Assembly: GCA_024707015.1 (NCBI GenBank)
Contig: JANGFR010000002.1
Span: forward strand, 74,007-138,006
DNA length: 64,000 bases
Source of the DNA: Candidatus Culexarchaeum yellowstonense
GTDB taxonomy: Archaea; Thermoproteota; Methanomethylicia; Culexarchaeales; Culexarchaeaceae
Direction of reading: 5' to 3'
Shown here: positions 1 through 64,000 of the stretch, piece after piece
Layout: every line of letters begins with the position of its first letter
How positions within the stretch are numbered: the first letter of the stretch is position 1
The notes under the pieces: generated by a model
The model's database searches: none
Told to the model about the DNA's origin: nothing
Seen by the model: only the letters and a program-made list of their open reading frames with translations
Made by a program: the position numbers and the translations under genes

Positions 1-660
1 GAATCCTACCCTCTTAACGATAGATATCATGAATGCGTATAGTGCGTAATCAAATTTTGTATATAGGTCTTTTCTTGATTTTGCTGTGGATAGCATTTCA
101 AGTATGTTTTGTGGTGTTGTGGTGAGTGTTTTGTTTTGGAATTGGCAGAGCATGATCATGTTTGGGAGGTCTTCAGGTTCTTTGAAGAGGGTTGTGTAGA
201 GGACTAATGTTTCCAGTTCAGGCAGTTTAAGCAGTCTACCAACAATCTCTTCTTCGAAATGTGCTTTGGCTTCTGCCTCCTTGGTGTGGTTGAATTCGAA
301 GGCTAAGAATAGTGTGGTTGAATCTGATAGCATGTCACTCTCGCTTTTAAACACTTTACTTACATCGCACCAGTATCTTTCAGCTCTTGGGTCTAGGTGG
401 AGGCTCCACCTAGCTCGTGTATCTGCTCTGCAAGCAGCCATTTCAGCACTATTCTTACCCTCCATCATCCCATCTCTACCACTGAACTCATATATGGCTA
501 GATACTTTATACCTCCACTCAGTGAGATGAAGCGTCTTGCAGTAATGAGGTTTGGAACTTTTAGAAGGTCTGGGAGATGCACATTATTATACCATCTATT
601 AAAATCCCCCTCCAACTCCGGCGTTTTAAAGTGTAATCGAACAATATATACTGGTTTCAT
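1..660 (-). CDS. Hypothetical protein, 5' part inside the window with the CDS running off the window start. Possible tandem dimeric alpha/beta-barrel (Dabb/ABM-like) repeats. Not in the supplied ORF track.
   Basis: My manual reverse-complement translation from the ATG at 658-660 reads MKPVYIVRLHFKTPELEGDFNRWYNNVHLPDLLKVPNLITARRF... with no stop through position 1 (220 codons). The composition is more protein-like than the antisense +strand ORF 266..682. Two internally similar halves (..LAIYEFSGRD.. and ..LFLAFEFNHTKEAEAKAHFEEE..). Confidence 0.45.
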   Translation of the reverse strand, partial: MKPVYIVRLHFKTPELEGDFNRWYNNVHLPDLLKVPNLITARRFISLSGGIKYLAIYEFSGRDGMMEGKNSAEMAACRADTRARWSLHLDPRAERYWCDVSKVFKSESDMLSDSTTLFLAFEFNHTKEAEAKAHFEEEIVGRLLKLPELETLVLYTTLFKEPEDLPNMIMLCQFQNKTLTTTPQNILEMLSTAKSRKDLYTKFDYALYAFMISIVKRVGF

Positions 661-865
661 TCCAAGAGACCTCAACATATAGTTTAAGGGTGATTAACGT
701 ATATAAGGTTTGCAATTTCATTAATGCATGATCATAATACCCCCAAATGTTGAAAAATTCAAAAATTTATGATGGTGATCCCTAGAATCCTTAACATCAT
801 AATTACTTAGCCTTTTCCATTGAAATTGGGTATGCAAGAATCTAAGAGTAAGGAGAACATAATGT

Positions 866-876
866 TATATGGAGCT
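866..876 (+). promoter_or_regulatory. TATA-like box (gcTTAAATAatc) about 25 nt upstream of the ATG at 898. Suggests a leaderless or short-leader transcript.
   Basis: AT-rich TATA-like hexamer at the canonical archaeal distance from the start codon. It sits in the divergent region between the minus-strand CDS 1..660 and the plus-strand CDS 898..1536. Confidence 0.3.
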
Positions 877-897
877 TAAATAATCTTTGGGGGTGTA

Positions 898-1536
898 ATG
901 TTGGAGAAGTATGATTTGGCAATTGTTTTGGGATCTCAAGTTAAAAAGCGGGATAATAGGTACTTTTTGGCGCCTCATACAGAACTTAAAGCGAGAGCAG
1001 CTGGAATAGCTTATCAAAGGGGGGTTGTTAAAAAGTTTATCATTTCTGGTGGATACAACTTTGGAGTTAGATATGAGTATAACAGGATACTGGAAAATCC
1101 AAACTTTTCCTTTGAAGCTTTTGCTCTCGCAAGATGGGAGAAATCGGAAGCCCAAATAATTGCTGAATTTCTTCATGAGGAATATAATGTCCCCTTACAA
1201 GACATGCTCTTAGAAGAACTCTCAGCAACCACCGAGGAAAATGTGGAATTTCTAAAAATCTTACTGAAAAGACAAACCTTTAACTTTGCAAAGAGGATTG
1301 GAGTTTTAACACTCCTCCCCCACATGGAAAGAGCATTACCACTATTCAAAAGAGCCAATCTAAATGTGAAACCAATCTTCGCCGAAGAACTACTAGTCCT
1401 CGAAAAATATGGAGTTGACAAGATATGCGAATATTACTCAATACCCTCAGATAAGGAGGAAGAGAAAATGAAGAGAATAGAAGAGCTAATTTCAAAATGT
1501 AAAGAAGTATCACAGCGGTTTTATTTGCTTCGATAA
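898..1536 (+). CDS. DUF218 / YdcF(ElyC/SanA)-like protein
   Basis: 212 aa. N-terminal AIVLGSQV...FIISGGYNFG resembles the DUF218 core (xIVVLG ... SGG). Confidence 0.5.
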   Translation: MLEKYDLAIVLGSQVKKRDNRYFLAPHTELKARAAGIAYQRGVVKKFIISGGYNFGVRYEYNRILENPNFSFEAFALARWEKSEAQIIAEFLHEEYNVPLQDMLLEELSATTEENVEFLKILLKRQTFNFAKRIGVLTLLPHMERALPLFKRANLNVKPIFAEELLVLEKYGVDKICEYYSIPSDKEEEKMKRIEELISKCKEVSQRFYLLR

Positions 1537-1580
1537 TATGCAATTCTGTAATAAACATGTGAGAATGTTAGCTACATGGG

Positions 1581-2759
1581 CTATTGCGAATAATCATGGA
1601 ATGATGGTGGAGTAAATCTCGCTTTATTGGGGGATCTTTTACGTGTTCTTCGTATTATTATTGGTATTGAGGCGCATGAAGCTACAATCAATATTATCCC
1701 AATTATGGTTGTGGGCGTTAAGTCTATCTTGAAAATGTTGAAGCTGGATTCGGCTATCTTATCAACTATATTGAATTTTATTTGCATATATTCAACAACA
1801 TCACCTGCAGTAAGAGGACGTACAACGTATGGTAAACCCTCATTGGTGTAGAGGGCCTTACGGCCTTCAATAGTATACTCCATGAGGTTTAGGTTTGCTA
1901 TTCTGCTCTTTAGTATACCGTATTCAAAGGGTAGTTTAATTTCAACTATTTCAGCTTCATAAGTGCATCTTTGAAGCCCACCAGTCTCAGGGTCAGTGTA
2001 GTACAGTAAATGTATGGATACACCGCTTCCATAATTAGATTTAGGATGTGTTGTAATTGGATTTGTTAGATTTAGTAGTTTAAATATGTCTAGAATGTAT
2101 GTGTTTCCTGGTTTGAAGTTGAAGTAGTTTTTCACAAATCTACTGACTGTTAGCATAGCGAAGTTGCTGGTGTCAGTTATTTGCAAACTGATTTTATCTC
2201 CTAAGCGTAGGAAATTTTTCGTCACTATGGACATAAACCCTTCATTAGGCTTTAATTTGAAAAATGCATCTACAATTTCATCTGGATTTAAATTGCTTAT
2301 GGTGCAAGTATACGTTACTTGTGTAGGACTTATCCAAGATTTCACCATATTTTTGAACTGTATCCCCATGTGATATTCGAGAGATTTGGTTATATTGTAG
2401 ATGTATGCATCAATATCCCTATCATCAACAATGCCTTTTATGACAAAGTTGCTATAAAAGGTTAATTCACTAGAACCCACAATATATGTGAACATCGTAG
2501 AATAAGTTGCACCAGCAACTCTAGGTAAAATGGGAGACAACTCAACCCCATTGAACATAATGCTAAAATAAACATCACCACTATAGTACACGGTTACATG
2601 AATATGTTCGAATGATTTCTCAAAATCAACCTGAGATGGGAAAACCACATTTGACATTGGAAATGAAAATGCATACAAATAGCTATAGTTAAGAGTACCA
2701 ATAAATGTAAAAGCAATCAATATTGCAATTAACTTTACGTGAAGACTTCTCAACATCAA
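1581..2759 (-). CDS. Hypothetical secreted/membrane-anchored protein
   Basis: 392 aa. N-terminal hydrophobic segment (LIAILIAFTFIGTL) and a C-terminal TM helix followed by a basic tail (IIGIILIVASCASIPIIIRRTRKR). No recognisable catalytic motif. Confidence 0.5.
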   Translation of the reverse strand: MMLRSLHVKLIAILIAFTFIGTLNYSYLYAFSFPMSNVVFPSQVDFEKSFEHIHVTVYYSGDVYFSIMFNGVELSPILPRVAGATYSTMFTYIVGSSELTFYSNFVIKGIVDDRDIDAYIYNITKSLEYHMGIQFKNMVKSWISPTQVTYTCTISNLNPDEIVDAFFKLKPNEGFMSIVTKNFLRLGDKISLQITDTSNFAMLTVSRFVKNYFNFKPGNTYILDIFKLLNLTNPITTHPKSNYGSGVSIHLLYYTDPETGGLQRCTYEAEIVEIKLPFEYGILKSRIANLNLMEYTIEGRKALYTNEGLPYVVRPLTAGDVVEYMQIKFNIVDKIAESSFNIFKIDLTPTTIIGIILIVASCASIPIIIRRTRKRSPNKARFTPPSFHDYSQ

Positions 2760-3399
2760 ATGACTATTTATTTCAAGAAAATTTAAAATTTACCATATAT
2801 ATATTAACATGTTCATTGTAAAGGAATAAATTATACGCAAATGCATAATTTTGCTGATTTTCATATCTTTGTGCATTGCATTTATAGCAGCAAAGGATAC
2901 TATAATATTACTTTCATTTCTAACATTAATATCGATTACATCAGCCTTACGCATCAAGTATTATACTGTAACTTAATGGATTAACGTTCACACAATTAAT
3001 ATACAATGCTTCAAATGCAATTTCAGCATTAATACCGGAGATACTTAGTGAAACAAGGCTTAAAGTCATCACAGCAATAAGGATGCTCACACCAGACCAA
3101 CACTACAACAATTTCAGCATGAACATCCTAAATGCTAAGATGGCTTTAGACCCATTTGGAATATTCCCAAGGGGACACCGCCTGGAAGATCCCTAACCAT
3201 AATTGAAAGCTTAGCAATATCATGGCCAAACCTAGCAATAATAACATCAATACTAATAGCATTCATAGCAGCATCCTACATAAAATTCCTAAGAGAAGAA
3301 GTGAGATGTTAAATGGAGATTCAAATTTACGTGTATTATAATTTCTTTAAGTGGAATTATAAAAAGTTGTGGTGTTTTTGTGCAGTCTCCTTTTTGAAT

Positions 3400-4425
3400 T
3401 TATTTTTGTGAGGTTTTCTTTATTTTTGGTTTTGCAGGTTTTTCAGGTATAATTCCTTGGGGACGAAACATTATCACTAGTATGAGTGCTAGGGCTAGTA
3501 GTATTTGTTCAAGCCAGACAACTGAGAATGGTACGTATGCTTCAAGTGAATACTTGTAGTATGTTATGACTCGTCTAAATATGATTACTATGGCCACTCC
3601 TACTAATGCTCCAATATTATTTCCCATTCCACCAATCATGGCCATTAACCAAGGCCAGAAAGTCCAATCAGTTCTAGTATATGCAGCAGCCATTACAGTA
3701 CCACAATAGAAGCTCCAAAGGGAACCTGCAATACCAGCAATCGCCGACCCCAACATCATTATCTGAATTTTAACTTTCACAACATCTTTCCCTACACATT
3801 CAGCTGTAAGTTCATTTTCTCTAACAGCCTTTATCAATCTCCCATAAGGCGATGAAACCAAATATTGAAGGAAGAAGAATATTAGTATTGAAATTGCCAG
3901 TATTAGTATTATTAGGAATTGGGATGCTATGTCACCCATCCATATGAAAACGTTTGGAACTGAAACCCATGCTGTTCCTCCAACAAGGGGGGTGTAATTT
4001 AACCCTATAATCCTAGCAGCTTCAGCCATAGCTATTAGAACCATCATTAAATAATCAGCTCTCAACCTTATCGCTGGATATGAAGCTATAAACCCTATAA
4101 TTGCACTTATGATGATCACTAATATTATGGTTGAGAAGAATATTGCCAAGCCCTTCAACGGATCATTCCTCACAACATTGTTAATCATACTTATAATCAT
4201 GGGGTTATACATTATGTAGTCTAAATCGCTTCTTACGCCACATATCCACATTCCAATTCTACCAGCCAGCGCACCAGTAACATAAGCCCCGGTAGCTACG
4301 GATAAAGCTAATCCAAAGTTTGGTATACCAGTATATCCATATTGCAGGTTTAACGCTAATGTAACTATTAGGTATACGGCGAAGAACACTATGATGTCAA
4401 GCAGCCAGCCTATACTTTCCATCAA
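3400..4425 (-). CDS. livM: Branched-chain amino acid ABC transporter permease (LivM-like)
   Basis: 341 aa polytopic membrane protein. Last gene of a five-gene ABC operon and overlaps the upstream permease by 4 nt. Confidence 0.8.
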   Translation of the reverse strand: MMESIGWLLDIIVFFAVYLIVTLALNLQYGYTGIPNFGLALSVATGAYVTGALAGRIGMWICGVRSDLDYIMYNPMIISMINNVVRNDPLKGLAIFFSTIILVIIISAIIGFIASYPAIRLRADYLMMVLIAMAEAARIIGLNYTPLVGGTAWVSVPNVFIWMGDIASQFLIILILAISILIFFFLQYLVSSPYGRLIKAVRENELTAECVGKDVVKVKIQIMMLGSAIAGIAGSLWSFYCGTVMAAAYTRTDWTFWPWLMAMIGGMGNNIGALVGVAIVIIFRRVITYYKYSLEAYVPFSVVWLEQILLALALILVIMFRPQGIIPEKPAKPKIKKTSQK

Positions 4426-5375
4426 CCTTGCCCACCTCTAATTTTAGCCATAGCCTTTGAAGCTCTCCTCGCTTGAATATCCTCTATTAAGCCAGTTATC
4501 CCCCTTGGGAATAGCAATAGTACTATACACATTATTGTTAAGGGTATTAGGGATCTATATCCAGTTAGCTGTGCCCCAAAAGTTTGAGCTAAGAGATATG
4601 TTCCAAGTATTTCAGTTAAACCTATTATGTATGCTCCGATCATTGCACCATAAATGCTGGATATACCTCCAAGTATAGATGCTGCGAAAACGCTGGTCAT
4701 TAGCATACTTCCAGTATATGGGTGTCCCTGAAACCAGAGGGGCAATAGTGATCCTGCAATTCCAGCTATCCCAGCAGTTAACATCCATGAAATTGTGCAA
4801 GCCAATTCCACATTAACCCCCAAAATGGAAGCTAAACTTGGATCTTCAACAACAGCTCTAAGGGATATGCCAAACTTAGTTCTCGTCAACATTAAATGGA
4901 GAAGTATTATTAAAGTTAGGAGGAAAATTGTTGAAACCACAAGGACTCCAGGCAACCCCATAAACTCAAAATCCAAATGTCTAAATAGGAAAAGTCTTGA
5001 GTAGGATCCTACCATTGGATACAGATAATCTGCATATATATTCAATAGTGCGGAAATCATTATTTGCATAGCCAATGTAGATATGGTTAATGAAATCATA
5101 GTTCCACCAAACCTTTTCAGAGTTCTTAAGACGCCATTATATATTAGGGCACCGGAGAACGCGGATATTAGGAAGGCTATTGGCACAGCCACATATGGAT
5201 TAGACTTCCAAACTTGAGCTACAGTAAACGTTATGTAAACGCCAATACCAGCAAATTCCCCATGAGCAAAATTGGGTATTTTTGCTATTAAGTAGGTTAA
5301 AGTGAAACCGACAGTTAACATGAATAATAGATTTGCATACATCAATGCATCTTCTATTAATGCTGGTGGAATCAT
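4422..5375 (-). CDS. livH: Branched-chain amino acid ABC transporter permease (LivH-like)
   Basis: 317 aa with multiple TM segments. Overlaps both flanking operon genes by 4 nt. Confidence 0.8.
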   Translation of the reverse strand: MIPPALIEDALMYANLLFMLTVGFTLTYLIAKIPNFAHGEFAGIGVYITFTVAQVWKSNPYVAVPIAFLISAFSGALIYNGVLRTLKRFGGTMISLTISTLAMQIMISALLNIYADYLYPMVGSYSRLFLFRHLDFEFMGLPGVLVVSTIFLLTLIILLHLMLTRTKFGISLRAVVEDPSLASILGVNVELACTISWMLTAGIAGIAGSLLPLWFQGHPYTGSMLMTSVFAASILGGISSIYGAMIGAYIIGLTEILGTYLLAQTFGAQLTGYRSLIPLTIMCIVLLLFPRGITGLIEDIQARRASKAMAKIRGGQG

Positions 5376-6085
5376 AATTTCTTCACCCCAAGATAAAGCT
5401 TCCCCAATTCAGGATGCTCTAAGAGCTCTTTCGAGCTACCCTCATATATTACTCTGCCAGAAACAAGTAGGTAGGCTCTATCACTCACTTCCAAAGCCTT
5501 CCTTGCCACTTGCTCCACCAACAGTATTGTTAGCTTGGACTGCTCTCTCAACTCAATAATTTTATTTAAAACTTCAGTGGCTATCTTTGGTGCAAGATTA
5601 CCAGTAGGCTCATCAAGCATTATAAATTTGGATTTCATTATGAGTGCCATAGCCATTGAAAGCATCTGCCTCTCGCCACCACTAAAAGTTTTAACCTTCC
5701 TATCTAGACAAGCTTTAAGGAATGGGAAAACGCTCAAAGCGTATTCCAATCTATCATTAAACTCACTCTTATCCAGAGTTAAACCAGCCATTATTAGATT
5801 CTCCTTTACAGTTAGATTTGTGAATACATTTCCAATTTGTGGTATGTATGCTAATCCAAGTCTTGCCTTCTCATCAGGTCTAAGTTTAGTGATATCTTTA
5901 CCATCAAAAATTATTCTTCCACCATATATTGTTGTAAGCCCCATTATAGTCTTCAACAAAGTACTCTTACCACTACCATTAGGACCGAGTACAGTAACTA
6001 TCTCATTATTGTTAACCTTGAGGTTAACATCGTATAGTATGTGTAGCTTACCATAACCAGCATTAAGGTTATCAACTTCTATCAT
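5372..6085 (-). CDS. livF: ABC transporter ATP-binding protein (LivF-like)
   Basis: Walker A GPNGSGKST, the ABC signature LSGGERQ and Walker B IMLDEP. 237 aa, typical of LivF. Confidence 0.9.
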   Translation of the reverse strand: MIEVDNLNAGYGKLHILYDVNLKVNNNEIVTVLGPNGSGKSTLLKTIMGLTTIYGGRIIFDGKDITKLRPDEKARLGLAYIPQIGNVFTNLTVKENLIMAGLTLDKSEFNDRLEYALSVFPFLKACLDRKVKTFSGGERQMLSMAMALIMKSKFIMLDEPTGNLAPKIATEVLNKIIELREQSKLTILLVEQVARKALEVSDRAYLLVSGRVIYEGSSKELLEHPELGKLYLGVKKL

Positions 6086-6846
6086 GCAACACCACCAAGA
6101 TAAGCTTCAATAACTTTTTCATCGTTAAATACTTTCTCAGGACTACCTTGTGAAATTATTCTACCCATATGCATTGCATAAACATAATCCACATAATCCA
6201 AAGCTACATCTAGCCTATGTTCAACAATTAGTAAGGTTACTCCAAGCTCATCTTTAATCTTCCTTAAATTCTGGAATATTTTATGGGCTAAAACTGGATT
6301 CACACTCCCAGCAGGTTCATCCATAACTATCATCTTTGGATCAGCCATTAAAGCCCTACCAATCTCAAGAAGTTTCAATTGACCACCGCTCAATGTGAAA
6401 GCAAGTTTATCATAAGAATCTGAAAGTTCGAGTAGGTCAAGAATCCTAAAAGCTTTATCCAAAGCTTCACTTTCACTTCTAATCCAAGAATTCTTGAAAA
6501 TGCATTTAAAAATGCTCTCACCAGGATTACTCTGATATGCCAATAATAGATTCTCCAGGACAGTTAACTTGTATAGTGGAGAAGGTATTTGAAATGTTGG
6601 AACTAAACCCATCTTAACCCTCTCATGAGGCTTCCTCCCAGTAATATCAACATTACCATATATCACCTTGCCATATTCAGGCTTATAAACTCCAACAATG
6701 CAGTTGAGTAGTGTCGTTTTACCACTACCATTTGGGCCTACTAGTAATGTTATCCTCCCCTTCTCAACAATCATAGATACATTGTCAACGGCTCTAAACT
6801 CCCCAAACTTCTTGGTTAAATCTTTAACTTCAAGCATAACTTCCAT
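6082..6846 (-). CDS. livG: ABC transporter ATP-binding protein (LivG-like)
   Basis: Walker A GPNGSGKTT, signature LSGGQLK and Walker B IVMDEP. 254 aa. Confidence 0.9.
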   Translation of the reverse strand: MEVMLEVKDLTKKFGEFRAVDNVSMIVEKGRITLLVGPNGSGKTTLLNCIVGVYKPEYGKVIYGNVDITGRKPHERVKMGLVPTFQIPSPLYKLTVLENLLLAYQSNPGESIFKCIFKNSWIRSESEALDKAFRILDLLELSDSYDKLAFTLSGGQLKLLEIGRALMADPKMIVMDEPAGSVNPVLAHKIFQNLRKIKDELGVTLLIVEHRLDVALDYVDYVYAMHMGRIISQGSPEKVFNDEKVIEAYLGGVA

Positions 6847-6893
6847 ATCAAACCCGCCTCCCTCTAAACATATAAAAAAGGTTTTAATGTTGT

Positions 6894-8279
6894 TTAATGG
6901 AGTTTGTAGTTGGCATAATTGACGATTACGTGATATTCTCCAGCACTAGAAGATCCAAGTGTTGGTTTTAAGAACCACTTTATAGCTCCGGTAGTGGCAC
7001 TATATGATCCAATTATAGCCCATGCCAGCCTCTCTCCACCAACAGTTACATTGTAGTAATAAACGAAAGTTGCATATTTAGCTTCACTCTCTTTTATAAC
7101 AGCCCAGAGATCATAATCCATAGCTGCCCTATCACCATTCTCATCCAATAAGCACCATCCACTAGCACCAAAATACCTAGCGGCAACATCAGGTAGTATC
7201 TTCTTGAGAACCGTAGTATCTGTGGTGGCGGCTTCAAGAATAGCCTTTGCAACAAGCCATATACTATCATAAAGGCATATGGCATACGTTCCTGGAACGT
7301 ATCCCACTTTTGCTCTATGCTTCTCTGCAAAGTTCATTCTAAGTGTGGAATTGGTGGTGGTGGCATATGTGCATATATGTCTAACTACAAATGCGTATTG
7401 TCCAGCTTCTTCCACCAATCTATCACTCCATACATGTCCATCGGATCCAAACCATAATACTGACATTAATGCTGGATAATCCTTCGCTTGTGATTGAACC
7501 ACTGCAACTTCATCAAACCCTAAGAATAAAAATCCAACTTTATCCTTACCATAAGTCTTAATTGCGCTATCAATCTTAGATGCTAAAACAGCCAGTTCAG
7601 CTGAAAACTCTGTTTTCTCAGGATCATATCTAACCCTCTCAATAATTGTTCCCCCAAGCTTCTTGAAGTTTTCCTCTACAACAGAATATAACCCATCACC
7701 CCAAGTATCAGCTCTCTGTAAAACCGCTATTGCCTTCACACCATAATCAGTTATTATCTTAGGTATCACAACACCCTGCACAGTATCAGGGGTTGGTAAT
7801 CTAAAGACGAAGTCATCTGCTATACGTAGTAGCGGTGAAGTTGAACCATCACTTATAACTAGAATTTTATTTGCCTGTATATAATCATAGCATGCCCTTA
7901 TATGGCTGCTAAACCTCCAACCAACAACTATTCTTATGCCCTTAGCATATAGGCTTTGAAGCTTCTCGAGCGCCTTTGTAGCTGATCCCTCAGCATTCTC
8001 AATATAAGCCTTAAATGTTATTGGCAATCCAAGGGCTTTAACATAATTGTTTACTTCCTCTATTGCGATATTAACAGTAGTTCCTTCAGTTTCCATATAC
8101 CCTGTATCCGCAACCATTACTCCTATTGGTATTTCACCCTTCAATGGGTAAACGGGTTTTTCAACAACCTTCTCCTGAATCTTTGGAGGAGCCATATAAT
8201 ATCCAATTGGATATCCTATGACTATCCCCACAACAAGCAACACTATAAATAATATTGGAGTTGTTTTTGCACTTTGCAT
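6894..8279 (-). CDS. ABC transporter substrate-binding protein (branched-chain amino acid/peptide-binding family) with an N-terminal membrane anchor
   Basis: 461 aa. N-terminal TM (TTPILFIVLLVVGIVIGY). First gene of the Liv-type operon. Periplasmic-binding-protein type I-like length and composition. Confidence 0.7.
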   Translation of the reverse strand: MQSAKTTPILFIVLLVVGIVIGYPIGYYMAPPKIQEKVVEKPVYPLKGEIPIGVMVADTGYMETEGTTVNIAIEEVNNYVKALGLPITFKAYIENAEGSATKALEKLQSLYAKGIRIVVGWRFSSHIRACYDYIQANKILVISDGSTSPLLRIADDFVFRLPTPDTVQGVVIPKIITDYGVKAIAVLQRADTWGDGLYSVVEENFKKLGGTIIERVRYDPEKTEFSAELAVLASKIDSAIKTYGKDKVGFLFLGFDEVAVVQSQAKDYPALMSVLWFGSDGHVWSDRLVEEAGQYAFVVRHICTYATTTNSTLRMNFAEKHRAKVGYVPGTYAICLYDSIWLVAKAILEAATTDTTVLKKILPDVAARYFGASGWCLLDENGDRAAMDYDLWAVIKESEAKYATFVYYYNVTVGGERLAWAIIGSYSATTGAIKWFLKPTLGSSSAGEYHVIVNYANYKLH

Positions 8280-8428
8280 ATAGTACCAATAAATACTAGT
8301 AGGTGATAAACATCATTTAAAGCTTACGTTATATATGTAGCAAAATTTTCTATCATTTCAACTTTATGTTATGTAAAACGTAATCATTACATAAATTTTA
8401 ATATTCCATTGGCTACTATAAATTTCCA

Positions 8429-9625
8429 GTGTTTTGTATGTTTAGTGATGATGTGTTGTTGATGTTTTTGTTGGTTTTCATGTTTGGTGCTTCTTATTTG
8501 TTGCATTTCTTGTTGGATAGGTTTCATTTGCCCAGTTTGCTTGCCCCTCTACTTGTTGGTTTAGTGTTTAGGCTTGTTCCACAATTTTCTTGGGTTGGAA
8601 AGTATGCTTCTAGTGGTGAGCTTGGTTTCCTCTCCAGTTTGGGTATTATGCTCTTGATATTTCTTGTGGGTGTGAGGGTTGATGTTAATGAGTTTAAGAG
8701 GCAGTCTTTAAATATGGTTTCCATAGCCATATTGAATATACTTTTCTCAACTTTGATTGGTATGCTTGTGCTCTTATATTATGGTTATTCATTGTTGATT
8801 TCAGCTTTGATATCTAGTGCTCTTGCAACTGTGGCTGAGGCTACGATTGCACCTATACTTGATGAGCTTGATGTTATTAGGAGTAGGAGTGCCAATTTGA
8901 TTTTGGGTCCTGGGATTTTGGATGATGTTTTGGAGATTGCCACTGCATCTATAGCTTCAGTTATGGTTGGGAGTATGGGGGCCTTCAATCCATCCATGAT
9001 ACTATTAGGGGTATTTGTATTGCTTATTCTTGCCATCATATTTCATAGGTTAATCCTCCCAACACTTGCATCCCTTGAGGTTGAAGCTAGAGCGTATAGT
9101 TTAACTATGCTTATGATTGTTGTGGCATTGACATTCACTTTAATCTCTGAATATTTTAGTCTTGGAATACTTCTTGGGGCTGTGACTGCAGGTATAGTTT
9201 TCCAGAAGTTTATATCGAAGTCTGGTGGTGAATGTGTTAAACTGCTTAGAGCTCTAGCCTATGGGTTTCTGGGACCAGTATTCTTCTTCACCATAGGTTT
9301 GAGCATAACCCCTGAGAGCATAGTTGAGAGTGCCATGCTAACTTTATGGCTTGTATTGGCTAATTTTGCTGGTAAGTTTGCTTCAACGATTATTGTGGGG
9401 GTTTATGCTAAGATGAATTGGAAGGAGAATGTGGTTGTGGGTATGGGGTTGAGTGCAAAGTTTTCCATGGGCATAATACCTGCACAAATACTATATTCGG
9501 CTGGTTTAATCGATGAAGCATTATTCACATCATTTGTTGGAGTCTCCGCAATAACCACTATGACCATACCCTTCACATTATCATACATTGTGAAGAGGTG
9601 GAGGGAGGATATAATTAACCCTTAA
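8429..9625 (+). CDS. Cation:proton antiporter (CPA/Kef-type Na+/H+ exchanger family) membrane protein
   Basis: 398 aa with about 11-12 predicted TM helices and glycine-rich membrane segments typical of the CPA superfamily. Confidence 0.55.
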   Translation: MFCMFSDDVLLMFLLVFMFGASYLLHFLLDRFHLPSLLAPLLVGLVFRLVPQFSWVGKYASSGELGFLSSLGIMLLIFLVGVRVDVNEFKRQSLNMVSIAILNILFSTLIGMLVLLYYGYSLLISALISSALATVAEATIAPILDELDVIRSRSANLILGPGILDDVLEIATASIASVMVGSMGAFNPSMILLGVFVLLILAIIFHRLILPTLASLEVEARAYSLTMLMIVVALTFTLISEYFSLGILLGAVTAGIVFQKFISKSGGECVKLLRALAYGFLGPVFFFTIGLSITPESIVESAMLTLWLVLANFAGKFASTIIVGVYAKMNWKENVVVGMGLSAKFSMGIIPAQILYSAGLIDEALFTSFVGVSAITTMTIPFTLSYIVKRWREDIINP

Positions 9626-9642
9626 TATGGTATAGGCGTAGT

Positions 9643-9981
9643 TTACCAGACCTTGGAACCCAGTGGAACTTCATCCCCAACTGTTATGAGGTGAACCTTC
9701 CCATCAGCCTCCTCAGCAACTATTAGCATGGCTTGACTCTCCACATCAGCAATCTTCTTAGGCTTTAAATTAACAACGAAAATCATCTTCTTACCCATGA
9801 GATCTTCTGGTTGATATTGATCTCCTATACCTGCCACTACAATTCTGGTTTCATCGCCGAAATCCACTGAAAGTTTTATTAGCTTCCTAGTTCTCGGAAT
9901 CCTCTCAGCACTCTTGACAAGTCCAACCCTCATCCTAAACTTCCAGAATTCTTCAACATCAAATAATTCATGTGTGGACAA
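9643..9981 (-). CDS. tRNA-binding domain protein (Trbp111/CsaA/EMAP-II-like OB fold)
   Basis: 112 aa. FRMRVGLVKSAERIPRTRKLIKLSVDFGDETRIVVAGI...KIADVESQAMLIVAEE follows the Myf/tRNA-binding OB-fold pattern found at the C-terminus of MetRS. Confidence 0.7.
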   Translation of the reverse strand: MSTHELFDVEEFWKFRMRVGLVKSAERIPRTRKLIKLSVDFGDETRIVVAGIGDQYQPEDLMGKKMIFVVNLKPKKIADVESQAMLIVAEEADGKVHLITVGDEVPLGSKVW

Positions 9982-10043
9982 TACTATTCACCGTTAAAAA
10001 TTTAATGTTTATTTAGTAGATAACGCTTCTCATTCAATTGATG

Positions 10044-10997
10044 TTAGCCTACCTCTTCAACCATTATTGGAACTTTAACCCTCCTATAACCGTAACCTTG
10101 CCTATAAACCTCCAATTCCACGTAACCTTGCATTATGGAGTCTTCCACAGCCCTCCTAAGCTCCCTAACGTCCGAAACCTCTTTACCAGCAACCTTAGTT
10201 ATAATGTCTCCAGGTGCAATTCTGGCTTCATAGGCTGGTGTTCCCGGGATGACTCTAACTATTAGTAGTCCACGTTTGAGTGGTAGTCTGTAGGCTGAGG
10301 CCAGTTGGGGGGTTATGGATGCAGCGTAAACTCCTATCATAGCTCTAACGGGTCTACCATAAGCTTCAATCATTTCCAAAACCCTCTTAACAGTGTTTAT
10401 TGGTATTGCGAAGCCAACTCCTTGAGCATATGGGATTATTGCTGTAACCATCCCCACAACCATCCCATCAACGTTGACGAGGGGGCCTCCACTATTACCT
10501 GGATTTATAGCTGCATCAGTCTGTATTAAGTCTTCCAATGCAACATCCTCGCCCACAATATTCCTACCAACAGCGCTAACCACACCCATGGTGACTGTGG
10601 GTCCAGGTAAACCTAGAGGGCTACCCACGGCGAAAACTATTTCACCAACCCTAAGCTGATTGGAGTCACCTAATGGTAGTGGTTTAATATCCTTTGGGAC
10701 ATTCTCAACGCTAACTAAAGCCACATCCCTATAAGTATCCGCTATTAAAACTTTACCATCAAATCTAGATCCATCAAAGAATATTACATCCACAACCCTT
10801 GCATCGGAAACCACATGTGCATTGGTTACAATTATGTTTTCACCTATTAAGAAGCCTGAGCCAAGCCCCCTAATTGGAACGGTACCAAAAATGCTTTCAA
10901 AACCAAGTTTAACAGTGGTTATCGTTACAACGCCCCTTGAAACTTCATTCACAACTTTAATCACATGTTCATTGAAGTCCTTTAGCGGAGTAGCCAT
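10044..10997 (-). CDS. Trypsin-like serine protease with PDZ domain (HtrA/DegP family, S1C)
   Basis: Catalytic-triad motifs TNAHVV (His), DVALV (Asp) and GNSGGPLVN (Ser). C-terminal PDZ-like segment. Confidence 0.85.
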   Translation of the reverse strand: MATPLKDFNEHVIKVVNEVSRGVVTITTVKLGFESIFGTVPIRGLGSGFLIGENIIVTNAHVVSDARVVDVIFFDGSRFDGKVLIADTYRDVALVSVENVPKDIKPLPLGDSNQLRVGEIVFAVGSPLGLPGPTVTMGVVSAVGRNIVGEDVALEDLIQTDAAINPGNSGGPLVNVDGMVVGMVTAIIPYAQGVGFAIPINTVKRVLEMIEAYGRPVRAMIGVYAASITPQLASAYRLPLKRGLLIVRVIPGTPAYEARIAPGDIITKVAGKEVSDVRELRRAVEDSIMQGYVELEVYRQGYGYRRVKVPIMVEEVG

Positions 10998-11037
10998 AAA
11001 ACCACTGTAATATACTTTGAAGAGATTCGATATAAAC

Positions 11038-11346
11038 CTATTTCAATGGGAATCTCTGAATGAATTTATCACCATCACCTGAAAGCCTATACCTATAACC
11101 ATTCAATTCTAGGTAATTGTTATCCCTAGCATTGGCTTCAATAAGCCTCTGCTTCAATTCCGGGAAATCATCTGAGAAAGCCCACTCCCCAACACCACTC
11201 TTAAATGGATGCCACTTATGAACATTCAATGAAGCTTCAAGGAATCTAAGCCTATCCTGAAGCATATCAATTATCTGCCTAAGCTCCTTAATCTGAGCTT
11301 CAAGCATAACCCTCTCCAAATCTATGGATTCCTCATCCCTCTCCAA
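11038..11346 (-). CDS. Hypothetical protein (N-terminal coiled coil)
   Basis: 102 aa. Charged heptad-like N-terminus (LERVMLEAQIKELRQIIDMLQDRLRFLEASL). No known motif. Confidence 0.35.
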   Translation of the reverse strand: MERDEESIDLERVMLEAQIKELRQIIDMLQDRLRFLEASLNVHKWHPFKSGVGEWAFSDDFPELKQRLIEANARDNNYLELNGYRYRLSGDGDKFIQRFPLK

Positions 11347-11400
11347 GACGCATCAAAATAAATATACATAAATTATATAATAAATGTCTCGGTGTAGGAT

Positions 11401-12399
11401 TTGAAGGCAATGATTTTAATGGAGCAAAAGCCAATAGAGGAAGCACCACTAAAAATGGTGGATTTGGAGGTGCCAACCCCATCCAAGGATGAAGTGCTAT
11501 TAAAGGTGAAGTGTTGTGGAGTGTGCAGAACAGACCTACACATAGTGGAGGGGGAGTTGAAGGCTTTAAAGCTCCCAGTAATAATTGGACATCAAGTTAT
11601 AGGTGAAGTTGTGGATGTGGGATCTGAGGGAAATTCCCATTTAATGGGGAAGGTTTTCGGGGTTCCATGGCTATACTGGAGTTGTGGAAAATGCAAGTAC
11701 TGCATAAATGGAAATGAAAATCTATGCCTAAACGCACTGTTCACTGGATATAGTGTGGATGGTGGATATGCAGAATACATGAAGGCTAAAGTGGATTATA
11801 TACATGAAATTCCATTGGGCATGGACCCAATACAGGCAGCACCACTACTATGTGGTGGAGCCATAGGGTATAGGGCATTTAAAATGGCAAAGGTTAAGGG
11901 GGGAGATAAACTTGGACTATTTGGGTTTGGATCATCAGCACACATGATAATACAAGTGGCAAACAGTATTGGTGTGGAAACATATGTATTCACAAGATCT
12001 AAGAGTTCACAAGAACTGGCCATAAGCTTGGGAGCTAAGTGGGCTGGAGATCCTAGGGAGAATATATCCACACCATTAGATGCAGCAATAGTATTCGCAC
12101 CGGCAGGATGGGTTGCTGTGGAGGCATTAAGGAAGCTTGATAGGGGTGGAAGACTAATATTGGCTGGAATATACATGACTCCAATAGAAAGGTTAGATTA
12201 TAATGACTTATGGCTTGAGAGGGAAATTAAAAGCGTTGCCAACGTTACGAGGAGTGATGTTAGAGAATTCCTAAACATAGCGTCAAAAATAAATTTGAAG
12301 ACAAAAGTGACAGTCTACCCACTGAGTGAAGCCAATGAAGCTTTAAAAAGCCTTAAATTTGGAGAGCATAGTGGATCTATAGTTTTAAAAGTGAATTGA
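11401..12399 (+). CDS. adh: Zinc-dependent alcohol dehydrogenase (medium-chain dehydrogenase/reductase family)
   Basis: Catalytic Zn motif GVCRTDLH, structural-Zn Cys cluster CGKCKYC, and a Rossmann motif in GFGSSAHMIIQVA. 332 aa. Confidence 0.85.
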   Translation: MKAMILMEQKPIEEAPLKMVDLEVPTPSKDEVLLKVKCCGVCRTDLHIVEGELKALKLPVIIGHQVIGEVVDVGSEGNSHLMGKVFGVPWLYWSCGKCKYCINGNENLCLNALFTGYSVDGGYAEYMKAKVDYIHEIPLGMDPIQAAPLLCGGAIGYRAFKMAKVKGGDKLGLFGFGSSAHMIIQVANSIGVETYVFTRSKSSQELAISLGAKWAGDPRENISTPLDAAIVFAPAGWVAVEALRKLDRGGRLILAGIYMTPIERLDYNDLWLEREIKSVANVTRSDVREFLNIASKINLKTKVTVYPLSEANEALKSLKFGEHSGSIVLKVN

Positions 12400-12423
12400 A
12401 GGTTAAATGTAAGTGTAGGATAT

Positions 12424-12975
12424 ATGTCCATCATAATAAGCGAATTGAAGAGGAGACTTAGGGAGCTTGAAGCAAAACACTCAACCAGACCAATACCATC
12501 AATAGTCATAGAAACTGAATTCTCAAGGAAACCTGCAACCATAACATACAATTCAAGCGAATACAGAGATCTAACCGAGATATTTAAGGGAGCTACAGCT
12601 AAGGGGGAGATATTGGGCGATGAATACGTAATATACAATCTACCACAAATATCCTTCGACTCAAAAACATTCAAGAAGATTGAGGATATAGCTTATGGGA
12701 AATTCAAAGTTGAGAGGATAGTGGATGTCCCACCAATACCACACCCAAGATATGGTAGAGAAACCTCAGCTGGATTAGAGTTGATTAAAGATGGTAAACC
12801 CATAGCCACACTATACTCAACTAGATTCCACATAAACATAAACTTTGAACCTGCAGAAGAGCTTGCAGATGAATTAATTAGGGAGGTTTATAGGTTTGAA
12901 GAGAAGCCAAGCTTATTGGCAATACTAATATGGAAGATTAAGAGGTTCCTTAAGAGGAGGTTTGGAGGGGAGTAG
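12424..12975 (+). CDS. Hypothetical protein
   Basis: 183 aa with no recognisable motif. Its 3' end overlaps the convergent amidohydrolase gene by about 50 nt. Confidence 0.4.
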   Translation: MSIIISELKRRLRELEAKHSTRPIPSIVIETEFSRKPATITYNSSEYRDLTEIFKGATAKGEILGDEYVIYNLPQISFDSKTFKKIEDIAYGKFKVERIVDVPPIPHPRYGRETSAGLELIKDGKPIATLYSTRFHININFEPAEELADELIREVYRFEEKPSLLAILIWKIKRFLKRRFGGE

Positions 12976-13686
12976 GGATAGTGAATTCAAACCCATAATC
13001 TTAAGCTTATCATCCCATGAAATCTTCAAATTCATAATCTTTGAAATCTCCATTTGAATGTTGGAGTATGGGTAATCCGAGCCGAATAGCACCCTATCGG
13101 AGCCAACCCTATTAACAGCATACTCAATAACCTTAAACCCCCTATAAGTGGAGGTTTCAAGGAAGACGTTATCAAAATCCTCTGCAACCTTAATAGCATC
13201 AACAGACCCTTGAGCCATATGGCCAACGATAACCTTCAATTCAGGGTACATGGAGCATATATGTCTAAGGGCATCTGGATGGGAAACACCATATCCGGAG
13301 CAATGAACATAAACAGGCATCCTCATCCTACAAGCATAACTCAATATTGGATCGAGTAGTGAAATATTGAATAAACTGTAACCATCAGTTTCAGGTCTAA
13401 ACTTTAATCCAACAAAACCATGCTTCAAAGCCCTTGAAACCTCATCAAGGATGCTTGAACGTTTAGGGTTAACCCAATAAAATCCGAAAAGCCTACCTGG
13501 ATACTTTGAAACTTCACCCATCAATTTGAGATTATGATTTAAACTTGATGAAGCAGCAGTTACAAATCCATGGGAAATGTTGAAGTCATCCATGATTGAA
13601 AGCATGTGCTCAGCGCAAATGTTTGTTGCAAATACCCCGAAAACTGCACCAATATGCATATGGGCATCTACAATCATTTCACTCAT
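12925..13686 (-). CDS. Amidohydrolase-2 family metal-dependent hydrolase (TIM barrel)
   Basis: N-terminal DAHMHIG metal-binding motif with later His/Asp ligands (HMAQGS, GSDYP). 253 aa. Confidence 0.7.
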   Translation of the reverse strand: MSEMIVDAHMHIGAVFGVFATNICAEHMLSIMDDFNISHGFVTAASSSLNHNLKLMGEVSKYPGRLFGFYWVNPKRSSILDEVSRALKHGFVGLKFRPETDGYSLFNISLLDPILSYACRMRMPVYVHCSGYGVSHPDALRHICSMYPELKVIVGHMAQGSVDAIKVAEDFDNVFLETSTYRGFKVIEYAVNRVGSDRVLFGSDYPYSNIQMEISKIMNLKISWDDKLKIMGLNSLSLLPSKPPLKEPLNLPY

Positions 13687-13698
13687 CCAATCGGAAGC

Positions 13699-14388
13699 CT
13701 ACTTCAAAGCATACTTGACGGCTTCCTCAGCTAAAACCTGCAATGGATCCACAATTGGAACCTTCAGATCGCCACTTTTAATAACTACTGAAACCTCCGT
13801 GCATCCGAGGATAATAAGCTCAGCACCTCTAGATATGAATTTATTTGCAACATCCATTAAAAGTCTCCTACCAAGCTCCAGATTCCCAGCCTTAACACCA
13901 TCATATATCCCACTCATAACCAGCTTCTGATCATCATCCCCTGAAATCAGCACCTCAACACCATACTTCCCAAAAGCCTTCTGATATAATCCAGTTTTAA
14001 CAGTTCCAGTTGTAGCTAGAAGCCCTGCAAATTTAATTTTCGGATAAACCTTCGAAACATATTCAGCCGCCAATTCAATCATATTGAAGAATGGGATTTT
14101 AACTGAGGATTTAAGCTCCTCATAATAGTAGTGTGCAGTGTTGCATGGCATTATGATGAAGTCTGCACCAGCCCTCTCAAGCAATCTAGCAGTTTTAATT
14201 AGCTCTGGAACTGGATTCTCCCCACCATAAAGTATTGCCGCAGTCCTATCTGGAACTTTTGGGTTATTGAATATTATTATTGGAATGTGATCTTGATCCC
14301 TCTTGGCAGGTGTAGCTTTAATTATTCTGAGGAATAGTTCTGCAGTGGCTTCAGGACCCAACCCACCCAAAATACCAATAGTCTTCAA
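13699..14388 (-). CDS. Aspartate/glutamate racemase family protein
   Basis: [12 protein letters not shown]-terminal motif and ILGCTE catalytic-Cys motif typical of Asp/Glu/hydantoin racemases. 229 aa. Confidence 0.8.
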
Positions 14389-14442
14389 AGCCTGACACCA
14401 CGATAAATAATGTTGAATCAGCCATTATTAAAATTAACCCTT

Positions 14443-15087
14443 CTAAACCTTAAACTTCAAGGTCATACCCATCAGTTTAAACTCACATTCACTGCAAAAC
14501 GTGTAACCCTTGAAATCGGTGTCAATAATGCTATTGCTGAAATGCATAACACACCGCCTATTTGGACAATGCCTTAAACCAAGTGTATGTCCAAGTTCAT
14601 GAACAGCCTCCTTCAAAGCCCTCTCAAAAAACAATTCCAAATCAGCACTATAACCATAAAATTCAGGCCTCAACCTATATAGGGATATAACTGCAAAACC
14701 ACCTCCAAGCATAGCTTCACCGAAAACGAAGTTGAGGGCATCAGCATACATATCCACATCCAAAACACCCAAAACCCTATAATTAATTGAAATCCTCCCG
14801 AAACTCCTACTGAGATAATTAAGTATGATTGAAGAGTTATACTGCATCCTATGGGAATTATAAGCTTCATCAATCAACGGCAACTCATACTCAGAAACAA
14901 TGGCTCTGAAAAATTTAACCTTAGAATTAATGTCGAAAGCTAAACGCTCAACAACTGCTGGCTCAACAAACCCTACTGGCTGAACTAGAACATTGATCAA
15001 CCTATTCAAAGCGTAAAACCATAAAAATATATTCAGAATGCAAATATAAAAATAAAACCGAATTACAAGCATAATGTGGAAAGACAT
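14443..15087 (-). CDS. amzA: Archaemetzincin (peptidase M54)
   Basis: HELGHTLGLRHCPNRRCVMHF...CSEC matches the archaemetzincin signature HExxHxxGx3Cx4CxMx17CxxC exactly. The N-terminal ~45 aa of the 214-aa ORF look non-native, so the real start may be internal or non-ATG. Confidence 0.85.
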   Translation of the reverse strand: MSFHIMLVIRFYFYICILNIFLWFYALNRLINVLVQPVGFVEPAVVERLAFDINSKVKFFRAIVSEYELPLIDEAYNSHRMQYNSSIILNYLSRSFGRISINYRVLGVLDVDMYADALNFVFGEAMLGGGFAVISLYRLRPEFYGYSADLELFFERALKEAVHELGHTLGLRHCPNRRCVMHFSNSIIDTDFKGYTFCSECEFKLMGMTLKFKV

Positions 15088-15125
15088 TTAAGATTAATTT
15101 ACAATTAACTTCTGGAAGTGGGATA

Positions 15126-15683
15126 TTGTCGTTAAACCTTTGGAAGGATATACCACCAGGAGATAATCCACCGGAAATATTGAATATGGTCGTTGAAGTT
15201 ATAAGTGGATCGAGAGACAAGTATGAATATAACCGTGAATGGGGCGCATTCGTACTCGACAGAATAATACATACATCCACAGTATTCCCAGTGGATTATG
15301 GATTCATACCACAAACATGGTATCATGATGAAGACCCACTGGACATAATGGTCTTATCATATGAGCCTCTTGAAATTGGATGCATAATAAAGGTTAGACC
15401 AATAGGTGTACTAATACTTGAAGATGAGAAGGGGGAAGACCCAAAAATACTCTCAGTTCCAATAGCAGACCCAAGATTCAATGGGATAACAAGATTGGAA
15501 CACGTACACCCACACCTATTAGTGGAGATAAGGGAATTCTTCGAAGCATACAAGAAGCTTGAACCAAATAAGTGGGTTAAATATAAGATGTGGGGAGACC
15601 ATGATTTGGCCAAGAGAATAGTTATGGAGAGCATAGAACTATATAAGGAGACATTCCTGAAGGCAGAGAAGAGGAAGGCATGA
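15126..15683 (+). CDS. ppa: Inorganic pyrophosphatase (family I)
   Basis: EVISGSRDKYEY, FPVDYGFIPQT and DPLDIMVL match the family-I PPase active-site motifs. 185 aa. Confidence 0.9.
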   Translation: MSLNLWKDIPPGDNPPEILNMVVEVISGSRDKYEYNREWGAFVLDRIIHTSTVFPVDYGFIPQTWYHDEDPLDIMVLSYEPLEIGCIIKVRPIGVLILEDEKGEDPKILSVPIADPRFNGITRLEHVHPHLLVEIREFFEAYKKLEPNKWVKYKMWGDHDLAKRIVMESIELYKETFLKAEKRKA

Positions 15684-15729
15684 ACACATATTTATACTGA
15701 AATAGGGCAATGAATAATGGATAGGGGGT

Positions 15730-16122
15730 ATGCCATCCAGCTACGTTAAAGGCAGGAAATTCGAATACACAGTTAGAGCAAAATTTGCAAAACACGGTTA
15801 TCTAAGTATAAGGGCTAGTAGCAGTAAGGGGACACCTAAAGGCCAACAGCCACTAGATATAGTGGCAGTAAAGGATGGGAAGATAATAATGGTGGAATGC
15901 AAAATGCAGAGGGAGAAGATAACACTACAACTATTGAGGGAGATGAAGGAGCTTGGTGAAAAGTATGGAGTGAACACAGTAATAGTTCACAGCAATAGTA
16001 GGATAACATGCATAGTAGTGCACGATAAGGATGGAATTATAAATGAATTGAAGAATGTTTTTGAAGAAGTTAAGGTTGCAAAAATATTTAATGAAGAATA
16101 TGAGTTTATTGAAGTCACATAA
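15730..16122 (+). CDS. hjc: Holliday junction resolvase Hjc/Hje-like
   Basis: KGRKFEYTVRAKFAKHGYLSIRASSSKG...LDIVAVKDGKIIMVECK aligns with Hjc KGSAVERNIVSRLRDKGFAVVRAPASG...PDIIALKNGVIILIEMK, including the catalytic E, D and E-x-K positions. 130 aa. Confidence 0.6.
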   Translation: MPSSYVKGRKFEYTVRAKFAKHGYLSIRASSSKGTPKGQQPLDIVAVKDGKIIMVECKMQREKITLQLLREMKELGEKYGVNTVIVHSNSRITCIVVHDKDGIINELKNVFEEVKVAKIFNEEYEFIEVT

Positions 16123-17530
16123 CCTTATGAAACCTATCCCTCTCAATATACATGTCAACCCTTCCATCACTGTAAATCACAAACTCCACAGGCATCCTAA
16201 CACCATTGGAGTAAACGTAGAATCTATTGGACTCCATTAAATCATCCTCTGGAATTAGTGGCATGGTAATGCTTCCAAAAACCCCCTTCTGAACCAAGTA
16301 TAGCATCCCACCCCTATTAACAACTTCAGCATTATCCACACCCATATATGTGGAGTAATGGCCGCAAAGAATATTCATCTTCCTCCTAACCTTAACATAT
16401 GGAACTTCCTCAGGATCCCTCCCCAAAAGGATGGCGTAGAGGGTTTGTGCAAACTCATCATATGGGAAGCCAGCTGAATTAGATGCCATGGCTATGCCGA
16501 AACCATACTCCGGTAGTAGTGATAGGTGGGATGTTGAAACCAGTATTGACCCTCCATGTGAAACAAGTTTAGTTCCAAAGAACCCCTCAATAACACTCCA
16601 ACCATAACCATACCCATGCTTACCATAAAGTTCCCTCGGGAATTCTATATGTATCTTGAACATTTCCTCCAAAGATTCTCTACCAATAACCCGTCTACCA
16701 TCAAATACACCCCAATTCAAATTGGCCACCAGGTAATTGGATAATTCAGTAACGGAGCTTATCAATCCACCAGGAGCTGATATGAAGGAGAATTCAGGGT
16801 TATCTTCAACGTTTGGATATGGGTATGGTGTTGGTATGAATCGTCCAGATTCATCCACCCTATATGGTGTTATCCTATCAGGATCCCTCTCAAAAACGCT
16901 CTTAACAAATGTGCTCCTAAACATTTTAAGAGGCTTCAAAACATTCTCAGTTACATAAACGTGGAATGGCATCCCACTAACATTTTGAATTATGTGTCCA
17001 AGCATCCTGTAACCAGCATTTAGATAGAAGTATCTCCTTCCAGGTTCATCCACAATCTCATTTTGAGCTCCATTAACAAACCTATAGAAATCATTCACAC
17101 TGGCCATGGGTATACCCATATGAAATCCCATACCACTCTGCAATATTATGGTGGAAGTCCCTAAATCTGGAATACCGGAAGTGTGTGAGAGGAGGTGGCG
17201 TATACGTATAGGCTTATCCTTAAACCCTATCTTTAAAGGAACATGATTGGATACTGGATCGTCGAGGGATATCTTCCCAGACTCGACAAGCTGCATTATG
17301 GATAAAGCCACAAAGGATTTGGTAGTTGAACCTAAACCATAAAGGGTGTTGGGGGTTGCTGGGAGAGCCCTCTCCAAATCCCTATAACCAAACCCCTCAC
17401 GATACAGAATACCACTCCTATCCACAATGGATATACTGAACCCTGGAACTTTGAAGCTCTTCATTAATTTTGGAACTTCCCTCTCCACATAACCCTTAAC
17501 CCTATCAATCTCACGTGACATAACCATCAA
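16115..17530 (-). CDS. Serine hydrolase, beta-lactamase/PBP-like family (class C beta-lactamase/esterase fold)
   Basis: S-x-x-K active-site motif in LGSTTKSF, a YxN-like segment and an HGG segment. 471 aa. Confidence 0.8.
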   Translation of the reverse strand: MMVMSREIDRVKGYVEREVPKLMKSFKVPGFSISIVDRSGILYREGFGYRDLERALPATPNTLYGLGSTTKSFVALSIMQLVESGKISLDDPVSNHVPLKIGFKDKPIRIRHLLSHTSGIPDLGTSTIILQSGMGFHMGIPMASVNDFYRFVNGAQNEIVDEPGRRYFYLNAGYRMLGHIIQNVSGMPFHVYVTENVLKPLKMFRSTFVKSVFERDPDRITPYRVDESGRFIPTPYPYPNVEDNPEFSFISAPGGLISSVTELSNYLVANLNWGVFDGRRVIGRESLEEMFKIHIEFPRELYGKHGYGYGWSVIEGFFGTKLVSHGGSILVSTSHLSLLPEYGFGIAMASNSAGFPYDEFAQTLYAILLGRDPEEVPYVKVRRKMNILCGHYSTYMGVDNAEVVNRGGMLYLVQKGVFGSITMPLIPEDDLMESNRFYVYSNGVRMPVEFVIYSDGRVDMYIERDRFHKVM

Positions 17531-17635
17531 ATAATACTATTAACATTGAGGCTATTAAAGGGTTTGTAAAACGCCTAGAACCATGAAATTTACATTTATC
17601 ATTTAACCGCCATGAATAAAATGTTATTCAGTTGA

Positions 17636-18079
17636 CTAGTACTTTAATCTTTCAAGTATTATTGAGGGGCAAACCCTCTTCACACCCTCAATACCCCCAA
17701 TCCCCTCAGAAAGAATCCTTGAGAGGTCATTGCCATCCCTAGCCCAAATTTCAACCATAATCATATGATCACCAGTGGATATGAATACATTTTTGGCTTC
17801 AGGAAGTTCACAGATCTTCTTAGCAACTTTTAAGAGTTGCTGAGGCTCCACATCCACACCCACAATTGCTACAGAATTGAAACCAAGCTTGTAGGGATCA
17901 ACAATCACAGTGAACTTATTTATAACATTACCCCTCTTCAATTTCTCAACCCTCTTCCTAATTGTAGACTCACTCAAATTCAGCCTCCTAGCCAATTCAC
18001 TAAAGCTAATATCACCCTCCTCCATCAAAATACTTATAATCCTAAAATCAACCTCATCCACCACGGCTAATTCACCCAC
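17636..18079 (-). CDS. lrp: Lrp/AsnC family transcriptional regulator
   Basis: N-terminal HTH (DFRIISILMEEGDISFSELARRLNLSESTIRKRVEKL) and a C-terminal RAM domain. 147 aa. Confidence 0.85.
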   Translation of the reverse strand: MGELAVVDEVDFRIISILMEEGDISFSELARRLNLSESTIRKRVEKLKRGNVINKFTVIVDPYKLGFNSVAIVGVDVEPQQLLKVAKKICELPEAKNVFISTGDHMIMVEIWARDGNDLSRILSEGIGGIEGVKRVCPSIILERLKY

Positions 18080-18152
18080 CTAAAGTTTAAAGCCATAACA
18101 TAGTGCTAAAATCGGACAATAAAGTTATATTATAGTCTTAAATATAAATTTA

Positions 18153-18668
18153 TTGGGAAATGAAATGAGGAAAATAAGTGAAGAAAATCTTAAAAACGCA
18201 CTTTCAGGGGAAAGCCAAGCACACATAAAGTACATGATTTACGCAGAGAAAGCTGAGGAGGAAGGGTTTAAAAACGTTTCAAGACTATTCAAAGCAGCAG
18301 CATACTCGGAATTCATACATGCAAAAAACCATTCCAGAATTCTAGGTATAATTAAAAGTACAAAGGAAAACCTTGAGAATGCAAGGAATGGGGAGAAATT
18401 TGAAGTTGAAGAAATGTATCCAGTATACAATCTAGTTGCAAAGAGTCAAGGTGAAAGTGGAGTTGCATTGACCACCAATTGGGCTTTGGAATCTGAGAAA
18501 ATCCACTTATCACTATACGAGAAAGCAAAGAGCAAAGTTGATATGGGAGAAGACATGGAACTAGGGGAAATACATGTATGTAGCATATGTGGATACACAG
18601 TTGAGGGGAAGAAACCAGAAAAATGTCCAATATGCGGTGCATCAAAGGATAAATTTAAAACATTCTAA
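18153..18668 (+). CDS. rbr: Rubrerythrin
   Basis: Ferritin-like di-iron ExxH motifs and a C-terminal rubredoxin-like CSICGY...CPICG. 171 aa. Confidence 0.9.
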   Translation: MGNEMRKISEENLKNALSGESQAHIKYMIYAEKAEEEGFKNVSRLFKAAAYSEFIHAKNHSRILGIIKSTKENLENARNGEKFEVEEMYPVYNLVAKSQGESGVALTTNWALESEKIHLSLYEKAKSKVDMGEDMELGEIHVCSICGYTVEGKKPEKCPICGASKDKFKTF

Positions 18669-19264
18669 TGGTGATATATATGAGCATGTATAAACCAACA
18701 AACTATGAACATCTAATAGGATTAAAGGGGTTCAGCGAACAACTACTCAGAAACCACTTCCAATTATACCAAGGATACGTATCCAACACCAATAAACTCA
18801 TGGAAACCCTTAGAAACCTTGAAAGGGAGGGTAAAATTGGAAGCCCCGAATACGCCGAAGTTAAAAGGAGATTCGGATGGGAATTCAATGGAATGCGCCT
18901 CCACGAATACTACTTCGAAAACATGACAAAAGAATCCATGGAACCAAACAAGAATTCAAAACTATACTTGAAGATCGTAGAGGATTACGGTTCTTACGAG
19001 AATTGGGAGAAGGAATTCAAATCCATTGGAGCTATGAGGGGGATTGGCTGGGTAGTATTATACTATGATGCAAAGGCTAATAGGCTTCTAAACGTTTGGA
19101 TAAATGAACATGATGTGGGACATTTAGCTGGCGCAAAACCAATACTGGTTATGGATGTCTTCGAACATGCATACATGTTGGATTACGGATTGAAGAAGGT
19201 GGATTACATAGAAGCATTCTTCAAAGCCATCAACTGGAGAGAAGTTGAAAAGAGATTTGAATGA
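18668..19264 (+). CDS. sod: Fe/Mn superoxide dismutase family protein
   Basis: C-terminal DVFEHAYMLDYGLKKVDYIEAFFKAINWREV matches the SOD [28 protein letters not shown] block (Asp/His ligands present). The N-terminal ...LRNHFQLYQGYVSNTN resembles the HHxKHHxxYVNNLN block but has fewer His. The start codon overlaps the rubrerythrin stop, so the real start is probably the ATG near 18680. Confidence 0.65.
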   Translation: MVIYMSMYKPTNYEHLIGLKGFSEQLLRNHFQLYQGYVSNTNKLMETLRNLEREGKIGSPEYAEVKRRFGWEFNGMRLHEYYFENMTKESMEPNKNSKLYLKIVEDYGSYENWEKEFKSIGAMRGIGWVVLYYDAKANRLLNVWINEHDVGHLAGAKPILVMDVFEHAYMLDYGLKKVDYIEAFFKAINWREVEKRFE

Positions 19265-19302
19265 AGTGAAACCAAAATAGATGAAATAAATATCAACTCA
19301 CC

Positions 19303-19309
19303 TTTTTTT
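19303..19309 (+). terminator. T7 tract downstream of the SOD gene in a convergent intergenic region; candidate archaeal oligo-T terminator
   Basis: ccTTTTTTTa about 39 nt after the stop at 19264, between convergent genes. Confidence 0.3.
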
Positions 19310-20228
19310 ACGTGACCCTTACAACCTCCTTCTCCAATATAAGGAATGTATGCTCCCATTGAGCCACAGGCTTCCCATTACCTTCAACCATATACGGGTA
19401 CTCAGTAATGTATCCCCTATCCAACAATTGATAGAAGGCCTTTGAATATGAGGGGTTGTCTCTAAACTCTGATAGCCAACGCCTAGTGAATGGGAGGTAA
19501 TTGAACCTCCTTTGAATTGCAAGGAAGAGGCTTCTAGCCGCACCCATCTTTGGAGGTCTTGGGCTAACGAGTTTAAATATATTTCCACCCCTAACCCCAT
19601 TAACTTCACCCTTACCTGAATCAATAGTTGCGAAGGGTTCAATGGCATAAGCATATCCTGGATATAGCTTTGTGAATACATCCTTCACTTGCTTAACATT
19701 TGGTATTGCAAATCCAGTATGAAGCTTATACCTATCCATCTGATGCCCACATAGATTCTTTATTGGCTTGAATCCATAGGACTTGATGGTCTTCTCAATT
19801 ATTGCGCTAATCTTCATAACCGAGACGCCAACCTCAATGTCATTTGAAACGTTATCAATGGCTTCCCTAACAGATTTAATTAAATCTTCATGTTCAGAGG
19901 ATAAGTTTATGGTTACAGCTGCATCTGCAATGTACCCATCATAATGTGCACCCACATCAACCTTGACAATACAGTTATCTGGAATTATGGTTCTTGTGTT
20001 TTCATCTGCAGTGTAGTGGGCTGCAACCTCATTTATACATATATTGCATGGGAAGGCTGGCTTACACCCAAACTCAACAATCTTCCTCTCAAGATCATCA
20101 CAAACATCCTTAATACTTACACCTGCACGCACAACCTCAAAAGCCCTATTTATAGCGGCCTTAGCAGCCTCCCCAGCCCTCCTATAAGCCTCAACCACCT
20201 CATCACTTACCAAGCCACTACACCACAA
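19308..20228 (-). CDS. map: Methionine aminopeptidase, type 2 (archaeal MetAP)
   Basis: Pita-bread fold motifs (AHYTADEN, VDVGAHYDGYIADAA, HQMDRY, GYAYAIEPF) in the MetAP2 arrangement. 306 aa. Confidence 0.8.
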   Translation of the reverse strand: MWCSGLVSDEVVEAYRRAGEAAKAAINRAFEVVRAGVSIKDVCDDLERKIVEFGCKPAFPCNICINEVAAHYTADENTRTIIPDNCIVKVDVGAHYDGYIADAAVTINLSSEHEDLIKSVREAIDNVSNDIEVGVSVMKISAIIEKTIKSYGFKPIKNLCGHQMDRYKLHTGFAIPNVKQVKDVFTKLYPGYAYAIEPFATIDSGKGEVNGVRGGNIFKLVSPRPPKMGAARSLFLAIQRRFNYLPFTRRWLSEFRDNPSYSKAFYQLLDRGYITEYPYMVEGNGKPVAQWEHTFLILEKEVVRVT

Positions 20229-20262
20229 ATAAATTTAAGTAAAAACTGTAATTTAAATTAAA

Positions 20263-20724
20263 CTAAAAGAAGAATGGCACATCCTTCCAAACAATGTTAA
20301 GCCATTCAAATTCTGTGACAAGTTCCCTCCTATTAACAGCCTCCTGCAAACCCAATAGCAATGCGTGGTGACGCTTCTCATCATCAAGTATATACCTCAA
20401 AACATACTTCAACCTTTCATCTCCAATAACCTTTATAAGCTCCTCAACATCCCTCATCATTTTCAACTCAACATTTATATGCTCAGCAATGGTCTTCCCA
20501 AGCATCTCATATTCCCCTTCAGTTAGAGGTCTAGCTTCACCCTTCAACATTTCCACTAAAGCTCTAAAGAGATATGCATGTTTCCTAGAATCATATGCTA
20601 TACCAGCCATCAACGCTTTGACCATGACATTAGAAACCTTCGCTGAAGCATCCTCTAAGCTTGTAGCATTCCACTCCTCAGATTTAATCATATCCGTTAT
20701 TCTTGAAATCAACTGACCACTCAT
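20263..20724 (-). CDS. Hypothetical protein, possibly ferritin-like/four-helix-bundle
   Basis: 153 aa, predicted all-helical, with ExxH-like pairs (EHINVE, DEKRHH). Confidence 0.35.
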   Translation of the reverse strand: MSGQLISRITDMIKSEEWNATSLEDASAKVSNVMVKALMAGIAYDSRKHAYLFRALVEMLKGEARPLTEGEYEMLGKTIAEHINVELKMMRDVEELIKVIGDERLKYVLRYILDDEKRHHALLLGLQEAVNRRELVTEFEWLNIVWKDVPFFF

Positions 20725-20782
20725 AAAACAATTTAGAAAAAAGGTGTTATATATGTGTTAGGGTTCAGAGGAGGACGCCCAT

Positions 20783-21853
20783 TTAATGGTTTGGATGAGC
20801 CTTTAAAACGTCGTTGAAAAGCCATGACATGTCGGAAGGTTTCCTCTTAAACTTAATCCTCTCATTCAATGCATGTGTTATTAGGGGTAGAGCAATTGTG
20901 GCATCGCAGTAGCATGTAACCCTCCTACCTTCAGCATCAATTTTACCCCAACTAATAGCCTCCTCCAATGTACAACCAGATAACCCACCCCACTGTGGAG
21001 AATCGGTTGTTATCTGTATGGCGTACTTATGTGGGTAATAGTATTCCTTCAAACTCTTCCTCATGAACCCTTTCCTACCAGGAACACCTTCATGCTTAGT
21101 CTTTGGGGATATGGAGATGGCTATGAGCTGGGTATAATCCTTGGGGACGCCGCCACCAATATATATGACGCCAATATCCTTAACCTTCTCACCTATACCC
21201 ACAAACTGGTCAAAGTCCTTAACGTTATCAACAATTATCGTTTTACCCTCATTCTTAGCCAATAGGAAGGCTTCACCGTAAGCGCTATCTGCAATTGCTG
21301 GACAGAATATGGGGACACCATGCTCCGCAGCCACAGCCACAATGCTCCTAACCCCCCTCTTCAAAAGCCACCTACCAAATAGATGTAAGAATTCCATTGT
21401 TGAGTAAATGTAGTCTTCACGTAAAGTCAGTATAAACTCCTTTATGAGCTCCTCCATAGCAGCATAATCCTTTTCAAGACCGTAAACATCATAATACCTA
21501 TTTATATCGGCTTTCAAAAGCTCCCTATCATTAACCATGTGACTACCCTGCCAATATGAGAATCCCATAGCTTCAACAATATCCTCTGAAACATTAGCCC
21601 CTGTGGAGACCAGCACATCAATAAACCTGTTCTCAATGAGCCAATTAATCATCTTCCACTGTCCAGCAGTACTCATGGATCCAGCTAAACCCATAATTAT
21701 CGTCACATTTGGATCCTTAATCATCTCCTCCCATACTTCCACAGATTCACCGAGCTTCCTACCCTGATAAGCGGTTTTAGCCATTTCTGCAAGCAACTGC
21801 GATATACTCTTCTCTTTCACCTCTATCGATTCAACCTTCCTCTTTAACTCCAC
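20783..21853 (-). CDS. dys: Deoxyhypusine synthase
   Basis: IIMGLAGSMSTAGQWKMINWLIENRFIDVLVSTGANVSEDIVEAMG matches the DHS NAD-binding core (xxGxxSNxISSGLR...VDVLVTTAGGVEED). 356 aa. Confidence 0.6.
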   Translation of the reverse strand: MELKRKVESIEVKEKSISQLLAEMAKTAYQGRKLGESVEVWEEMIKDPNVTIIMGLAGSMSTAGQWKMINWLIENRFIDVLVSTGANVSEDIVEAMGFSYWQGSHMVNDRELLKADINRYYDVYGLEKDYAAMEELIKEFILTLREDYIYSTMEFLHLFGRWLLKRGVRSIVAVAAEHGVPIFCPAIADSAYGEAFLLAKNEGKTIIVDNVKDFDQFVGIGEKVKDIGVIYIGGGVPKDYTQLIAISISPKTKHEGVPGRKGFMRKSLKEYYYPHKYAIQITTDSPQWGGLSGCTLEEAISWGKIDAEGRRVTCYCDATIALPLITHALNERIKFKRKPSDMSWLFNDVLKAHPNH

Positions 21854-22070
21854 TTTCAGATTATACCTCCGTTATTTCCTAATATGTAAGTTAATACACT
21901 TTTATCCTTTTCTATTCTAAACTTATATCTGAGAAAATGTGGTGAAAATGTATATTAATGTTGATAAACAGGATAATTTGGTTATAAACTTCATAATTCA
22001 TTTTTACTTTGAAAATATATGTGAAAAATCTATTTGAATCTATTAGAATGCTAATTTATTGTAGGGAGGG

Positions 22071-22970
22071 TTAGTTTCCCAATACTTCAAGGACCTCTAA
22101 ACTTATGTCCACACGCTCGGGATTCATGGTTATCCTGCTGGTGCTTATAACGTCAACATCCAATTTAGCATAATCGGTAATATTATCAAAACCTATTCCA
22201 CCACTCACTTCAATGATAACCTTATCCCTTAATCCTCTCCGCTTAAGCTCATTTAAAACATTTGAACATTCCTCAACACTCATATTATCCAGCATTATTA
22301 TGTCAGCTCCAGCTTCAACAGCTTCAATAGTCTCCTCCAAACTCTTAACTTCCACTTCAACCTTATGCATGAATGACGCCCTCTCCCTAGCAGTCTTAAC
22401 TGCATTGGCAACACCACCTAGAATTGCAATATGATTATCCTTCACCAATACTGCATCGCTAAGAGAGAATCTATGGGTATCTCCACCACCATAAGCCACA
22501 GCCCTCTTAACCAGATACCTTAATCCAGGGGGAACCTTGCGGGTGGCAGCCAACCTAACCCTCCCATTAACCATCCTAACCTTGTTGAGGAGAGTCCTTG
22601 TTGAAGTGGCAACACCAAATAGGTAGGATAGGAGGTTCAGTAGAGTCCTCTCCACTAGAAGTATACTCCTCGCAGAACCTTCAAGAAACATTAAAACATC
22701 TCCAGCTTTAAAATCTTGACCGCTCCTAACTCTACATTCAACCCTAATTCCTAGAAGCTCTAAAACCTCAGATAAATCTTCAATGCAAGCAACAACCCCA
22801 CTAGACTTGGCTATGACTGCAGCCTTAACTTTGCAATCCCTTGGAATTAGGAGTTCCGAGGTTAAATCCCCATGTGGAGCATCTTCAAGAAGCCATTTCA
22901 TAAAAGCGTCACGTAGCAACCCCATAATACCATCACTCCAGCAACTCCAAGGAGTTGAATATTGCCTCAC
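22071..22970 (-). CDS. nadC: Nicotinate-nucleotide pyrophosphorylase (quinolinate phosphoribosyltransferase)
   Basis: HGDLTSELL N-terminal motif and ATRKVPPGLRYLVKRAVAYGGGDTHRFSLSDAVLVKDNHI matches the NadC active-site block (TRKTxPGLR...GGxxNHR...DxxLIKDNH). Overlaps nadA by 38 nt. Confidence 0.85.
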   Translation of the reverse strand: MRQYSTPWSCWSDGIMGLLRDAFMKWLLEDAPHGDLTSELLIPRDCKVKAAVIAKSSGVVACIEDLSEVLELLGIRVECRVRSGQDFKAGDVLMFLEGSARSILLVERTLLNLLSYLFGVATSTRTLLNKVRMVNGRVRLAATRKVPPGLRYLVKRAVAYGGGDTHRFSLSDAVLVKDNHIAILGGVANAVKTARERASFMHKVEVEVKSLEETIEAVEAGADIIMLDNMSVEECSNVLNELKRRGLRDKVIIEVSGGIGFDNITDYAKLDVDVISTSRITMNPERVDISLEVLEVLGN

Positions 22971-23841
22971 GGGCTTTAGAGATTACTTCACGATCCAATG
23001 TAACTCTAAACTTAAGATTCTCAAGGCAATTTATAATCTTCCTTGGGGTGATCTTCTTCATATCAACACATACAGCTCTACAGTTGACTGGGAAAATCCT
23101 CTTACCCTCATAAAGCTTCCTAGCTCTATAAGTCAACCCCTCCTCAGTACCTAGGAGGAATTCATCCCCCTCAAGATCGCCAATAGCCCTAATCATACCA
23201 CTAGTGCTACCAACAAAATGTGCAATTCTACGGACACCTCTAGGAACCTCTGGGTGGACGAGTAGTTTAGCATTGGGATGAAGCTTCAAAGCCTCCAAAA
23301 CATAATATTCATCCAATAGATATTCGTGGACTGGGCAATGGGATTCTGGAGATAACTGTATAACATTAACATTCAATTTCTCAGAAATGTAATCGGCAAG
23401 ATTCCGATCAGGCCCAAAAATCACATTTTCAACATTCAACTTCGAAATAAGCCTCAGAATAGAGGAGCTTGTTACAAAGTAGTCTGCAGCAGCCTTAACC
23501 TCAATGGGAGAATTAACGTAAACCACCACGGGGACACCCTTAAACCTACTCCTAAAATCAGAAATCAAACCAGCATTAACACTATCAGCCAATGGACATC
23601 TGGAATTAGGTTCCGGATGCAAAACGATCCTATCTGGGTTTATTGCAGCCACAATTTCAGCCATAAACCTAACACCAGCCACAACAATCACATCAGCATC
23701 CAAATCAACAGCCCTAAAAGCCATTTCAAGACTATCCCCAACGAAATCAGCTAAATCCTGAACTTCTGGGGGCTGATAGTTGTGTGCAAGTATAACAGCC
23801 TTACGCCTCCTCTTCAAATCCTCAAGCAAATCTAAACTCAA
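22933..23841 (-). CDS. nadA: Quinolinate synthase
   Basis: VILAHNYQ N-terminal hallmark, three-fold repeated architecture and conserved Cys for the [4Fe-4S] cluster. 302 aa. Confidence 0.85.
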   Translation of the reverse strand: MSLDLLEDLKRRRKAVILAHNYQPPEVQDLADFVGDSLEMAFRAVDLDADVIVVAGVRFMAEIVAAINPDRIVLHPEPNSRCPLADSVNAGLISDFRSRFKGVPVVVYVNSPIEVKAAADYFVTSSSILRLISKLNVENVIFGPDRNLADYISEKLNVNVIQLSPESHCPVHEYLLDEYYVLEALKLHPNAKLLVHPEVPRGVRRIAHFVGSTSGMIRAIGDLEGDEFLLGTEEGLTYRARKLYEGKRIFPVNCRAVCVDMKKITPRKIINCLENLKFRVTLDREVISKAREAIFNSLELLE

Positions 23842-23964
23842 AACACATCAACCCCACAAGAGCGCCATCCAAACATTTAGTATAAATTGTTTAGAGAGAT
23901 TATAATAAAGATATCCCAGAATTCTGGTAAACGTTTAAATGCTTAACTGGGATTAATGTGATAC

Positions 23965-25110
23965 ATGATTGATTTAAGGGAATTTAGACTTGAAAGATGG
24001 CAAAGCCTAAGGGAAACCAAGGCAAAAATACTTTTAAGTGAAAGTGGAGTTGAACCACTAAGCATTGGAGAACTCAAAGAGATAATTGGAGAACCAATAC
24101 TTGAAGATGAATTTACAATTGGATATGGATGGACTAAGGGAAGCATTGAACTTAGAGAAGCAATAATGAATACTTATCAAGCAAAGCTGAACGTGGATAA
24201 CATACTCGTAACCCATGGAAGCGTAGAAGCAAACCTATTGGTAACATTATCGCAAGTGAAAAGTGGAGACAAAGTAATACTGGAGAAGCCAAACTACATG
24301 CAAATACATGGATTAACAGAATGGATTGGAGCAAAACAAAACTTCATATGGAGGAAGAGGGAAAACGATTTCAAAATAGATTTAACGGAACTCATAAACT
24401 TAATGAGAAGGGAGAAGCCTAAAGCAATATTCCTAACAAACCCAAACAACCCCACAGGACAATATCTAACCACAAAGGAATTGGAAGAAGTATATGTTGA
24501 AGCGGAAAGGTTAAATGCAAAGGTTATTGTGGATGAAGTCTACCTTGGAACAGAACATGAAGATGATAAGTTAAAGAGCATAGCGGATATAGGATTTGAA
24601 AGTGGAAACTTTATAGCTACATCAGGATTATCAAAGGCATACGGACTCCCAGGACTTAGAATCGGATGGATAATAGCTGGGGAAAGGGAGATAGAGAGGA
24701 TGTGGAGCTTAAAGGATTACACAACAATAGCACCATCAAAGATAAGTGATAAAATAGCATCCAAATGCCTACAACCACAAGCAAGAATGAAGATACTGGA
24801 AAGAACGAAAAGGATATTGAATGAGAATGTGAAAATCCTAAAAGAAGCTTCCAAAAACCTAGAGAAAATTAGAGTGCATATGCCGAAGGCTGGAGCAATA
24901 TTCCTAATGGAATTCATAGATAGAAGTGACGATGAAGAGATATGTGAAGAACTATTCAGAGAATATGGGATACTAATATGCCCAGGATCCACATTCGATT
25001 TAAAGGGGTTTGCAAGAGTTGGCATGGGAGCTAAACCAGAATTATTCAAAGAAAGACTGGAAATATTGAAACAATCCATTACAAAAATACTCTCAAAGGA
25101 GAAAGGTTAA
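23965..25110 (+). CDS. Pyridoxal-phosphate-dependent aminotransferase, class I/II (aspartate/aromatic aminotransferase-like)
   Basis: Fold-type I pattern with the PLP-lysine region SGLSKAYGLPGLRIGW and the NPNNPTG motif. 381 aa. Confidence 0.8.
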   Translation: MIDLREFRLERWQSLRETKAKILLSESGVEPLSIGELKEIIGEPILEDEFTIGYGWTKGSIELREAIMNTYQAKLNVDNILVTHGSVEANLLVTLSQVKSGDKVILEKPNYMQIHGLTEWIGAKQNFIWRKRENDFKIDLTELINLMRREKPKAIFLTNPNNPTGQYLTTKELEEVYVEAERLNAKVIVDEVYLGTEHEDDKLKSIADIGFESGNFIATSGLSKAYGLPGLRIGWIIAGEREIERMWSLKDYTTIAPSKISDKIASKCLQPQARMKILERTKRILNENVKILKEASKNLEKIRVHMPKAGAIFLMEFIDRSDDEEICEELFREYGILICPGSTFDLKGFARVGMGAKPELFKERLEILKQSITKILSKEKG

Positions 25111-25154
25111 AGCATATAAGCACATATGCAAACTTTGATTTAATGGTGTGAATA

Positions 25155-25934
25155 ATGAGTCTTGAGTGGAGGATAAGTAGACTGATATGGGAGTACACTG
25201 CGAAGGATTGGGTGGAAAACATTATAAAAAATGATGTTACAATAGTTGGGGCAGGACCCTCCGGATTAACAGCCTCAAAATATCTAGCGGAAAAAGGTTT
25301 GAAAACCGTGATTATAGAGAAGAGGCTCAGCTTTGGTGGAGGGATTGGCGGAGGCGGAATGCTACTACACAAAGTTGTTGTGGGTGAAGAGGCAAAACAG
25401 ATACTGGATGAAATGAACATTAAAGCTGTTAAAGCAGATGAAGGACTCTATGTTGTAGACACATATGAATTAATGACGAAACTAGCTTACAACGCCATTG
25501 AAGCTGGTGCAAAGATAGTATATGGACTCCAAGTGGATGACGTGATATATAGGGATAACCCACCAAGAATAACTGGCGTAGTAGTATTGTGGTCGGCAAT
25601 ACCCCTATCCGGATTACATGTAGACCCACTATTCATAGAATCAAAAGCAGTTGTAGATGCAACTGGACATGAAGCACAAGTAATATCCATAGCTTCAAAG
25701 AAGAATCCATCACTAAACATAAGCGTGATGGGGGAGAGATCAGCATACGCAGAACTTGCAGAGAAGCTTGTGGTAGACTACACTGGGAGAATCATACCAG
25801 GACTCTACGCAACAGGAATGTCAGTTGCAGCCATATACAACCTACCAAGAATGGGACCAATATTTGGAGGAATGCTACTATCAGGGAAAAAGATTGCAGA
25901 AATAATATACAACGACATCAAGAAAACCCAATAA
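25155..25934 (+). CDS. thi4: Thiamine thiazole synthase Thi4, archaeal His-type (ribose-1,5-bisphosphate isomerase-like family)
   Basis: [21 protein letters not shown] dinucleotide motif and the [14 protein letters not shown] glycine-rich loop. VDATGHEA has His where yeast Thi4 has the suicide Cys, as in non-suicidal archaeal Thi4. Confidence 0.85.
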
Positions 25935-25962
25935 ACAATAAAGGAAGTTATAACAAAAACAT

Positions 25963-25970
25963 AAAAAAAA
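25963..25970 (-). terminator. A8 on the plus strand, T8 on the minus strand, immediately 3' of the minus-strand gene 25977..27221; candidate oligo-T terminator
   Basis: acatAAAAAAAAgaag located 7 nt beyond the stop of the minus-strand CDS. Confidence 0.3.
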
Positions 25971-25976
25971 GAAGTT

Positions 25977-27221
25977 TTATGTTTTCAGTATAATGGCCCA
26001 GCATGGCAAACTATAATCAGCATTAACAGTCCTATAAACCTTAATATAATATACCGAAACGGTATAACCACTCTCACAATAAACTATTACTGTAGCATCT
26101 ACTGCATACCCACTCTTTAGAACTAAACACACATCAATTGAGACTACCAATGATACTGGCAAATAATCTAATGGTATGGTACGCACAAACCCAAACCCGG
26201 GAAGCGCAAACTGTGTACTTACATCTTCACGAAGCTTAACATCAGTTGTAGGATTTGCAGGGTATAAACCCTGCCCAGGAGAGCTCTTCAAAAATTGTTC
26301 AGTACCACCAATGTCGTCAACACCTTTAGTAGTATCTAGGGAATCCGGAAGATGATAACGTATGTATACCCTATGCTCCCTATAAAGTTCACCGCCATCA
26401 GCAGGCTCCTCATACTCCCAACACTCATAAGTAAATGTGACTAAACATGAAATATAGTTAACGCTACTCTGCGGAACATTAAATAAGAGTGTTTTCTCAC
26501 TTTGTGATGTAACCCAACTTATCTCCTTATCAACTTTCCATGGAATTATTATTGTACCACTATATTTTAAAGTGACTGAGAACGTGCATTTGAAAGCTAT
26601 CTCCTCATATTTATTCATAGTATAATCAACGGTAGCCGTGGTATGGGGGTCTGTAGCCACTTTGAATAATGTTTCTCTTAGTGATTCCTCCTTGCTGTAT
26701 ACTAGTGTGGCCCATGGAGGGGCTTGTTGTTTGTAGTTAACTGTGGAGGCAAGTGCACCTTCAACCTTAAGGAGCCTATCCTTCAGCTCTACCATTGTGC
26801 TGGTGATCAGTGGGCCAATGGTTTTTAATGGTAATTTCACGGATCCAGTTCCAAAGTACTTGTATTCCCCAACCCTCCCTATGACGGTTATGTAGAATCC
26901 TGGACTAATTTGTATGGCTTTTTGAACGGAATTCCAATTAATTATTGGTTTGATTACCTCTCCTATTGAGAATTCAAATGTTGCCATTCCTTGATTATCT
27001 GTAGAGGCCACTGCCATTAGGCGGGTTCCATTCGGGGTTACTGCAAAAACGTATACATTGGCATCGCTAACGGCTTTATCATCCTTAACCACAAGGACGG
27101 CCAAATGAATTGTGTTAAGCTCCTTTCCTACAACAATTGCACCATACAATGAGACTATGAAGAGCAATATGATAATTATAGTTCTCAAATTCGATTTTAT
27201 AATAAACATTACGGATCCCAA
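25977..27221 (-). CDS. Hypothetical exported protein with an N-terminal signal/anchor
   Basis: 414 aa. N-terminal TM (IIIILLFIVSLYGAIVV), beta-rich Thr/Val-rich body, several N-x-T/S sequons. Confidence 0.45.
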   Translation of the reverse strand: MGSVMFIIKSNLRTIIIILLFIVSLYGAIVVGKELNTIHLAVLVVKDDKAVSDANVYVFAVTPNGTRLMAVASTDNQGMATFEFSIGEVIKPIINWNSVQKAIQISPGFYITVIGRVGEYKYFGTGSVKLPLKTIGPLITSTMVELKDRLLKVEGALASTVNYKQQAPPWATLVYSKEESLRETLFKVATDPHTTATVDYTMNKYEEIAFKCTFSVTLKYSGTIIIPWKVDKEISWVTSQSEKTLLFNVPQSSVNYISCLVTFTYECWEYEEPADGGELYREHRVYIRYHLPDSLDTTKGVDDIGGTEQFLKSSPGQGLYPANPTTDVKLREDVSTQFALPGFGFVRTIPLDYLPVSLVVSIDVCLVLKSGYAVDATVIVYCESGYTVSVYYIKVYRTVNADYSLPCWAIILKT

Positions 27222-27314
27222 AAATTTTAGTTTGAATTCAAGTATATATATCGCTAGCTAAAGCGATTAAGGTTTAAAAAAAGATTGGTTTTGAGTAGCC
27301 GATGTTGGATTGTT

Positions 27315-28214
27315 TTACCAGTTTATTTCTGGTCTTAGGTTTAGGTAGTATGCTATGTTGGCTTTACCGTTTATTACTGGTTTAATTTTACCTTTGCTTG
27401 AGGTTAGTATAGTTGTTACTCCTGGACCGTGGCCTGCAATATATGAATTTGTGTGTACAACTACGCCTATGGTTACAGCCCCCCTCCTATAAATTCTACC
27501 GTAAGTGCTATCTGCATCCATTATTGCAACTATGTCTCCAAGTCTCAGTGTGGATAAATTATGCTTCTTAACAGTTTCCTCATCGAATAATGTTATGTCG
27601 TAATCTCCACTGTATGTTTGATTGCTACCTAAACCGGAACCCATTATCCCAGCTGGAATTATATGTGTAACTCCAACTACGAGGCAATCTCCCTCAACGG
27701 ATAGGTTCATCTTCATTAGTAGTGATGGATCTATATTCATTACTGTGATGTCTGGGAAGTCTAGGAGTTTTAATCCTTGACCGAAGGCTTTAACTTGAAC
27801 TTTATCCCCTATAACCAGTTTATCCAAAACTTCCGGTGGGAAATCCACCATAACATGTTCTATTCCACCATGCTTACCAGTGATGTATCCAATTGCCCCC
27901 TTAGCTTCCCCACTAACAACTCTAGCCTCATTACCAATACATGATAGAACGTTCAATGCATTATTAGGCCCTTCAGGGTTACCTGGGTAGCTGGATAAAT
28001 TCTTTATGCTAACACCAGGCTCCACGTGATCTGCAACCCAATTGACAGCTGAATCTCCAACGCGAACATTATACCTTATCCCACCAACCCCTGGGCACAC
28101 TATCAATTGGCCGAAAGCTGAAATGTTGTATGGTGGATACCTGAATACTGGGCTTGCCACTTCACCTATCACAGAAACTTTAACAAGCCTATCAACATTG
28201 GTTTTCAAATTCAT
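27315..28214 (-). CDS. Conserved hypothetical protein, possibly DUF4438-like
   Basis: 299 aa, soluble, glycine-rich beta-rich sequence. Family assignment is tentative and from memory only. Confidence 0.4.
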   Translation of the reverse strand: MNLKTNVDRLVKVSVIGEVASPVFRYPPYNISAFGQLIVCPGVGGIRYNVRVGDSAVNWVADHVEPGVSIKNLSSYPGNPEGPNNALNVLSCIGNEARVVSGEAKGAIGYITGKHGGIEHVMVDFPPEVLDKLVIGDKVQVKAFGQGLKLLDFPDITVMNIDPSLLMKMNLSVEGDCLVVGVTHIIPAGIMGSGLGSNQTYSGDYDITLFDEETVKKHNLSTLRLGDIVAIMDADSTYGRIYRRGAVTIGVVVHTNSYIAGHGPGVTTILTSSKGKIKPVINGKANIAYYLNLRPEINW

Positions 28215-28235
28215 TTAGATCACCATTAAGAATTA

Positions 28236-28778
28236 TTATTGTTTACCAAATTTAAAGGATTCCACATTCAACTTTACACCATAAGATTCAATGCTCACAA
28301 TATCCTCCAATGAAACTCTAGTGGATGTGCGTTCATGCGCCGGATATCCAAGGGTAATTGCACATACAACCCTAAACTTGTCTGGGATGTTTAGGATCCT
28401 CTTAAACTCACTTTCAAAGGGTGTGAATTGGACGCCAATCCAACATGAACCCAACCCTTCAGAGAAGGCTGTTAAAAGGATGTTTTGAACTGCTGCACCA
28501 GCATCATTCTGCCAGAATACTGGAGACTTCTCAGGGTCTGCTAAGACAACTATAACCACTGGGCTGGAGGCCATATGCTTACCATAAGGATGTATGCTTG
28601 CAAGCTTCTCACGAACAGATTTATCCCTAACAATTATGAAGTGCCATGGCTGTGAATTGTGAGCTGATGGAGCCCACCTAGCAGCTTCCAAACACTTCAA
28701 AACCTTCTCAGGCTCCACAGGCTTATCCAAATACCTCCTAATACTCCTCCTCTTCAATATGGCTTCCAAGACATCCAT
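28236..28778 (-). CDS. Nitroreductase family protein (FMN-dependent)
   Basis: ILKRRSIRRY...APSAHNSQPWHFIIV is the canonical nitroreductase N-terminal motif. 180 aa. Confidence 0.85.
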   Translation of the reverse strand: MDVLEAILKRRSIRRYLDKPVEPEKVLKCLEAARWAPSAHNSQPWHFIIVRDKSVREKLASIHPYGKHMASSPVVIVVLADPEKSPVFWQNDAGAAVQNILLTAFSEGLGSCWIGVQFTPFESEFKRILNIPDKFRVVCAITLGYPAHERTSTRVSLEDIVSIESYGVKLNVESFKFGKQ

Positions 28779-28823
28779 GATAAAACTATTTCCTAGACAA
28801 CCTATATAAACGTTAATATGACG

Positions 28824-30071
28824 CTAAAAGCGGTATTCCACTCTAACCCCCTCAGATGGACGTGAATAGAATGCCATTGGAAATCCACGATCAATACAGG
28901 CTTTACAAACCCTTTCCGCAGAACCCTCATCCCTAACTAAACCGATAATAGCTCCACCAAGCCCAGCTCCAGAAATCTTAGCTCCCAAAGCACCATTATC
29001 AATCATAACCCTCCTAATATCCTCAAGTATTGGTAGACTAACATCATAGTAATCCCTCAAAAGTTCATGCTGATAATTAACTATTAAACCAAGCAAACTC
29101 AATTTATCTTCAAAATCCACATGACACTCTAAATTCATGAGGCTACTAAGATCTTCAAATCTAGGTTTAATGACCCCCTTAATTAAATTCACAGCGTAAA
29201 TCGTGGATTTATTCATTTTAATTGTGAATATGAGTCTATTGGCAAGCTTTTTGGGTATGGAATTCAAGTATGGTTTGAGATCTTCCTCAGAAATTAAATG
29301 CCATGAAACTCTATCATAGGATGTTGAAAGCTTAGACTTCAGATTCTCATCAACACCAACCTCAAATAACAATATCCTTAAAGCTTCATTAAGCTCAGCC
29401 TGTCTAACTGGGTGAACATTGAAAATCCTCCTATGAACTCCTGAATCCACAACCACGAAAACTAAGTCTTCATGGGGTAGATGCTCAATGGTGCATGGAG
29501 GCTTAGGATCTAGGAGAACTACTCCACCATAAGAACATGCATACTGATCCAATCTACCACAAGGAATACCCATAACATCATGCTCAGCGAAGTAAGCCAA
29601 TTCAGCAATCCTATGCCTATCTAGATTCAACCCATAAATTTCGGATACAAGCTTAATTATTGAAACTTCAAGGGCAGCACTACTTGCAAGACCGGAACCC
29701 ATGGGTATTTCACTCCACAAAACAATATTAATGCCATTTAGTTTGAAGCCGAAAACATCCATAGACTTGAAAACAGCTCTAACATAATCCCCAAACCATC
29801 CACCACCAATAAGATTGAAATCACCAATACTGAAACTATCAAAACCATTGGGAATATTTAGTGAAGTGAAATTTACAACTCCACCACAACCCCTAACACC
29901 AGCCACATAACATCTAAGATTAATGGCAACTGGAACTACTGGTAAACCCTTATAATCTTGATGGGTATTCAGGAAGTCAACTCTACCAGGACTGGATACT
30001 AAAACTGGTTTAAAATTTGCATTGGAGGGGAGATGTGAAATCAATTTACGGCGAATTTCACTTGCATCCAC
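28824..30071 (-). CDS. GHMP kinase family protein, galactokinase-like
   Basis: PGRVDFLNTHQDYKGLPVVPVAI resembles the galactokinase signature GRVNLIGEHTDY...LPxAI. PMGSGLASSAALEV is GHMP motif II (PxGSGLGSSAA). 415 aa. Confidence 0.7.
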   Translation of the reverse strand: MDASEIRRKLISHLPSNANFKPVLVSSPGRVDFLNTHQDYKGLPVVPVAINLRCYVAGVRGCGGVVNFTSLNIPNGFDSFSIGDFNLIGGGWFGDYVRAVFKSMDVFGFKLNGINIVLWSEIPMGSGLASSAALEVSIIKLVSEIYGLNLDRHRIAELAYFAEHDVMGIPCGRLDQYACSYGGVVLLDPKPPCTIEHLPHEDLVFVVVDSGVHRRIFNVHPVRQAELNEALRILLFEVGVDENLKSKLSTSYDRVSWHLISEEDLKPYLNSIPKKLANRLIFTIKMNKSTIYAVNLIKGVIKPRFEDLSSLMNLECHVDFEDKLSLLGLIVNYQHELLRDYYDVSLPILEDIRRVMIDNGALGAKISGAGLGGAIIGLVRDEGSAERVCKACIDRGFPMAFYSRPSEGVRVEYRF

Positions 30072-30108
30072 AATAATGATATAAGGTGAAGTTTTATAGA
30101 AATTTATT

Positions 30109-30690
30109 GTGAATGATATGGAGTTGGAGAAGATTGATTTGGATAAATTCTATTTGATATTGCATCCAAGACCAGCATATGTTATAGGTTCTGGGAAGTT
30201 TGGTGAGAAAGTGAATTTCATGGCTGCAAGCTGGGTTACACCCATGGGTGAAGAACCCCCACTAGTCTGCGTAGCCATAGGTAAGGGGAGTTTGACCAAT
30301 GAATTGATACGTGAGTATAGGCAGTTTTCAGTGAACATACTTCCAATAGATAGAGTCAACGAACTATACACAGTTGGAACTGTTAGTGGTAGGGAGATGG
30401 ATAAAACCAAGATATTGAAGGCTGTGGAGGGTGATGAATTAACAGTTCCAATAGTTGAAGATGCCATAGCAGTCCTCGAATGTGAATTATGGGATAAAGT
30501 TGAATCAAATGATGTCACACTATTTATAGGGCAAGTTGTAAATGCAAAGGCAAACCCAAAATACTTCAACCAGAAAACGGGATGGAATATTAGGGATAAC
30601 CCAGTACCATTACACAATTGGGGTAAAGGCTTCCATAGAGTAGGCCAATTCATAATGGCAAAAACACTAGAGAAACATGAAACAAAATGA
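30109..30690 (+). CDS. Flavin reductase-like FMN-binding domain protein
   Basis: HPRPAYVIGSG...NFMAASWVTPMGEEPPLVCVAIG follows the flavin-reductase split-barrel pattern (NxMTxSWxxPxSxxPPxV). 193 aa. Confidence 0.8.
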   Translation: MNDMELEKIDLDKFYLILHPRPAYVIGSGKFGEKVNFMAASWVTPMGEEPPLVCVAIGKGSLTNELIREYRQFSVNILPIDRVNELYTVGTVSGREMDKTKILKAVEGDELTVPIVEDAIAVLECELWDKVESNDVTLFIGQVVNAKANPKYFNQKTGWNIRDNPVPLHNWGKGFHRVGQFIMAKTLEKHETK

Positions 30691-30724
30691 TTAAAGAAAT
30701 ATTGCAGTAAAAACAATTTCACTT

Positions 30725-31705
30725 TCAATTTATTTTGAAAACTTTAATGGCATTCTCCCCCAGAATCATCTTCTCTTCTTCCCCGCTTACCCCCAACTGC
30801 TTCACTCTCCAAACAGCATTTTCAATATCAGTTATTTGGTGTGGGAAATCTGTTCCAAGCATTATTTTATTGGCACCGAGAAACGCACATGAAAACTTTA
30901 ATATATTGTTGTTGTAGCATATGGAGTCAAAATATATATTTTTGAGATATGCTGATGCTGGCTTATTAATAACCTTCTTAGCTTCAGGGTATGCCTGAAT
31001 ACAAGTATCTATTCTACCAATAATGTATGGTAAAACCCCTCCAAGATGTGCAACAACAATCTTCAGTGAAGGAAACCTCTCCATAACTCCACTTAAAATT
31101 AACCTTAAAACTGCTAAGCTGGTGTCCACTGGAAAACCGAACATTGGCACAATCCTATAATCCTCCATGAACTTGAAGTTTATTGGGGATGTGGGATGTA
31201 TGAATAATGGGAAACCCAGCCTTTCAGCTTCACCATATATGGGCCAGAATTCCCTTGAATCAAGAGGTTTACCATTAATGTTTGAGAATATTATGGCACC
31301 ATTCAGCCCCAAATCCAAAATTGCCCTCCTAAATTCCTCCAAAGCCATTTCTGGGGATTGCAATGGTAAGATTGCAAGAGCCCTAAACCTATCCGGATAC
31401 TTTTCAACAATCTCTGAAAACGAATCATTAACTATTTTAGCCAATTTAACCCCCCTATCCACAGGTTCCCTTTCAACGCCAGGAGTGGTTAAAGTTAGTA
31501 TTTGCATATCTATACCATACTTATCCATAACCTTAATCCTCTCCAAGACATCAATGTGCGGTTTAACCACCACATTGTAATCCCCCTCATACCTTATGAT
31601 CAAATTTCCATGCTCATTGAAGTCGATGGATGCGTAGCCTCCACCAATCTTCAATTCTTCAATATATTGTGGTGGGTAGAAGTGATTGTGAACATCAATG
31701 TTCAT
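30725..31705 (-). CDS. Amidohydrolase-2 family (ACMSD-like metal-dependent hydrolase/decarboxylase)
   Basis: N-terminal IDVHNHFYP metal site and later HLGG and TDFPH ligands. 326 aa. Confidence 0.75.
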   Translation of the reverse strand: MNIDVHNHFYPPQYIEELKIGGGYASIDFNEHGNLIIRYEGDYNVVVKPHIDVLERIKVMDKYGIDMQILTLTTPGVEREPVDRGVKLAKIVNDSFSEIVEKYPDRFRALAILPLQSPEMALEEFRRAILDLGLNGAIIFSNINGKPLDSREFWPIYGEAERLGFPLFIHPTSPINFKFMEDYRIVPMFGFPVDTSLAVLRLILSGVMERFPSLKIVVAHLGGVLPYIIGRIDTCIQAYPEAKKVINKPASAYLKNIYFDSICYNNNILKFSCAFLGANKIMLGTDFPHQITDIENAVWRVKQLGVSGEEEKMILGENAIKVFKIN

Positions 31706-31730
31706 TTCAACTCAACCCATAATCTATAAA

Positions 31731-33086
31731 TTATATTCTCCCCATCATATCAATTATCTTAACTATATGTTTAATGCCAAGCTTGAAATCTTCCAATCTT
31801 ATATTCTCGTTTGGCGAGTGGTTGTTGGATTCATGATATCCCACGCCCACGGAGATCATTGGTATTTTAAGCTCATTTACGAAGAGATACATTGGACCAC
31901 TACCAGAGGATATTGGGTAGACTATGGGCTCTAAACCATAAATCTCCCTTGCCGAAGATAAAGCCACTTTAACTATCTCAGCTTTCAAATCAGTTTTTGC
32001 AGCTTCATACCCAGATAATAGTGAGACTTCAATATCGTTGAAACCATACTTATCCATATGCCTCTTAAGCTTCTCCAAAAGACTTTGACAAGTTAATCCA
32101 GGTGGAAGTCTGAAATCCACTTTAGCCATGGCATGGCTTGGTATTATCGTCTTTGAACCTTGACCAATGTATCCTGAATACAGCCCATCAATATTGCAAG
32201 TTGGATTGAATAGCATGGATTTTAAAGCTTCAAACCCCCTAATGCCACCCACAAACCCCCTTATACCAAGCCTCTTGATAATCTCTTCATCATTGAATGG
32301 TATGCTCTTTAAAAGCTCCTCATCCTCCCTCTCAACTGGCTTTAGATCGTCATAGAACCCATCTATCAATATCCTACCATCATCACTACGCAAACTATTC
32401 AAGAAGTATATGAGCCTCCAAGCGGGGTTAGGTATGATGGCAGCTTCACCACTATGAACATCCACCCTCGGACCCTTCACCCTAAATTCAAAGTATGCAA
32501 TACCCCTAACACCCAATGTAATAACTGGACGGCCACTCACATCCCTATAACCAAACTCCCATATACCAGCATCCGCTGAAAACATGTTACCATAACTCTT
32601 AACATAGCTTGGAAGTGAGGGGCTTCCAATCTCCTCCTCCCCCTCAACAACAAATTTAACTGCTATGGGTAAGTCGCCAAAAACATTCAACATGGACTCC
32701 ACAGCCTTCAATCTTGCAATTATATTCCCCTTATTATCCGCAACACCCCTAGCAAATATCTTCCCATCCCTTATACTTGGCTCAAATGGCGGTGTCACCC
32801 ACAAATCCAGTGGATCTGGCGGCTGAACGTCATAATGATTATAGAATAGTAGCGTCTTCTTGTAGGATCTAGGCTTATACTCCGCATATAATAGTGGATT
32901 ACCCTTATCCACGTTCAAAACCCTAACGTTTAAACCAGCATCCTCAAACATAACCCTAAGCTTATCCACAGCCTCCACTATACCAACATTCTGAGCTGCA
33001 ATGGATGGAATCCTACAAATCTCCCTCAAATCAGATATGAACTTCTCAAAATTCTCATCAATATAATTGAAAACCGTGTTAAGCAT
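31731..33086 (-). CDS. M20 family metallopeptidase (dipeptidase / ArgE-DapE-like)
   Basis: HYDVQPP metal-binding motif, GVADNKG, a dimerisation-domain insert and C-terminal HSPNE. 451 aa. Confidence 0.8.
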   Translation of the reverse strand: MLNTVFNYIDENFEKFISDLREICRIPSIAAQNVGIVEAVDKLRVMFEDAGLNVRVLNVDKGNPLLYAEYKPRSYKKTLLFYNHYDVQPPDPLDLWVTPPFEPSIRDGKIFARGVADNKGNIIARLKAVESMLNVFGDLPIAVKFVVEGEEEIGSPSLPSYVKSYGNMFSADAGIWEFGYRDVSGRPVITLGVRGIAYFEFRVKGPRVDVHSGEAAIIPNPAWRLIYFLNSLRSDDGRILIDGFYDDLKPVEREDEELLKSIPFNDEEIIKRLGIRGFVGGIRGFEALKSMLFNPTCNIDGLYSGYIGQGSKTIIPSHAMAKVDFRLPPGLTCQSLLEKLKRHMDKYGFNDIEVSLLSGYEAAKTDLKAEIVKVALSSAREIYGLEPIVYPISSGSGPMYLFVNELKIPMISVGVGYHESNNHSPNENIRLEDFKLGIKHIVKIIDMMGRI

Positions 33087-33127
33087 GAAAATATTTTGAA
33101 ATAAATAGTTTTTAAAGGTTTGGTAGC

Positions 33128-34279
33128 TTATGGTGTTATGGAACGCTTAAAGTTGGTTAGAGATCTACATCCATCCTCAGTGCACACCACAGTATCCTCT
33201 ATTCTAACCCCAAACTCACCCTTCAAATATATTCCAGGCTCCACTGTGAAAACCATACCAGGCTTCAATTCCAGCCCACTCCCCTTAACGAGGTATGGCG
33301 GTTCATGAACTTGCAATCCAACTCCATGACCAAGCCTATGCGTAAAGTACTTACCAAAACCTTCACCTTCAATAATACTCCTAGCAAAGAAATCAGCTTC
33401 ACCACATGTTACGCCAGGTTTAATTTTGCCAATAGCATACCTATTAGCCCTATAGACTATATCCCAAACTTTACTCTGAAATTCACTGGGTGAACCAAAA
33501 ACTACGGTTCTAGTTATGTCTGAGAAGTATCCATTAACAGAGCAACCAGCATCTATTAAAACAACATCCCCCCTCCTCAACTTTGAAATTCCAGAGTATC
33601 CATGAGGGAGAGCCGACTTTGCTCCAAATAGGACTGTGGAGAATTGCGGTGTAGCTCCAAGCTCCCTCATCTTAGATGCACAAATATGGCTTAACTCAAG
33701 CTCAGTAACACCTTCAGATAGGCTTTGAAAGACTGTTTCAACAGCCTTATCAGATATTTCACATGCCCTCCTAATATTCTCCAATTCCCATTCACTCTTA
33801 ATCATCCTCATACCATAAACCATGCTGGAGACATCTATGAAGTGTACTCCATTAAGCTTTGATTGAAGCCTGTTAACCCACCCCCAAGGGGCATCTTCAC
33901 ATAAACCTATAACGCCAAATCTAGGTTTACACTCAACAATAAGCTTAGACAATATTTCAATGGCATCTTCATCCTCATCCCAAACCTCAATCCTACTTAT
34001 CCATGTACGTTGCCCCCTAAGCTCCTCCTCAAGCTTTGGAACCAAAATAAATGAATCCTCATTAGCACATATGTAGGCAGCTGTAAGCCTCTCGGACAAA
34101 CCAATACTTACACCAGTGAAGTAGTATAGATTTGCACCTGGAAATAGTAGGAGGCCATCAATACCCTCACCCTCAAGCTTCCCAACAATCTCATCGCACC
34201 TCGCCTTAAAAAGGTCAATCAAGTACACCACCAAAAACAAATATTTAACATTAAAAATAGAAATAGCTTTCCAAACCAA
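33128..34279 (-). CDS. M24 family Xaa-Pro aminopeptidase/prolidase
   Basis: Pita-bread metal ligands (DAGCSVNGYFSD, HRLGHGVGLQVHE, TVEPGIY, RIEDTV). The first ~25 aa of the ORF are probably upstream of the true start. Confidence 0.8.
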   Translation of the reverse strand: MVWKAISIFNVKYLFLVVYLIDLFKARCDEIVGKLEGEGIDGLLLFPGANLYYFTGVSIGLSERLTAAYICANEDSFILVPKLEEELRGQRTWISRIEVWDEDEDAIEILSKLIVECKPRFGVIGLCEDAPWGWVNRLQSKLNGVHFIDVSSMVYGMRMIKSEWELENIRRACEISDKAVETVFQSLSEGVTELELSHICASKMRELGATPQFSTVLFGAKSALPHGYSGISKLRRGDVVLIDAGCSVNGYFSDITRTVVFGSPSEFQSKVWDIVYRANRYAIGKIKPGVTCGEADFFARSIIEGEGFGKYFTHRLGHGVGLQVHEPPYLVKGSGLELKPGMVFTVEPGIYLKGEFGVRIEDTVVCTEDGCRSLTNFKRSITP

Positions 34280-34328
34280 AACCCTTAAATAAAAGCGTAT
34301 AGGGGTTAAATTGAGGTGAACTCGAAAT

Positions 34329-34769
34329 ATGAGCTATGAGGAAGAGGGCCTGTCGAAGATAGAGCAACTGAAGCCAAACACCAGAAGCGTAAACCTAATG
34401 GTTAAAGTGGCATCGAAGGGCGAACCCAGAATGGTTAGTGGCGGAGCACACAGAGTAGCAGACATACTAGTTGGAGACGAAACTGGAGCAATATACCTAA
34501 CACTATGGGATGACGCCATAGACAGAGTAGATGAGGGAATGGTAATAAAGATAAAGAATGGATTCGTAAGCCTATTCAGAGGTAGCATGAGGTTAAATGT
34601 TGGAAGATATGGAAGCTTCGAAACAGTGGAAAATGCACCAGAAATGGAAGTAAACACGGAAAACAACCTCTCACTCGTACAATACGAGCAGGAAGAGAGG
34701 AGGGAAAGTAGATTTAGTAGAGGGAGATCAGGCCCTAGAAGATTTGAGGGGAGAAGACCTAGAAGATAG
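34329..34769 (+). CDS. ssb: Single-stranded DNA-binding protein, crenarchaeal type (single OB fold plus flexible acidic/basic tail)
   Basis: IEQLKPNTRSVNLMVKV...ADILVGDETGAIYLTLWDD...MRLNVGRYGSFE parallels Sulfolobus SSB (NLKPNMESVNVTVRVL...EAIVGDETGRVKLTLWG...QLNIGKYGSIE). R/E-rich C-terminal tail. Confidence 0.8.
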   Translation: MSYEEEGLSKIEQLKPNTRSVNLMVKVASKGEPRMVSGGAHRVADILVGDETGAIYLTLWDDAIDRVDEGMVIKIKNGFVSLFRGSMRLNVGRYGSFETVENAPEMEVNTENNLSLVQYEQEERRESRFSRGRSGPRRFEGRRPRR

Positions 34770-34905
34770 ATGGATGGAAAATAGAAGATAAATAGGGTAA
34801 GAGGAGTAGAGTTGGTTTTTTGAACTAAATTTTTATGTGAAAATATGGGAAACCCAGAAATAAGTAAATTTTTATCCGAGAAAAGCCAATCATAAAATTG
34901 AAGGA

Positions 34906-36345
34906 ATGTCAACGGAAAACATCATACTTATAAGAACAATTTTCGGAAGCCCAATAATAAGATTTCTATCAACACATGAGTATAATGGTAGATCACTATT
35001 AAACCATGCATTAACAATATACTCTGGGGAGGAGGAAGCAGGAAATTTAACTCTAAAAATAGCTTCATCAATAATCTCCGAAATTATAAGCTTAGGAGCA
35101 AAAGTAATGAAGGTAAATGAGGGGGAAGCTAAAAAGCTATTCAAGAATAAAGCGTTGAGGAGGGGGCTAGAAGTAATTTTGAGGAGCCTAGGGAAATATG
35201 GGGTAACTGTACCACAAAAGCTGGATTCACCATTCCTAGTGGTATGGAACTTCACAAACCTATGCAACCTTAAATGCAAACACTGCTACCAGAATGCATC
35301 ATCAATAATGGAGGGGGAATTGACACTCGAAGAGAAGATGGATGCATTGAGGCAACTGGAGGAGGCAGGGGTATCGGCAATAGCCTTCTCAGGGGGAGAA
35401 CCACTCATACACCCACACTTCTTCCAAGTGGCCAAGGAAGCTGTGAATAGAGGATTCTACACTGCAGTGGCAACCAATGGAACTACAATAACAGATGAAG
35501 CTGCAAAGAAGATGAGGGAGATTGGGATAAACTATGTTGAAGTAAGCTTAGACTCAGCAAACCCAGCTAAACATGATGAATTTAGAGGGGTTAATGGAGC
35601 ATGGAAGAAGGCTGTGGAGGGAATAAAGAATTGCGTGAAGAACGAGATATTCACTGGAATAGCTGTAACAGCCGTAAAGAGGAATTATGGGGAATGTAGG
35701 GAGATAATTAGTTTAGCAAGGGATTTAGGTGTAAAGAGGGTGATATTCTTCAATTTCATACCAGTGGGGAGGGGGGAATGGATAGTTAAGGAGGATTTAG
35801 ATCCATGGGAGAGGGAAGAATTCCTAACAATACTATATGAGGCAATGAAGGATTATGGTATAGAAGTCCTCTCCACAGCCCCTCAATATGCTAGAGTTGT
35901 AATTCAAAAGTCGCATGGAACATACGTAAGCCCAGTACACTTCTATACAGGTCCAGCAGTAGCTGGACTCAACTATTTGGCTGAATTCATCGGTGGATGT
36001 GGTGCTGGAAGAATATATTGTGCACTACAACCAAATGGAGATGTAACTCCATGCGTCTTCATACCAGACATAATCCTTGGAAACATTAGGGAGAAGAGGT
36101 TTAGGGATATATGGAATAATACGCCAATACTATCAGCCTTCCAAAGCAAAGACATTTTAAGGGAGAATTGCGGTAAATGTAGCTTTAGATATATTTGTGG
36201 TGGATGTAGAGCAAGGGCATACGCATACTTCAAAGACATATTAGCACCAGATCCAGGATGCATATACAACTCTGAACAATACGAGAACATCCTGAGGGAA
36301 ATGCATATAACCGTTGAAGGTAAAGTGAAGGTTCATGCAAATTAA
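34906..36345 (+). CDS. Radical SAM / SPASM-domain protein with a ~100-aa N-terminal extension
   Basis: CNLKCKHC is a Cx3Cx2C radical SAM motif, with GGEPL for SAM binding. The C-terminal Cys-rich SPASM-like region is CGAGRIYC...PC...CGKCSFRYICGGC. 479 aa. Confidence 0.8.
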   Translation: MSTENIILIRTIFGSPIIRFLSTHEYNGRSLLNHALTIYSGEEEAGNLTLKIASSIISEIISLGAKVMKVNEGEAKKLFKNKALRRGLEVILRSLGKYGVTVPQKLDSPFLVVWNFTNLCNLKCKHCYQNASSIMEGELTLEEKMDALRQLEEAGVSAIAFSGGEPLIHPHFFQVAKEAVNRGFYTAVATNGTTITDEAAKKMREIGINYVEVSLDSANPAKHDEFRGVNGAWKKAVEGIKNCVKNEIFTGIAVTAVKRNYGECREIISLARDLGVKRVIFFNFIPVGRGEWIVKEDLDPWEREEFLTILYEAMKDYGIEVLSTAPQYARVVIQKSHGTYVSPVHFYTGPAVAGLNYLAEFIGGCGAGRIYCALQPNGDVTPCVFIPDIILGNIREKRFRDIWNNTPILSAFQSKDILRENCGKCSFRYICGGCRARAYAYFKDILAPDPGCIYNSEQYENILREMHITVEGKVKVHAN

Positions 36346-37415
36346 ATTAACTTCATAACTGGAGCTTTCCCTAAGAAGCCTAAATCAGCAACATCACCAT
36401 AACCACCATCACTCAAAACAACCCTAATCCCATTAGGCCTATACTTAACACTTAAAGTTGAGTAAACGTCTAGGAGGAATCTGGTGAGGAGATCATCATC
36501 CATTCTTGGAAGAACAGCCATATCAAACCCTGCAACACAAATGGAGGAATATCGCAGTAGATCGTAAGCTGAAAGCTTACCCTCAAAACCCAATTGCATA
36601 AGCTTCGAATCCTCAGCATATGGAAGCATGAGTTCATTAAACCCAATGGAAGAAGGCTCCATTGAAGCAGCATGCCTCAAAACCCCATTAACATCATAAA
36701 TGGATTTCAAAGTTCCAACATCCCCAAACCTAACATTACCAAAAACCTCCAAGAGATCAACAACACTCTCATCCATCCATGGAGATATGGATAAATCCAA
36801 ACCCACCAATGGAAACTTGAAGTACTCAGCCAAATACGTTATAAACCCCTTAACACGCTTAACACAATCCAAAATGGTATTCAACATTGGAACACCATTA
36901 TTCAAACCCTCAATCAAAGTTTTAACATATAGTAGTGAAGCTGAAAGCATCGGACTACTTCCAGCGGAAGCCGATGGGAAATATGGCGTAATAATGTTTC
37001 CACCCACTGAAAATGAAACCTTCACGAAAGCCTCCAATGGAAGCTTCCTCCTAATAGTTATCAACAAATCCCTAAACACTCTAAGCTGATCCAAACCCCC
37101 ATACAAGGATATGAATAGCTTATCAAAATCCCCAAGCAAATCTGCAACATAATTCACATTTAGAGATGAATTACACATTAATGGAATTGCATAATAATTG
37201 AATGGCTCAGAAACATCATCTAAAAACTCCACTAATTCAGGCAGATTCCTAAAACTCTGCGGATCAACAGCCAACCTAAAAGTCCAAACATCCAAACCAA
37301 AACTTTTAGAAGCTTCACCAACAACATCCCGTACAAATCCGGAAATTGCAGAGAAATCCTTTAGAGATTTCGATGGAATGAGGAAAGTTAAACTCCTAAC
37401 CCTCAAACAAACCAC
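36342..37415 (-). CDS. Hypothetical protein
   Basis: 357 aa, soluble, no motif recognised. Convergent with the radical SAM gene and overlaps it by 4 nt. Confidence 0.4.
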   Translation of the reverse strand: MVCLRVRSLTFLIPSKSLKDFSAISGFVRDVVGEASKSFGLDVWTFRLAVDPQSFRNLPELVEFLDDVSEPFNYYAIPLMCNSSLNVNYVADLLGDFDKLFISLYGGLDQLRVFRDLLITIRRKLPLEAFVKVSFSVGGNIITPYFPSASAGSSPMLSASLLYVKTLIEGLNNGVPMLNTILDCVKRVKGFITYLAEYFKFPLVGLDLSISPWMDESVVDLLEVFGNVRFGDVGTLKSIYDVNGVLRHAASMEPSSIGFNELMLPYAEDSKLMQLGFEGKLSAYDLLRYSSICVAGFDMAVLPRMDDDLLTRFLLDVYSTLSVKYRPNGIRVVLSDGGYGDVADLGFLGKAPVMKLI

Positions 37416-37503
37416 AAAATAAAATCCTCAACAAAATTAAAAAGAGTTGCTAAACGAAAGCGATAAAAAGAGTGAAAGACAACCTATAACATGAGGACCC
37501 AAA

Positions 37504-38940
37504 ATGACAACAATGACAAAGGAAAAGGAGTATGCTTTAAGCATTATTGATAAGTATGAGGGGCGTTTTGTTGAGGTTTCTGATTTGGTTTGGGAGTTTG
37601 CTGAGCTTGGTCTTGTGGAGTTTAAGTCCTCTAGTCTATTGGCTGATGAGTTGGAGAAGCATGGTTTTAGAGTTATACGTGGCATTGCTGGTATGCCAAC
37701 AGCCTTCGTAGCAGAATGGGGAAGTGGAAAACCAGTAATTGCAATTTTAGGCGAATATGATGCATTACCAGGATTATCCCAAAAGAAAGTCCCTTGGAAA
37801 GAGCCTTTGGTTGAGGGTGCTCCTGGTCATGGTTGTGGTCATAATATTCATGGTGTTAGTGGTTTGGCTGCAGCTATTGCCGTTAGGTATGCCATGGAGA
37901 AGTTTGGTATTAAGGGGACTATTAGATTCTATGGGTGTCCAGCAGAGGAAAACTTCAGCGGAAAACTATTCATGGCTAGAGATGAATATTTCGACGATAT
38001 CGATGCATCAATAAGCCACCACCCAAGCACAATGAATGGAGCAACATTAATGAGTAGCCTAGCAATAAACTCTGCCAAATTCCATTTTTATGGTAGGGCT
38101 TCTCATGCTGGTGGTAGTCCTGAGGCTGGTAGGAGTGCTCTTGATGCTGTTGAGCTTATGAATATTGGCGTCAACTATATGCGTGAACACGTTATTCAGG
38201 ATGCTAGGATTCACTATGTGATAGAGAAGGGTGGGGATCAGCCTAATATTGTGCCTCCATATGCTAGGAGTTGGTATTATGTTAGGGCTCCTGAGAGGGA
38301 GCAAGTTGAGGAAATCTATAATTGGATCCTAGACATAGCTAAGGGAGCAGCACTAATGACACAAACACAACACAAAGTGGAGTTAATAGAGGGATTGCAT
38401 AACACAATACCAAATAGAACCATCGCTGAAACCATAGTTAAAAACATGAGGCTGATTGGCCTGCCAAAGTATAGTGATGAAGACATAAAATTTGCACAAG
38501 AAATTGCTAAAACTATAAGTTTGGAGGAGAAGATAAAACAGCTTAAGAAGTCTAAGAGGCCTGGATGGGAGAATCTCATCGATAAATTGATGGATGACGA
38601 GATACCAGACCCATGGGGTGAAGGGGAAATCAGCCATGGCTCTACAGATGTGGCAGAAGTAAGTTGGAAGGCTCCGACTGTGGAATTTGGAACAGCAACA
38701 TGGGTTCTTGGTACGCCTGGACATTCATGGCAGAATGTTGCTCAAAGCGGTGTTGGCCTAGGACATAAATCATTAATATTTGCAGCAAAAACGATGGCTG
38801 CAACAGCATTAGACCTACTAACAACACCTGAACTACTCCAAAAAGCGAAGGAAGAGCATGCCAAGAGACTTAGGGGTAGGAAGTATAAACCTCCAATACC
38901 ACCAGACCATAAACCACCACTAGACGCATGGAAAAAGTAA
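37504..38940 (+). CDS. M20D-family amidohydrolase (aminobenzoyl-glutamate hydrolase subunit B / hippurate hydrolase-like)
   Basis: GHGCGHN metal-binding motif, CPAEE, SHHPS and the overall AbgB-like length (478 aa). Confidence 0.8.
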   Translation: MTTMTKEKEYALSIIDKYEGRFVEVSDLVWEFAELGLVEFKSSSLLADELEKHGFRVIRGIAGMPTAFVAEWGSGKPVIAILGEYDALPGLSQKKVPWKEPLVEGAPGHGCGHNIHGVSGLAAAIAVRYAMEKFGIKGTIRFYGCPAEENFSGKLFMARDEYFDDIDASISHHPSTMNGATLMSSLAINSAKFHFYGRASHAGGSPEAGRSALDAVELMNIGVNYMREHVIQDARIHYVIEKGGDQPNIVPPYARSWYYVRAPEREQVEEIYNWILDIAKGAALMTQTQHKVELIEGLHNTIPNRTIAETIVKNMRLIGLPKYSDEDIKFAQEIAKTISLEEKIKQLKKSKRPGWENLIDKLMDDEIPDPWGEGEISHGSTDVAEVSWKAPTVEFGTATWVLGTPGHSWQNVAQSGVGLGHKSLIFAAKTMAATALDLLTTPELLQKAKEEHAKRLRGRKYKPPIPPDHKPPLDAWKK

Positions 38941-38962
38941 AACATAAAATAAACTCTCAACC

Positions 38963-38970
38963 TTTTTTCT
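38963..38970 (+). terminator. T6 tract (TTTTTTCT) 23 nt after the amidohydrolase stop, in a convergent intergenic region
   Basis: Oligo-T immediately downstream of the stop at 38940. Confidence 0.3.
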
Positions 38971-38995
38971 CCATAAAGCTCATGAATATACCTTG

Positions 38996-39991
38996 TTAAA
39001 ATTCTTTTCCATGGTTAAGTATGTGTTTTAATTGTAATTTTATTTTCCATAAATCCATTAAAGCCATGTCTATTGTTGGATAGTTGTATATGGTTTCACC
39101 TGGAGACTCATTGTAGAATGGTCTATTGCAGTCTGGACACCCAGACGTTTTGAATGGTTCACCACTTTCAACAACCCTAGCCAATAGGGTTTTATCGATG
39201 TTTATTGCTTTAAGCCTCCCAGAATCATCAAATTCAAAGTTATCCATGTTTGCCATATTGTGTTTTATTAGGTAATGAGCTAACTGTACGGCTCTATATG
39301 ATGATATATCTGGTTTCGGATGATTTTCCATGGATGTACCCTCCATTGGTGTGAATGCGAATAGACCAACATTAATCTTAGACTCGTATAGTCTATTAAT
39401 CATGGATATGAATTCTTTATCGGATCCGCCTAAACCATAGATTAAGTGTATTGAAACCTTATATGGACCCATAATTTCCGCAGCCTTCAAAACCATATTC
39501 ATAGTTTTACTCCAAGAGAAAGTCTTCTTCACTTCCCTAAATACCATTTCAGATGCAGCATCAACCCCTATCCCAATCCTATCAACACCACAATTCTTTA
39601 AGAGGATAATATCATCAATACTTCTAGGATGTATTGAACCCGATATTGGCAGATTCGTGACTCTCCTTATACTTGAAACTATGTTTGCAGTATCTTCAAC
39701 GTATCCTTGGTATATTAGGGTTTGAATGCATATCCGTCTAAATCCATTAGCATGTTCAATTGCATTTAGAACATCATTGAATTTGAATTTTGGCCAAGTA
39801 ACTCTGGATAAGTATTCTGGGTCGGACTTGCTACCCATAGCTTGAGTACAAAATGCGCAATTAGCCATACACCTACCATCAGCAAAGGTCATGAGGTACG
39901 CTGTTGTGGGTTCAGCTAAAACCCTAATTCTCAGTAAACCCAGTTTAGCAGCGGTACCAATGGATACCCTAATATAATCCAGCAATACCAA
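38996..39991 (-). CDS. Radical SAM protein, BioB/LipS-like (candidate archaeal lipoyl synthase component)
   Basis: CMANCAFC is a Cx3Cx2C motif near the N-terminus, with a TIM-barrel-length body (331 aa) and extra C-terminal Cys (CPDC). Lies immediately upstream of an LplA C-terminal-domain gene with a 9-nt gap. Confidence 0.65.
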   Translation of the reverse strand: MVLLDYIRVSIGTAAKLGLLRIRVLAEPTTAYLMTFADGRCMANCAFCTQAMGSKSDPEYLSRVTWPKFKFNDVLNAIEHANGFRRICIQTLIYQGYVEDTANIVSSIRRVTNLPISGSIHPRSIDDIILLKNCGVDRIGIGVDAASEMVFREVKKTFSWSKTMNMVLKAAEIMGPYKVSIHLIYGLGGSDKEFISMINRLYESKINVGLFAFTPMEGTSMENHPKPDISSYRAVQLAHYLIKHNMANMDNFEFDDSGRLKAINIDKTLLARVVESGEPFKTSGCPDCNRPFYNESPGETIYNYPTIDMALMDLWKIKLQLKHILNHGKEF

Positions 39992-40000
39992 TGTACACCT

Positions 40001-40279
40001 CTACCCTTCAGGTTTAGCTGAAAGTATTGCATTAACAATATCTCTGGCAGTCATCATGGGAAACTCCACAGACCCCTCTGAGAGAAATTTTGAAATCCTC
40101 CCATCCAACTCAACAGCATCCAATTTTGCACCGACCAATGCATTCTCCAACCCTCTAATAGCATCCTCCGGATACATGAAGAAATCACCAGTAATCCTAA
40201 TACTTTTTATAATGCCATTATCAACCTCCATGGAAACTTTAATTAGTTTCGTAGCTTTATAAACTCCTTTAAACTTCAA
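40001..40279 (-). CDS. Lipoate-protein ligase A C-terminal domain protein (LplB-like, stand-alone)
   Basis: 92 aa. LIKVSMEVDNGIIKSIRITGDFFMYPEDAIRGLENALVGAKLD matches the LplA C-domain pattern (xGxIrvxvxVxdGxIxdIxisGDFfxxPxeaixxlEexLxG), as split out in archaeal LplA-N/LplA-C systems. Confidence 0.55.
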   Translation of the reverse strand: MKFKGVYKATKLIKVSMEVDNGIIKSIRITGDFFMYPEDAIRGLENALVGAKLDAVELDGRISKFLSEGSVEFPMMTARDIVNAILSAKPEG

Positions 40280-40324
40280 TGGGGGACACCATAAAAAGAT
40301 TTGAGGGGGAGTATATGAAGCTTA

Positions 40325-40786
40325 TCACAGTATGTTTAGATGGAAGGTTATTGGGACTGCTTCACCCCAAGATTGCCTTACTGGGCATATCCTTTGCGCC
40401 ATTTCAAAGCAGGAGTAAGCTTTCTCACGCTCCCACTTAGTATCCTTAAGCAACTTAACATTTATTGTGAAATCTATTTTCGTAAAAATTATCTTCTCCA
40501 AACCTTCCACACGCATGTTAACTTTGGCTATTGTCTCAAGGCTTTGTATACCGAGTTTTGAGTTACCCGCTATTAATAGGAAGAGGGTGTTCATACATGA
40601 AGCAAGAGCTGCTGCGAAGAGATTTTCCGGTGTGGGATACCCTCTCTCACCACCAAATTCCACAGGAGGACTTATCGTTGCAATCTCCCTATCATCAACA
40701 AAAACTTTTGATTTCACACCTGAGGATAATGCTGCTCTACCCTCGAAAACGAATTCACTCATAAAATGACAATAGTAATACTTCAA
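40325..40786 (-). CDS. osmC: OsmC/Ohr family peroxiredoxin-like protein
   Basis: GYPTPENLFAAALASCMNTLF contains the OsmC catalytic Cys-containing helix. The likely true start is the internal Met (MSEFVFEG). Confidence 0.8.
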   Translation of the reverse strand: MKYYYCHFMSEFVFEGRAALSSGVKSKVFVDDREIATISPPVEFGGERGYPTPENLFAAALASCMNTLFLLIAGNSKLGIQSLETIAKVNMRVEGLEKIIFTKIDFTINVKLLKDTKWEREKAYSCFEMAQRICPVRQSWGEAVPITFHLNIL

Positions 40787-40830
40787 TTTAAGTTTTACCC
40801 TTACAAAAATAAGGGGTATTGATATGGGAT

Positions 40831-41853
40831 TTATAATTCGAATGGATTCAACTCACCAGCAGATGTCAATGGACGTTTGGGATGCAAATACTTTGCTAGG
40901 AAACTGTAGACTTCTGCTCTAACTTCCCTTGCAAACAATGTGTCAATTCTATTGAAGGAGTGTCCTCCAGGAGCCTCCTTAAATATTTTATACTCAAACT
41001 CCTTGCCAGCGGCTTTAAGTGCATTTATAAGGTTTAAAACCTCAAGGTAGTTTACATCCTCATCATTGGTTGTCGTGTGAATTAATAGTGGAGTTTTAAG
41101 CCTATCAACATAGTGCACTGGAGATCTACGCCTATACTCCTCAACATCATCACAGACATCCACACCCACGTGATAATTGGCGATAAACAAGTCTCTATAA
41201 TTCTGCCCCTTATAGCCCATCCTCATTATCAAATCGCTAACGGGAACACCAGCATATGCAACCTTATAATCGTCTGGATAGAAGAATATGTTCATTAGAG
41301 TATGAAGTCCACCATGACTCCAACCAACAATCCCAATCCTATTGGGATCAACATACCTACAGTTTTCCACCATCCAATTCCTAGCTGCATGGGTATCCTC
41401 AATCTCCAATCCACCATAATCTATCAACTCATAGAAGGCTTTCCCATAACCAGTACTACCACGATACTCTGGAGCCACCACCAAGTATCCCTGAGCCAAC
41501 AACTCCCTAACAATATTCGCTGAAGCAGTACTCATATTCGCATGAACTCCACCATGAGGTAAGACTATCAATGGATACTTCTGACTTTTATCAAGATCCT
41601 TCGGTAGGAATACGTAACTCCAGAATATCACTGGATTCCTAGCCCCAGGAGCATTCGGCTTTTGAACCTTACTTGGAGGAGGACCAACCATCCTAAACTT
41701 AAATATCCTTGCAACATCCCCAAGCATATTATACCACAAAACATCGTCAATACGCTTATCCAAAGCCAAGAACATATGCATCAAAGATTCACGCATCTGC
41801 CTCAATTCTTCCAAAACCATCCTCAAATCCTCTGACATAACAATCAATACCAA
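40831..41853 (-). CDS. Alpha/beta hydrolase, prolyl-oligopeptidase (S9) / dienelactone-hydrolase-like
   Basis: GWSHGG nucleophile elbow (GxSxG) plus later Asp and His (PGGHSF). 340 aa. Confidence 0.75.
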   Translation of the reverse strand: MVLIVMSEDLRMVLEELRQMRESLMHMFLALDKRIDDVLWYNMLGDVARIFKFRMVGPPPSKVQKPNAPGARNPVIFWSYVFLPKDLDKSQKYPLIVLPHGGVHANMSTASANIVRELLAQGYLVVAPEYRGSTGYGKAFYELIDYGGLEIEDTHAARNWMVENCRYVDPNRIGIVGWSHGGLHTLMNIFFYPDDYKVAYAGVPVSDLIMRMGYKGQNYRDLFIANYHVGVDVCDDVEEYRRRSPVHYVDRLKTPLLIHTTTNDEDVNYLEVLNLINALKAAGKEFEYKIFKEAPGGHSFNRIDTLFAREVRAEVYSFLAKYLHPKRPLTSAGELNPFEL

Positions 41854-41929
41854 GTATAAGCAATAAACCTAAAAGCGTTTCTAAAAACATGAGGAAAAGT
41901 AATCAAGGAAATGATATATGAGTTTCCCG

Positions 41930-42583
41930 CTATTCTGGCTTTACGATTATTGGCATAGTTACGCTTCCACTATAGACTTTTACATGGAATCCAATGGTTA
42001 TGTATTTGAATTCGCTATACCATATTTCGGCATATGGGTTTATGATTACATGGACTGCATAGTCAATATGTGCATACAAAGTTTTTGGGAGGTAATCGCG
42101 ACCACGATGAATGTGATAAACGAAAATGGATTCGGATAAATTACCGGGGAAAGATTTATAATAAAGAAAGGAGGTGGTGGCATACCAGTCAATAGTGGTG
42201 TCATTGCGATAAGCGAATAAGTTGATCGCTTCAACCGTTACGATAAAGCCTTTTACTAATGGATTGTATGTTTTCTCATTTATCTTCTTTACTATAACGT
42301 TTATTTCATAAATGTCTCGTGGATTTATTGGGCTAAATATGGGTGTGGGGATGTATATGATTAATCCGAAATCAGCCTCCCCAAGAAAACCACTATAATG
42401 GATTATTGTGCTATTAAATTTTATACCTTTAAACCAGATTAGAGATCTATTGAAAGATTCTAACCCAATTGGGTTTAAGTGTTGTGGGCATGTGAAATAG
42501 TTTCCTAACAGAATAAACGCTAAGAGTATTGTTAAAAAGATTGTTATGCATTTTTTGTTTAGGTATTTCCTCATGATTATCAC
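41930..42583 (-). CDS. Hypothetical exported protein
   Basis: 217 aa. N-terminal signal/anchor (ITIFLTILLAFILLG). Aromatic-rich. Confidence 0.4.
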   Translation of the reverse strand: MIIMRKYLNKKCITIFLTILLAFILLGNYFTCPQHLNPIGLESFNRSLIWFKGIKFNSTIIHYSGFLGEADFGLIIYIPTPIFSPINPRDIYEINVIVKKINEKTYNPLVKGFIVTVEAINLFAYRNDTTIDWYATTSFLYYKSFPGNLSESIFVYHIHRGRDYLPKTLYAHIDYAVHVIINPYAEIWYSEFKYITIGFHVKVYSGSVTMPIIVKPE

Positions 42584-42691
42584 TTTATGAGGAAATGAGC
42601 GAGCCCACTATAAATATAATTTGGTAAAGCTATATATATATCGACGTATTAAGATTGCTCATCGTCGAGTTACCGTTTTTTGATGGTAGGT

Positions 42692-43057
42692 TTAGATTGG
42701 CATTGGAATTGTTGGTGTTATGAGTCGTGTTAGGCTGGAGAGGATGTAGGTTATTATTAGTATGAATAGGCTTCTGGACCAGCTTGATCTGTATATGAAT
42801 TTTATGATGGATAGGTATATTATGAGTTTTAGGATGTATGAGGCTTGGAATTGGTTGAATGATGATATTATTGAGTTCATTAGCATGATCATTGTGGAGG
42901 AGGCTATGGCTAGGGGGAGGCTTTTGAGTCCGACTATTTTGGAGCTTAAGTATATGATTATGGTTAATAGGATGAAGCTTATTGTTAGATAGGGTAGGGA
43001 TTGTAGGATTGATGTTGGGTCGTAATTGGTTGCAGTTGTTATGTTAAGATTTGTCAT
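42692..43057 (-). CDS. Small integral membrane subunit, last gene of the membrane-bound hydrogenase operon (possible Mrp/MbhA-G-like or NuoK/J-like piece)
   Basis: 121 aa with about 3 TM helices. Overlaps the upstream NuoI-like gene by 14 nt. Confidence 0.4.
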   Translation of the reverse strand: MTNLNITTATNYDPTSILQSLPYLTISFILLTIIIYLSSKIVGLKSLPLAIASSTMIMLMNSIISSFNQFQASYILKLIIYLSIIKFIYRSSWSRSLFILIITYILSSLTRLITPTIPMPI

Positions 43058-43616
43058 ATAGGACGTGCTTCCTTGTGTGGATATTTAGTTTGAAGCTTAG
43101 GGTTTTTCTGCAATTTGGGCATAGGTGTAGGTATTTTGGTAGATCTTCTTGGGCGTATTGTATGGCTTTAGCCTCCTTTAATCCACTCATTAACCTATCG
43201 GTGATGCGGTTAAGTTGCTTTTCTGGTGCAAAGTAGTTTCCGCAGTTAATGCATTTTGAAAGTTCAATTGTGTTTGAAACTTTGAGTTCCGATTTATTGT
43301 TTGATGCTATTTCGAATTTAGTGGTTAAGGTTAATGCATCTTCAGGGCATACTTCGGCGCAACGCCTACAAAACACACACTTATTCAAATTAATGTTTAA
43401 ATTACGTTTACCCTCCGCGTCTATGTATGTTAATGCACCGCTACTACATTGGCTAACGCATGCACTGCACCCAATACATTTATCTGCATTGAATTCGGGC
43501 ATACCGCGCAGAGTTTCTGGAACACTACTATACTTCTCAACGCCAACACCAGCAGGATACTTAATTGTGTATGGTTTACTTAGAGCTTCAATGGCTCTCT
43601 TAAATGATTTGAGCAA
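43044..43616 (-). CDS. 2x[4Fe-4S] ferredoxin subunit of a group-4 hydrogenase (NuoI/EchF/MbhN-like)
   Basis: CIGCSACVSQC...CP and CVFCRRCAEVCP are two CxxCxxCxxxCP motifs. A C-terminal Cys-rich tail includes CINCGNYF. 190 aa. Confidence 0.8.
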   Translation of the reverse strand: MLKSFKRAIEALSKPYTIKYPAGVGVEKYSSVPETLRGMPEFNADKCIGCSACVSQCSSGALTYIDAEGKRNLNINLNKCVFCRRCAEVCPEDALTLTTKFEIASNNKSELKVSNTIELSKCINCGNYFAPEKQLNRITDRLMSGLKEAKAIQYAQEDLPKYLHLCPNCRKTLSFKLNIHTRKHVLYDKS

Positions 43617-43617
43617 T

Positions 43618-44628
43618 TCATGCCACCCCCAAAATAAACCTGATGATTATGGAGAATATTATGGAGAATGCGGATAAGGGCCATAGGTACTTGATGGCCC
43701 ATGAGACTGCTTGATCAATTCTAAATCTTGGGGCTATTGAGTGAACTATGGATATTATGAGTGTGACTATGAAGCACTCCAATAGGAAGACTATGAAGTT
43801 GAATATTTGATTGTATATGCTTGTTGGTGGCAGTATAAGTCCCCCTGAAAGGAATAGGTTTACAAACAATCCGATGAGGACTGATGTTAGAATGTATTTT
43901 GAGGATAATATTGTTGCTAGAAGTTTTCCGGAGTATTCTGTGTATGGACCTGAAACTATCTCCACATCAGCTTCAGGTATTTCGAATGGGTTGAAGTGCA
44001 GTTTCCCAAGTACTGCAATTATGAAAACTATGGCTGCGAAGGGGTTTAGAAGGATTATTGGATAGGATTTCAGCTGAAAACTCATGATGCCGCCAATCGA
44101 TAATGAATTGGATATTATGGCTGAAGAGAATATTGATGAGAGCAATGAAACTTCAATTACAAGCATCAGCTCAGCCTCCCTCCTAGATCCAACAACACTC
44201 CAAGGTGATGATGATGCCAAACCACCCAAAACCCAGAATAGGGATACACCAATTAAAATGTATGTTATGAAGATTATGCTGAGCGGATTATCTGCAAGCA
44301 AGCTTAAACCACCATAAGATATAAAGTATGTGGATAAAACTGCCAGGATGAAGCTTACTATTGGTGATGAAACAAATAAACCTTTACGTGCACTTCTAGG
44401 TATAATCGTCTCCTTAAACATCAATTTCAAAACATCGTAGAGGGGTTGTAAAACCCTACTTGAACCTAAAAGCCCCCTCAACTCACCATGCATTGAAAGT
44501 AGTGGTCCAAGCCTATACTGACTCCTAGCATAAACCTTCCTAATCTCATAATTGAACAAGACTCCAAGGATGAAGCATAACACTGGAATAAATATTATTG
44601 CTAGGAGCACAACCATCACCCCCTCCAA
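43618..44628 (-). CDS. Membrane subunit of a group-4 hydrogenase (NuoH/EchB/HycD/MbhM-like)
   Basis: 336 aa with about 8 TM helices. N-terminal RKVYARSQYRLGPLL resembles the NuoH R-x-GPxxxG loop. Overlaps the large-subunit gene by 13 nt. Confidence 0.75.
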   Translation of the reverse strand: MEGVMVVLLAIIFIPVLCFILGVLFNYEIRKVYARSQYRLGPLLSMHGELRGLLGSSRVLQPLYDVLKLMFKETIIPRSARKGLFVSSPIVSFILAVLSTYFISYGGLSLLADNPLSIIFITYILIGVSLFWVLGGLASSSPWSVVGSRREAELMLVIEVSLLSSIFSSAIISNSLSIGGIMSFQLKSYPIILLNPFAAIVFIIAVLGKLHFNPFEIPEADVEIVSGPYTEYSGKLLATILSSKYILTSVLIGLFVNLFLSGGLILPPTSIYNQIFNFIVFLLECFIVTLIISIVHSIAPRFRIDQAVSWAIKYLWPLSAFSIIFSIIIRFILGVA

Positions 44629-46247
44629 CCCTTAAATGCTAGATTCTTAAATTCATCACCACTCAAAGTCCACTGCTCCCCCCTCTTGGAATCAACTATC
44701 ATTACACGATCTGTGCATGAGAAGCATGGGTCAACGCTACCAATAATTATTGGTGCATCTGCAAGTCTACAACCTTTAAGCATGAATTTGAGGGCTGCAA
44801 TATTACGGTAACTTGGAGTTCTAATCCTAACAGTGTGCGGTATATCCATACCATTCGAAATTACGTAGTAGACTAGTTCACCCCTAGGAGCTTCAACCTT
44901 ACTTAAAGCTTCACCCTCAGGGAATGGTTTAAGTTCTGAAGTAGCTACTGGTCCACCAATACTCTTCAACCTATCAACACATTGTAGACATATATCTATG
45001 GATACAAGGGTTTCCTTAACTCTAACCATAACCCTTGAAAGTACATCCCCAGCCTCCTCAACCACAACATCCCAACTTATATGCCCCTCATCATAGAATG
45101 AGTATGGACTATCCCTTCTAACATCAATCTTCCATCCACTAGCCCTAGCAGTTGGCCCTACAGCTCCAGCCTCCCTAGCATCACTTAGAGACATGACACC
45201 TACACCCTCAGTCCTACGCCTAACAATGCTATGTGAAGCTATATCTTCAGCTAGTTTTTTGAAATCCCTCTTAACTTCAAGCAGTTTACTTTCAACTTTA
45301 CTAAGCTGCTCCTTAGTGACATCGAATCTTACGCCGCCAATACTCATGGAATCTGCATGAACCCTATTGCCCGATAGCAATTCAATGCAATCCTGTATTG
45401 GCTCCCTAATCTTCCAAGCCCACATGAGCAAAGTTTTAAAGCCAATCAAGTCTCCTGCAACGCCAAGCCATAGGAGGTGACTATGTATCCTATTCAACTC
45501 AGCCATTAAAACCCTAATATACTCAGCCCTCTCAGGGACATTTACCCCAAGAATGCGTTCCACAGCATTCACGAAAGCCAATTGATGCGGAACACTACAT
45601 ATACCACATATCCTACCAACAAGGAATAGGTCACGCCAAAAAGTCCTACTCTCAGCCAACTTCATTATCCCACGATGATTCAAACCAACCTTAATATCCA
45701 CATCAACAACATCTTCACCATCAACGAATAACTTGAAGAATCCACCTTCAAGCATTGCCGGATGATATGGACCTATGGGTAGAGTGACTTGCTTAACCCC
45801 AGCCTTAGATTCACTGGAACTCTCAACTGGGTTAGGCCACTCAAAGGGGAGGAAGATGTGTCTAGGGTCGGGGTGACCATCAAACTCAACTCCAAGGAGC
45901 TCCATAGTCTCCCTCTCAGCCCAATTAGCTTGATAAGTCAATTGTGCAACTGATGGAAACTTCGCTGGTTCACCATCACCATAAGCATACAATATTACAT
46001 GGGCATGTCTATCTATGTGTTCAAGACTGTAGATGTGCATGAGCCTAATACCATCAAAACCCATGTCTGAAGCTGTGACATGGACAATTCTAGAGCCTAT
46101 GGAAAGCATGTATTTAGCTGCATCCAGAAGCCTATTTGGACTGGTCTTAACACGTACATGCTTACCTCCACAACCATAACCAGTAATTTCAAAATCGGGT
46201 TTAAGGATGTTTCCAAGCTCATTTAAAACATCATTTAAACTCTTCAT
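44616..46247 (-). CDS. [NiFe] hydrogenase large subunit, group 4, fused NuoC-like + NuoD-like (HycE/EchE/MbhL-type)
   Basis: N-terminal NuoC-like domain (about 150 aa), then RICGICSVPH (RxCGxCx3H Ni/Fe-binding motif L1) and C-terminal DPCFSCTDR (DPCxxCxxR/H motif L2). All four metal-ligand Cys are present. 543 aa. Confidence 0.85.
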   Translation of the reverse strand: MKSLNDVLNELGNILKPDFEITGYGCGGKHVRVKTSPNRLLDAAKYMLSIGSRIVHVTASDMGFDGIRLMHIYSLEHIDRHAHVILYAYGDGEPAKFPSVAQLTYQANWAERETMELLGVEFDGHPDPRHIFLPFEWPNPVESSSESKAGVKQVTLPIGPYHPAMLEGGFFKLFVDGEDVVDVDIKVGLNHRGIMKLAESRTFWRDLFLVGRICGICSVPHQLAFVNAVERILGVNVPERAEYIRVLMAELNRIHSHLLWLGVAGDLIGFKTLLMWAWKIREPIQDCIELLSGNRVHADSMSIGGVRFDVTKEQLSKVESKLLEVKRDFKKLAEDIASHSIVRRRTEGVGVMSLSDAREAGAVGPTARASGWKIDVRRDSPYSFYDEGHISWDVVVEEAGDVLSRVMVRVKETLVSIDICLQCVDRLKSIGGPVATSELKPFPEGEALSKVEAPRGELVYYVISNGMDIPHTVRIRTPSYRNIAALKFMLKGCRLADAPIIIGSVDPCFSCTDRVMIVDSKRGEQWTLSGDEFKNLAFKGWRG

Positions 46248-46253
46248 CCCAGA

Positions 46254-47777
46254 TCACCATAAATCCATAAATTTAAACATAACATCATTATGGAGGGATA
46301 CTCCATAGGCTAGAAAGCCATGATACATTATACCAATTATAATTGATATTAAAGCTAAGAGGATTATGGAGGTAAACATTAAATCTGGTTTCTCCCTAAA
46401 AACGCCACTACCCCTAGCTGAAGCCACAACTATTCCGAGGAAAACACATAAAACTATTATACCACTGAGATATATTAAACCCTCATATATTGAGCTTGGA
46501 ATACCATAAAACTGATTGCCAGAATAAATGATTGATTCCATCACCATATGCTTACCATAATAACCTGAGAAGAATGGAAGTAAACCTGAAACGCTCATCC
46601 CACCTAAAATAATGATGAGTGAAGTGATGGGCATAGACCTAGTTGCCATTGAAAGTTTAAGCCAATTCCTCTCATGGAAAACCTTCACATACAAACCTGC
46701 AGATAGGAAGAGGAGTGCCTTAGCAATTGAATGTGCAAATAGGTATAATGCTGATCCAAAAATGCATAGATATGCTTCATAACCACTCATGGAAACACTT
46801 AAACCAATTGATGAACCTAGGAACCCCATACTCAAAATGCTACTGAAGGCTATAACCCTCTTAATATCCCTATCAATTATCATCCCCAACACTCCAAGGA
46901 CAATATTAATTAAACCTGAAAGGGTTATGAAAGCCCCCACATCCATTGAAATTATTGGTGAAAGTGAATAAACGTATTTCAATATTGGGATATATGCAGA
47001 CTCTATTATTACACCTGAAAGCATTGCACTAACTGGTGAAGGTGCTTCCGAGTGAACTAATGGGAGCCATAGGAGTGCAAGTGGAGATGTGCCAGCCTTA
47101 ATTCCAAAACCTAAAAGGATTAGGTAGGAGGCAAATTTGAAATTCCAATCATAAATCCCATATCTACTCAACCTATAAACATCCAGTAGATCGAAGTGTA
47201 AACCATAACCATTGATGAGGAGGCATACCCCAATTATTATTAGAATAGACTCTAAAATCGACATGGCCAAGTATACTATAACTGAAATAACAGCTCTACC
47301 CCTACGTTCACCATACAAAACTAGAATTGCACTCAGAGCTGTGGAAGCTTCAAGAAAAAATAGCATGTAAATCAAATTGCTAGATGACACCAGCCCAATT
47401 AGTGTCGCTAATAGAATTGGTATAATTGCAAAGTACAATCTAAATCTACCATTCAATTCAGAATCGAAATATTTGATTGAGTATAATGTTGATATTAAAC
47501 CAACAATCAATATAACCTCACACATAGCATAAATAAGGAAATCCGTAAACAATTTTGATTCCAGCTCAGCTAACCCAGCTGCTAATATTCCTGCTAATGG
47601 TATGGCGTTAACAATTAATGAGGAGAATATCAATAATGTGGAGAGGTGTATGGAATATTTTGATTTAAATGCTGAAATTATTAGCGATGATAAGAATAGA
47701 AGTGCATATGTCAATATGAGGTTAATGCTCACCCTTCTCATCCTCCATGAATGGTAGATTAAATATGTAGATTTCAT
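46254..47777 (-). CDS. NuoL/M/N-type (Mrp antiporter-like) membrane subunit of the hydrogenase (EchA/HyfB/MbhH-like)
   Basis: 507 aa with about 14 TM helices and conserved antiporter-like charged residues in the membrane. The start is possibly the internal Met (MRRVSINLIL). Confidence 0.75.
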   Translation of the reverse strand: MKSTYLIYHSWRMRRVSINLILTYALLFLSSLIISAFKSKYSIHLSTLLIFSSLIVNAIPLAGILAAGLAELESKLFTDFLIYAMCEVILIVGLISTLYSIKYFDSELNGRFRLYFAIIPILLATLIGLVSSSNLIYMLFFLEASTALSAILVLYGERRGRAVISVIVYLAMSILESILIIIGVCLLINGYGLHFDLLDVYRLSRYGIYDWNFKFASYLILLGFGIKAGTSPLALLWLPLVHSEAPSPVSAMLSGVIIESAYIPILKYVYSLSPIISMDVGAFITLSGLINIVLGVLGMIIDRDIKRVIAFSSILSMGFLGSSIGLSVSMSGYEAYLCIFGSALYLFAHSIAKALLFLSAGLYVKVFHERNWLKLSMATRSMPITSLIIILGGMSVSGLLPFFSGYYGKHMVMESIIYSGNQFYGIPSSIYEGLIYLSGIIVLCVFLGIVVASARGSGVFREKPDLMFTSIILLALISIIIGIMYHGFLAYGVSLHNDVMFKFMDLW

Positions 47778-48015
47778 CCATATGGATGTATGGAGGTTTA
47801 GCTAAACCACACATGAAAACTGAATCCAAATCTACATTACGTGATTGAAGCCATGGAATTAAAACTATGAATGTCAAATAGAATATTGAAGTTGAAGCTA
47901 ACTCAACTAGGAATAATGTTAGAATGATATCTGATGTTAAGGGTACAATCCAAAATCCAATGGCCAACAATCCTAACGATATTATTAGGGGGATGTACAT
48001 GTACTTCAACTTCAT
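47722..48015 (-). CDS. Small membrane protein within the hydrogenase operon
   Basis: 97 aa with 2-3 TM helices. Overlaps the NuoB-like gene by 4 nt and its 3' end overlaps the annotated start of the NuoL-like ORF. Confidence 0.35.
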   Translation of the reverse strand: MKLKYMYIPLIISLGLLAIGFWIVPLTSDIILTLFLVELASTSIFYLTFIVLIPWLQSRNVDLDSVFMCGLAKPPYIHMDEIYIFNLPFMEDEKGEH

Positions 48016-48464
48016 TTAACCACCCCACACCTCTCACGTAGGATGCTTATTGCCTTAACAACACCATTTATTATGGCTTCAGGTTTTGGTGGGCATCCAG
48101 ATACAAAGACATCCACTGGGATAACCTTATCTGCTCCACCAAGGATTGCATAAGTTTCTTCACCCTCAACATCATTGAATATTCCACCAGAACAGGCACA
48201 TGAGCCTATGGCGACAACAACCTTTGGGTTTGGAACTTGCATATAAACTCTCTTCATGAATGATGCAATATGCTTTGTAACTGGACCTGTAACTATTAGG
48301 ATGTCTGCATGCCTTGGAGATGTAACCAATTTAATCCCAAATCTCTCAACATCAAATCTTGGGGTTAATGCTGCAACAAGTTCAATGTCGCATCCATTAC
48401 ATCCACCAGCATGTAAATGGTAAACCCATGGTGAATATGTGAACATCTTCTGTTTAAACCCCAT
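48012..48464 (-). CDS. [NiFe] hydrogenase small subunit, group 4 (NuoB/EchC/MbhJ-like)
   Basis: Cys ligands for the proximal [4Fe-4S] in GGCNGCDIE, GSCACSGG and C-P (SGCPPKP). 150 aa. Its start codon abuts the stop of the upstream HdrB-like gene. Confidence 0.85.
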   Translation of the reverse strand: MGFKQKMFTYSPWVYHLHAGGCNGCDIELVAALTPRFDVERFGIKLVTSPRHADILIVTGPVTKHIASFMKRVYMQVPNPKVVVAIGSCACSGGIFNDVEGEETYAILGGADKVIPVDVFVSGCPPKPEAIINGVVKAISILRERCGVVK

Positions 48465-49328
48465 TTAACCCACCAACCTACCAATTATATTTTCAGTTGA
48501 AATTGCATGTGTATTTAAGCCGAAACTTTCTGGCTTAATTCCAAAACTTAAAGCTAAGAGTTCACTTAAATGTAACACTGGAATCCCATATTCTAATCCT
48601 TCATCTTTGAATGTCAATTGGGCTTTCTCAAATTGATCGTAGCATGCTGGGCATGCAACTACAATTGCATTTGCACCTGAATTCTTTATGGCATCAAGCT
48701 TCCACTTAGTCCTCTCCCTCATAGCCTTATCCACCGAGTATAGCATTAATGGGTATCCACAGCAAACACGCTCCAAACCATAATCAACGATCTCAACATT
48801 CAAAGCCTTCACAATTTCCCTAAGATACTTGGCGCCCCTCTCATCACTCATCTTATATAATTTGCATCCTGGGTGAAGTGCAACTTTAAGCCAACTTAAA
48901 TCCACATTAACATTGCTTCTAATAGCATTTAAACCAACATCTTCAAACAATACTTCAGTATAATGTTTAACTTTAATAGTCCCATTAAATTTCAATCCAA
49001 ACCCCTTAAGATTCCCATTAATCTTCTCCCTCAAATCACTTGACTCAATAAGCTTCTCCCTAGCTTCATGCAGAGACTCCCAACACCCATTACACATCAC
49101 AATTATATCCCTCCCAATAGCTTCAGCTAAGGATAGGTTTCTAGCAGCCACAGTTAACCATAAATCTTCATCTACAAGTCTAGCTATTTCTGGAACTGGG
49201 CAGCATGAAGCTCCATTTATATCGAGGAGGTTGATTCCAAGTTTACTGGATATGGCTCTCATGGATGATTCAGCAAATGGCTGCATTGCAGGTATATAGC
49301 ATCCTAGGAATAGACTGTATTCAAGCAT
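48465..49328 (-). CDS. CCG-domain (Cys-rich) protein, HdrB/HdrD-C/GlpC/Sulfolobus-SdhC-like
   Basis: Two Cys-rich repeats: C...CCP...CNGC and C...CCG...CPAC (287 aa). The first has CCP instead of CCG. Confidence 0.75.
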   Translation of the reverse strand: MLEYSLFLGCYIPAMQPFAESSMRAISSKLGINLLDINGASCCPVPEIARLVDEDLWLTVAARNLSLAEAIGRDIIVMCNGCWESLHEAREKLIESSDLREKINGNLKGFGLKFNGTIKVKHYTEVLFEDVGLNAIRSNVNVDLSWLKVALHPGCKLYKMSDERGAKYLREIVKALNVEIVDYGLERVCCGYPLMLYSVDKAMRERTKWKLDAIKNSGANAIVVACPACYDQFEKAQLTFKDEGLEYGIPVLHLSELLALSFGIKPESFGLNTHAISTENIIGRLVG

Positions 49329-49343
49329 ATGGATACCTCCAAC

Positions 49344-49622
49344 CTAATATTTGAAATCCCTCCTATCAAAGTCAAATCCAATCCTTCTACCAGCACCAAT
49401 CGATTTAATGAGATTGAACATTTGATTCACATATTCAGTGTTGCTATATGCTGTTGGGGGTATGCTTGGCAAACCAATCCTACTCCTAGTCCTCTGCATA
49501 TATCTAGAAAGCATTGGAACATGACCAGTTCTAAGTATACTCCTAATTGGAGATTTAAGTGAATCCTGCAATCCCACAATATCCTTCCTTAATGGGTGAA
49601 TTTTACCTTCGCTGGAGCTCAT
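49344..49622 (-). CDS. Small basic protein of unknown function inside the Hdr/hydrogenase operon
   Basis: 92 aa, Cys-free, Arg-rich. Overlaps the upstream polyferredoxin gene by 4 nt and has a 15-nt gap to the downstream gene. Confidence 0.3.
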   Translation of the reverse strand: MSSSEGKIHPLRKDIVGLQDSLKSPIRSILRTGHVPMLSRYMQRTRSRIGLPSIPPTAYSNTEYVNQMFNLIKSIGAGRRIGFDFDRRDFKY

Positions 49623-50104
49623 GATCTCACCCTCTCCAAAACCTCCCTCCTAGGTAATACTTGAAGTGCACCAGTACTACAATACTTTGCACATAGAAAT
49701 TCACCTTTACATGCATCGCATTTAACGCTAACCCTCAACCTCTCATCGAAAAAAGGTATTGAGATGGGGCATGCATAATTACAGCTTCTACAACCAATAC
49801 ATAGAGCTGGATTTATGAGTACAAATCCTGTTACAGTATCCTTACTTATAGCTTTAGGTTCCACTGGACATGCAGCCATACAAAATGGGTCTTGACAATG
49901 ACTGCAGTAGTTGTTTATGAAGAGTGGATTCCCCTCAGGGTTCAATGCCACCATCAAGTATGCCTTCGAAATATCAATTACCCCATAATGCTTGTATGAG
50001 CAAACCTCCATGCAATATAGGCATCCTGAACATTTATTTGGATCGTAGAAGAGCACTTTCTGTTCCTCTAAATTCAAGGTGCATGCCCCACAACAATTTT
50101 TCAC
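49619..50104 (-). CDS. Polyferredoxin, 4x[4Fe-4S] (HycB/DmsB/HdrC-like electron-transfer subunit)
   Basis: Four CxxCxxCx3C-type motifs: CSGCLYCMEVC, CSHCQDPFCMAACP, CIGCRSCNYACP and CDACKGEFLCAKYC. 161 aa. Confidence 0.8.
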   Translation of the reverse strand: MKNCCGACTLNLEEQKVLFYDPNKCSGCLYCMEVCSYKHYGVIDISKAYLMVALNPEGNPLFINNYCSHCQDPFCMAACPVEPKAISKDTVTGFVLINPALCIGCRSCNYACPISIPFFDERLRVSVKCDACKGEFLCAKYCSTGALQVLPRREVLERVRS

Positions 50105-50502
50105 TGCTGATACTTAGAGTACTCCTCGGCAGTTAAAAGTTCATCCTTCTCCTCTTCCCACTTTGTTGGTTGAATTATAACTAGCCATCCAGCTCCATAT
50201 GGATCTGCATTAACAAGTGATGGCTGCTTTAAAACCCTCTCATTAACCTGCTTTATAACACCACTAACTGGGGATATAAGGTCGCTGGTGGCTTTAGTGG
50301 ACTCTATAACTCCGAATGGCTCGTACTGTGAAACTGTTGTGCCAACATTCTCTAATCTAATTCTCCTAACGGTCTTCAGCATCTTTTGTGCATAATCTGT
50401 TATCCCAACCCTAACGGTTCCATCGGGCAGAAGTTCAGCCCATGTATGGTCTGGAATGTAATATATGCCTTCACGCAAAACATAACTCTTACTCATACCC
50501 AC
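50101..50502 (-). CDS. Glycine-cleavage H-protein-like lipoyl-carrier protein (GcvH/LbpA-like)
   Basis: HTWAEL...VRVGITDYAQKML...ESTKATSDLISPVSGVI...NADPYGAGW reproduces the GcvH fold motifs (HxW, GITDxAQ, ESVKAxSDxxxPxSG, NxDPYGxGW), with the lipoyl-Lys in ESTKA. 133 aa. No gcvT or gcvP nearby. Confidence 0.75.
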   Translation of the reverse strand: MGMSKSYVLREGIYYIPDHTWAELLPDGTVRVGITDYAQKMLKTVRRIRLENVGTTVSQYEPFGVIESTKATSDLISPVSGVIKQVNERVLKQPSLVNADPYGAGWLVIIQPTKWEEEKDELLTAEEYSKYQQ

Positions 50503-50593
50503 ACACCTGGCAAAATAAGATTATACTTGATTTCTTAAATAGTTTACCATAAGCCAGCAAAGTGAAATATAGGTTGATTTAAAAAAATGTGGT

Positions 50594-52270
50594 TTAAATT
50601 GGGAATATTGGTATGGCTTTGGATAGAACCTTTTCCCCTCTATATTCTGGTAGTAGCATTGGTGCACGCCTATCCTTTGGAGCGCCGATCTTCTCAAGCT
50701 CTTCAACATATCTTGGTATGTGATTCAATGTTAGCTTCCCTGGGCTAGCACCACTCTTAACATATTTTGCAGCTGAAATGCCAGCTCTCCTACCATAGAC
50801 TTGGGTGTCTAGCAGTGAGTTGCCCATAAGTCTATTCTTCCCATGAACCCCACTTGTAACCTCCCCAGCTGCGAAGAAACCTTCAATTATTCCATTGGCA
50901 TCTAAAACCTGTCCATACTTGTTTATACATACGCCGCCATTCATGTAGTGTAATGTTGGGAAGACGAGTATAGGCTCTTTTGTGACATCTATACCGAACC
51001 TTGCATACATCCTATATACTGAGGATAGATACCTCTTAGTGGCGCCTTCTCCTCTAACAATGTCCACCATTGGAGTATCAAGCCAAACCCCCCTAACCCC
51101 AGTCGGCGTAACTATACCCTTGTTTCTACCATAGCATTCCCTTATTATTGCCGCTGAGACAGCATCTCTAGTTTCGAGTGGATATACGAATTGTTCACCA
51201 TCAATGTTAACTAGCTGTGCACCCATGGATCTAACTTTCTCAGTTATGAGCAATCCAAGTATCTGATCTGGGTACGCTGCACCTGTTGGATGGTATTGTG
51301 TGGCGTCTAGATCCCTTAGCTTTGCCCCAACCCTATAAGCTAGGACTACTCCATCCATTGTGGCTCCATAGTGATTTGTGGTTGGGAAGTTTTGTATGTG
51401 TAGTCTACCATAACCTCCAGTGGCTAAGACTACGGCTTTAGCTCTAGCAACATAATACTCCTTTGTCTCCATATTCCATAGTATTGCACCTGTAACTCTA
51501 TTTCCAGAATCATCTGTTAGCAATTCTATTGCTGGAGAAAATTCCAGTATGCGTATCCCCCTATTCAATACTTCATCCATCAATACACGCATGATTTCAA
51601 GTCCAGTGTAATCTTTGCATGAGTGCATCCTATTCCTAGATGTACCTCCACCTGAAACTTCAATCATCGTTCCATCGGGCTCCTTATCGAACATGACGCC
51701 TAAATCTTCAAGCCACTTTATTATGAATGGGGCATCCCTGACAAGCTCCCTAACGAGCTCAGGGTCATTTGTGTACTGTCCACCACCCATAATGTCTAGG
51801 AAGTGTCTTGCAGGGCTATCATTCGGTCTATCTGCAGCCTGTATACCTCCTTGAGCCATCTTGGTATTTGCATCCCCAAACCTAAGCTTTGTGGCTATGA
51901 GAATGTTCTCTGCAGGTATACCCTCAATGTTAGCCCATAATGCTGCAGAAGCCCCTGCACCTCCACCTCCAATCACAAGTATATCTACATCGTAATCTAT
52001 CTTGCTCAAATCTATATCCTTTGGATCTATTAGTGGATAGGCTTCAATGAGGTTTGCAACTTCATGTGGAACCATTAATCCAGCACTTGGGCCAATCTTT
52101 ATAGGCCTCTTAGTCCCCTCCTTATAATCTGGATGCCAAGTTTTGAGGAGCTCCATCTTCTCATCTGGGCTAAGCCGTCTATACCTCTCCTTAAGCCTCC
52201 TCTCCCTAGTCTCCTCCACAATCTTAATGTATTCCCTCATGTAATCTGGATACCCAATCTTCTGAGACAT
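50594..52270 (-). CDS. FAD flavoprotein of the fumarate reductase/succinate dehydrogenase/L-aspartate oxidase superfamily (non-covalent-FAD type)
   Basis: DVDILVIGGGGAGASAA dinucleotide fold and HPTG active-site motif. C-terminal RLMGNSLLDTQVYGRRAG. The covalent-FAD histidine position reads ANTKMAQGG (K, not H), as in NadB and TfrA. An unusual ~90-aa N-terminal extension precedes the FAD fold. 558 aa. Confidence 0.8.
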   Translation of the reverse strand: MSQKIGYPDYMREYIKIVEETRERRLKERYRRLSPDEKMELLKTWHPDYKEGTKRPIKIGPSAGLMVPHEVANLIEAYPLIDPKDIDLSKIDYDVDILVIGGGGAGASAALWANIEGIPAENILIATKLRFGDANTKMAQGGIQAADRPNDSPARHFLDIMGGGQYTNDPELVRELVRDAPFIIKWLEDLGVMFDKEPDGTMIEVSGGGTSRNRMHSCKDYTGLEIMRVLMDEVLNRGIRILEFSPAIELLTDDSGNRVTGAILWNMETKEYYVARAKAVVLATGGYGRLHIQNFPTTNHYGATMDGVVLAYRVGAKLRDLDATQYHPTGAAYPDQILGLLITEKVRSMGAQLVNIDGEQFVYPLETRDAVSAAIIRECYGRNKGIVTPTGVRGVWLDTPMVDIVRGEGATKRYLSSVYRMYARFGIDVTKEPILVFPTLHYMNGGVCINKYGQVLDANGIIEGFFAAGEVTSGVHGKNRLMGNSLLDTQVYGRRAGISAAKYVKSGASPGKLTLNHIPRYVEELEKIGAPKDRRAPMLLPEYRGEKVLSKAIPIFPI

Positions 52271-52273
52271 AAC

Positions 52274-52981
52274 CTATCCCTCCGGACTTTCAATATCCCT
52301 ACTATCATACAACTTCTTCAGTTCAGCAGAGCTCATTTTAACCAGCTTATCAAGTTCCATATCAAATTTCCCCTCCTCTATCTCCTTAACCCTAATTTCA
52401 AGATGCTTGGCTTTTGGAGCCATATATTTGCCATAGAGCCTCCTAACCAACTGAAATACGTGATAATGGATTATTTCAGCTGGACATCTAATGCTACATA
52501 ATCCACATGAAATGCAGTCAAAGCATAACTCAGCGGCTTTGGCTATATCCCCCCTCTTAATCATCTGTATTGCATCCATAACCTGCAATTCCTGTGGGCA
52601 TGCCTTAGTACAAGAATTGCATGCAACACATCTAGCTACTTCGGGATATAATGCCAATACATTTGCACCTGTAGGCTTTAACTCCTCAATATTATACTTA
52701 ACCTTCTCCGCTGGTGCAAAGGGTATTTGAACAAGGTACATTCCATCTTGAACTGTTGTTTGGCATGCTAGAGCTGTGTAGAGCCTATAATCCCCCTTAA
52801 GCCTATATATCGTTGCACATGCACCGCAGAATCCACCCCTACAACCAGCACCCCTAATATACTGGTATCCAGCATACTCAACAGCCTTCATTATAGTTAT
52901 CCCAGCAGGAACTTCATACTCCTTACCCATAATGTATATTTTCACGGTCCTCTTAGGTTCAGTTTGACCCGCCATGTTCAT
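52274..52981 (-). CDS. Iron-sulfur subunit, SdhB/FrdB-like (2Fe-2S plus 2x[4Fe-4S]-type Cys clusters)
   Basis: Plant-ferredoxin-like CRGGFCGAC...C, then CVACNSCTKACP and CFDCISCGLCSIRCP. 235 aa. Overlaps the downstream HdrB gene by 4 nt. Confidence 0.75.
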   Translation of the reverse strand: MNMAGQTEPKRTVKIYIMGKEYEVPAGITIMKAVEYAGYQYIRGAGCRGGFCGACATIYRLKGDYRLYTALACQTTVQDGMYLVQIPFAPAEKVKYNIEELKPTGANVLALYPEVARCVACNSCTKACPQELQVMDAIQMIKRGDIAKAAELCFDCISCGLCSIRCPAEIIHYHVFQLVRRLYGKYMAPKAKHLEIRVKEIEEGKFDMELDKLVKMSSAELKKLYDSRDIESPEG

Positions 52982-53832
52982 CCACCACCAATTTTACTCT
53001 TAAAGATTGAAAGGGTTTCTTGGGATAGTTTTTCGTCGAGGCCCATGGCATAAGCCATCAACTCAGTGAAATATAGTGTTGGTATATTAAATTTGTTTCT
53101 AACGATATTTAAGTTGTAATGGCAAAGTGGACATGCAGTTATTATCATATCTGCACCCCACCTCCCAGCAGCCCTAACTATCTCCCCAACAGTCCTCTCA
53201 ACCATACTCCTATCATAAACCACATTATAAGAACCACAACACCTCTTCTCATATGGGAATTTAATGGGCTTAGCGCCTAAACTGGAGATCAAATCTGATA
53301 GTATGTGTGGATCTTCAGGGTCATCTATACCAATACCCCTTGGTCTAAGTAGTGAACAACTATAGAATGGTGCAACCTTTAATTTGCTTAAATCCCTCTT
53401 AACAGCCTCCCTAACCCTCTTTAAACCTATGATATTATCATCCAATATTATTTCAAGCACATGCTTAACATCCACACCACAATTATATCTAGGCTCATCA
53501 TCCATGTACTTACTTAGATTGTCAAGCTTCTCAGGATCACTTGTAACGATCTCATTAACCTTCTTCAATGTGCTATAACACATGGAGCATAGGGTTATAA
53601 GCCTATTATCCCCAACCTTACCCATAAACTCCTGAGCCCTTACAAGATCCCTCAGTGGAGCAACATGCTGCATAACTGCATCAGCAGAATACTCATACAT
53701 CACACCACAGCAATTCCATCTATCCAGCTCCACAAGCTCCACATCAAAAAGCTTCAAAACTGCAATGGCGGAATCCTCATAGCTTTTAGCGTAATCCTTA
53801 ACTGAGCAGCCAGGGTAATACATGAACTTCAA
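52978..53832 (-). CDS. hdrB: Heterodisulfide reductase subunit B (two CCG domains)
   Basis: PGCSV...CCG...CSMC and C...CCGSY...CPLC give two full Cx(n)CCGx(n)CxxC repeats. 284 aa. Confidence 0.8.
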   Translation of the reverse strand: MKFMYYPGCSVKDYAKSYEDSAIAVLKLFDVELVELDRWNCCGVMYEYSADAVMQHVAPLRDLVRAQEFMGKVGDNRLITLCSMCYSTLKKVNEIVTSDPEKLDNLSKYMDDEPRYNCGVDVKHVLEIILDDNIIGLKRVREAVKRDLSKLKVAPFYSCSLLRPRGIGIDDPEDPHILSDLISSLGAKPIKFPYEKRCCGSYNVVYDRSMVERTVGEIVRAAGRWGADMIITACPLCHYNLNIVRNKFNIPTLYFTELMAYAMGLDEKLSQETLSIFKSKIGGG

Positions 53833-53838
53833 CCACGA

Positions 53839-54210
53839 TCACCCCGTAAGCTTCCTTGAAGCTGATATCAGAGCTATTTGAGGTAAATCCCCAAGCCCCT
53901 TAACCCTCCTCAAATCCACTGGATAAATGTTTTTACGTTGAACAATGGTTCTAAGGACATTTATCATTCTAGCTGGATCTATATCCCTCGGACACCTAAC
54001 ACTACAAGTATTACATGAAGCACAAACCCAAATGGTCTTGCAATTCAAAACCTCAGGCATATCGAGTTGAATCATCCTTATAACTTGATGTGGAGGAACA
54101 TCCATATCCTTAATCATTGGACAGCTACCACTACAAATACCACATTGAATACATAGGTATGGATTCTTCCCACTCAACTCATAAACAGTTTGAGGTAAAC
54201 CTCTAAACAT
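53839..54210 (-). CDS. hdrC: Heterodisulfide reductase subunit C (2x[4Fe-4S])
   Basis: CIQCGICSGSCP and CASCNTCSVRCP with the HdrC-type C-terminal extension. 123 aa. Confidence 0.8.
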   Translation of the reverse strand: MFRGLPQTVYELSGKNPYLCIQCGICSGSCPMIKDMDVPPHQVIRMIQLDMPEVLNCKTIWVCASCNTCSVRCPRDIDPARMINVLRTIVQRKNIYPVDLRRVKGLGDLPQIALISASRKLTG

Positions 54211-54221
54211 GACTACACCCC

Positions 54222-56612
54222 CTAAACCTTAATCCTCCCCCTATCCTCAACACTCAATGGGCCAAGCTTCTCCACAATGGATACAAGATCACCTAAATCC
54301 TTCACAAGCCTCTCAGCCATATCGACGGCTATGGTGTCAAATTTAAGCCTCCTAGCATCAATCCTATATTTCCTCATCTGGGATCTAGCCTCCCTAATAA
54401 CATCGTTAATTACATCTAAAACTTTGGGATGATATGGCGATGCCCCCTCAAGGCAGTCTCCAATGAAAACTCCATCAGCACCATACTTGAATGCACTCAA
54501 TATTATTTTTGGTGTAAGTCTACTTGCACTTGGAACAGTTATAACCCTAACCCTATTATCATAGGTAAGCCTACTGGTACCTGCAAGATCTGCAGCCCTA
54601 TAAGTGCAGGAGTCATCGAAGAATGCTATAACTCTAATTTCACCATCCCTCTTACTCTTAAGAGCCCCCTCAATCTGGCTTAAAATTTGCTTCTCACTGT
54701 AATGCTTCAATTCAATAGCCCCCCTTGGGCAGTATGGTATGCAACTTCCACAACCAACACATAGAGCTTCACTAATATGCGCCTTACCATCCACCATACT
54801 TATAGCCCCCAGCGGACACTTATCAACACATACTCCACAACCATTACATAATTCAGCAATTACATAGGCTTTTATTGGCTCTATAAGTATCCTACCCTGA
54901 CTTATGAGTCTAAGAGTTCTCCCAGCAGCTGCACTGGCCTGAGCCACACTATCAGCTATATCCTTAGGTCCCTGTGCACACCCACATATGAAAACCCCCT
55001 CCCTAAGCGTATCCACAGGCCTATACTTCGGGTGAGCTTCAAGGAGGAATCCATCTGGACCTATATTCAACTTGAGCTTCTTAGCCAACTCCTCAACACC
55101 ACGTGATGGAACTAGACCCACAGATAAAACCACAAGATCAAATTCATCTTCAATAAATCTTCCAGTCAACGTATCTTCAGCCCTAACTATAACCCTACCA
55201 CTCACGGGATCCTCAATGACCTCACTAACCTTCCCCCTAACGAATTTAACACCCAAATCCTGTGCCCTCATATAGTATTCTTCAAACCCCTTACCATAAG
55301 CTCTAATATCAATGTAGAATAAGGTTATATCCCTAGTTACATCTTGCCTCTTCAACGTCATAGCCTGCTTAATAGTGTACATGCAACAAACCCTCGAACA
55401 TCCAGGTCTACCAATCTGCTCATCCCTAGAACCCACACAATGTATGAATGCAATCTTCCGGGCAAGTTGACCATCAGATAACCTAATAACCTTACCACCA
55501 GTTGGGCCTACTGGCATAACCATCCTCTCCAATTGTGGCGCTATTATAACATTCTTGTATACTCCGTAACCGTACTGTTTAAGTTTAGTTGCATCGAAGG
55601 GCTCATAGCCAGTGGCAACGATTATTGCATCCACAACAATATCCAATATCCTCTCCTTATCATCGAAGTTTATAGCCTTCTGTGGGCAAACCCTCTCACA
55701 AACCCTACATATCCCCTTAGTTAAGTATAGGCAGGATTTTGGGTCTATGAGATACTTGTATGGAACAGCCATTTCATGTGGAACGTATATTGCCCTCCTA
55801 TTCCTAAGGCCATAATTGAATTCATCTGGCGCAGATGCAGGGCATTTTGATGCACATATCCCACAAGCAACACATTTACTCATATCAACATATCTCGGTT
55901 TAACCTTAACCTTAACATGGAAATCACCCACACTCCCACTAACATCCTCAACTTCACTGTAAGTCAATAATGTAATGTTTGGATGATTATACACTGCAGC
56001 CATTTTTGGTGAGAGTATACAGAGGGAGCAGTCGTCAGTTGGGAATGTGTAGCTTAACTGAGCCATCCTACCCCCAATTGCGGGTTCCTTCTCAACCAAG
56101 TAAACTTTACAACCAGAATCAGCCAAATCCAATGCAGCCTGAATCCCAGCTATGCCAGCACCAATAACCATAACCCTATTCCCAACCTTAACCTCCCTCG
56201 CCTTCAGAGGTTCATTAAGATTAACTTTACCAATAGCAGCCATTATCTGATCAATGGCTCTTCTGGTAGCCCCATCTGGATCGTTGGAGTGAACCCATGA
56301 ATCCTGCTCCCTAATATTAACCATCTCAAACAAGTATGGGTTTAAACCAGAATCCTCGAGGAGCTTCATGAATGTTGGACCGTGAAATTTTGGGGAACAA
56401 GCTGCAATGATAACCCTATTCAAATTATATCGTTTAATATCCTCCCTAATCTCCCTCTGACCAGCCTCAGAACATACATGCTCATTATCCTTAACTAGAA
56501 CAACACCATCAACACCGCTAATGGCCTTCAAAACCTCATTTATCCTAACGACATTGGATATATTTCCACCACAATGACAAACATAGACACCAATCCTAGC
56601 ATCATTAGCCAT
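54222..56612 (-). CDS. hdrA: Heterodisulfide reductase subunit A with a C-terminal MvhD-like domain fusion
   Basis: N-terminal VYVCHCGGNIS (HdrA N-domain), FAD-binding VIGAGIAGIQAALDLADSG, inserted ferredoxin motifs (CVACGICASKCP, CRVCERVCP), a C-terminal 2x[4Fe-4S] domain (CNGCGVCVDKCP / CVGCGSCIPYCP), then an MvhD-like tail (FFDDSCTY...FKYGADGVFIGDCLEG). 796 aa. Confidence 0.85.
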   Translation of the reverse strand: MANDARIGVYVCHCGGNISNVVRINEVLKAISGVDGVVLVKDNEHVCSEAGQREIREDIKRYNLNRVIIAACSPKFHGPTFMKLLEDSGLNPYLFEMVNIREQDSWVHSNDPDGATRRAIDQIMAAIGKVNLNEPLKAREVKVGNRVMVIGAGIAGIQAALDLADSGCKVYLVEKEPAIGGRMAQLSYTFPTDDCSLCILSPKMAAVYNHPNITLLTYSEVEDVSGSVGDFHVKVKVKPRYVDMSKCVACGICASKCPASAPDEFNYGLRNRRAIYVPHEMAVPYKYLIDPKSCLYLTKGICRVCERVCPQKAINFDDKERILDIVVDAIIVATGYEPFDATKLKQYGYGVYKNVIIAPQLERMVMPVGPTGGKVIRLSDGQLARKIAFIHCVGSRDEQIGRPGCSRVCCMYTIKQAMTLKRQDVTRDITLFYIDIRAYGKGFEEYYMRAQDLGVKFVRGKVSEVIEDPVSGRVIVRAEDTLTGRFIEDEFDLVVLSVGLVPSRGVEELAKKLKLNIGPDGFLLEAHPKYRPVDTLREGVFICGCAQGPKDIADSVAQASAAAGRTLRLISQGRILIEPIKAYVIAELCNGCGVCVDKCPLGAISMVDGKAHISEALCVGCGSCIPYCPRGAIELKHYSEKQILSQIEGALKSKRDGEIRVIAFFDDSCTYRAADLAGTSRLTYDNRVRVITVPSASRLTPKIILSAFKYGADGVFIGDCLEGASPYHPKVLDVINDVIREARSQMRKYRIDARRLKFDTIAVDMAERLVKDLGDLVSIVEKLGPLSVEDRGRIKV

Positions 56613-56659
56613 GATCCCGCCACCAACATAGCAAGGGGAAACCTACTTAAACCAATATT

Positions 56660-56667
56660 CAACAATA
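56660..56667 (-). promoter_or_regulatory. TATA-like box (TTATAAAT on the minus strand) about 48-55 nt upstream of the hdrA ATG; candidate promoter of the 16-gene operon
   Basis: The only strong TATA-like element in the 117-nt divergent region 56613-56729. Confidence 0.3.
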
Positions 56668-56729
56668 CAATTTATAAGTTTTGGTTGGGTAATGTGTGGG
56701 AAAACATTATCTATAGGCATTAAACCATA

Positions 56730-57227
56730 ATGAAGTGTGAATTTATGGAGGTAGCAATATTCGATTTAGATGGAGTAATAGCGAATGTAAGTGGGAGAAT
56801 TGAAAAAGCTCTAAGGGAGCTTGGCAAGGAAAACTTAAAGGAACTCTCAAGGAAAGATAGAAGGAGATTTTGGGAAATATTCCTAAACCCAGAACTACTG
56901 GAGCTGGATAAACCTAGAATGGATATTATAGATTACATGAGGAAGATTAAGGATAAGGGATTAAGGATAATCATAGTAACTGGAAGGACAATTAAACAGA
57001 AGAACGAAACTTTAAAGCAATTGAGCTCTTGGGGGGTTCCATACGATGAAATATACTTTAGGATGGCGGGGGACTTGAGGAAGGATTCCATCTACAAGAG
57101 GGAAGTGGTGAAGCTACTGCTAAGGAGGGGGTATAATATAGTGGAAGTGTGGGAGGATAGCGATGAAGTCATAAGAGAATTAAGAAAACTAATTCCAGAT
57201 GCGAAAATAGTAAAAGTTGAAAACTAA
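56730..57227 (+). CDS. HAD-superfamily phosphatase-like protein
   Basis: AIFDLDGVIA (HAD motif I, DxDG), IIVTGR (motif II-like) and a late acidic motif (VWEDSDE). The likely start is the internal Met (MEVAIFD). 165 aa. Confidence 0.5.
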   Translation: MKCEFMEVAIFDLDGVIANVSGRIEKALRELGKENLKELSRKDRRRFWEIFLNPELLELDKPRMDIIDYMRKIKDKGLRIIIVTGRTIKQKNETLKQLSSWGVPYDEIYFRMAGDLRKDSIYKREVVKLLLRRGYNIVEVWEDSDEVIRELRKLIPDAKIVKVEN

Positions 57228-57237
57228 ATTATGATAT

Positions 57238-58314
57238 GTGGATGATAATATGGATATAATAAGGTTAGGGGATGTGGAAAAATATGTTTATGGTGGAGCA
57301 GTCCTAGGTGGAGGCGGTGGAGGAAGCATAGAGGAGGGGGTTAAAATAGGTAGACTTGCAACACAAATATCGCCAATAAAACTTTTGAATGTAGATGAAA
57401 TGCGTGCCGAAGAAAATTTAGTAACAATATCAATGGTGGGAGTACAATCAAAGGGGGTTATACTACCATACCACCACATACGCATAATAGAGCTCATGAA
57501 AATGTTCAATGTGAATGTTGATGGATTAATTGGAAGCGAATGTGGAGCCACAGCAGTAACACATGGATGGATACAAGCAGCAGTATATGGGAAACCTGTA
57601 ATAGACTGCCCATGTGATGGGAGGGCACACCCCACTGGGGTTATGGGTGCCATGGGGCTACATAAAATAAGGAACTATAGAACGGTGCAAGCAGCATGTG
57701 GAGGCGAAGAGAATTTGGAGATAATTGTTAGTGGCAGTATAGAGGCAACTAGCAGAATCATTAGGCAATTCTCCATGGAAGCTGGTGGATGCGTAGCTGT
57801 AGCAAGAAACCCAGTAAAAGTGGATTATGCAAAGAGGAATGGAGCTCCAGGAGCATTAAAACAAGCTTACAAAATAGGTGAAGCAATATTATCAGTGGAT
57901 AAACCTGAAGATAGAATTGAATCTGCAACGAAGACATTAAATGGGAAGATTATCTGTAGAGGTGAAGTTAGGGGGAAGAGAATGGAAGTTGAAGGTGGAT
58001 TCGATGTTGGATACATAGAAGTTGTGGATGAGGGAAATGAGCTATACAAAGTGGCATTCGTAAATGAATACATGAGTGTACATAAATGGGATGAAACAGT
58101 AACAACATTCCCAAACCTAATAAACGTATTCAGCCTAAAAACAGGGCTACCACTAAACTCAGCTGAAGTAAAACTTGAAGAACCAGTAGCCATAACAGTT
58201 GCAGATAAGAATGCAATAAAGATTGGTGAAGGATTAAGGGATAGAAAACTATATGAACCAATAAAAAGGATTATGAAGAATAAACTAAACTTAGAATTGG
58301 AATTCAAAATATAA
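57238..58314 (+). CDS. Hypothetical protein, possibly DUF917-like
   Basis: 358 aa, soluble, Gly-rich N-terminus (GGAVLGGGGGGS). Family assignment is tentative. Confidence 0.4.
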   Translation: MDDNMDIIRLGDVEKYVYGGAVLGGGGGGSIEEGVKIGRLATQISPIKLLNVDEMRAEENLVTISMVGVQSKGVILPYHHIRIIELMKMFNVNVDGLIGSECGATAVTHGWIQAAVYGKPVIDCPCDGRAHPTGVMGAMGLHKIRNYRTVQAACGGEENLEIIVSGSIEATSRIIRQFSMEAGGCVAVARNPVKVDYAKRNGAPGALKQAYKIGEAILSVDKPEDRIESATKTLNGKIICRGEVRGKRMEVEGGFDVGYIEVVDEGNELYKVAFVNEYMSVHKWDETVTTFPNLINVFSLKTGLPLNSAEVKLEEPVAITVADKNAIKIGEGLRDRKLYEPIKRIMKNKLNLELEFKI

Positions 58315-58342
58315 TAAATTAAAAGAAGTTAAAAAAATGGGT

Positions 58343-59062
58343 TTATTTTTTGACCTTCTTGTAGTAGTCGTATCCTAGTAGTGTGGCTAATAGTAGTAGT
58401 GCAACCCATGGGAAGAACATCTTGTTTTCAGGCGCATATGGAGGTATACCTAGTAAGAACTGTGCTCTACCAATGAACATGGACATTCTTGTTAGTACTG
58501 TGTATCCGTATGCTGAGCCGAAGCCTATCATCATGGCATATCTAGCAAACTTGTTAATAGGCTTCCAGAAGGCAGCTTCCTGCTTTAATGTGAAAGTGAA
58601 GTATAATAAGACGCAGATCACAATGGCGGCTGTAACTAGATTGTTGAATGCAGTCCAAGGATCCACACCAATGAAGGTCAATCCAGCTGTAGCGCTAACC
58701 TGTCTAATAAGCTGAGCAAAGACTATGGTTCTCAAAGCCAATCCGATACCAGTACCAACGACGACGGCCAATGCAATTCTGTAGAGCCAGAAGAATCTCT
58801 TAGAGAATCTGAAATACCATAATACACTTACGAGTAATGCAAGTATGAAAGCAGCTGTACCGCTGGTGGTCGTTGACCATGTGCCCTCCCATTGACTCCT
58901 CAGCCAATCCAAGGAGTATGCAATATCATATCCAGTGGCTGTTCCTATGAAGACGTATTCAGCTAATCTAGACCATGGATTCTCCTTGTATAGGAATGTG
59001 TAAACTGCAAGTGTGAAGAATACTCCGCAGAATGCTGCAAATAGTGTGGTTATGTCTGTCAT
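58343..59062 (-). CDS. Integral membrane protein (unknown function), last gene of a four-gene membrane operon
   Basis: 239 aa with about 7 TM helices. Overlaps the upstream gene by 4 nt. Confidence 0.45.
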   Translation of the reverse strand: MTDITTLFAAFCGVFFTLAVYTFLYKENPWSRLAEYVFIGTATGYDIAYSLDWLRSQWEGTWSTTTSGTAAFILALLVSVLWYFRFSKRFFWLYRIALAVVVGTGIGLALRTIVFAQLIRQVSATAGLTFIGVDPWTAFNNLVTAAIVICVLLYFTFTLKQEAAFWKPINKFARYAMMIGFGSAYGYTVLTRMSMFIGRAQFLLGIPPYAPENKMFFPWVALLLLATLLGYDYYKKVKK

Positions 59063-59919
59063 TTAACTCCCCTCCTCTTCTTAGCAAAATATCCAATGTT
59101 GCCTATGATCACGAATATTAGGAAGACCATATGGGTTGTCGATAATGCATCAGCTGAAGCTACTGCTAGACCCTTCCTGCCTATTAGAAGCTCGTACTCT
59201 GCACCAGCCCTCAAACCTGGAAGCATACCCTTAACCTGACCTGACTGAACATATGGAGTGACACCTGGAGCGCTAACCCCTATACATGCAATTAACATTG
59301 GAACATTATATGTGCCCCACTGCCTAACCCACTCATCAACGCCAGGTGTACCAGTCTCTATACTTATAAGTAGTTGAACATCATTAGCAGACCTCAAATT
59401 CTGCATAATTGGATATTCACTAACGGGACGCTTATACAGATAATCTGTGGGGAAAACTTTCCAGAAGTCTTGCCCCAATGCACGCATAGCAACTTCACCT
59501 CCAGGAGCCCATCCTAGAAATATCCAATCCACACCATACTTCTTACCATAAGTAACCTCTGGGTTCAACTCGTCAATGATCATTTTAGCGACAAGGGGTC
59601 CCTGATTCCATATAGCTATAATAGCGAACTTTATAGGTCTACTGAACAAGTGATGCATAGTTGCCACAGCAATTGGGTAAAGCTCTCCAAGAGATCCCAA
59701 ACCGAAGTCAAAGGATAAGACAACCATGGAGCCTGGGGGCAAATTCTGTATGGTTCTATAGTATGCTTCGGTGTTAGGACTTATACTCACAGGCAACCCT
59801 ATTGGGGAAATCATTGGAGTTAAAACGACTATCCATATGAGTAGGTATATTATTCTGGAATCGATGTTTTCAAGCTTCTCCCAAATACTAATACTACCAG
59901 ACATTTTACGTCCCCCCAC
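59059..59919 (-). CDS. Membrane-anchored protein of unknown function
   Basis: 286 aa. N-terminal TM, large soluble domain and a C-terminal TM plus basic tail (KKRRGVK). Overlaps neighbours on both sides. Confidence 0.45.
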   Translation of the reverse strand: MGGRKMSGSISIWEKLENIDSRIIYLLIWIVVLTPMISPIGLPVSISPNTEAYYRTIQNLPPGSMVVLSFDFGLGSLGELYPIAVATMHHLFSRPIKFAIIAIWNQGPLVAKMIIDELNPEVTYGKKYGVDWIFLGWAPGGEVAMRALGQDFWKVFPTDYLYKRPVSEYPIMQNLRSANDVQLLISIETGTPGVDEWVRQWGTYNVPMLIACIGVSAPGVTPYVQSGQVKGMLPGLRAGAEYELLIGRKGLAVASADALSTTHMVFLIFVIIGNIGYFAKKRRGVK

Positions 59920-60568
59920 CCCTCAAATAGCCCCTCTCATAACCAGTTAACGTTCTAATACCCAGAACTATGGCTCCGAGGGCAGCCCCAATTATGATTG
60001 ATCTCTGAACAGCCATATTGGGAACGTTGAAAAGCCAATCACCAAGACTTGAGACTTGAGGTACTAGGAATGTTCCCAGAGGGGCATTCCTAAACACCAG
60101 TATTGACCCAGCAATCAATAGTAATGCAGCTTCAAGGGATCTAGCCTTAAAAGCTCTATAAGCAGCTGAAGCTATGAAGAATGCTAACATAGCATATAGG
60201 CTGCTATCCAATGGTGTTAAGACATTGTTTGTTAGGAAATTGAATATATCGTTATTCATTCCGAGACCCCACTCCCAAATTGGCAAACCAACTATCATCA
60301 TCACGAACATTAAGATTAATAGGATTAAACTATACTCCCAGTATTGGCGTCTTTTAACGACTCTTGGAGCATGAACTAAGATTATGGAGATTGCACCTAC
60401 AAACAGAGCCCCAGTAGCTACAACCATCTCCCAATTCACAGCATTATCCATGAAGCTCTCAACATCTGGACCCAAAGTGAAGAAGTATGGGATTATCTGT
60501 ATCAATGCACATATAACTGTTACTGCTATTGGAATTTCAACACGTTTATACCATGCCAACCCAAACAC
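59906..60568 (-). CDS. Integral membrane protein (unknown function)
   Basis: 220 aa with about 6 TM helices. Overlaps the downstream gene by 14 nt. Confidence 0.45.
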   Translation of the reverse strand: MFGLAWYKRVEIPIAVTVICALIQIIPYFFTLGPDVESFMDNAVNWEMVVATGALFVGAISIILVHAPRVVKRRQYWEYSLILLILMFVMMIVGLPIWEWGLGMNNDIFNFLTNNVLTPLDSSLYAMLAFFIASAAYRAFKARSLEAALLLIAGSILVFRNAPLGTFLVPQVSSLGDWLFNVPNMAVQRSIIIGAALGAIVLGIRTLTGYERGYLRGGGT

Positions 60569-60571
60569 CCC

Positions 60572-61366
60572 CTACATCTTCAATATATCAACAATAAAAT
60601 TTGAACCAGCAAGCCCAAGCAATATCCCCACAACTATAAGCAATAAAGATATTATTTTGCCTATGTCTTGTGCTACTATGCTTCCAATCATTGCTGGATC
60701 TTTGCTTAGGTATGCCCCTGCAGCATAGATTTCTTCACCTATCAGGGTATAATCCGTGGCGACCACGAAGAATGGAATCTGATGAGTATTAGCAGTACCA
60801 GCAACTTGCATAGCACCAACCTTATAACCAGTCTCCGCAAGCTGTAGAGACTCAGCCCAATATGCACCAATCATAACGTTTGCACCAGCCCTCTCCCTCT
60901 GCATCAAACTCATATAACCAAGCGAATAGCTAAACTGCCACGTGGACAAGTATGGTATATCATCCAACTTAAACTGCTCAAGCTTACCCTCCATCCTATA
61001 AGCATTCTCAACAATCTCCCTAGCAATGGGGTAGACTGTTAAGCTGACAACTGGGACTATAACTCTAGTACCATACTTAGCGCATAAACGTGCAACATAA
61101 CTTAATACTGAGAGCCCTGCAATGGTCTGCGGACCATAAGTTGAATCATGAATATCTGCAAGACCCTGAGAGCAGAATACTGGTCTACCCATTTCAGTAG
61201 CTCTACCCACAGCCTCATCAATAGCATCCAAACCTGAAACTCTACGGATGCTAGGTACTTTCCCCCTTTTACCCCTCTCAATAAAGTAGACGGTTGCAAT
61301 TGTGATTATCAATAGGATCACTAGACCACTAGCCCTACCAGATTGTACAAAAGACATAGAATTCAT
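60572..61366 (-). CDS. Membrane-anchored protein of unknown function (N- and C-terminal TM helices flanking a soluble domain)
   Basis: 264 aa. First gene of the overlapping four-gene cluster. A 169-nt AT-rich upstream region follows. Confidence 0.45.
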   Translation of the reverse strand: MNSMSFVQSGRASGLVILLIITIATVYFIERGKRGKVPSIRRVSGLDAIDEAVGRATEMGRPVFCSQGLADIHDSTYGPQTIAGLSVLSYVARLCAKYGTRVIVPVVSLTVYPIAREIVENAYRMEGKLEQFKLDDIPYLSTWQFSYSLGYMSLMQRERAGANVMIGAYWAESLQLAETGYKVGAMQVAGTANTHQIPFFVVATDYTLIGEEIYAAGAYLSKDPAMIGSIVAQDIGKIISLLLIVVGILLGLAGSNFIVDILKM

Positions 61367-61535
61367 CTCCAGAAACTTTCCAATAATAATCTTAAGAAGT
61401 GAAAATATATATATACCTTTCCTCCTTTCTAAAATAAAGTAACTAACATTTTTAGGAAAAGTGAAAAATATAGTTTGCCATGCAATTTCAAAATCTAAAA
61501 TACTTTAATTAGGTTATTTATATTGTTAAGATTGT

Positions 61536-62942
61536 TTACTTTACGTTGAAGTTGAATTTGTGGAGGTTTACAATAACTTCGAAGGTGTATGTGGAAAGCT
61601 TTTTGAGACTTTCCCTGTATTTGAAGTATTTTATGGCAATGTCTGGGAAGAGGGCGTATGTGATGTAGTCTTCATCCTTCTCCACAAGTTCCTTTGGAAG
61701 TTCGGAAACTATTTTATTGTAGGCTGACTCCAACATTTCTGCTGGTCTAACTGTTATTGGCTTTTCCTCCCCCAAAGCCAGTTTAATTAGCTCTGGATTT
61801 ATTTCTGCTGGAGGCTTCCCGTATAGTCCTTTAACATAGTCTCTCACCTCCCTTATTATGGTTGAGTATGGTTTCCCTGAAAGTACATTCACCACCGCCT
61901 GAGCCCCAACTATCTGCGATAATGGTGTTACAAGTGGTGGGTAGCCTAAATCTCTCCTAACCCTTGGAACCTCCATTAAAACTTCATCTAGTCTATCTTC
62001 AGCACCTTGCATTCTCAATTGCTCCAATAGGTTGCTGAGCATCCCACCTGGAATTTGATGTTCAAGTACACTTGCATCCACTGGAGGGTTTTTCAATGCA
62101 TAATCATATTCAGAGTACCTCTTCCTCCTCTCCCAGAAGTATTTTGAAGCTTTTAGAGCTAATTTCAAATTTATCTTCTTAATCTCGTATGGCGTCCCCT
62201 CCAATGATGAAACTATTGATTCCAGTGGTGGGTGTGATGTGTGCATGGACATTGATGATAGGGCGCAATCCACATAATCCGCACCTGCTTCAATAGCTTT
62301 AACTATAGTTATTGGAGCGAAGCCTGCTGTGGTATGTGAATGAACATCAACCCGCATGCCAACTTCACTCTTAATCCTCTTAACAAGCTCATATGCCACA
62401 TATGGCTTCAATATTCCAGACATATCTTTAATGCATATGGAATCCACTTCCATGGATGCTATCTCTCTAGCTAATGATAGGTAGTAGTTTAATGTATGTA
62501 TTGGGCTTACAGTATACACCATACACAGCTGGATTTCAGCTCCAACTCTCCTAGCAGCATCAACGGTAACTTTAACATTTCTCAAATCATTTAATGCATC
62601 GAAAATCCTGAATATATCAATACCATTCTCAAATGCCTTCTCCACGAATTTTACGCATATATCATCTGGATAATGTCTATATCCAACAAGATTCTGCCCC
62701 CTCAATAACATTTGAAGCTTAGTCTTCCTAACCCTCTCCCTAATGAGTTTAAGTCTAACCCATGGATCTTCATTCAAATACCTTAATGGGACATCGAAAG
62801 TTGCTCCACCCCAAACCTCCATGGAGTAGAAGCCTATATCATCCATCACATCCAATATTGGGAGCATATCCTCAGTTCTAAATCTAGTGGCTAATAGAGA
62901 TTGATGAGCATCCCTCAAAGTGACATCTACAATTTCAACCAT
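61536..62942 (-). CDS. Biotin-dependent carboxyltransferase 5S subunit (pyruvate carboxylase subunit B / oxaloacetate decarboxylase alpha-like), no biotinyl domain
   Basis: VEIVDVTLRDAHQSL N-terminal HMGL-like TIM-barrel motif, then metal ligands (HSHTTAG, HTS). 468 aa, ending before any biotinyl domain. Confidence 0.8.
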   Translation of the reverse strand: MVEIVDVTLRDAHQSLLATRFRTEDMLPILDVMDDIGFYSMEVWGGATFDVPLRYLNEDPWVRLKLIRERVRKTKLQMLLRGQNLVGYRHYPDDICVKFVEKAFENGIDIFRIFDALNDLRNVKVTVDAARRVGAEIQLCMVYTVSPIHTLNYYLSLAREIASMEVDSICIKDMSGILKPYVAYELVKRIKSEVGMRVDVHSHTTAGFAPITIVKAIEAGADYVDCALSSMSMHTSHPPLESIVSSLEGTPYEIKKINLKLALKASKYFWERRKRYSEYDYALKNPPVDASVLEHQIPGGMLSNLLEQLRMQGAEDRLDEVLMEVPRVRRDLGYPPLVTPLSQIVGAQAVVNVLSGKPYSTIIREVRDYVKGLYGKPPAEINPELIKLALGEEKPITVRPAEMLESAYNKIVSELPKELVEKDEDYITYALFPDIAIKYFKYRESLKKLSTYTFEVIVNLHKFNFNVK

Positions 62943-62946
62943 AACC

Positions 62947-63489
62947 TCACCCCCTCAACCTTATTGCCATTAAGGGTGCCCCAACCTTAACGTCACCCCC
63001 CTCAAATGTTAGAATTCTCTCCACAACACCATCCACAGGGGATTTCACCTCAACCTCCATCTTCATAGATTCAATCTTCAATAGAGTTTCACCCCTAACA
63101 ACCTTAGCACCCTCAGAAACAAGTAGTTTGATTATCCTACCTCCAACACTGGATTTAACTATGAATAAATCCTTAGGGGTTTCCTCAACCACCCTAGAAG
63201 CCTCATAACCAATAACATTCAACTCCACTTCAAATCCATGAAACTTTGCAACATAACCTTTATCTGAAAATTTAAACCTCATAACGTCACCATCCAAGGA
63301 AATATCCCTAAATACATACTCCTCAAAACCAGAACTCAACTTAACTTCATCAACACCCCTCAAACCAGCATTTGAAAGGTATCTATGTAAAGCTAAAACT
63401 GCAGCCACAAACCCCCTAGCATTAGAAGACATAATCATCCACATAACCTTTAAAGATGAATAAACTGATATAGTTTTTGAAGGGTGCAT
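62947..63489 (-). CDS. Biotin carboxyl carrier protein (biotinyl/lipoyl domain)
   Basis: C-terminal GETLLKIESMKMEVEVKSPVDGVV carries the biotinyl-Lys motif (E-x-M-K-M). The N-terminal ~100 aa are of unknown function and the start is uncertain. 4-nt gap to the carboxyltransferase gene. Confidence 0.75.
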   Translation of the reverse strand: MHPSKTISVYSSLKVMWMIMSSNARGFVAAVLALHRYLSNAGLRGVDEVKLSSGFEEYVFRDISLDGDVMRFKFSDKGYVAKFHGFEVELNVIGYEASRVVEETPKDLFIVKSSVGGRIIKLLVSEGAKVVRGETLLKIESMKMEVEVKSPVDGVVERILTFEGGDVKVGAPLMAIRLRG

Positions 63490-63496
63490 ATATGGG

Positions 63497-64000
63497 ATGA
63501 CGATGCGGGGGGAATTGGAAGTTCAAATAATGGGTGAAGAGGGGCTGATGATAGATTTTGGAAGCAAATTGAGCAAAGAAGTTAATATCATGGTTAAGAT
63601 TGTTAGCGAGAAGCTGGAGGAGTTAAGAGGCCTTGGCATCAAGGAAGTTATACCAGCATACACAACCATACTAGCAGTACTGGATCCACTGAAGGCTGAT
63701 AGGGATAAGCTAATAAATGAAGTAAGGAGGATAGTGAGAAGCATAAAACCTGAGGATTTGAAGGAAGAGGTTAATAGGGTTATTGAAGTTCCAACAGTAT
63801 ACGATCCACAATATGGATTAGATCTTGAAGACATATCCAAGTTGACGAAGCTAAGCATAGAGGAGATAATTAATCTGCATTCAAGTCAGGTTTATAGGGT
63901 TTACATGGTTGGATTCATACCTGGATTCCCATATATGGGGGAAGTTCCTGAGAAGATAGCAGTCCCAAGACTTGAAAATCCAAGGATAAGGGTTCCAGCA
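63497..64000 (+). CDS. pxpB: 5-oxoprolinase subunit B / KipI-allophanate-hydrolase-subunit-1 family (PxpB), 3'-truncated by the window end. Not in the supplied ORF track.
   Basis: My manual translation from the ATG at 63497 gives MTMRGELEVQIMGEEGLMIDFG...QVYRVYMVGFIPGFPYMGEVPEKIAVPRLENPRIRVPA, which matches the KipI/PxpB cyclophilin-like core (xVYxVxxxGFxPGFxYLxxLPxxLxxPRLxxPRxxVPAG). It is in frame to position 64000 with no stop. Confidence 0.7.
   Translation, partial: MTMRGELEVQIMGEEGLMIDFGSKLSKEVNIMVKIVSEKLEELRGLGIKEVIPAYTTILAVLDPLKADRDKLINEVRRIVRSIKPEDLKEEVNRVIEVPTVYDPQYGLDLEDISKLTKLSIEEIINLHSSQVYRVYMVGFIPGFPYMGEVPEKIAVPRLENPRIRVPA

Follow-up and report, generated by a model that had tools for sequence, protein, structure and literature searches.

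GcvH-homologous proteins are tied to Hdr-like chemistry in the sulfur-oxidising sHdr system, where they are the lipoate-binding proteins LbpA (Cao et al. 2018 eLife, PMC6067878; Tanabe et al. 2023, PMC10332631). Outside sHdr, our literature searches for GcvH-Hdr links returned only the work of Kohtz et al. (2022, ISME Commun 2:86, PMC9723716), which named a gene EheJ/gcvH in a 15-gene "Ehe" cluster of Culexarchaeia and proposed that the lipoyl disulfide of GcvH interacts with HdrB and/or HdrA2B2C2. The same paper reports that complete CoM/CoB biosynthesis is absent from Ca. Culexarchaeum yellowstonense, and states that GcvH is absent from Ehd-like clusters. The substrate of Hdr in organisms lacking CoM and CoB is an old question; one concrete candidate, open to expression and assay, is a lipoylated H-protein paralogue.

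The protein described here is 100% identical to MCR6624233.1, the GcvH of Ca. Culexarchaeum yellowstonense YNP-LCB-024-027. A closely related orthologue (P0124, ca. 90% identical) is found on a contig of ca. 1.58 Mb. The host is a hot-spring archaeon. A preliminary description of this DNA had taken LbpA to be the only described case and the present locus to be a second, independent pairing of a lipoyl protein with Hdr chemistry; this claim falls, as Kohtz et al. (2022) had already described EheJ. The cluster and the lipoyl-disulfide idea were both published in 2022, and what is added here is comparative support and caveats, not a discovery.

Gene order of the Ehe cluster

The window, which is the whole 64-kb stretch of DNA analysed, matches the 15-gene Ehe order from EheO to EheA gene by gene, with all genes on the minus strand. 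EheJ (50101..50502) is located between the fumarate-reductase-like flavoprotein EheK and the polyferredoxin/HdrB/[NiFe]-hydrogenase operon, as the preliminary description had placed it. The polyferredoxin EheI (49619..50104) has four CxxCxxCxxxC motifs and an uncertain start codon. At 92 residues, EheH (49344..49622) is free of cysteine. Related clusters have, ahead of HdrB, a NuoC-like subunit whose C-terminal extension is homologous to EheH, which is probably an HdrB-docking adaptor, not HdrC. EheG (48465..49328) is of the HdrB type; its two CCG motifs, which are noncubane [4Fe-4S] sites, are complete. The rest of the operon, EheA-F (43044..48464), is a membrane-bound group-4-type [NiFe]-hydrogenase module composed of the NuoB-like EheF (48012-48464), EheE (47722-48015), the antiporter-like EheD (46254-47777), the NuoC-NuoD/NiFe large subunit EheC (44616-46247) with NiFe-ligand motifs RICGIC and DPCFSC, the NuoH-like EheB (43618-44628), and the NuoI-like EheA (43044-43616).

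On the other side of EheJ, EheK (50594..52270) is a fumarate-reductase/succinate-dehydrogenase-type flavoprotein. It retains the His/Arg residues of the C4-dicarboxylate site, has an Asn in place of the covalent-FAD His, lacks the C-terminal Sdh domain, and is extended at the N-terminus by 92 aa. EheL (52274..52981) is similar to the N-terminal part of SdhB/TfrB and has one [2Fe-2S] and two [4Fe-4S] sites. It overlaps by 4 nt with EheM (52978..53832), which is HdrB2 and has two complete CCG motifs. EheN (53839..54210) is HdrC2, and EheO (54222..56612) is a 796-aa HdrA2 with a fused MvhD (FlpD) domain that scores 970 bits against the HdrA2 model. Each HdrB paralogue has two complete CX31-39CCX34-39CXXC motifs, the reference pattern being CX31-39CCX35-36CXXC, with spacings of 31/35 and 33/35 (EheG) and of 31/39 and 38/34 (HdrB2). 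Both proteins stay under the equivalog cut-off for methanogen HdrB. Against the TfrA equivalog (cut-off 718), EheK reaches 320 bits, while EheL aligns only with the N-terminal and HdrB2 only with the C-terminal part of TfrB. EheK, EheL, and HdrB2 may work in a Tfr-like manner, but are not members of the TfrAB family. Two other identities were rejected. EheK shares an operon with Fe-S and CCG subunits and is not an L-aspartate oxidase (score 271, cut-off 453), and the 235-aa EheL matches only the ferredoxin insert of CdhA, not CO dehydrogenase as a whole. Genes for nadA and nadC are present in the window.

EheJ is separated from the upstream flavoprotein gene by 91-97 nt. This intergenic region (50503..50593, minus strand) holds a conserved BRE/TATA-like element, ATGGTAAACTATTTAAGA, ca. 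45 nt upstream of the EheJ ATG, which may act as a promoter. An Rfam scan of the window gave no matches, hence no riboswitch upstream of EheJ. In relatives from Guaymas, the HdrA2-C2-B2-EheL-EheK module is inverted, and gcvH is still the first gene of the gcvH-EheI-EheH-HdrB-hydrogenase unit; the promoter-like element before gcvH is also retained in the lineage with the inverted upstream module. EheJ thus remains linked to the HdrB-hydrogenase operon despite the inversion of the HdrA2 module. One further locus (L096) has a gene order identical to that of the window, and the EheI-EheH-HdrB-NiFe-NuoB core is conserved across 80 metagenome loci. The preliminary description had also proposed translational coupling of EheJ to the polyferredoxin through a 4-nt overlap. 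The linkage is indeed tight, but the overlap needs a GTG start of EheI that is unavailable in relatives, in which the polyferredoxin ORF starts ca. 21 nt past the gcvH stop; the overlap itself is not conserved.

The EheJ protein

EheJ was confirmed as a GcvH-like protein carrying the lipoylation motif. It matches Pfam GCV_H (PF01597) with an E-value of 4.5e-35, and passes the NCBIfam GcvH subfamily model PRK01202 with 134.2 bits (cut-off 117). Its AF2 model (pLDDT 92.8) has the hybrid barrel-sandwich fold of the H-protein family and, in Foldseek, aligns with solved H-proteins at TM values of 0.87-0.91 and root mean square deviations of 0.8-1.3 Å. The ORF is real, but the 133 residues previously assigned to it count from GTG 50502; since the orthologues have 131 residues and begin with MS, the start is likely ATG 50496, which also gives 131 residues. 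The predicted lipoyl-lysine is K68 (131-aa numbering) within ESTKATSDL, located in the hairpin turn between strands 60-66 and 70-74 of the AF2 model. K68 is invariant in 12 relatives, and the ESTKATSD segment is unchanged in Culexarchaeia orthologues down to 68% identity.

By its sequence, EheJ is a near-canonical H-protein, which is a counterpoint to any special role. Its identity to Mycobacterium tuberculosis GcvH is ca. 43-44% over the whole length and higher over the aligned conserved core, the DPYGxGW motif is common to EheJ and canonical GcvH, and its PDB sequence matches are canonical H-proteins only, the PDB sequence set containing no LbpA structure for comparison. EheJ scores 110.1 bits against the TIGR00527 equivalog, 5.75 bits short of the cut-off of 115.85, and the HEW triplet is replaced by HTW (D-H-T-W versus the canonical EHEW), so that Thr takes the place of Glu-14. 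In the E. coli H-protein, Glu-14 of EHEW forms a hydrogen bond with the aminomethyl nitrogen, and the Glu-12/Glu-14 pair holds the aminomethyl-lipoate intermediate in true H-proteins (PMC7733448). HTW is found in all seven Culex EheJ proteins, while HEW is found in 35 of 37 GcvH proteins adjacent to GcvT. Among the matches listed by a genome-contig profile search with an EheJ-clade alignment, most were canonical bacterial GcvH and none came from a Culexarchaeia genome; 80 loci were used as the control set.

The closeness of EheJ to canonical H-proteins in sequence and fold would suit a bridge from glycine cleavage, in which the P- and T-proteins load EheJ and the Hdr/Ehe system replaces the NAD-linked L-protein, re-oxidising dihydrolipoyl-H and passing electrons from glycine to protons (giving H2), fumarate, or ferredoxin. 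The gene-table entries listed from Kohtz et al. (2022) include no lpd or dihydrolipoamide dehydrogenase, and peptidase and amino-acid genes abound in the window, as would suit a peptide fermenter; both observations fit such a bridge. We nevertheless regard it as unlikely, given the replacement of Glu-14 in every Culex EheJ and the genomic context. Specifically, a scan of all long ORFs in the 64-kb window, and of most of those with 90 aa or more, turned up no GcvT, GcvP, or Lpd, in line with the preliminary description, which had noted no glycine-cleavage genes nearby. Conventional gcv genes do occur elsewhere: according to table entries of Kohtz et al. (2022), the same MAG has gcvPA, gcvPB, and a second gcvH adjacent to gcvT. 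On the basis of those entries, EheJ is a dedicated paralogue. Because a gcvT-linked gcvH exists elsewhere, Glu-14 is lost, and EheJ co-segregates with the HdrB-hydrogenase operon, it is plausible that EheJ serves HdrB-type subunits as a dedicated lipoyl partner and is not the H-protein of glycine cleavage.

Proposed lipoate supply and redox role

The window encodes the lipoyl synthase LipS2 (38996-39991; 365 against a cut-off of 270), LplB (40001-40279; 69.4 against a cut-off of 65), and an OsmC of the lipoyl-dependent-peroxidase type (40325-40786), all on the minus strand; the three genes had been overlooked in the preliminary description. LplA and LipS1 are both absent from the 64-kb window, which has LplB and LipS2 only. 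The LplB-LipS2 pair is on the strand of EheJ, ca. 3-4 kb past the last cluster gene and ca. 10 kb from gcvH, and directly follows the Ehe cluster in three relatives (L001, L002, and L177). This shared strand and the placement directly after the cluster in relatives support a lipoate supply to EheJ, the K68 of which is probably lipoylated via the archaeal LplAB/LipS1-LipS2 pathway. As a counterpoint, LplB and LipS2 would also be needed by the canonical GcvH.

The GcvH of Bacillus subtilis is the first acceptor in a lipoyl relay. The nearness of LplB and LipS2 would be compatible with EheJ likewise having no role beyond that of first acceptor during lipoate assembly, but neither an amidotransferase nor another lipoyl-domain acceptor was seen in the window, and the position of EheJ as the first gene of the hydrogenase operon is conserved, so this role appears extremely improbable. 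The only other ORF of the window with a Biotin_lipoyl domain (62947-63489) lies directly upstream of an OadA-like carboxylase gene (61536-62942); its product is probably a biotin carrier.

OsmC brings in an antioxidant function, in which dihydrolipoyl-EheJ would reduce an OsmC/Ohr-type hydroperoxide reductase and the HdrB-hydrogenase would regenerate EheJ from H2. The OsmC gene is directly beside LplB-LipS2 in the window, and in two other loci (L007 and L013) it is flanked by LipS2 and LplA, beside GcvH. Work cited as references 7 and 8 of PMC10332631 documents Ohr/OsmC peroxidases that are lipoyl-dependent, among them an H-protein/L-protein/OsmC system, and rubrerythrin and SOD genes are present in the window. 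However, OsmC is missing from the neighbourhood of L001 and L004-L006, and 15 genes with an antiporter-like subunit, an HdrA2, and a fumarate-reductase-like module far exceed the needs of a peroxidase. We consider this function very unlikely.

The reading that we favour, with a confidence slightly above even, is that EheJ is a dedicated H-protein paralogue whose lipoyl disulfide/dithiol serves two HdrB-type subunits as a protein-bound stand-in for CoM-S-S-CoB. Lipoyl-EheJ would replace CoM-S-S-CoB, which the non-methanogen host cannot make. It would be turned over by EheG, tied through EheI and EheH to the ion-translocating membrane [NiFe]-hydrogenase, and by HdrB2, acting with HdrC2, HdrA2-MvhD, and a split TfrAB-like fumarate-reductase module formed by EheL and EheK. 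In the most probable net chemistry, H2 would in a first step at the membrane reduce lipoyl-EheJ to dihydrolipoyl-EheJ, with a drop of ca. 120 mV that would be enough for ion pumping. In a second step, the HdrB2/EheL/EheK module would re-oxidise dihydrolipoyl-EheJ with fumarate as acceptor, and HdrA2 may spend part of the drop of the fumarate step on ferredoxin reduction. The direction may reverse in vivo. The complete CCG motifs of both HdrB paralogues, the NiFe-ligand motifs of EheC, and the C4-dicarboxylate-site residues retained by EheK support this reading. As a counterpoint, lipoamide has a potential of ca. -290 mV, which would put an H2-driven bifurcation to ferredoxin through HdrA2 near equilibrium. 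If the model is true, protein-bound lipoate would join CoM-S-S-CoB and DsrC among the substrates of CCG-cluster enzymes, and would account for how a deep-branching class of archaea conserves energy from H2 and fumarate without quinones.

GcvH-like proteins of other lineages and comparison with known systems

The favoured reading gains further support from the three closest lysine-bearing non-Culex relatives with a usable contig (52-53% identity), which all adjoin CCG proteins. In one locus (L015), the protein preceding the GcvH relative exceeds the TfrB equivalog cut-off (score 428, cut-off 385). In L007 and L013, GcvH occurs with LipS2-OsmC-LplA-LplB, a CoA-disulfide-reductase-like enzyme, and an HdrB-containing hydrogenase; the GcvH neighbour in L007 resembles Lpd by Pfam domains, but is actually of the single-Cys CoA-disulfide-reductase/Nox type. 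GcvH-like genes lie beside the hydrogenase core in 16 of the 80 metagenome loci. The lipoyl lysine is absent from 12 of 14 non-Culex GcvH-like proteins beside the EheI-HdrB-NiFe core in metagenomes, which calls for caution on a lipoyl role of EheJ. Hence, the recurrent hydrogenase link is with the GcvH fold and not necessarily with lipoate, and the notion of a lipoyl-GcvH as a general companion of HdrB-hydrogenases was dropped. An N-terminal RHH DNA-binding domain is present in eight of the 12 lysine-less proteins (RHH_1 passes the Pfam threshold in both sequences scanned), and three hydrogenase-linked proteins have a Cys-rich C-terminal tail. A single clade of CCG-linked GcvH proteins, suggested by a neighbour-joining tree, is not supported (bootstrap 9/100).

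The prevalence of lysine-less proteins, together with their RHH_1 domains and Cys-rich tails, would fit a GcvH fold that is a lipoate-independent docking or sensor module of the HdrB-hydrogenase, with the lysine of EheJ being incidental. For EheJ itself this seems quite unlikely, as ESTKATSD does not vary across the Culexarchaeia orthologues, EheJ has no DNA-binding domain, and lipoate-assembly genes are linked to the cluster. A broader reading, which we put forward tentatively and think doubtful, is that GcvH-fold proteins are general dedicated partners of CCG enzymes (HdrB/TfrB-type) in non-methanogenic TACK archaea, lipoyl or regulatory depending on lineage. The lineages keeping the lysine would be the Culexarchaeia with Ehe, the Thermoprotei with the GcvH/CoADR-like/HdrB-hydrogenase cluster, and those with the TfrB-GcvH pair, and in them protein-bound lipoate would be the physiological 'heterodisulfide' linking H2, fumarate, and NAD(P)H. 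Other lineages, probably Bathyarchaeia, would have lost the lysine and fused the GcvH fold to an RHH DNA-binding domain; such proteins may be regulators beside hdr-mvh and HdrB-hydrogenase operons. This wider GcvH-CCG pattern was not found in the searchable literature, where only the Culexarchaeia case is published.

Compared with the Ehe cluster of Kohtz et al. (2022), the window has the same gene, the same 15-gene order, and the same disulfide hypothesis. Our assignments differ in that EheL is not CdhA (the published 'CdhA' label reflects the ferredoxin-insert match only), EheH is not HdrC but a cysteine-free NuoC-tail homologue, and EheK, EheL, and HdrB2 resemble a split TfrAB-type thiol:fumarate reductase. 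In addition, GcvH-like genes, mostly lysine-less, were found here beside many Ehd-like clusters, which had been described as lacking GcvH.

EheJ and LbpA are both GcvH-homologous and are both tied genetically to Hdr-like CCG proteins. A link to archaeal-type LplAB/LipS1-LipS2 assembly may be shared as well, the window having LplB and LipS2 ca. 10 kb from EheJ but neither LplA nor LipS1. The locus is nevertheless not sHdr-like, as the preliminary description had recognised: the window lacks the hdrC1B1A-hyp-hdrC2B2 set, DsrE, TusA, and rhodanese (the last three absent among the scanned ORFs), and its HdrA is of the large HdrA2-MvhD type. A CPxP motif occurs in only two short window ORFs (60-140 aa), which run antisense to called genes or fall outside them and are apparently spurious. 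EheJ keeps ES(T)KA(T)SD, whereas an ESGKW-type motif belongs to the other CCG-linked subtype, and its partner is a hydrogenase, whereas that of LbpA is a sulfur-transfer chain. With canonical GcvH, EheJ shares the fold (TM ca. 0.9), the lipoylation hairpin, and DPYGxGW; it differs in having no gcvT, gcvP, or lpd nearby, in the Glu-14 to Thr change, and in falling just under the TIGR00527 cut-off.

The combination of a fumarate-site flavoprotein, SdhB-like Fe-S clusters, and CCG domains is that of TfrAB, but the subunits in the window are split and reordered (HdrB2, EheL, and EheK) and score well under the TfrA/TfrB equivalog cut-offs. The fusion of an MvhD domain to HdrA2 is shared with Methanosarcina HdrA2. 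In its logic, the proposed scheme is akin to methanogen Tfr/Hdr, in which fumarate oxidises a dithiol and Hdr reduces the resulting disulfide again; it differs in that the host lacks CoM and CoB and that the proposed dithiol would be protein-bound lipoate.

Gene cluster of EheJ

The ORF at 50101–50502 on the minus strand of the window encodes an H-protein. EheJ matches Pfam GCV_H over residues 14–132 (E = 4.5e-35) and passes the NCBIfam GcvH subfamily model PRK01202 (134.2 bits, cut-off 117); with 110.1 against a cut-off of 115.85, it falls narrowly below the strict equivalog TIGR00527. Its AlphaFold2 model, built with an alignment of 12 relatives as input, has a mean pLDDT of 92.8, and can be aligned with the solved H-proteins of M. 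tuberculosis, E. coli, Thermus, pea, and cattle with TM scores of 0.87–0.91 and root mean square deviations of 0.8–1.3 Å. The lipoylation motif ESTK68ATSD is complete, and Lys68 (numbered in the 131-aa form) is located in the turn joining strands 60–66 and 70–74 of the model. Family models, fold, and motif hence bear out the lipoylatable H-protein of the preliminary description. As the orthologues have 131 residues and begin with MS, translation more likely starts from the ATG at 50496. The described 4-nt overlap of gcvH with the polyferredoxin gene is not conserved, as it hinges on a GTG start that is missing in relatives, where the polyferredoxin ORF starts ca. 21 nt past the gcvH stop.

The surroundings of EheJ, all on the minus strand, are as first described. 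Upstream lie the genes of HdrA2 with a fused MvhD domain (54222–56612), HdrC2 (53839–54210), the cysteine-rich (CCG) domain subunit HdrB2 (52978–53832), the 2Fe-2S/4Fe-4S protein EheL (52274–52981), and the fumarate-reductase-type flavoprotein EheK (50594–52270). Downstream lie those of the polyferredoxin EheI (49619–50104), the 92-aa EheH (49344–49622), the second HdrB, EheG (48465–49328), and the six-gene membrane [NiFe]-hydrogenase EheF–EheA (43044–48464). A 121-aa membrane-protein ORF (42692–43057), which shares 14 nt with the end of EheA and was predicted in L096 as well (L numbers denote loci from other genomes and metagenomes), may be an extra, so far unlisted subunit of the Ehe operon. 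In the Guaymas Basin relatives, whose EheJ is 77% identical, the genes HdrA2-HdrC2-HdrB2-EheL-EheK are inverted as a block and run divergently from gcvH, which is still the first gene of gcvH-EheI-EheH-HdrB-hydrogenase. In the window, the 91-nt gap upstream of gcvH contains a BRE/TATA-like element, ATGGTAAACTATTTAAGA, which is kept in both arrangements and presumably acts as promoter. Since gcvH stays with the hydrogenase genes despite the inversion, and ATGGTAAACTATTTAAGA is conserved, EheJ belongs to the HdrB-hydrogenase unit.

No GcvT, GcvP, Lpd, DsrE, or TusA was found when all long ORFs of the 64-kb window and most of those with 90 aa or more were scanned, which upholds, for the window, the reported absence of glycine-cleavage genes and of dsrE and tusA. 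Elsewhere in the window, an OadA-like carboxyltransferase (61536–62942) and a biotinyl-domain protein (62947–63489) are followed by four membrane proteins (DUF6754, 60572–61366; 59906–60568; 59059–59919; 58343–59062), and the four membrane genes also accompany the Hdr/Ehe cluster in L001, L004–L006, and L096. This stretch (58343–63489) may encode an uncharacterised membrane decarboxylase. The presumed strict anaerobe has oxidative-stress genes for rubrerythrin (18153–18668), Fe/Mn superoxide dismutase (18668–19264), and a rubrerythrin-like protein (20263–20724). Two long ORFs (1581–2759, 392 aa, and 25977–27221, 414 aa) match nothing in Pfam at E ≤ 1e-4.

A second gcvH and the lipoate-assembly genes

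The 131-aa EheJ and MCR6624233.1, a protein of archaeon YNP-LCB-024-027 (Candidatus Culexarchaeum yellowstonense), share 100% identity, and a 397-kb contig encoding MCR6624233.1 has the gene order of the window as far as OsmC-LplB. Kohtz et al. (2022; ISME Commun 2:86, PMC9723716) described its cluster as the "Ehe" energy-converting hydrogenase, EheA–O, named this protein "EheJ / gcvH", reported that full CoM/CoB biosynthesis is missing from Culexarchaeia, and proposed HdrB and/or HdrA2B2C2 as partners of its lipoyl disulfide. The claim that no case other than LbpA had been described is therefore wrong, and neither the locus nor the central lipoyl-Hdr hypothesis is novel, both having been published in 2022. 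Our literature search found no later work following up that study on EheJ. According to its gene table, eight of ten MAGs have at least two gcvH genes and the two most incomplete have one. In YNP-LCB-024-027, the table numbers one copy consecutively with gcvT (Ga0272449_1000001776/777) and near gcvPA and gcvPB (..753/754); the other copy is EheJ (Ga0272449_1000032143). As judged from this table, EheJ is thus a second, dedicated copy, which answers the suggested refuting case of a sole gcvH.

In E. coli H-protein, Glu-12 and Glu-14 of EHEW hydrogen-bond the aminomethyl nitrogen (PMC7733448). We compared this H-E-W triplet among 99 GcvH sequences from the fetched loci. HEW is present in 35 of 37 GcvT-adjacent proteins, and HTW in all seven Culexarchaeia EheJ. 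The glutamate is missing from 11 of 14 other GcvH proteins beside CCG, CoA-disulfide-reductase (CoADR)-like, or Hdr genes (mostly H-[V/T/C/L/F/M]-W, one RVW) and kept in three. Loss of Glu-14, not found in the searchable literature, would at the sequence level be a signature of EheJ's divergence from glycine cleavage. That EheJ bridges glycine cleavage to Hdr, with Hdr instead of the L-protein, is unlikely.

The early gene inventory was right for the surroundings of EheJ and overlooked LplB, LipS2, and OsmC (38996–40786), which share the strand of gcvH and the Ehe cluster. LplB (NF053749) scores 69.4 against a cut-off of 65, and the lipoyl synthase LipS2 (NF053743) 365 against 270. LplB-LipS2 come directly after the cluster in several relatives; in the window, four genes lie between the cluster and LplB-LipS2. 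OsmC and lipoate-assembly genes adjoin GcvH again in L007 and L013, which suggests a link to a lipoyl-dependent peroxidase. That EheJ itself is the reductant of an OsmC peroxidase is quite improbable, and its service as a lipoyl relay is hardly credible.

GcvH relatives beside CCG proteins and hydrogenases

Outside Culexarchaeia, three of the four closest EheJ relatives (52–53% identity) were read, and all three are tied to CCG proteins; the fourth (a 59% hit) is on a contig too short for gene context. In L015 (156–2127 and 2256–2915), a protein passing the equivalog cut-off of TfrB (CoM/CoB fumarate reductase; 428, cut-off 385) is followed 17 nt downstream by a GcvH with the lysine, which has 53% identity to EheJ; the next gene encodes a corrinoid protein that binds B12. 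In L007/L008 (a Thermoprotei MAG) and L013, LipS2-OsmC-LplA-LplB are divergent from gcvH and a CoADR-like flavoprotein. The next genes in L007/L008 encode an EheI-like polyferredoxin, an Mrp-like subunit, NuoC, HdrB, the NiFe large subunit, NuoH, NuoI, NuoB, and HycI; a membrane hydrogenase containing HdrB hence comes after the pair in L007. L013 has an additional TfrB-C-terminal-like CCG protein within the lipoate-assembly block. GcvH is paired with this single-Cys CoADR/Nox-type flavoprotein (TIGR03385, 396 bits, under cut-off) in L007 (7113–20246), L008, L013 (5173–10635), L020, L023, and L169. Neither the TfrB-GcvH pairing nor the CoADR-like/GcvH/HdrB-hydrogenase architecture was found in the searchable literature. 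In contrast, Bathyarchaeia homologues (ca. 47–50% identity to EheJ) are near gcvT, and gcvT is directly upstream in about half of a control set of 80 loci among the matches listed. The CCG-linked proteins group together in a neighbor-joining tree with weak bootstraps of 9/100 for all and 42/100 for Culex plus L015; a common origin is not supported. L036 (220–8923; Ca. Terraquivivens ruidianensis) has three GcvH-like genes, two without the lysine, each adjoining an HdrD/GlpC/TfrB-C-terminal-like Fer4+CCG protein, and a GlcD-like FAD oxidase.

Scanning metagenomes with aligned sequences of hydrogenase-type HdrB gave 80 loci, and almost all of them have an EheI-EheH-HdrB-NiFe-NuoB core. A GcvH-like gene is within 5.6 kb in 16; of the remaining 64, only 12 have flanks of at least 3 kb on both sides. 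Two of the 16 are Culex-type. Among the other 14, the lysine is kept only in L147 and L149 (ESGKW-type motif, LplA adjacent) and missing from 12. Eight of these (L133, L134, L146, L152, L159, L163, L167, and L172), like L018 (9803–10405) from the genome scan, have ETWMFMFD where ESxKAxSD is expected. These proteins of ca. 197–200 aa share a conserved N-terminal ribbon-helix-helix (RHH, CopG) domain, and both N-termini scanned pass the Pfam RHH_1 threshold of 20.5 bits (L018, 20.7; L172, 25.8). Their genes adjoin EheI-HdrB-NiFe hydrogenase clusters; the one in L018 is first in a gcvH-like/GltD-like/MvhD/HdrA/MvhD/HdrC/HdrB/MvhG/MvhA operon. The RHH-GcvH fusions, not found in the searchable literature, look like regulators or transcription factors in which the GcvH fold would serve as sensor or partner domain. 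Three others (L115:275-, L116:5774-, and L136:8019–8507) have ETWNFILD and a Cys-rich C-terminal CKELCFGCPKKNCTLC tail, whose cysteines may replace lipoate as redox group; their genes immediately precede the EheI-EheH-HdrB-NiFe core and point away from it. The last is degenerate in another way. As 12 of 14 are without the lysine, the recurrent hydrogenase association is with the GcvH fold and not uniformly with lipoate. A lipoate-independent role for EheJ, which has the complete motif, is rather unlikely.

EheJ and Hdr chemistry

EheG and HdrB2 each have two complete CX31-39CCX34-39CXXC motifs, and EheC has the nickel-ligand motifs RICGIC and DPCFSC. EheK can be aligned with SdhA, FrdA, and NadB structures and retains the HPTG histidine, the TE pair, the RD arginine, the HYxxGG histidine, and the HGxNRL arginine, which we take to be the dicarboxylate site of the Sdh/Frd family. 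It has Asn in place of the covalent-FAD histidine, no C-terminal Sdh domain, and a 92-aa N-terminal extension. EheL (235 aa) matches CdhA only in a 64-residue ferredoxin insert. We therefore reject its published label "CdhA", and EheL gives no grounds for the CO-oxidation role proposed for the cluster. In L007 and L018, the NuoC-like subunit that precedes HdrB ends in 75 residues to which EheH can be aligned. EheH has no cysteine, and we do not take it for HdrC ("HdrC?" in Kohtz et al., 2022). EheH is probably a detached HdrB-docking segment, an adaptor tethering HdrB to the hydrogenase.

Most likely, lipoyl-EheJ would be a protein-bound disulfide/dithiol common to the two HdrB sites. The standard potentials are -414 mV for H+/H2, about -290 mV for lipoamide, +33 mV for fumarate/succinate, and about -450 to -500 mV for ferredoxin. 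Electron transfer from H2 to lipoyl-EheJ by the membrane complex would span ca. 120 mV, usable for ion translocation, and that from dihydrolipoyl-EheJ to fumarate via HdrB2, EheL, and EheK ca. 320 mV, part of which could let HdrA2 reduce ferredoxin. The observation of EheJ as a whole is confirmed; its lipoyl-Hdr interpretation, plausible and unproven, is now somewhat better supported.

TfrB is matched in two parts, the N-terminal one with [2Fe-2S] by EheL and the C-terminal one by HdrB2. Together with EheK, they resemble a split, reordered version of thiol:fumarate reductase, although their scores place them outside that family. In lipoyl-lysine, an amide bond joins an amino acid to an acyl chain with thiols at its end. 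Lipoyl-lysine is similar to CoB-SH, with the second thiol built in, and by this analogy an HdrB site would be a chemically reasonable partner.

Follow-up and report, generated by a model that had tools for sequence, protein, structure and literature searches.

A five-gene operon of Candidatus Culexarchaeum yellowstonense encoding a putative heterodisulfide reductase-coupled fumarate reductase

Three adjacent genes, for a flavoprotein, an Fe-S protein and an HdrB-like protein, are best read as the last three of a five-gene operon, which would encode a cytoplasmic fumarate reductase coupled to a heterodisulfide reductase (Hdr) module. We consider it reasonably probable that the product is a soluble two-subunit fumarate reductase that receives its electrons from an HdrA-based module, probably a bifurcating one. 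Enzymes of this type are widespread and were already predicted in the literature, but none has been purified. The window referred to below is the whole 64,000-nt stretch of DNA that was analyzed.

Operon organization

An earlier note on this DNA had described the three genes as a trio. All three open reading frames lie on the minus strand where it placed them, but the operon comprises five genes, as hdrA2 and hdrC also belong to it. These are tightly packed in the order hdrA2-hdrC-hdrB-FeS-flavoprotein (50594–56612, minus strand), with gaps of 11, 6 and 3 nt and a 4-nt overlap between the hdrB and Fe-S genes. A TATA-like TTATAAA is found about 50 nt upstream of hdrA2. The operon and its neighbors are:

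54222–56612, minus strand: hdrA2-type HdrA with a fused MvhD (FlpD) domain, 796 aa, first gene of the operon
53839–54210, minus strand: HdrC-like 2x[4Fe-4S] protein, 123 aa, starting 11 nt past hdrA
52978–53832, minus strand: HdrB-like CCG-domain protein, 284 aa, with PF02754 found twice and both noncubane-cluster motifs intact
52274–52981, minus strand: putative reductase Fe-S subunit, 235 aa, with an N-terminal 2Fe-2S ferredoxin domain and an HdrC/SdhB-type helical 2x[4Fe-4S] domain
50594–52270, minus strand: putative catalytic flavoprotein, 558 aa, with an extension (1–95), FAD and capping domains (96–507) and a short C-terminal tail
50503–50593, minus strand: intergenic gap, with a T7 run immediately following the stop codon of the flavoprotein gene and TATA-like boxes before gcvH
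50101–50502, minus strand: GcvH-type lipoyl carrier protein, 133 aa, first gene of the neighboring unit
43044–50104, minus strand: 'Ehe' cluster, comprising a polyferredoxin (161 aa), an HdrC C-terminal fragment (92 aa), a second HdrB (287 aa) and a group-4 [NiFe] hydrogenase that is membrane-bound and has an antiporter-like subunit

The gap at 50503–50593 is probably the operon boundary, its terminator and promoter roles being suggested by archaeal consensus features.

HdrA matches the NCBIfam HdrA2 model NF040770 over its full length with 970 bits (cut-off 1100), shows Pfam matches to FlpD at residues 661–784 and to several Fer4 domains, and is presumed to be the bifurcating FAD subunit. The HdrC-like protein scores 68 bits with TIGR03290 (HdrC) and presents Fer4_17 and Fer4_8 matches. 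Methanogen HdrB (7bkb_B) aligns with the operon HdrB over its full length (E = 1e-29), and the ten CCG cysteines are all kept in 43–44 of the 44 orthologues that adjoin the Fe-S/flavoprotein pair. The module thus resembles MvhADG-HdrABC and HdrA2B2C2, in that HdrA, HdrC and HdrB all align full-length with solved methanogen subunits and the CCG cysteines are complete; moreover, archaeal versions of the operon carry inserted MvhADG genes. It differs from methanogen Hdr in that none of the three proteins reaches its methanogen equivalog cut-off, in its two added subunits (the Fe-S protein and the flavoprotein) and in its host lineage, the Culexarchaeia, which are reported to be without CoM and CoB biosynthesis (PMC9723716).

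The flavoprotein

Residues 96–486 of the flavoprotein correspond to PF00890 (FAD_binding_2, E = 2e-71), and the motifs that had been quoted for it are all readable in the translation: GGGGAG (101–106), DANTKMAQGG (133–142), HPTG (327–330), GNSLLD (483–488) and RRAG (494–497). The top structural match of its AlphaFold model (pLDDT 84) is E. coli FrdA (1kf6); the leading matches are fumarate reductase and succinate dehydrogenase flavoproteins, and NadB is not among the top 50. Membership in the fumarate reductase/succinate dehydrogenase superfamily is thus supported. The full SdhA/FrdA/NadB fold had also been claimed; here the FAD fold and the superfamily motifs stand, but the model matches show that the C-terminal helical domain common to SdhA, FrdA, TfrA and NadB is absent. 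No curated family threshold was passed. The top-scoring curated model is TfrA (321 bits, cut-off 718), followed by sdhA/frdA (288, cut-off 567) and NadB (TIGR00551; 271, cut-off 453). The TfrA model matches only at positions 6–407 of 546, leaving its last ~140 positions unmatched.

The N-terminal extension, which TfrA lacks, spans 95 residues and is genuine rather than a start-codon artifact, as five lines of evidence indicate. Homologues that are 55–88% identical align from residues 1–7 on with 99–100% coverage, and hundreds of genomes retain the whole extension. Its mean column conservation is 0.69, as compared with 0.81 for the core, and its invariant positions include H46-P47-D48 and K54-R55. 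Its AlphaFold pLDDT is ~90, the ATG lies 3 nt past the Fe-S gene stop codon, and in a natural fusion (P0122, 727 aa) the Fe-S protein is followed by the extension and then by the FAD fold. Together with a conserved C-terminal LLP-x-YRG tail, the extension probably stands in for the missing helical domain, docking the Fe-S/Hdr partners.

HMMER alignments place Asn135, which is invariant in 43 family members, at the FAD-linking histidine of Mycobacterium SdhA (7d6v, 6lum). As the earlier note had proposed, the linking residue is replaced, and FAD binding must therefore be non-covalent. This bears on the direction of catalysis, since non-covalent-FAD homologues reduce fumarate but cannot oxidize succinate, their flavin potential being too low (PMC9557727); fumarate reduction is therefore favored over succinate oxidation. 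For the Culexarchaeia, an oxidative succinate dehydrogenase was suggested, passing succinate electrons via Hdr and the Ehe hydrogenase to protons. While the hydrogenase does adjoin the operon, neither HdrA-type chemistry nor proton reduction could be driven by so weak a donor as succinate (+30 mV) unless much energy were put in, and elsewhere in the family the module is paired with H2- or NADH-oxidizing input modules, which fits a reductive role. We thus regard succinate oxidation as very unlikely.

All four residues for dicarboxylate binding and catalysis are invariant, and both His/Arg pairs for the two carboxylates of fumarate are kept; invariant residues include Asn135, His327, Thr329, Glu344, Arg347, Arg368, His441 and Arg480. 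The canonical TEGxRGEGG loop, on the other hand, reads TEKVRSMGA.

Relation to L-aspartate oxidase

The flavoprotein had been suggested to double as L-aspartate oxidase because nadA (22933–23841) and nadC (22071–22970) lack an adjacent nadB. Indeed, neither nadB nor nadX is found beside them, FAD is non-covalent as in NadB, and the NadB model does give 271 bits. In addition, the catalytic residues are common to NadB and fumarate reductases, and NadB accepts fumarate as an acceptor (PMC10249383). Nonetheless, the NadB score is far below its cut-off and below both the TfrA and sdhA/frdA scores, and the NadB-specific residues are missing: Glu121, the catalytic base, corresponds to invariant Gly207, and Ser389 to invariant Gly483, while P0225, the sole NadB-classified representative, has Glu at the Glu121 site. 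In a neighbor-joining tree with one NadB anchor, the flavoprotein falls outside the branch of that anchor. Its Fe-S subunit is translationally coupled, this obligate partner and the Hdr context recur in 65–75 of 85 related loci, and no NAD-pathway gene was among the recurrent neighbor families identified in these loci. The gene itself is part of another operon, 27 kb away from nadA, and a separate nadB or aspartate dehydrogenase may exist beyond the window. A hidden L-aspartate oxidase was accordingly rejected on account of Gly207 and Gly483, and iminoaspartate production for NadA, as either the main or a second job, is highly improbable.

The Fe-S subunit

The dedicated 2Fe-2S and 2x[4Fe-4S] partner is present together with the CCG-domain HdrB, as evident from both motifs and Pfam matches. 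The Fe-S protein presents a C-x4-C-x2-C...C 2Fe-2S motif and two C-x2-C-x2-C-x3-CP motifs, matches Fer2_4 (11–82) and Fer4_9/17 (114–170), and is 62–74% identical across phyla. Its earlier description as SdhB-like holds for the domain order but not for the family, as TIGR00384 gives 30 bits (cut-off 88) and SdhB ranks only 29–36 in Foldseek (E ~1e-3).

The domain content of the methanogen thiol:fumarate reductase TfrAB is reproduced, as had been proposed. TfrA is the top curated model for the flavoprotein, and the TfrB model gives piecewise matches to the Fe-S protein, HdrC and HdrB (for the Fe-S protein, model positions 18–82 with residues 19–83). The TfrB content (2Fe-2S, 2x[4Fe-4S] and two CCG domains) thus equals that of the Fe-S, HdrC- and HdrB-type proteins here, although, unlike in TfrAB, these functions are spread over separate proteins and HdrA is within the operon. 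Two TfrA-like representatives that we examined, both below the model cut-off, have His at the FAD-linking site, whereas the flavoprotein family has Asn.

Genomic context of the family

The context was analyzed in 85 non-identical related loci, with genes considered nearby when within 10 kb. As genes were called by a simple greedy ORF picker, the counts given should be taken as approximate. The core of the family is the Fe-S/flavoprotein pair, which is near-invariant (in 75 of 85 loci, the Fe-S gene immediately precedes the flavoprotein gene) and is usually preceded by HdrC-HdrB. One or more Hdr genes are nearby in 65/85 loci, HdrC is present in 49/85 and the order HdrC-HdrB-FeS-FLAV is found in 38/85. 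The electron-input genes vary, being MvhA/G in 19/85 loci, Flx-like in 13/85, or none. For example, Thermococci, Asgard and Thermoplasmata present OFOR-HdrA-MvhDGA-HdrC-HdrB-FeS-FLAV, Acetothermia present OFOR-HdrA-HdrC-HdrB-FeS-FLAV-HdrD-like-Idh, and bacterial loci of the family present HdrB-HdrC-HdrA-MvhD-FlxCBA-FeS-FLAV. As the pair is accompanied by fumarase but not by Hdr at some loci (WOR-3 genomes and several unclassified bacterial MAGs), Hdr coupling is not obligatory.

Nearby enzymes in other genomes belong to the malate-fumarate-succinate-succinyl-CoA-2-oxoglutarate branch. At least one of fumarate hydratase, malic enzyme, succinyl-CoA synthetase, 2-oxoacid:ferredoxin oxidoreductase (OFOR), isocitrate dehydrogenase or glutamate dehydrogenase is found within 10 kb in 56/85 loci, with fumarate hydratase alpha (PF05681) in 22, beta (PF05683) in 20, OFOR beta in 23, malic enzyme in 13 and SucC in 7. 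In our window, no fumarase, OFOR or SucCD genes were found.

The lack of a fumarase gene in the window should be considered together with the model scores, each far under its cut-off, with the placement of the family in a separate clade having its own extension and the altered TEKVRSMGA loop, and with superfamily members among the PDB matches, such as urocanate reductase, that use other substrates. All would suit a reductase of the same fold and Hdr wiring for another unsaturated or dicarboxylic substrate (mesaconate, itaconate-type acids or another 2-enoate). Such a substrate is, however, quite unlikely given the invariant His/Arg pairs for the fumarate carboxylates and recurrent neighbors that include class I fumarate hydratase, malic enzyme, SucCD and OFOR. 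In addition, an operon of this type is annotated as fumarate reductase in a succinate-producing Clostridium (PMC7282089).

The neighboring GcvH and Ehe hydrogenase

The Ehe cluster, already described in PMC9723716, includes NuoB-, NuoD-, NuoH- and NuoL-like subunits, a large subunit with the NiFe motifs RICGICS and DPCFSCTDR, and the second HdrB, which scores 250 bits with TIGR03288. Although it adjoins the reductase genes here, it does not belong with them across the family. The GcvH (PF01597, E = 4e-35) retains the lipoyl-lysine motif ESTKATSD, and is possibly the dithiol partner of HdrB-type sites.

Taken further, this partnership would imply a true thiol:fumarate reductase, in which the operon HdrB oxidizes dihydrolipoyl-GcvH and the second HdrB, attached to the Ehe hydrogenase, re-reduces it with H2, such that GcvH takes the role of CoM-SH/CoB-SH. 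Lipoate-binding proteins serve sHdr systems in sulfur oxidizers, and the gene arrangement is in line with such a cycle: gcvH lies 91 nt downstream, followed by the second HdrC/HdrB and the hydrogenase, with the same gene order in two other loci (L006 and L009). LplB and a LipS2 lipoyl synthase, both above their NCBIfam cut-offs, are encoded on the same strand ~3 kb past the hydrogenase. The intact lipoyl-lysine motif, the noncubane-cluster motifs of HdrB, both kept, and the reported absence of CoM and CoB biosynthesis also agree with the cycle. Moreover, GcvH was itself suggested as a disulfide carrier (PMC9723716). Against this, gcvH adjoins the reductase in only 3/85 loci, all of the Culexarchaeia/Methanomethylicia lineage, and between the two units lie an oligo-T run and TATA-like boxes. 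To our knowledge, no methanogen-type Hdr enzyme acts on lipoyl proteins, and the protein scores as an ordinary GcvH (PRK01202, 134 bits, cut-off 117). Furthermore, Culexarchaeia also encode a glycine cleavage system, which requires GcvH (PMC9723716). We therefore judge the dihydrolipoyl-dependent enzyme to be unlikely.

Comparison with known systems

The same genes in the same order (HdrA2B2C2, 'CdhA', 'SdhA', GcvH, HdrBC, group-4 [NiFe] hydrogenase and antiporter subunit) were described in the Culexarchaeia 'Ehe' cluster (Kohtz et al. 2022, PMC9723716), and the flavoprotein is 94% identical to its Ca. Culexarchaeum nevadense counterpart. We differ from the published reading in that non-covalent FAD argues for fumarate reduction rather than succinate oxidation. 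We also reject the 'CdhA' label, as the gene encodes the 235-aa Fe-S subunit, without a CODH catalytic domain, and reaches 41 bits with the cdhA model (cut-off 781) in a ferredoxin-like stretch only.

An Hdr-coupled two-subunit fumarate reductase was proposed earlier for Clostridia and tubeworm symbionts (PMC7282089, PMC6315080), and a 2026 review repeats this as a hypothesis (PMC13147460). The 'succinate operon' of the succinate producer Pseudoclostridium thermosuccinogenes contains fumarase, seven Flx-Hdr genes and a two-gene fumarate reductase (PMC7282089), while Endoriftia and Thioflavicoccus contain korABCD-tfrAB-flxABCD-hdrABC (PMC6315080). As in the P. thermosuccinogenes and Endoriftia systems, a small Fe-S protein and an FRD-type flavoprotein are paired beside hdrABC, and other genomes link the pair to fumarase and 2-oxoglutarate:ferredoxin oxidoreductase; on gene order, we infer that the enzymes belong to the same family. 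Here, by contrast, HdrA is of the HdrA2 type with fused MvhD, Flx/Mvh input genes are missing, and in place of TCA genes the neighbors are a GcvH and a membrane-bound hydrogenase that has an HdrB of its own.

The arrangement can also be likened to QmoABC-AprAB of sulfate reducers, in which an Hdr-like module passes electrons to a small ferredoxin-like subunit and on to a non-covalent-FAD flavoprotein of the fumarate reductase superfamily. There, however, the substrate of AprA is different and QmoC is membrane-bound. AprA is only a remote relative of the flavoprotein (E = 4e-6, as compared with 1e-59 for SdhA).

Proposed function

As no purified or assayed member of the flavoprotein family was found in the literature, the assignments of substrate, partners and bifurcation rest on sequence and gene context. 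Judged on these, fumarate reductase chemistry of the Fe-S/flavoprotein pair is likely and its physical coupling to Hdr somewhat less firmly so, while flavin-based bifurcation by the predicted complex is a tentative proposal, with slightly less than an even chance.

In the favored fumarate reductase, electrons would enter at HdrA. The operon has no Mvh or Flx genes, and the window contains no obvious electron-donor module for HdrA2. From HdrA, electrons would travel via HdrC and then HdrB into the Fe-S subunit, with its 2x[4Fe-4S] and 2Fe-2S clusters, either directly or by way of a thiol/disulfide that, as in TfrAB, is turned over at the CCG clusters of HdrB. The Fe-S subunit would then deliver electrons to the non-covalent FAD, where fumarate is reduced to succinate. 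Fumarate (about +30 mV) would thus replace CoM-S-S-CoB as the high-potential acceptor, and the HdrA flavin may then be able to push the second electron onto ferredoxin. Like TfrAB, the enzyme would be soluble and anabolic, serving the reductive TCA branch.

Organization of the operon

The trio of flavoprotein, Fe-S protein and HdrB described in the earlier note is present, as part of a larger, five-gene operon linked to a heterodisulfide reductase (Hdr) module. The five open reading frames are separated by gaps of 11, 6 and 3 nt, with the hdrB and Fe-S genes overlapping by 4 nt. As read from the sequence, a run of seven T residues lies right behind the flavoprotein stop codon and TATA-like boxes then precede the next gene. 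As these elements bound the flavoprotein end, the five genes are probably one transcription unit, spanning 50594-56612.

Genes of the Hdr-linked operon and its downstream neighbors
54222-56612, minus: HdrA of the HdrA2 type with a fused MvhD/FlpD domain, 796 aa; NF040770, 970 bits over the full length (cut-off 1100)
53839-54210, minus: HdrC-like protein, 123 aa
52978-53832, minus: HdrB-like protein with two CCG domains, 284 aa
52274-52981, minus: Fe-S protein, 2Fe-2S followed by a two-cluster ferredoxin domain (Pfam/NCBIfam), 235 aa
50594-52270, minus: flavoprotein, FAD_binding_2 at residues 96-486, 558 aa
Downstream of the operon: GcvH, a polyferredoxin, an HdrC fragment, a second HdrB and a membrane-bound [NiFe] hydrogenase

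The Fe-S/flavoprotein pair is contiguous with hdrA, hdrB and hdrC in the window, an arrangement that recurs in most of the 85 related loci considered below. All ten cysteines of the two noncubane CCG clusters are present in the HdrB-like protein and are kept in 43-44 of 44 orthologues. The Hdr proteins score below the cut-offs of the methanogen HdrABC equivalogs in every case (HdrA2, 970 against 1100; HdrB, 125 against 345; HdrC, 68 against 160).

Just upstream of the hdr operon lie four consecutive minus-strand genes (58343-61366). The first encodes a protein of the DUF6754 family (289 bits); the products of the remaining three are hydrophobic, with no Pfam or NCBIfam match. The set is also found in the related loci L006, L033, L034 and L041 from other genomes, and in three bacterial loci the four families adjoin the Fe-S/flavoprotein pair, divergently and without Hdr genes; they may represent an unknown membrane partner or transporter tied to the reductase. 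Between this set and hdrA, the plus strand (56730-58314) encodes a small HAD-type phosphatase and a 358-aa protein resembling thiohydantoin desulfurases (about 230 bits against cut-offs of 440-450). In L006, too, a phosphatase of the HAD type is encoded close upstream of hdrA.

Family and active site of the flavoprotein

The flavoprotein matches PF00890 (FAD_binding_2) with 242 bits, and its translation contains all of the motifs that the earlier note had quoted. In this superfamily, two His/Arg pairs bind and protonate fumarate. Both pairs are kept, as the His-Arg-His-Arg dicarboxylate site and the Thr/Glu hinge (H327, T329, T343, E344, R368, H441 and R480) are invariant or nearly so. A Foldseek search with the flavoprotein model returned fumarate reductases and succinate dehydrogenase (SDH) flavoproteins, with E. 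coli FrdA first (E = 5e-32) and NadB absent from the top 50. A relationship of the AprA/PAPS-reductase type was rejected, with PDB matches of E = 4e-6 and 2e-7, compared to 1e-59 for SdhA.

The proposed loss of the FAD-linking histidine was borne out by alignments to Mycobacterium SdhA, in which the invariant Asn135 occupies that position. The linking site holds Asn across the extension-bearing group, and His in SdhA, Sdh1-like and two TfrA-like representatives.

No curated model was passed by the flavoprotein (TfrA, 321 bits against 718; sdhA/frdA, 288 against 567; NadB, 271 against 453). After clustering of a library at 50% identity, nearly all full-length family members fall into a single representative, followed by extension-bearing relatives, by 400-aa "short" forms and then by proteins classified as TfrA-like, Sdh1-like, SdhA or NadB. 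In a neighbor-joining tree of the core, which is small, distance-based, anchored by one NadB and one SdhA and used for coarse placement only, the flavoprotein lies within the extension-bearing group in a clade with 100% bootstrap, split with moderate support (62-76%) from the branch that holds both anchors and the TfrA-like and Sdh1-like proteins.

The N-terminal extension and the C-terminal tail

The extension (residues 1-95) is a real part of the protein, as the earlier note had held, and the wrong start codon that the note had offered as a possible artefact was ruled out by full-length conservation, a confident structural model and the occurrence of the extension in a natural fusion. Coverage of the query is 97-100% among the 120 best homologues, with the exception of one truncated partial sequence, at 64-88% identity; the sources are Methanomethylicia, Culexarchaeia, Njordarchaeales, other Asgard archaea, Thermoplasmata, Bathyarchaeia, Thermococci and Acetothermia. 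Column conservation, averaged over an alignment of 118 members, reaches 0.69 in residues 1-95, compared to 0.81 in the core and 0.68 in the final 53 residues. Invariant positions of the extension include R22, R25, E37, H46-P47-D48, K54-R55 and G60, and the HP(D/N) motif is kept in remoter relatives at 43-49% identity. AlphaFold models the extension as three helices and two short strands (pLDDT about 90). The fusion, P0122, is one of the relatives at 43-49% identity, a 727-aa library representative from outside the window in which Fe-S protein, extension and FAD fold follow one another in a single chain. It is 49% identical to the flavoprotein over residues 33-540 and might be used as it stands for structural study of the subunit interface. 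The extension and the C-terminal tail gave no Pfam match at E values up to 10, and the extension alone gave none among PDB sequences.

The curated models align to about position 410 of their 490-570, and only 51 flavoprotein residues lie beyond this point; the C-terminal helical domain of SdhA, FrdA, TfrA and NadB is thus missing. The short tail contains invariant P537, L540-P541 and Y543-R544 and is modeled with low confidence, a pattern that would be typical of a segment ordered solely in a complex. The N-terminal extension may likewise have a docking role.

Three library representatives of about 400-413 aa (P0153, P0154 and P0168) are sister "minimal" flavoproteins that have neither the extension nor the C-terminal domain. 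They nonetheless keep the His/Arg/His/Arg site, and their FAD-linking position is Asn or Lys.

L-aspartate oxidase as an alternative

It had been suggested that the flavoprotein could double as L-aspartate oxidase. NadB is a stand-alone enzyme with a C-terminal helical domain and is usually encoded with nadA and nadC. Non-covalent FAD of the NadB type is indeed expected here, given Asn135, but this does not discriminate, because non-covalent FAD is common to soluble fumarate reductases. The flavoprotein scores 270.8 bits with the NadB equivalog TIGR00551 (cut-off 452.75), matching positions 3-387 of 489 only, and it likewise falls far short of the cut-offs of all other NadB models among the best 25 families. 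L-aspartate oxidase is defined by Glu121, the base that takes the amino-group proton, which is replaced by a neutral residue in SDH and fumarate reductase (PMC10249383). Glu121 of the NadB structure 5kxj aligns with Gly207 and Ser389 with Gly483, both glycines being invariant in 43 family members, and P0225, a library representative classified as NadB, has Glu at the Glu121 site. The gene for the flavoprotein stands 27 kb away from nadA/nadC and is coupled to that of an Fe-S subunit. A NadB identity was rejected by model score, by both active-site replacements, by gene context and by the tree, where the flavoprotein falls outside the branch with the single NadB anchor at 62-76% support, and the idea can be dropped.

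The nadA and nadC genes themselves (22071-25934, including their divergent neighbors) overlap and are paired without nadB or nadX. Divergent from them are genes for a class I/II aminotransferase (23965-25110) and a Thi4-family thiazole synthase (25155-25934).

Comparison with TfrAB and complex II

The reading as a soluble fumarate reductase resembling thiol:fumarate reductase (TfrAB) was largely right. With regard to domain content, a fumarate reductase flavoprotein, 2Fe-2S, 2x[4Fe-4S] and two CCG domains are all present in the operon; in contrast to TfrAB, these are split over separate polypeptides. At the level of curated models the likeness did not hold, with the flavoprotein at 320.6 bits for TfrA (NF004900, cut-off 718) and the Fe-S protein, HdrB and HdrC at 35, 37 and 22 bits for TfrB (NF004898, cut-off 385). 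The electron donor of TfrAB is CoM-SH plus CoB-SH. Culexarchaeia are reported to be without full CoM and CoB biosynthesis (PMC9723716).

Two TfrA-like library representatives, P0203 and P0207, score 511 and 625 bits with the TfrA model (cut-off 718) and keep His at the FAD-linking site. The non-covalent arrangement ascribed to TfrA may, judging from these two proteins, both below the cut-off, not be true of all TfrA-type proteins.

The likeness to type-E SDH was not sustained. Complex II enzymes (SdhABCD/FrdABCD, including type E) carry 8-alpha-histidyl covalent FAD, whereas the flavoprotein has the invariant Asn135 at this site. The Fe-S protein scores 30.5 bits with the SdhB model TIGR00384 (cut-off 88), and while SdhB holds 2Fe-2S, 4Fe-4S and 3Fe-4S clusters, the window protein has four cysteines in both ferredoxin motifs. 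Its model (pLDDT 85) gave only domain-level Foldseek matches, to RnfC, NuoG and HdrC, with SdhB at ranks 29-36 (E about 1e-3). No SdhC or SdhD genes lie beside the flavoprotein and Fe-S genes. The HdrB-like protein scores 113 bits with the MFR SdhE model (cut-off 500) and, unlike in the SdhABEF set, is preceded by HdrC and HdrA.

Distribution and gene context

The flavoprotein family is very widespread: in a collection where each species is represented by a single genome, at least 599 relatives were confirmed. Among the matches listed are proteins from Asgard archaea, Bathyarchaeia, Thermoplasmata, Clostridia, Chloroflexota, WOR-3 and other groups, with identities of 55-70%. Members also occur in the cultured bacteria Sporomusa rhizae and Clostridium estertheticum, and the prediction is therefore directly testable.

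For gene context, the best 80 of the at least 599 relatives were fetched with their flanks, open reading frames were called and clustered, and recurrent clusters were named by Pfam; the counts below are for 85 non-identical loci.

Gene context in the 85 loci (counts are approximate, given a simple ORF picker and short contigs, and are minima wherever a contig is cut off early)
Fe-S gene directly upstream, same strand: 75
At least one Hdr gene within 10 kb: 65
Order HdrC-HdrB-FeS-flavoprotein: 38
MvhA/MvhG input module within 10 kb: 19
FlxABC-like NAD(P)H input module within 10 kb: 13
2-oxoacid:ferredoxin oxidoreductase (OFOR) beta subunit within 10 kb: 23
Class I fumarate hydratase within 10 kb: alpha 22, beta 20
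Malic enzyme within 10 kb: 13
Succinyl-CoA synthetase (SucC) within 10 kb: 7
Glutamate dehydrogenase within 10 kb: 5
Isocitrate dehydrogenase within 10 kb: 2
At least one of the last six enzymes: 56

Typical gene strings are OFOR-HdrA-MvhD-MvhG-MvhA-protease-HdrC-HdrB-FeS-flavoprotein in Thermococci, Asgard archaea and Thermoplasmata, and HdrB-HdrC-HdrA-MvhD-FlxCBA-FeS-flavoprotein in Sporomusa and Clostridium. Some bacteria have no more than fumarase-FeS-flavoprotein. Within the 64-kb window, tblastn found no fumarase, OFOR, SucCD or other genes of this branch of the TCA cycle.

Direction of the reaction and proposed mechanism

Gene context points to fumarate as the substrate and the non-covalent flavin to the reductive direction. 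When FAD is bound non-covalently, relatives are capable of fumarate reduction but not of succinate oxidation, as the flavin potential is 90-150 mV lower (PMC9557727). In the simplest mechanism, electrons would be delivered from the Hdr module through the Fe-S subunit to FAD; fumarate would take the place of the heterodisulfide as high-potential acceptor of the HdrA flavin, and the other electron from this flavin would go to ferredoxin.

The same mechanism was proposed for the Flx-Hdr-FR "succinate operon" of the succinate-producing Clostridium P. thermosuccinogenes (PMC7282089) and for korABCD-tfrAB-flxABCD-hdrABC in tubeworm symbionts (PMC6315080). When referring to these systems, it should be noted that the likeness of the P. 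thermosuccinogenes and Endoriftia genes to the window family is one of identical gene order alone: neither is among the homologue matches listed, nor is P. thermosuccinogenes among the best 120 matches of a second homology search, started from a Clostridium member. A 2026 survey still gives Hdr-linked fumarate reduction as a hypothesis (PMC13147460), and we found no purification, assay or other biochemical characterisation in the literature. The locus is a member of a widespread class that has already been predicted in print, including for the Culexarchaeia lineage, and has never been characterised.

The published Culexarchaeia locus

The flavoprotein is 94% identical to its counterpart in Ca. 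Culexarchaeum nevadense. Kohtz et al. reported the Ehe cluster, a membrane-bound group-4 [NiFe] hydrogenase unit with HdrBC, as co-located with "SdhA", "CdhA", HdrA2B2C2 and GcvH, and suggested that succinate or CO may be oxidised, or that GcvH may be a carrier of disulfides (PMC9723716). The published "CdhA" is the 235-aa protein with 2Fe-2S plus 2x[4Fe-4S] at 52274-52981. A CO dehydrogenase reading was rejected by this size and by a score with the cdhA model of 41 bits (cut-off 781), confined to the dicluster stretch at positions 394-457 of 784. As "CdhA" is just a ferredoxin-like Fe-S protein, CO oxidation would be left without a catalytic subunit, and succinate oxidation is unlikely given the non-covalent FAD. 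As a correction to the published annotation, a fumarate reductase with "SdhA" and "CdhA" as its two subunits is the better reading.

GcvH might conceivably act as disulfide carrier for the reductase/hydrogenase locus. In favor of this, GcvH follows the reductase in this lineage only (3 of the 85 loci), and genes for LplB and the lipoyl synthase LipS2 lie a few kb further on the same strand; against it, the GcvH unit and the reductase operon look separately transcribed, and a glycine cleavage system is present in the lineage as well. In a bolder scheme, lipoyl-GcvH would replace CoM-S-S-CoB as a protein-bound heterodisulfide: the Ehe hydrogenase, acting with its own HdrB, would use H2 to reduce this carrier, moving ions, and the soluble HdrA2-HdrC-HdrB-FeS-flavoprotein complex would re-oxidise the carrier with fumarate, and possibly ferredoxin, as acceptor, giving an H2:fumarate respiratory chain free of quinones and cytochromes. 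We regard this scheme as a long shot.

The lplB and lipS2 genes (38996-40279, minus) encode the small subunit of a lipoate-protein ligase (92 aa, 69 bits against 65) and then a lipoyl synthase of the radical-SAM type (331 aa, 365 bits against 270), about 3 kb past the gcvH-led hydrogenase cluster. The pair is likewise downstream of the hydrogenase in L006 and recalls the gene sets of lipoate-binding protein and sHdr in sulfur oxidisers. At 49344-50104 (minus), the HdrC of the hydrogenase-linked unit is seemingly split: the genes for a 161-aa DmsB-type polyferredoxin and a 92-aa protein share 4 nt, and the sole match of the latter is to the HdrC C terminus (positions 85-138 of 144, 22 bits). 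The same pair occurs in L006 and L009.

Implications

If the flavoprotein and Fe-S protein are indeed a soluble two-subunit fumarate reductase fed by an HdrA-based module, anaerobes would turn the large energy drop of fumarate reduction into reduced ferredoxin. This ferredoxin could drive the 2-oxoglutarate synthase of the same gene cluster, making for a cheaper reductive TCA branch, and fumarate would join the short list of high-potential acceptors for HdrA-type bifurcation.

Follow-up and report, generated by a model that had tools for sequence, protein, structure and literature searches.

The 796-residue HdrA encoded in the window (the whole stretch of DNA analysed, 64,000 nt, from a hot-spring archaeon), here called HdrA*, ends in a tail of MvhD fold in which only one remains of the four cysteines marked by conservation as [2Fe-2S] ligands. 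We consider it probable that this tail carries no cluster and acts as a scaffold or in docking, that electrons do not enter HdrA* through an MvhD-type [2Fe-2S] cluster, and that the redox partner is an Sdh/TfrA-like module.

HdrA* joins a complete HdrA core to an MvhD-like tail

The hdrA* coordinates correspond to exactly one ATG-to-stop ORF (Table 1); the preliminary description had not given its strand, which is minus. Residues 4–652, the core, align end to end with methanogen HdrA structures (8rvu_a, E 4.7e-225; 5odc_A, E 1.2e-222) and are 51.6% identical to M. marburgensis HdrA. The core contains the N-terminal [4Fe-4S] domain, the TrxR-like FAD domain (GxGxxG), the fourth-cluster Cys set, and both the inserted and the C-terminal 2x[4Fe-4S] ferredoxin domains. 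All 24 of the 24 cysteines of the six [4Fe-4S] clusters are present and are 100% conserved in the clade described below. MYTIK415 and QLE362RM align with the Lys/Glu pair of the FAD site (K409/E356 in M. thermolithotrophicus), an identification that depends on a numbering offset of our own. The Cys pair C195/C198 aligns with M. marburgensis C202/C205, which in solved complexes is placed between FAD and the cluster of MvhD. The AlphaFold2 model of full-length HdrA* (pLDDT 89, pTM 0.84) matches 8rvy_A with a TM-score of 0.90. By these features the core is a fully equipped, bifurcation-type HdrA, and bifurcation is predicted. A protein 98% identical to HdrA* is found in 'archaeon YNP-LCB-003-016', and others at 88–94% identity in Culexarchaeum/Methanomethylicia MAGs.

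Table 1. Features of the hdrA* locus and its neighbourhood (positions in the window).
Feature	Position	Strand	Evidence or content
hdrA*, HdrA fused to cluster-less MvhD-like tail	54222..56612	-	ORF; PDB HdrA match, E 1e-225
HdrA Cys pair C195-x2-C198 (M. marburgensis C202/C205)	56019..56030	-	alignment; invariant in clade
MvhD-like tail, aa 653-796	54225..54656	-	Pfam; phmmer vs MvhD; AlphaFold2; Foldseek
FFDDSCTY (MvhD equivalent FCCNWCSY)	54600..54623	-	C12 to F665; ligand C13 to D666; non-ligand C16 = C669
VPSAS (MvhD equivalent VMCSG)	54522..54536	-	ligand C42 to S695; P694 invariant in clade
GDCLEGASPYH (MvhD equivalent GCHxGDCHY)	54429..54461	-	C67 = C720; C72 to S725; H68 to L721; D71 to A724
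hdrC, 123 aa, 2x[4Fe-4S]	53839..54210	-	domain/family profile matches
hdrB, 284 aa, two CCG domains	52978..53832	-	domain/family profile matches
sdhB/tfrB-like Fe-S subunit, 235 aa	52274..52981	-	Cys motifs for one [2Fe-2S] and two [4Fe-4S]
sdhA/tfrA-like flavoprotein, 558 aa	50594..52270	-	dicarboxylate-site HPT, Arg, His, Arg present
'Ehe' complex unit (Kohtz et al.)	43044..50502	-	gcvH, Fer4_11 protein, orf92, second hdrB, NuoB-like subunit; then orf97, antiporter subunit, NuoCD-type [NiFe] large subunit, NuoH-like, NuoI-like ferredoxin

The preliminary description had proposed an HdrA-MvhD fusion, and the tail is indeed MvhD-like. Pfam FlpD (PF02662) matches residues 661–784 (54261–54632) at E 4.3e-25 (88.6 bits; cut-off 22.3), and phmmer against MvhD 5odc_D gives E 4.5e-17. 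The tail is modelled by AlphaFold2, which leaves out cofactors, with a pLDDT of 93.5 and a pTM of 0.90, and within the full-length model its pLDDT is 92–97. The best PDB folds found by Foldseek are MvhD (5odh_D; TM 0.91, rmsd 1.5 Å, E 1e-12) and ElpC (8rvu_F; TM 0.94); the first unrelated match has an E of 5e-3. In the models, a predicted helix at residues 731–748 takes a place equivalent to that of the VhuD helix N76–L93, which is used for docking of electron-input modules (PMC13518236).

Three of the four presumed cluster ligands are replaced

The six cysteines C12, C13, C16, C42, C67 and C72 of MvhD (M. marburgensis numbering) read F, D, C, S, C and S in HdrA*, leaving two of six. Our literature search found no paper that states the MvhD ligands, or that reports MvhD tails devoid of Cys or a module joining Hdr and Sdh, and the ligand set was therefore drawn from conservation rather than read from coordinates. 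FlpD domains number 1001 representatives at E ≤ 1e-3; of the 132 best that cover all four positions, 101 keep C13, C42, C67 and C72 together, as do all 19 HdrA2 homologues of Yan et al. C12 is variable, and PMC13580544 treats C16 as an 'additional' Cys outside the ligand set. By this conservation-based assignment only one ligand in four is kept in HdrA* (C720, for C67), with D666, S695 and S725 standing in for C13, C42 and C72. The Cys kept beside C720 is C669, at the non-ligand Cys16 position.

The altered motifs FFDDSCTY and GDCLEGASPYH quoted in the preliminary description are real, and a third, VPSAS, had escaped it. Its view that only some of the cluster cysteines remain holds as far as ligands are missing; the count against MvhD and HdrA2 that it had called for puts the loss higher than it implied. 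Neither a tail unlike MvhD nor a full ligand set was found, MvhD and ElpC being the best folds and three ligands being replaced.

Loss of the ligands is a fixed trait of an old clade

The preliminary description had called the domain degenerate; it is not a one-off case. The same ligands are missing in all 98 homologues of 780–835 aa, from both bacteria and archaea, and the replacements are themselves conserved (D666 and P694 in 98/98, S695 and P726 in 97/98, S725 in 92/98), a fixed state rather than local decay. On a tree of 112 domains, those of the cluster-less kind form one monophyletic group. The free-standing MvhD genes in the neighbourhoods of hdrA* homologues, an internal control, all keep the xCCCCC pattern. 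Judged from these alignments, ligand loss is a hallmark of a large uncharacterised enzyme family that forms an old clade.

Compared with homologues from outside Culexarchaeia, the tail is 37–42% identical and the core 51–55%. Eight tail positions are invariant in the clade, and conservation reaches at least 90% at many others; it is lacking at the positions of H68 and D71, which in M. marburgensis contact an unknown ligand. C669 and C720 behave as a pair, both being present in 65 of the 98 members, neither in 32 and a single one in 1, and the state of the pair has changed independently at least three times on the core tree. The tails of those 32 members are entirely free of Cys. Since Cys-less tails occur with the same operon kept (L022, L031, L036, L040), a Cys-ligated cluster cannot be required.

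A metagenome scan returned cluster-less tails in 35 of 35 cases, which follows from its construction, the patterns having been taken from cluster-less tails, and gives no measure of prevalence. Cluster-less matches of 797 aa were considered as QmoB and rejected; NCBIfam places them among HdrA-type proteins of Baldr- and Odinarchaeota. Neither qmoA, qmoC nor aprAB, the partners of QmoB, occurs in the window or the related loci, where hdrC, hdrB and sdhAB-like genes are the neighbours instead.

HdrA* is encoded in a conserved five-gene block

hdrA* is the first gene of a block in the order hdrA*-hdrC-hdrB-sdhB-like-sdhA-like, with hdrC starting 11 nt after hdrA* and hdrB 6 nt after hdrC. The flavoprotein has Asn in place of the covalent-FAD His. 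The block is present in the window and in L001, L004-L010 and L013, and it is confirmed in Culexarchaeia, WOR-3 and Thermoplasmata. Among metagenome loci with readable downstream sequence, 19 of 24 (~80%) have it and the sdh-like genes are absent from five. Relatives of HdrA* and the flavoprotein are found in Culexarchaeia, Asgard archaea, Thermoplasmata, Bathyarchaeota, WOR-3, Aerophobetes and Acetothermia. Directly ahead of their sdhB-like gene, L009 and L040 have a separate gene for an MvhD that keeps its cluster, and the Sdh-like module could normally dock through a true MvhD. Substitution of the SdhB-like [2Fe-2S] cluster for the lost MvhD cluster was set aside, as a true MvhD is encoded alongside the SdhB-like protein in these two loci.

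The next unit downstream encodes gcvH and a membrane-bound hydrogenase whose [NiFe] large subunit has both CxxC motifs. No soluble hydrogenase was found in the 64,000-nt window, in agreement with the earlier statement that the only hydrogenase is membrane-bound; no tRNA or Rfam features were found in the window either. The preliminary description placed hdrA* and this hydrogenase in one operon, a point that needs correction: the sdhA-like gene and the gcvH-Ehe unit are separated by a 91-nt gap with oligo-T and a TATA-like sequence, the unit is divergently oriented in sister genera, and the link is one of neighbourhood. By gene arrangement, the unit with the membrane hydrogenase and GcvH adjoins the five-gene block and is separable from it. 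Every Culexarchaeia locus has an adjacent gcvH with the lipoyl-Lys motif; in L020 and L035 gcvH lies upstream, and most loci lack it.

Electron entry into HdrA*

In known complexes MvhD combines the roles of adaptor and [2Fe-2S] relay (PMC12350162), and its cluster is the last relay ahead of the bifurcating FAD in canonical Mvh/Fdh/Elp-Hdr complexes. In the explanation we favour, the HdrA* tail would be a cluster-free MvhD paralogue permanently fused to a bifurcation-type HdrA. It keeps the MvhD fold, including the long helix predicted at residues 731–748, and, with three of four ligand cysteines lost, would bind no MvhD-type [2Fe-2S] cluster, so that electrons would bypass the usual MvhD route into HdrA*. 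Within the N/C-terminal 'arm' of HdrA, the tail would instead serve as a scaffold or as a surface for docking. HdrA* is part of the conserved five-gene unit of HdrA*-HdrC-HdrB, the SdhB-like Fe-S protein and the SdhA/TfrA-like flavoprotein with non-covalent FAD. The redox partner that the tail helps to hold would be the flavoprotein module, whose substrate is probably fumarate or a similar dicarboxylate, and the membrane hydrogenase and GcvH from next door may exchange ferredoxin or dithiol with the five-gene unit. Of the two roles raised at the outset, a domain that still binds a cluster and a docking module, docking is the better.

A pure scaffold has no obvious need for an invariant Asp/Ser set or a Cys pair, an observation that counts against a purely structural tail. 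The separate MvhD genes of L009 and L040 and the five loci without sdh-like genes also speak against the favoured explanation. As far as sequence can tell, the invariance of the Asp/Ser replacements and the co-variation of the two Cys point to some remaining function of the old cluster pocket. The pocket may have been rebuilt, though we think this unlikely, with C669/C720 forming either a dithiol/disulfide that works with C195/C198 toward FAD or, together with D666/S695, a non-standard metal centre. The dithiol version would deliver two electrons to FAD as in thioredoxin and lipoamide reductases, with lipoyl-GcvH as a possible donor. A rebuilt pocket fits the both-or-neither occurrence of the two cysteines across their repeated independent changes, the invariance of C195/C198 and near-invariance of D666, S695 and S725, the position of C669, which as the Cys16 equivalent would lie between cluster and FAD and beside the HdrA Cys pair, and the placement of gcvH in Culexarchaeia, L020 and L035. 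However, the Cys-less third of the clade keeps the five-gene block, making the pair dispensable for the core function, most loci lack gcvH, and the H68/D71 positions are not conserved. The narrower proposal that thiol-based two-electron entry replaces the Fe-S relay, by C669/C720 disulfide exchange with C195/C198 fed by lipoyl-GcvH or similar, strikes us as decidedly unlikely. If true, HdrA would be loaded like lipoamide or thioredoxin reductase, and the family would offer a natural dissection of the 20–25 Å between MvhD cluster and FAD in canonical complexes, the crossing of which is unexplained.

Asp serves as an Fe-S ligand in some proteins, such as E. coli SdhB and Pyrococcus ferredoxin, and D666 is invariant, so the tail might still bind a [2Fe-2S] or similar cluster through C720, C669 and Asp/Ser or ligands from another subunit, and act as the electron entry point; treatment of the protein as a bifurcating HdrA2 in the published Culexarchaeia paper accords with this. 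We find such a cluster highly improbable: one canonical ligand is left, the 32 tails without any Cys belong to the same clade, and the Ser/Pro replacements are fixed. Moreover, genuine HdrA2 and every nearby free-standing MvhD keep all four cysteines, indicating strong selection for Cys wherever the cluster is used. It is also very unlikely that the tail is a functionless remnant of an ancestral HdrA-MvhD fusion, left after loss of a hydrogenase partner. Its lower conservation relative to the core and the absence of remaining cofactor ligands agree with decay, but the tail is full-length in each of the 98 bacterial and archaeal members of the clade, has invariant and highly conserved positions and a confident fold prediction, and belongs to an old, diversified clade of cluster-less domains.

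A family without the MvhD cluster that keeps the fold, the non-ligand Cys16 equivalent and the HdrA Cys pair is a natural experiment on the input arm, separating its structural from its electronic parts. It also points to an uncharacterised five-subunit unit that combines Hdr with a fumarate-reductase-like module.

Comparison with known systems

The published Culexarchaeia paper labels the gene HdrA2B2C2. M. acetivorans HdrA2 (PMC5296606) is likewise an HdrA with a C-terminal MvhD fusion (793 vs 796 aa) and also has HdrB and HdrC partners, but these are encoded elsewhere rather than beside hdrA2, and it has no sdhAB-like partners, unlike HdrA*. HdrA2 and all 19 homologues aligned with it (Yan et al.) keep C13, C16, C42, C67 and C72, of which HdrA* has C16 and C67; the two proteins are 44% identical overall, their tails are 49% (HdrA2) and 33% (HdrA*) identical to MvhD, and the NCBIfam HdrA2 model NF040770 scores HdrA* at 969.9 bits, below its cut-off of 1100. 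The likeness to Methanosarcina HdrA2 drawn in the preliminary description thus extends to the fusion architecture and stops short of equivalence. The HdrA2B2C2 label is only partly apt, since HdrA2 and the nearby free-standing MvhD genes keep all the ligands. The published metabolic model is corrected in two respects: the Culexarchaeia protein is not to be assumed M. acetivorans HdrA2-like, and the 'CdhA' beside HdrA* is the SdhB-like Fe-S protein.

With MvhD, VhuD and ElpC (5ODC, 7BKB, 8RVU) the tail shares the fold (TM 0.90–0.94) and the Cys16 equivalent; those proteins are free-standing and their [2Fe-2S] cluster feeds the bifurcating FAD, whereas the HdrA* tail is fused and three of its four presumed ligands have become Asp, Ser and Ser. 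A 791-aa HdrA of Methanobacterium, a cultured methanogen (WP_069582731; NCBIfam NF041891, ferredoxin:CoB-CoM heterodisulfide reductase), likewise ends in an MvhD-like domain devoid of cluster ligands (pattern xDISx). This domain groups with that of HdrA* in the clade of cluster-less domains, in a different subclade, which has no residual Cys pair.

sHdr has a short, one-cluster HdrA of ~350 aa (6TJR) and the gene order hdrC1B1A-hyp-hdrC2B2 with LbpA. HdrA* is the six-cluster form, 6tjr_A matches only its residues 329–569, the gene order differs, and only the nearby GcvH-like gene resembles sHdr. ElpA and the cofactor-less 'Molybdop' subunits (PMC12350162, PMC12054007) are a precedent for keeping a fold and a place in an Hdr complex after cofactor loss; they differ in being truncated or altered members of the FdhA family, and the cofactor lost is molybdopterin, not Fe-S. 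The thiol:fumarate reductase TfrAB of Methanothermobacter unites, in its TfrA and TfrB domains, the equivalents of the sdhA-like, sdhB-like and hdrB products. TfrA is the best NCBIfam match of the flavoprotein, at 321 bits against a cut-off of 718, and the TfrAB domains are here divided among three genes, in combination with HdrA and HdrC.

The HdrA core and the MvhD fold of the tail

The hdrA* core (aa 4–652) aligns without large gaps with HdrA structures of hydrogenotrophic methanogens (8rvu_a, E 4.7e-225; 5odc_A, E 1.2e-222). It is 51.6% identical to M. marburgensis HdrA. The C195/C198 pair and the Lys/Glu of the FAD site are in place, as are 24 of 24 cysteines for six [4Fe-4S] clusters. 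An AlphaFold2 model of the whole protein (pLDDT 89, pTM 0.84) superposes on Elp-Hdr HdrA with a TM of 0.90 and, with the alignment to solved chains and the complete set of cluster cysteines, bears out the preliminary description of the core.

The tail had been described as MvhD-like, and that assignment stands. Pfam FlpD (PF02662) matches aa 661–784 (E 4.3e-25), and all solved MvhD, ElpC and VhuD chains match the tail (top, 5odc_D, E 4.5e-17). The nearest PDB folds to the predicted structure of aa 638–796 (pLDDT 93.5, pTM 0.90) are MvhD (5odh_D; TM 0.91, rmsd 1.5 Å, 133 columns) and ElpC (8rvu_F; TM 0.94); unrelated folds come next, with E of at least 5e-3, and a check for a non-MvhD fold came out against one. 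In the models, a helix predicted at aa 731–748 lies in the place equivalent to that of the VhuD helix N76–L93.

Loss of the cluster ligands

The [2Fe-2S] ligand set was deduced from conservation, as a ligand list was not found in the accessible literature. Of the domain's representatives at 50% identity, the 150 best were examined; 132 span all four positions, and 101 of these 132 keep C13, C42, C67 and C72, position 12 being L, F, V, C or A. The 19 HdrA2 homologues in the alignment of Yan et al. have the same ligand pattern. Cys16 is an 'additional' conserved cysteine between cluster and FAD (2026 structural paper, PMC13580544). The query aligns to the M. marburgensis MvhD cysteines as C12 to F665, C13 to D666, C16 to C669, C42 to S695, C67 to C720 and C72 to S725. 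On this assignment the tail would retain one ligand (C720) plus C669, the equivalent of the non-ligand Cys16. Two of the three altered cysteine motifs had been recognized previously; the change of VMCSG to VPSAS had been missed.

hdrA* belongs to a Culexarchaeum; matching proteins occur in 'archaeon YNP-LCB-003-016' (98% identity) and Ca. Culexarchaeum nevadense (94%). The 98 of the 120 best homologues that are 780–835 aa long represent Culexarchaeia, Thermoplasmata, WOR-3, Aerophobetes and Eisenbacteria as well as unnamed metagenome bins. The ligands are missing in all 98, and their loss in hdrA*, judged from these sequences, is not a local defect. The replacement residues are fixed: D666 and P694 in 98/98, S695 and P726 in 97/98 and S725 in 92/98. 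Outside the pocket, invariant residues include Y671, D675, G678, Y684, G711 and R755.

A neighbour-joining tree was computed for 112 near-complete domains after the Cys columns had been stripped out. In this crude tree, whose sample is biased towards query relatives, the cluster-less domains all group in one clade, and the state changes once. The clade includes differently substituted branches, one with the 791-aa HdrA (WP_069582731, protein cluster P0146) of cultured Methanobacterium species and another with a group of proteins from Baldr- and Odinarchaeota. The Methanobacterium protein scores over the threshold for NCBIfam NF041891, has a cluster-less MvhD-like domain (pattern xDISx) at its C-terminus and is a relative open to experiment.

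HdrA-MvhD fusions are already known; to our knowledge, M. acetivorans HdrA2 is the only characterised one. HdrA2 keeps its ligands whereas the query, 44% identical overall, does not, and the HdrA2 tail is 49% identical to MvhD compared with 33% for the query tail. The query falls below the cut-off of the NCBIfam HdrA2 model, and free-standing MvhD genes near hdrA* in six related loci (L009, L017, L018, L022, L024, L040) all read xCCCCC. For these reasons the label 'HdrA2B2C2', under which the Culexarchaeia paper (PMC9723716) describes these genes, carries a mechanistic assumption without support from the sequence.

The hdrA* block and its neighbours

Between hdrA* and a divergent HAD-phosphatase gene lie 117 intergenic nt that include a TATA-like TTATAAAT box; hdrA* is therefore the first gene of its unit. 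It is followed by hdrC, hdrB and genes for SdhB/TfrB-like and SdhA/TfrA-like proteins, with successive gaps of 11, 6, −4 and 3 nt.

Features of the hdrA* region, the rest of the window and related loci from other genomes or metagenomes (L handles)
Feature	Position	Strand	Remarks
hdrA* ORF	54222-56612	-	796 codons, single ORF, start MANDARIGVYVCHCGGNIS
SdhB/TfrB-like Fe-S protein	52274-52981	-	235 aa; Fer2, Cys motifs for one [2Fe-2S] and two [4Fe-4S]
SdhA/TfrA-like flavoprotein	50594-52270	-	558 aa
Gap, sdhA-like gene to gcvH	50503-50593		91 nt; oligo-T run, TATA-like box
Small ORF (orf92)	49344-49622	-	92 aa, no Pfam match
Small ORF (orf97)	47722-48015	-	97 aa, no Pfam match
Small ORF	42692-43057	-	121 aa, no Pfam match
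Small ORF	41930-42583	-	217 aa, no Pfam match
Three ORFs, then DUF6754 protein	58343-61366	-	239, 286, 220 aa, ORFs without Pfam match
nadC, nadA	22071-23841	-	adjacent, without nadB
Canonical hdrA/Mvh set beside hdrA*	L009 450-8900
Canonical hdrA/Mvh set beside hdrA*	L017 1-5129
Canonical hdrA/Mvh set beside hdrA*	L022 1-4614
Canonical hdrA/Mvh set beside hdrA*	L024 7553-12390
Canonical hdrA/Mvh set beside hdrA*	L040 2428-4913
gcvH homologue upstream of hdrA*	L020 3245-3667

Culexarchaeum, Culexmicrobium, a WOR-3 bacterium, a Thermoplasmata archaeon and other bins all have the complete five-gene block. It occurs in 19 of 24 metagenome loci with readable downstream sequence (17 of 22 when each of two near-identical pairs is taken as one locus), including some whose tails have zero Cys.

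Across Asgard, Thermoplasmata, Bathyarchaeota, Thermococci and Acetothermia the flavoprotein shows 64–70% identity, a higher conservation than that of its HdrA partner. It keeps the dicarboxylate-site HPT, Arg, His and Arg residues and has Asn at the position of the His that anchors FAD covalently in succinate dehydrogenases. On general knowledge of the SdhA/FrdA family, this replacement points to a fumarate-reductase-type direction. A conserved N-terminal extension of ~92 aa has no Pfam match.

In the published model of Ehe, the adjoining membrane-bound [NiFe] hydrogenase unit (PMC9723716), the Fe-S gene bears the name 'CdhA', a CO dehydrogenase subunit. The product is only 235 aa long, and the cdhA model matches just a 64-residue ferredoxin stretch (41.5 bits vs a cut-off of 781); the CO oxidation proposed for the Ehe/Hdr cluster thus has no catalytic subunit here. 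These readings, drawn from sequence analysis, correct the published annotation of the Culexarchaeia cluster.

Beyond the gap after the sdhA-like gene lie gcvH, a polyferredoxin gene, another hdrB and the genes of a group-4 [NiFe] hydrogenase (large subunit with both CxxC motifs). This gcvH-hydrogenase unit is divergent from hdrA* in Culexmicrobium (L004, L005, L007, L008), so that block and hydrogenase unit are neighbours rather than one operon. Together with the oligo-T run and TATA-like box in the gap, this orientation identifies the 'Ehe plus Hdr' cluster as two predicted transcription units kept adjacent. The four small ORFs are located within the hydrogenase unit or immediately behind it; orf92 and orf97 occupy conserved positions in every Culexarchaeia locus examined, and orf97 looks hydrophobic and membrane-like by eye. 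L035, like L020, has a gcvH homologue upstream of hdrA*; both loci lie outside the closest Culexarchaeia relatives, and their tails, 36–41% identical to the query, are of the Cys-pair-keeping type.

A canonical hdrA(~650 aa)-mvhD-mvhG-mvhA set is often the block's immediate neighbour, as in several bacteria and archaea. In L022, Mvh genes and another hdrA copy precede hdrA*, and the 14.5-kb locus shows a single hdrC-hdrB pair. Conceivably, HdrA and HdrA* would form a mixed heterodimer with one working input arm.

Possible roles of the tail

In solved complexes MvhD is a [2Fe-2S] relay passing electrons to the FAD of the partner protomer (PMC13580544, PMC12350162). It is also an adaptor, its helix N76–L93, along with HdrA's N- and C-terminal regions, binding the input module (PMC13518236). 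With the fold kept, the equivalent helix predicted and the ligands missing, the hdrA* tail very probably binds no MvhD-type cluster, and a [2Fe-2S] still functional there is highly improbable. We lean towards a tail that would act as scaffold or docking element within a complex having the Sdh-like pair as its second catalytic module; the docking subunit and the overall reaction are what we infer. Cofactor-less relic subunits in Hdr arms have precedent, for example ElpA (PMC12350162). A functionless relic is highly improbable for this tail, with positions such as D666 and P694 invariant across the 98 homologues.

The main rival, itself rather unlikely, is that C669/C720 and D666 have turned the former cluster pocket into a dithiol/disulfide or unusual metal site. 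Both cysteines are present in 65 of the 98 homologues and both absent in 32, with one single-Cys case, and the state changed at least three times on the HdrA-core tree. C669 and C720 behave as a functional pair, though one third of the family does without it. The cluster-less tail bears on the question of the electron path to the bifurcating flavin. A search of the non-subscription literature found nothing on cluster-less MvhD tails or an Hdr-Sdh-like block.

Other features of the window

The Hdr-linked SdhA-like protein is the window's sole flavoprotein related to NadB (nadB model, 271 bits vs a cut-off of 453). Upstream of the 239-, 286- and 220-aa ORFs are genes for an oxaloacetate-decarboxylase-alpha/pyruvate-carboxylase-B-like protein and for a biotin carrier. 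No tRNA genes or Rfam families reached threshold across positions 1–64000. The remainder is housekeeping: a branched-chain amino-acid ABC transporter, peptidases, deoxyhypusine synthase and radical SAM enzymes.
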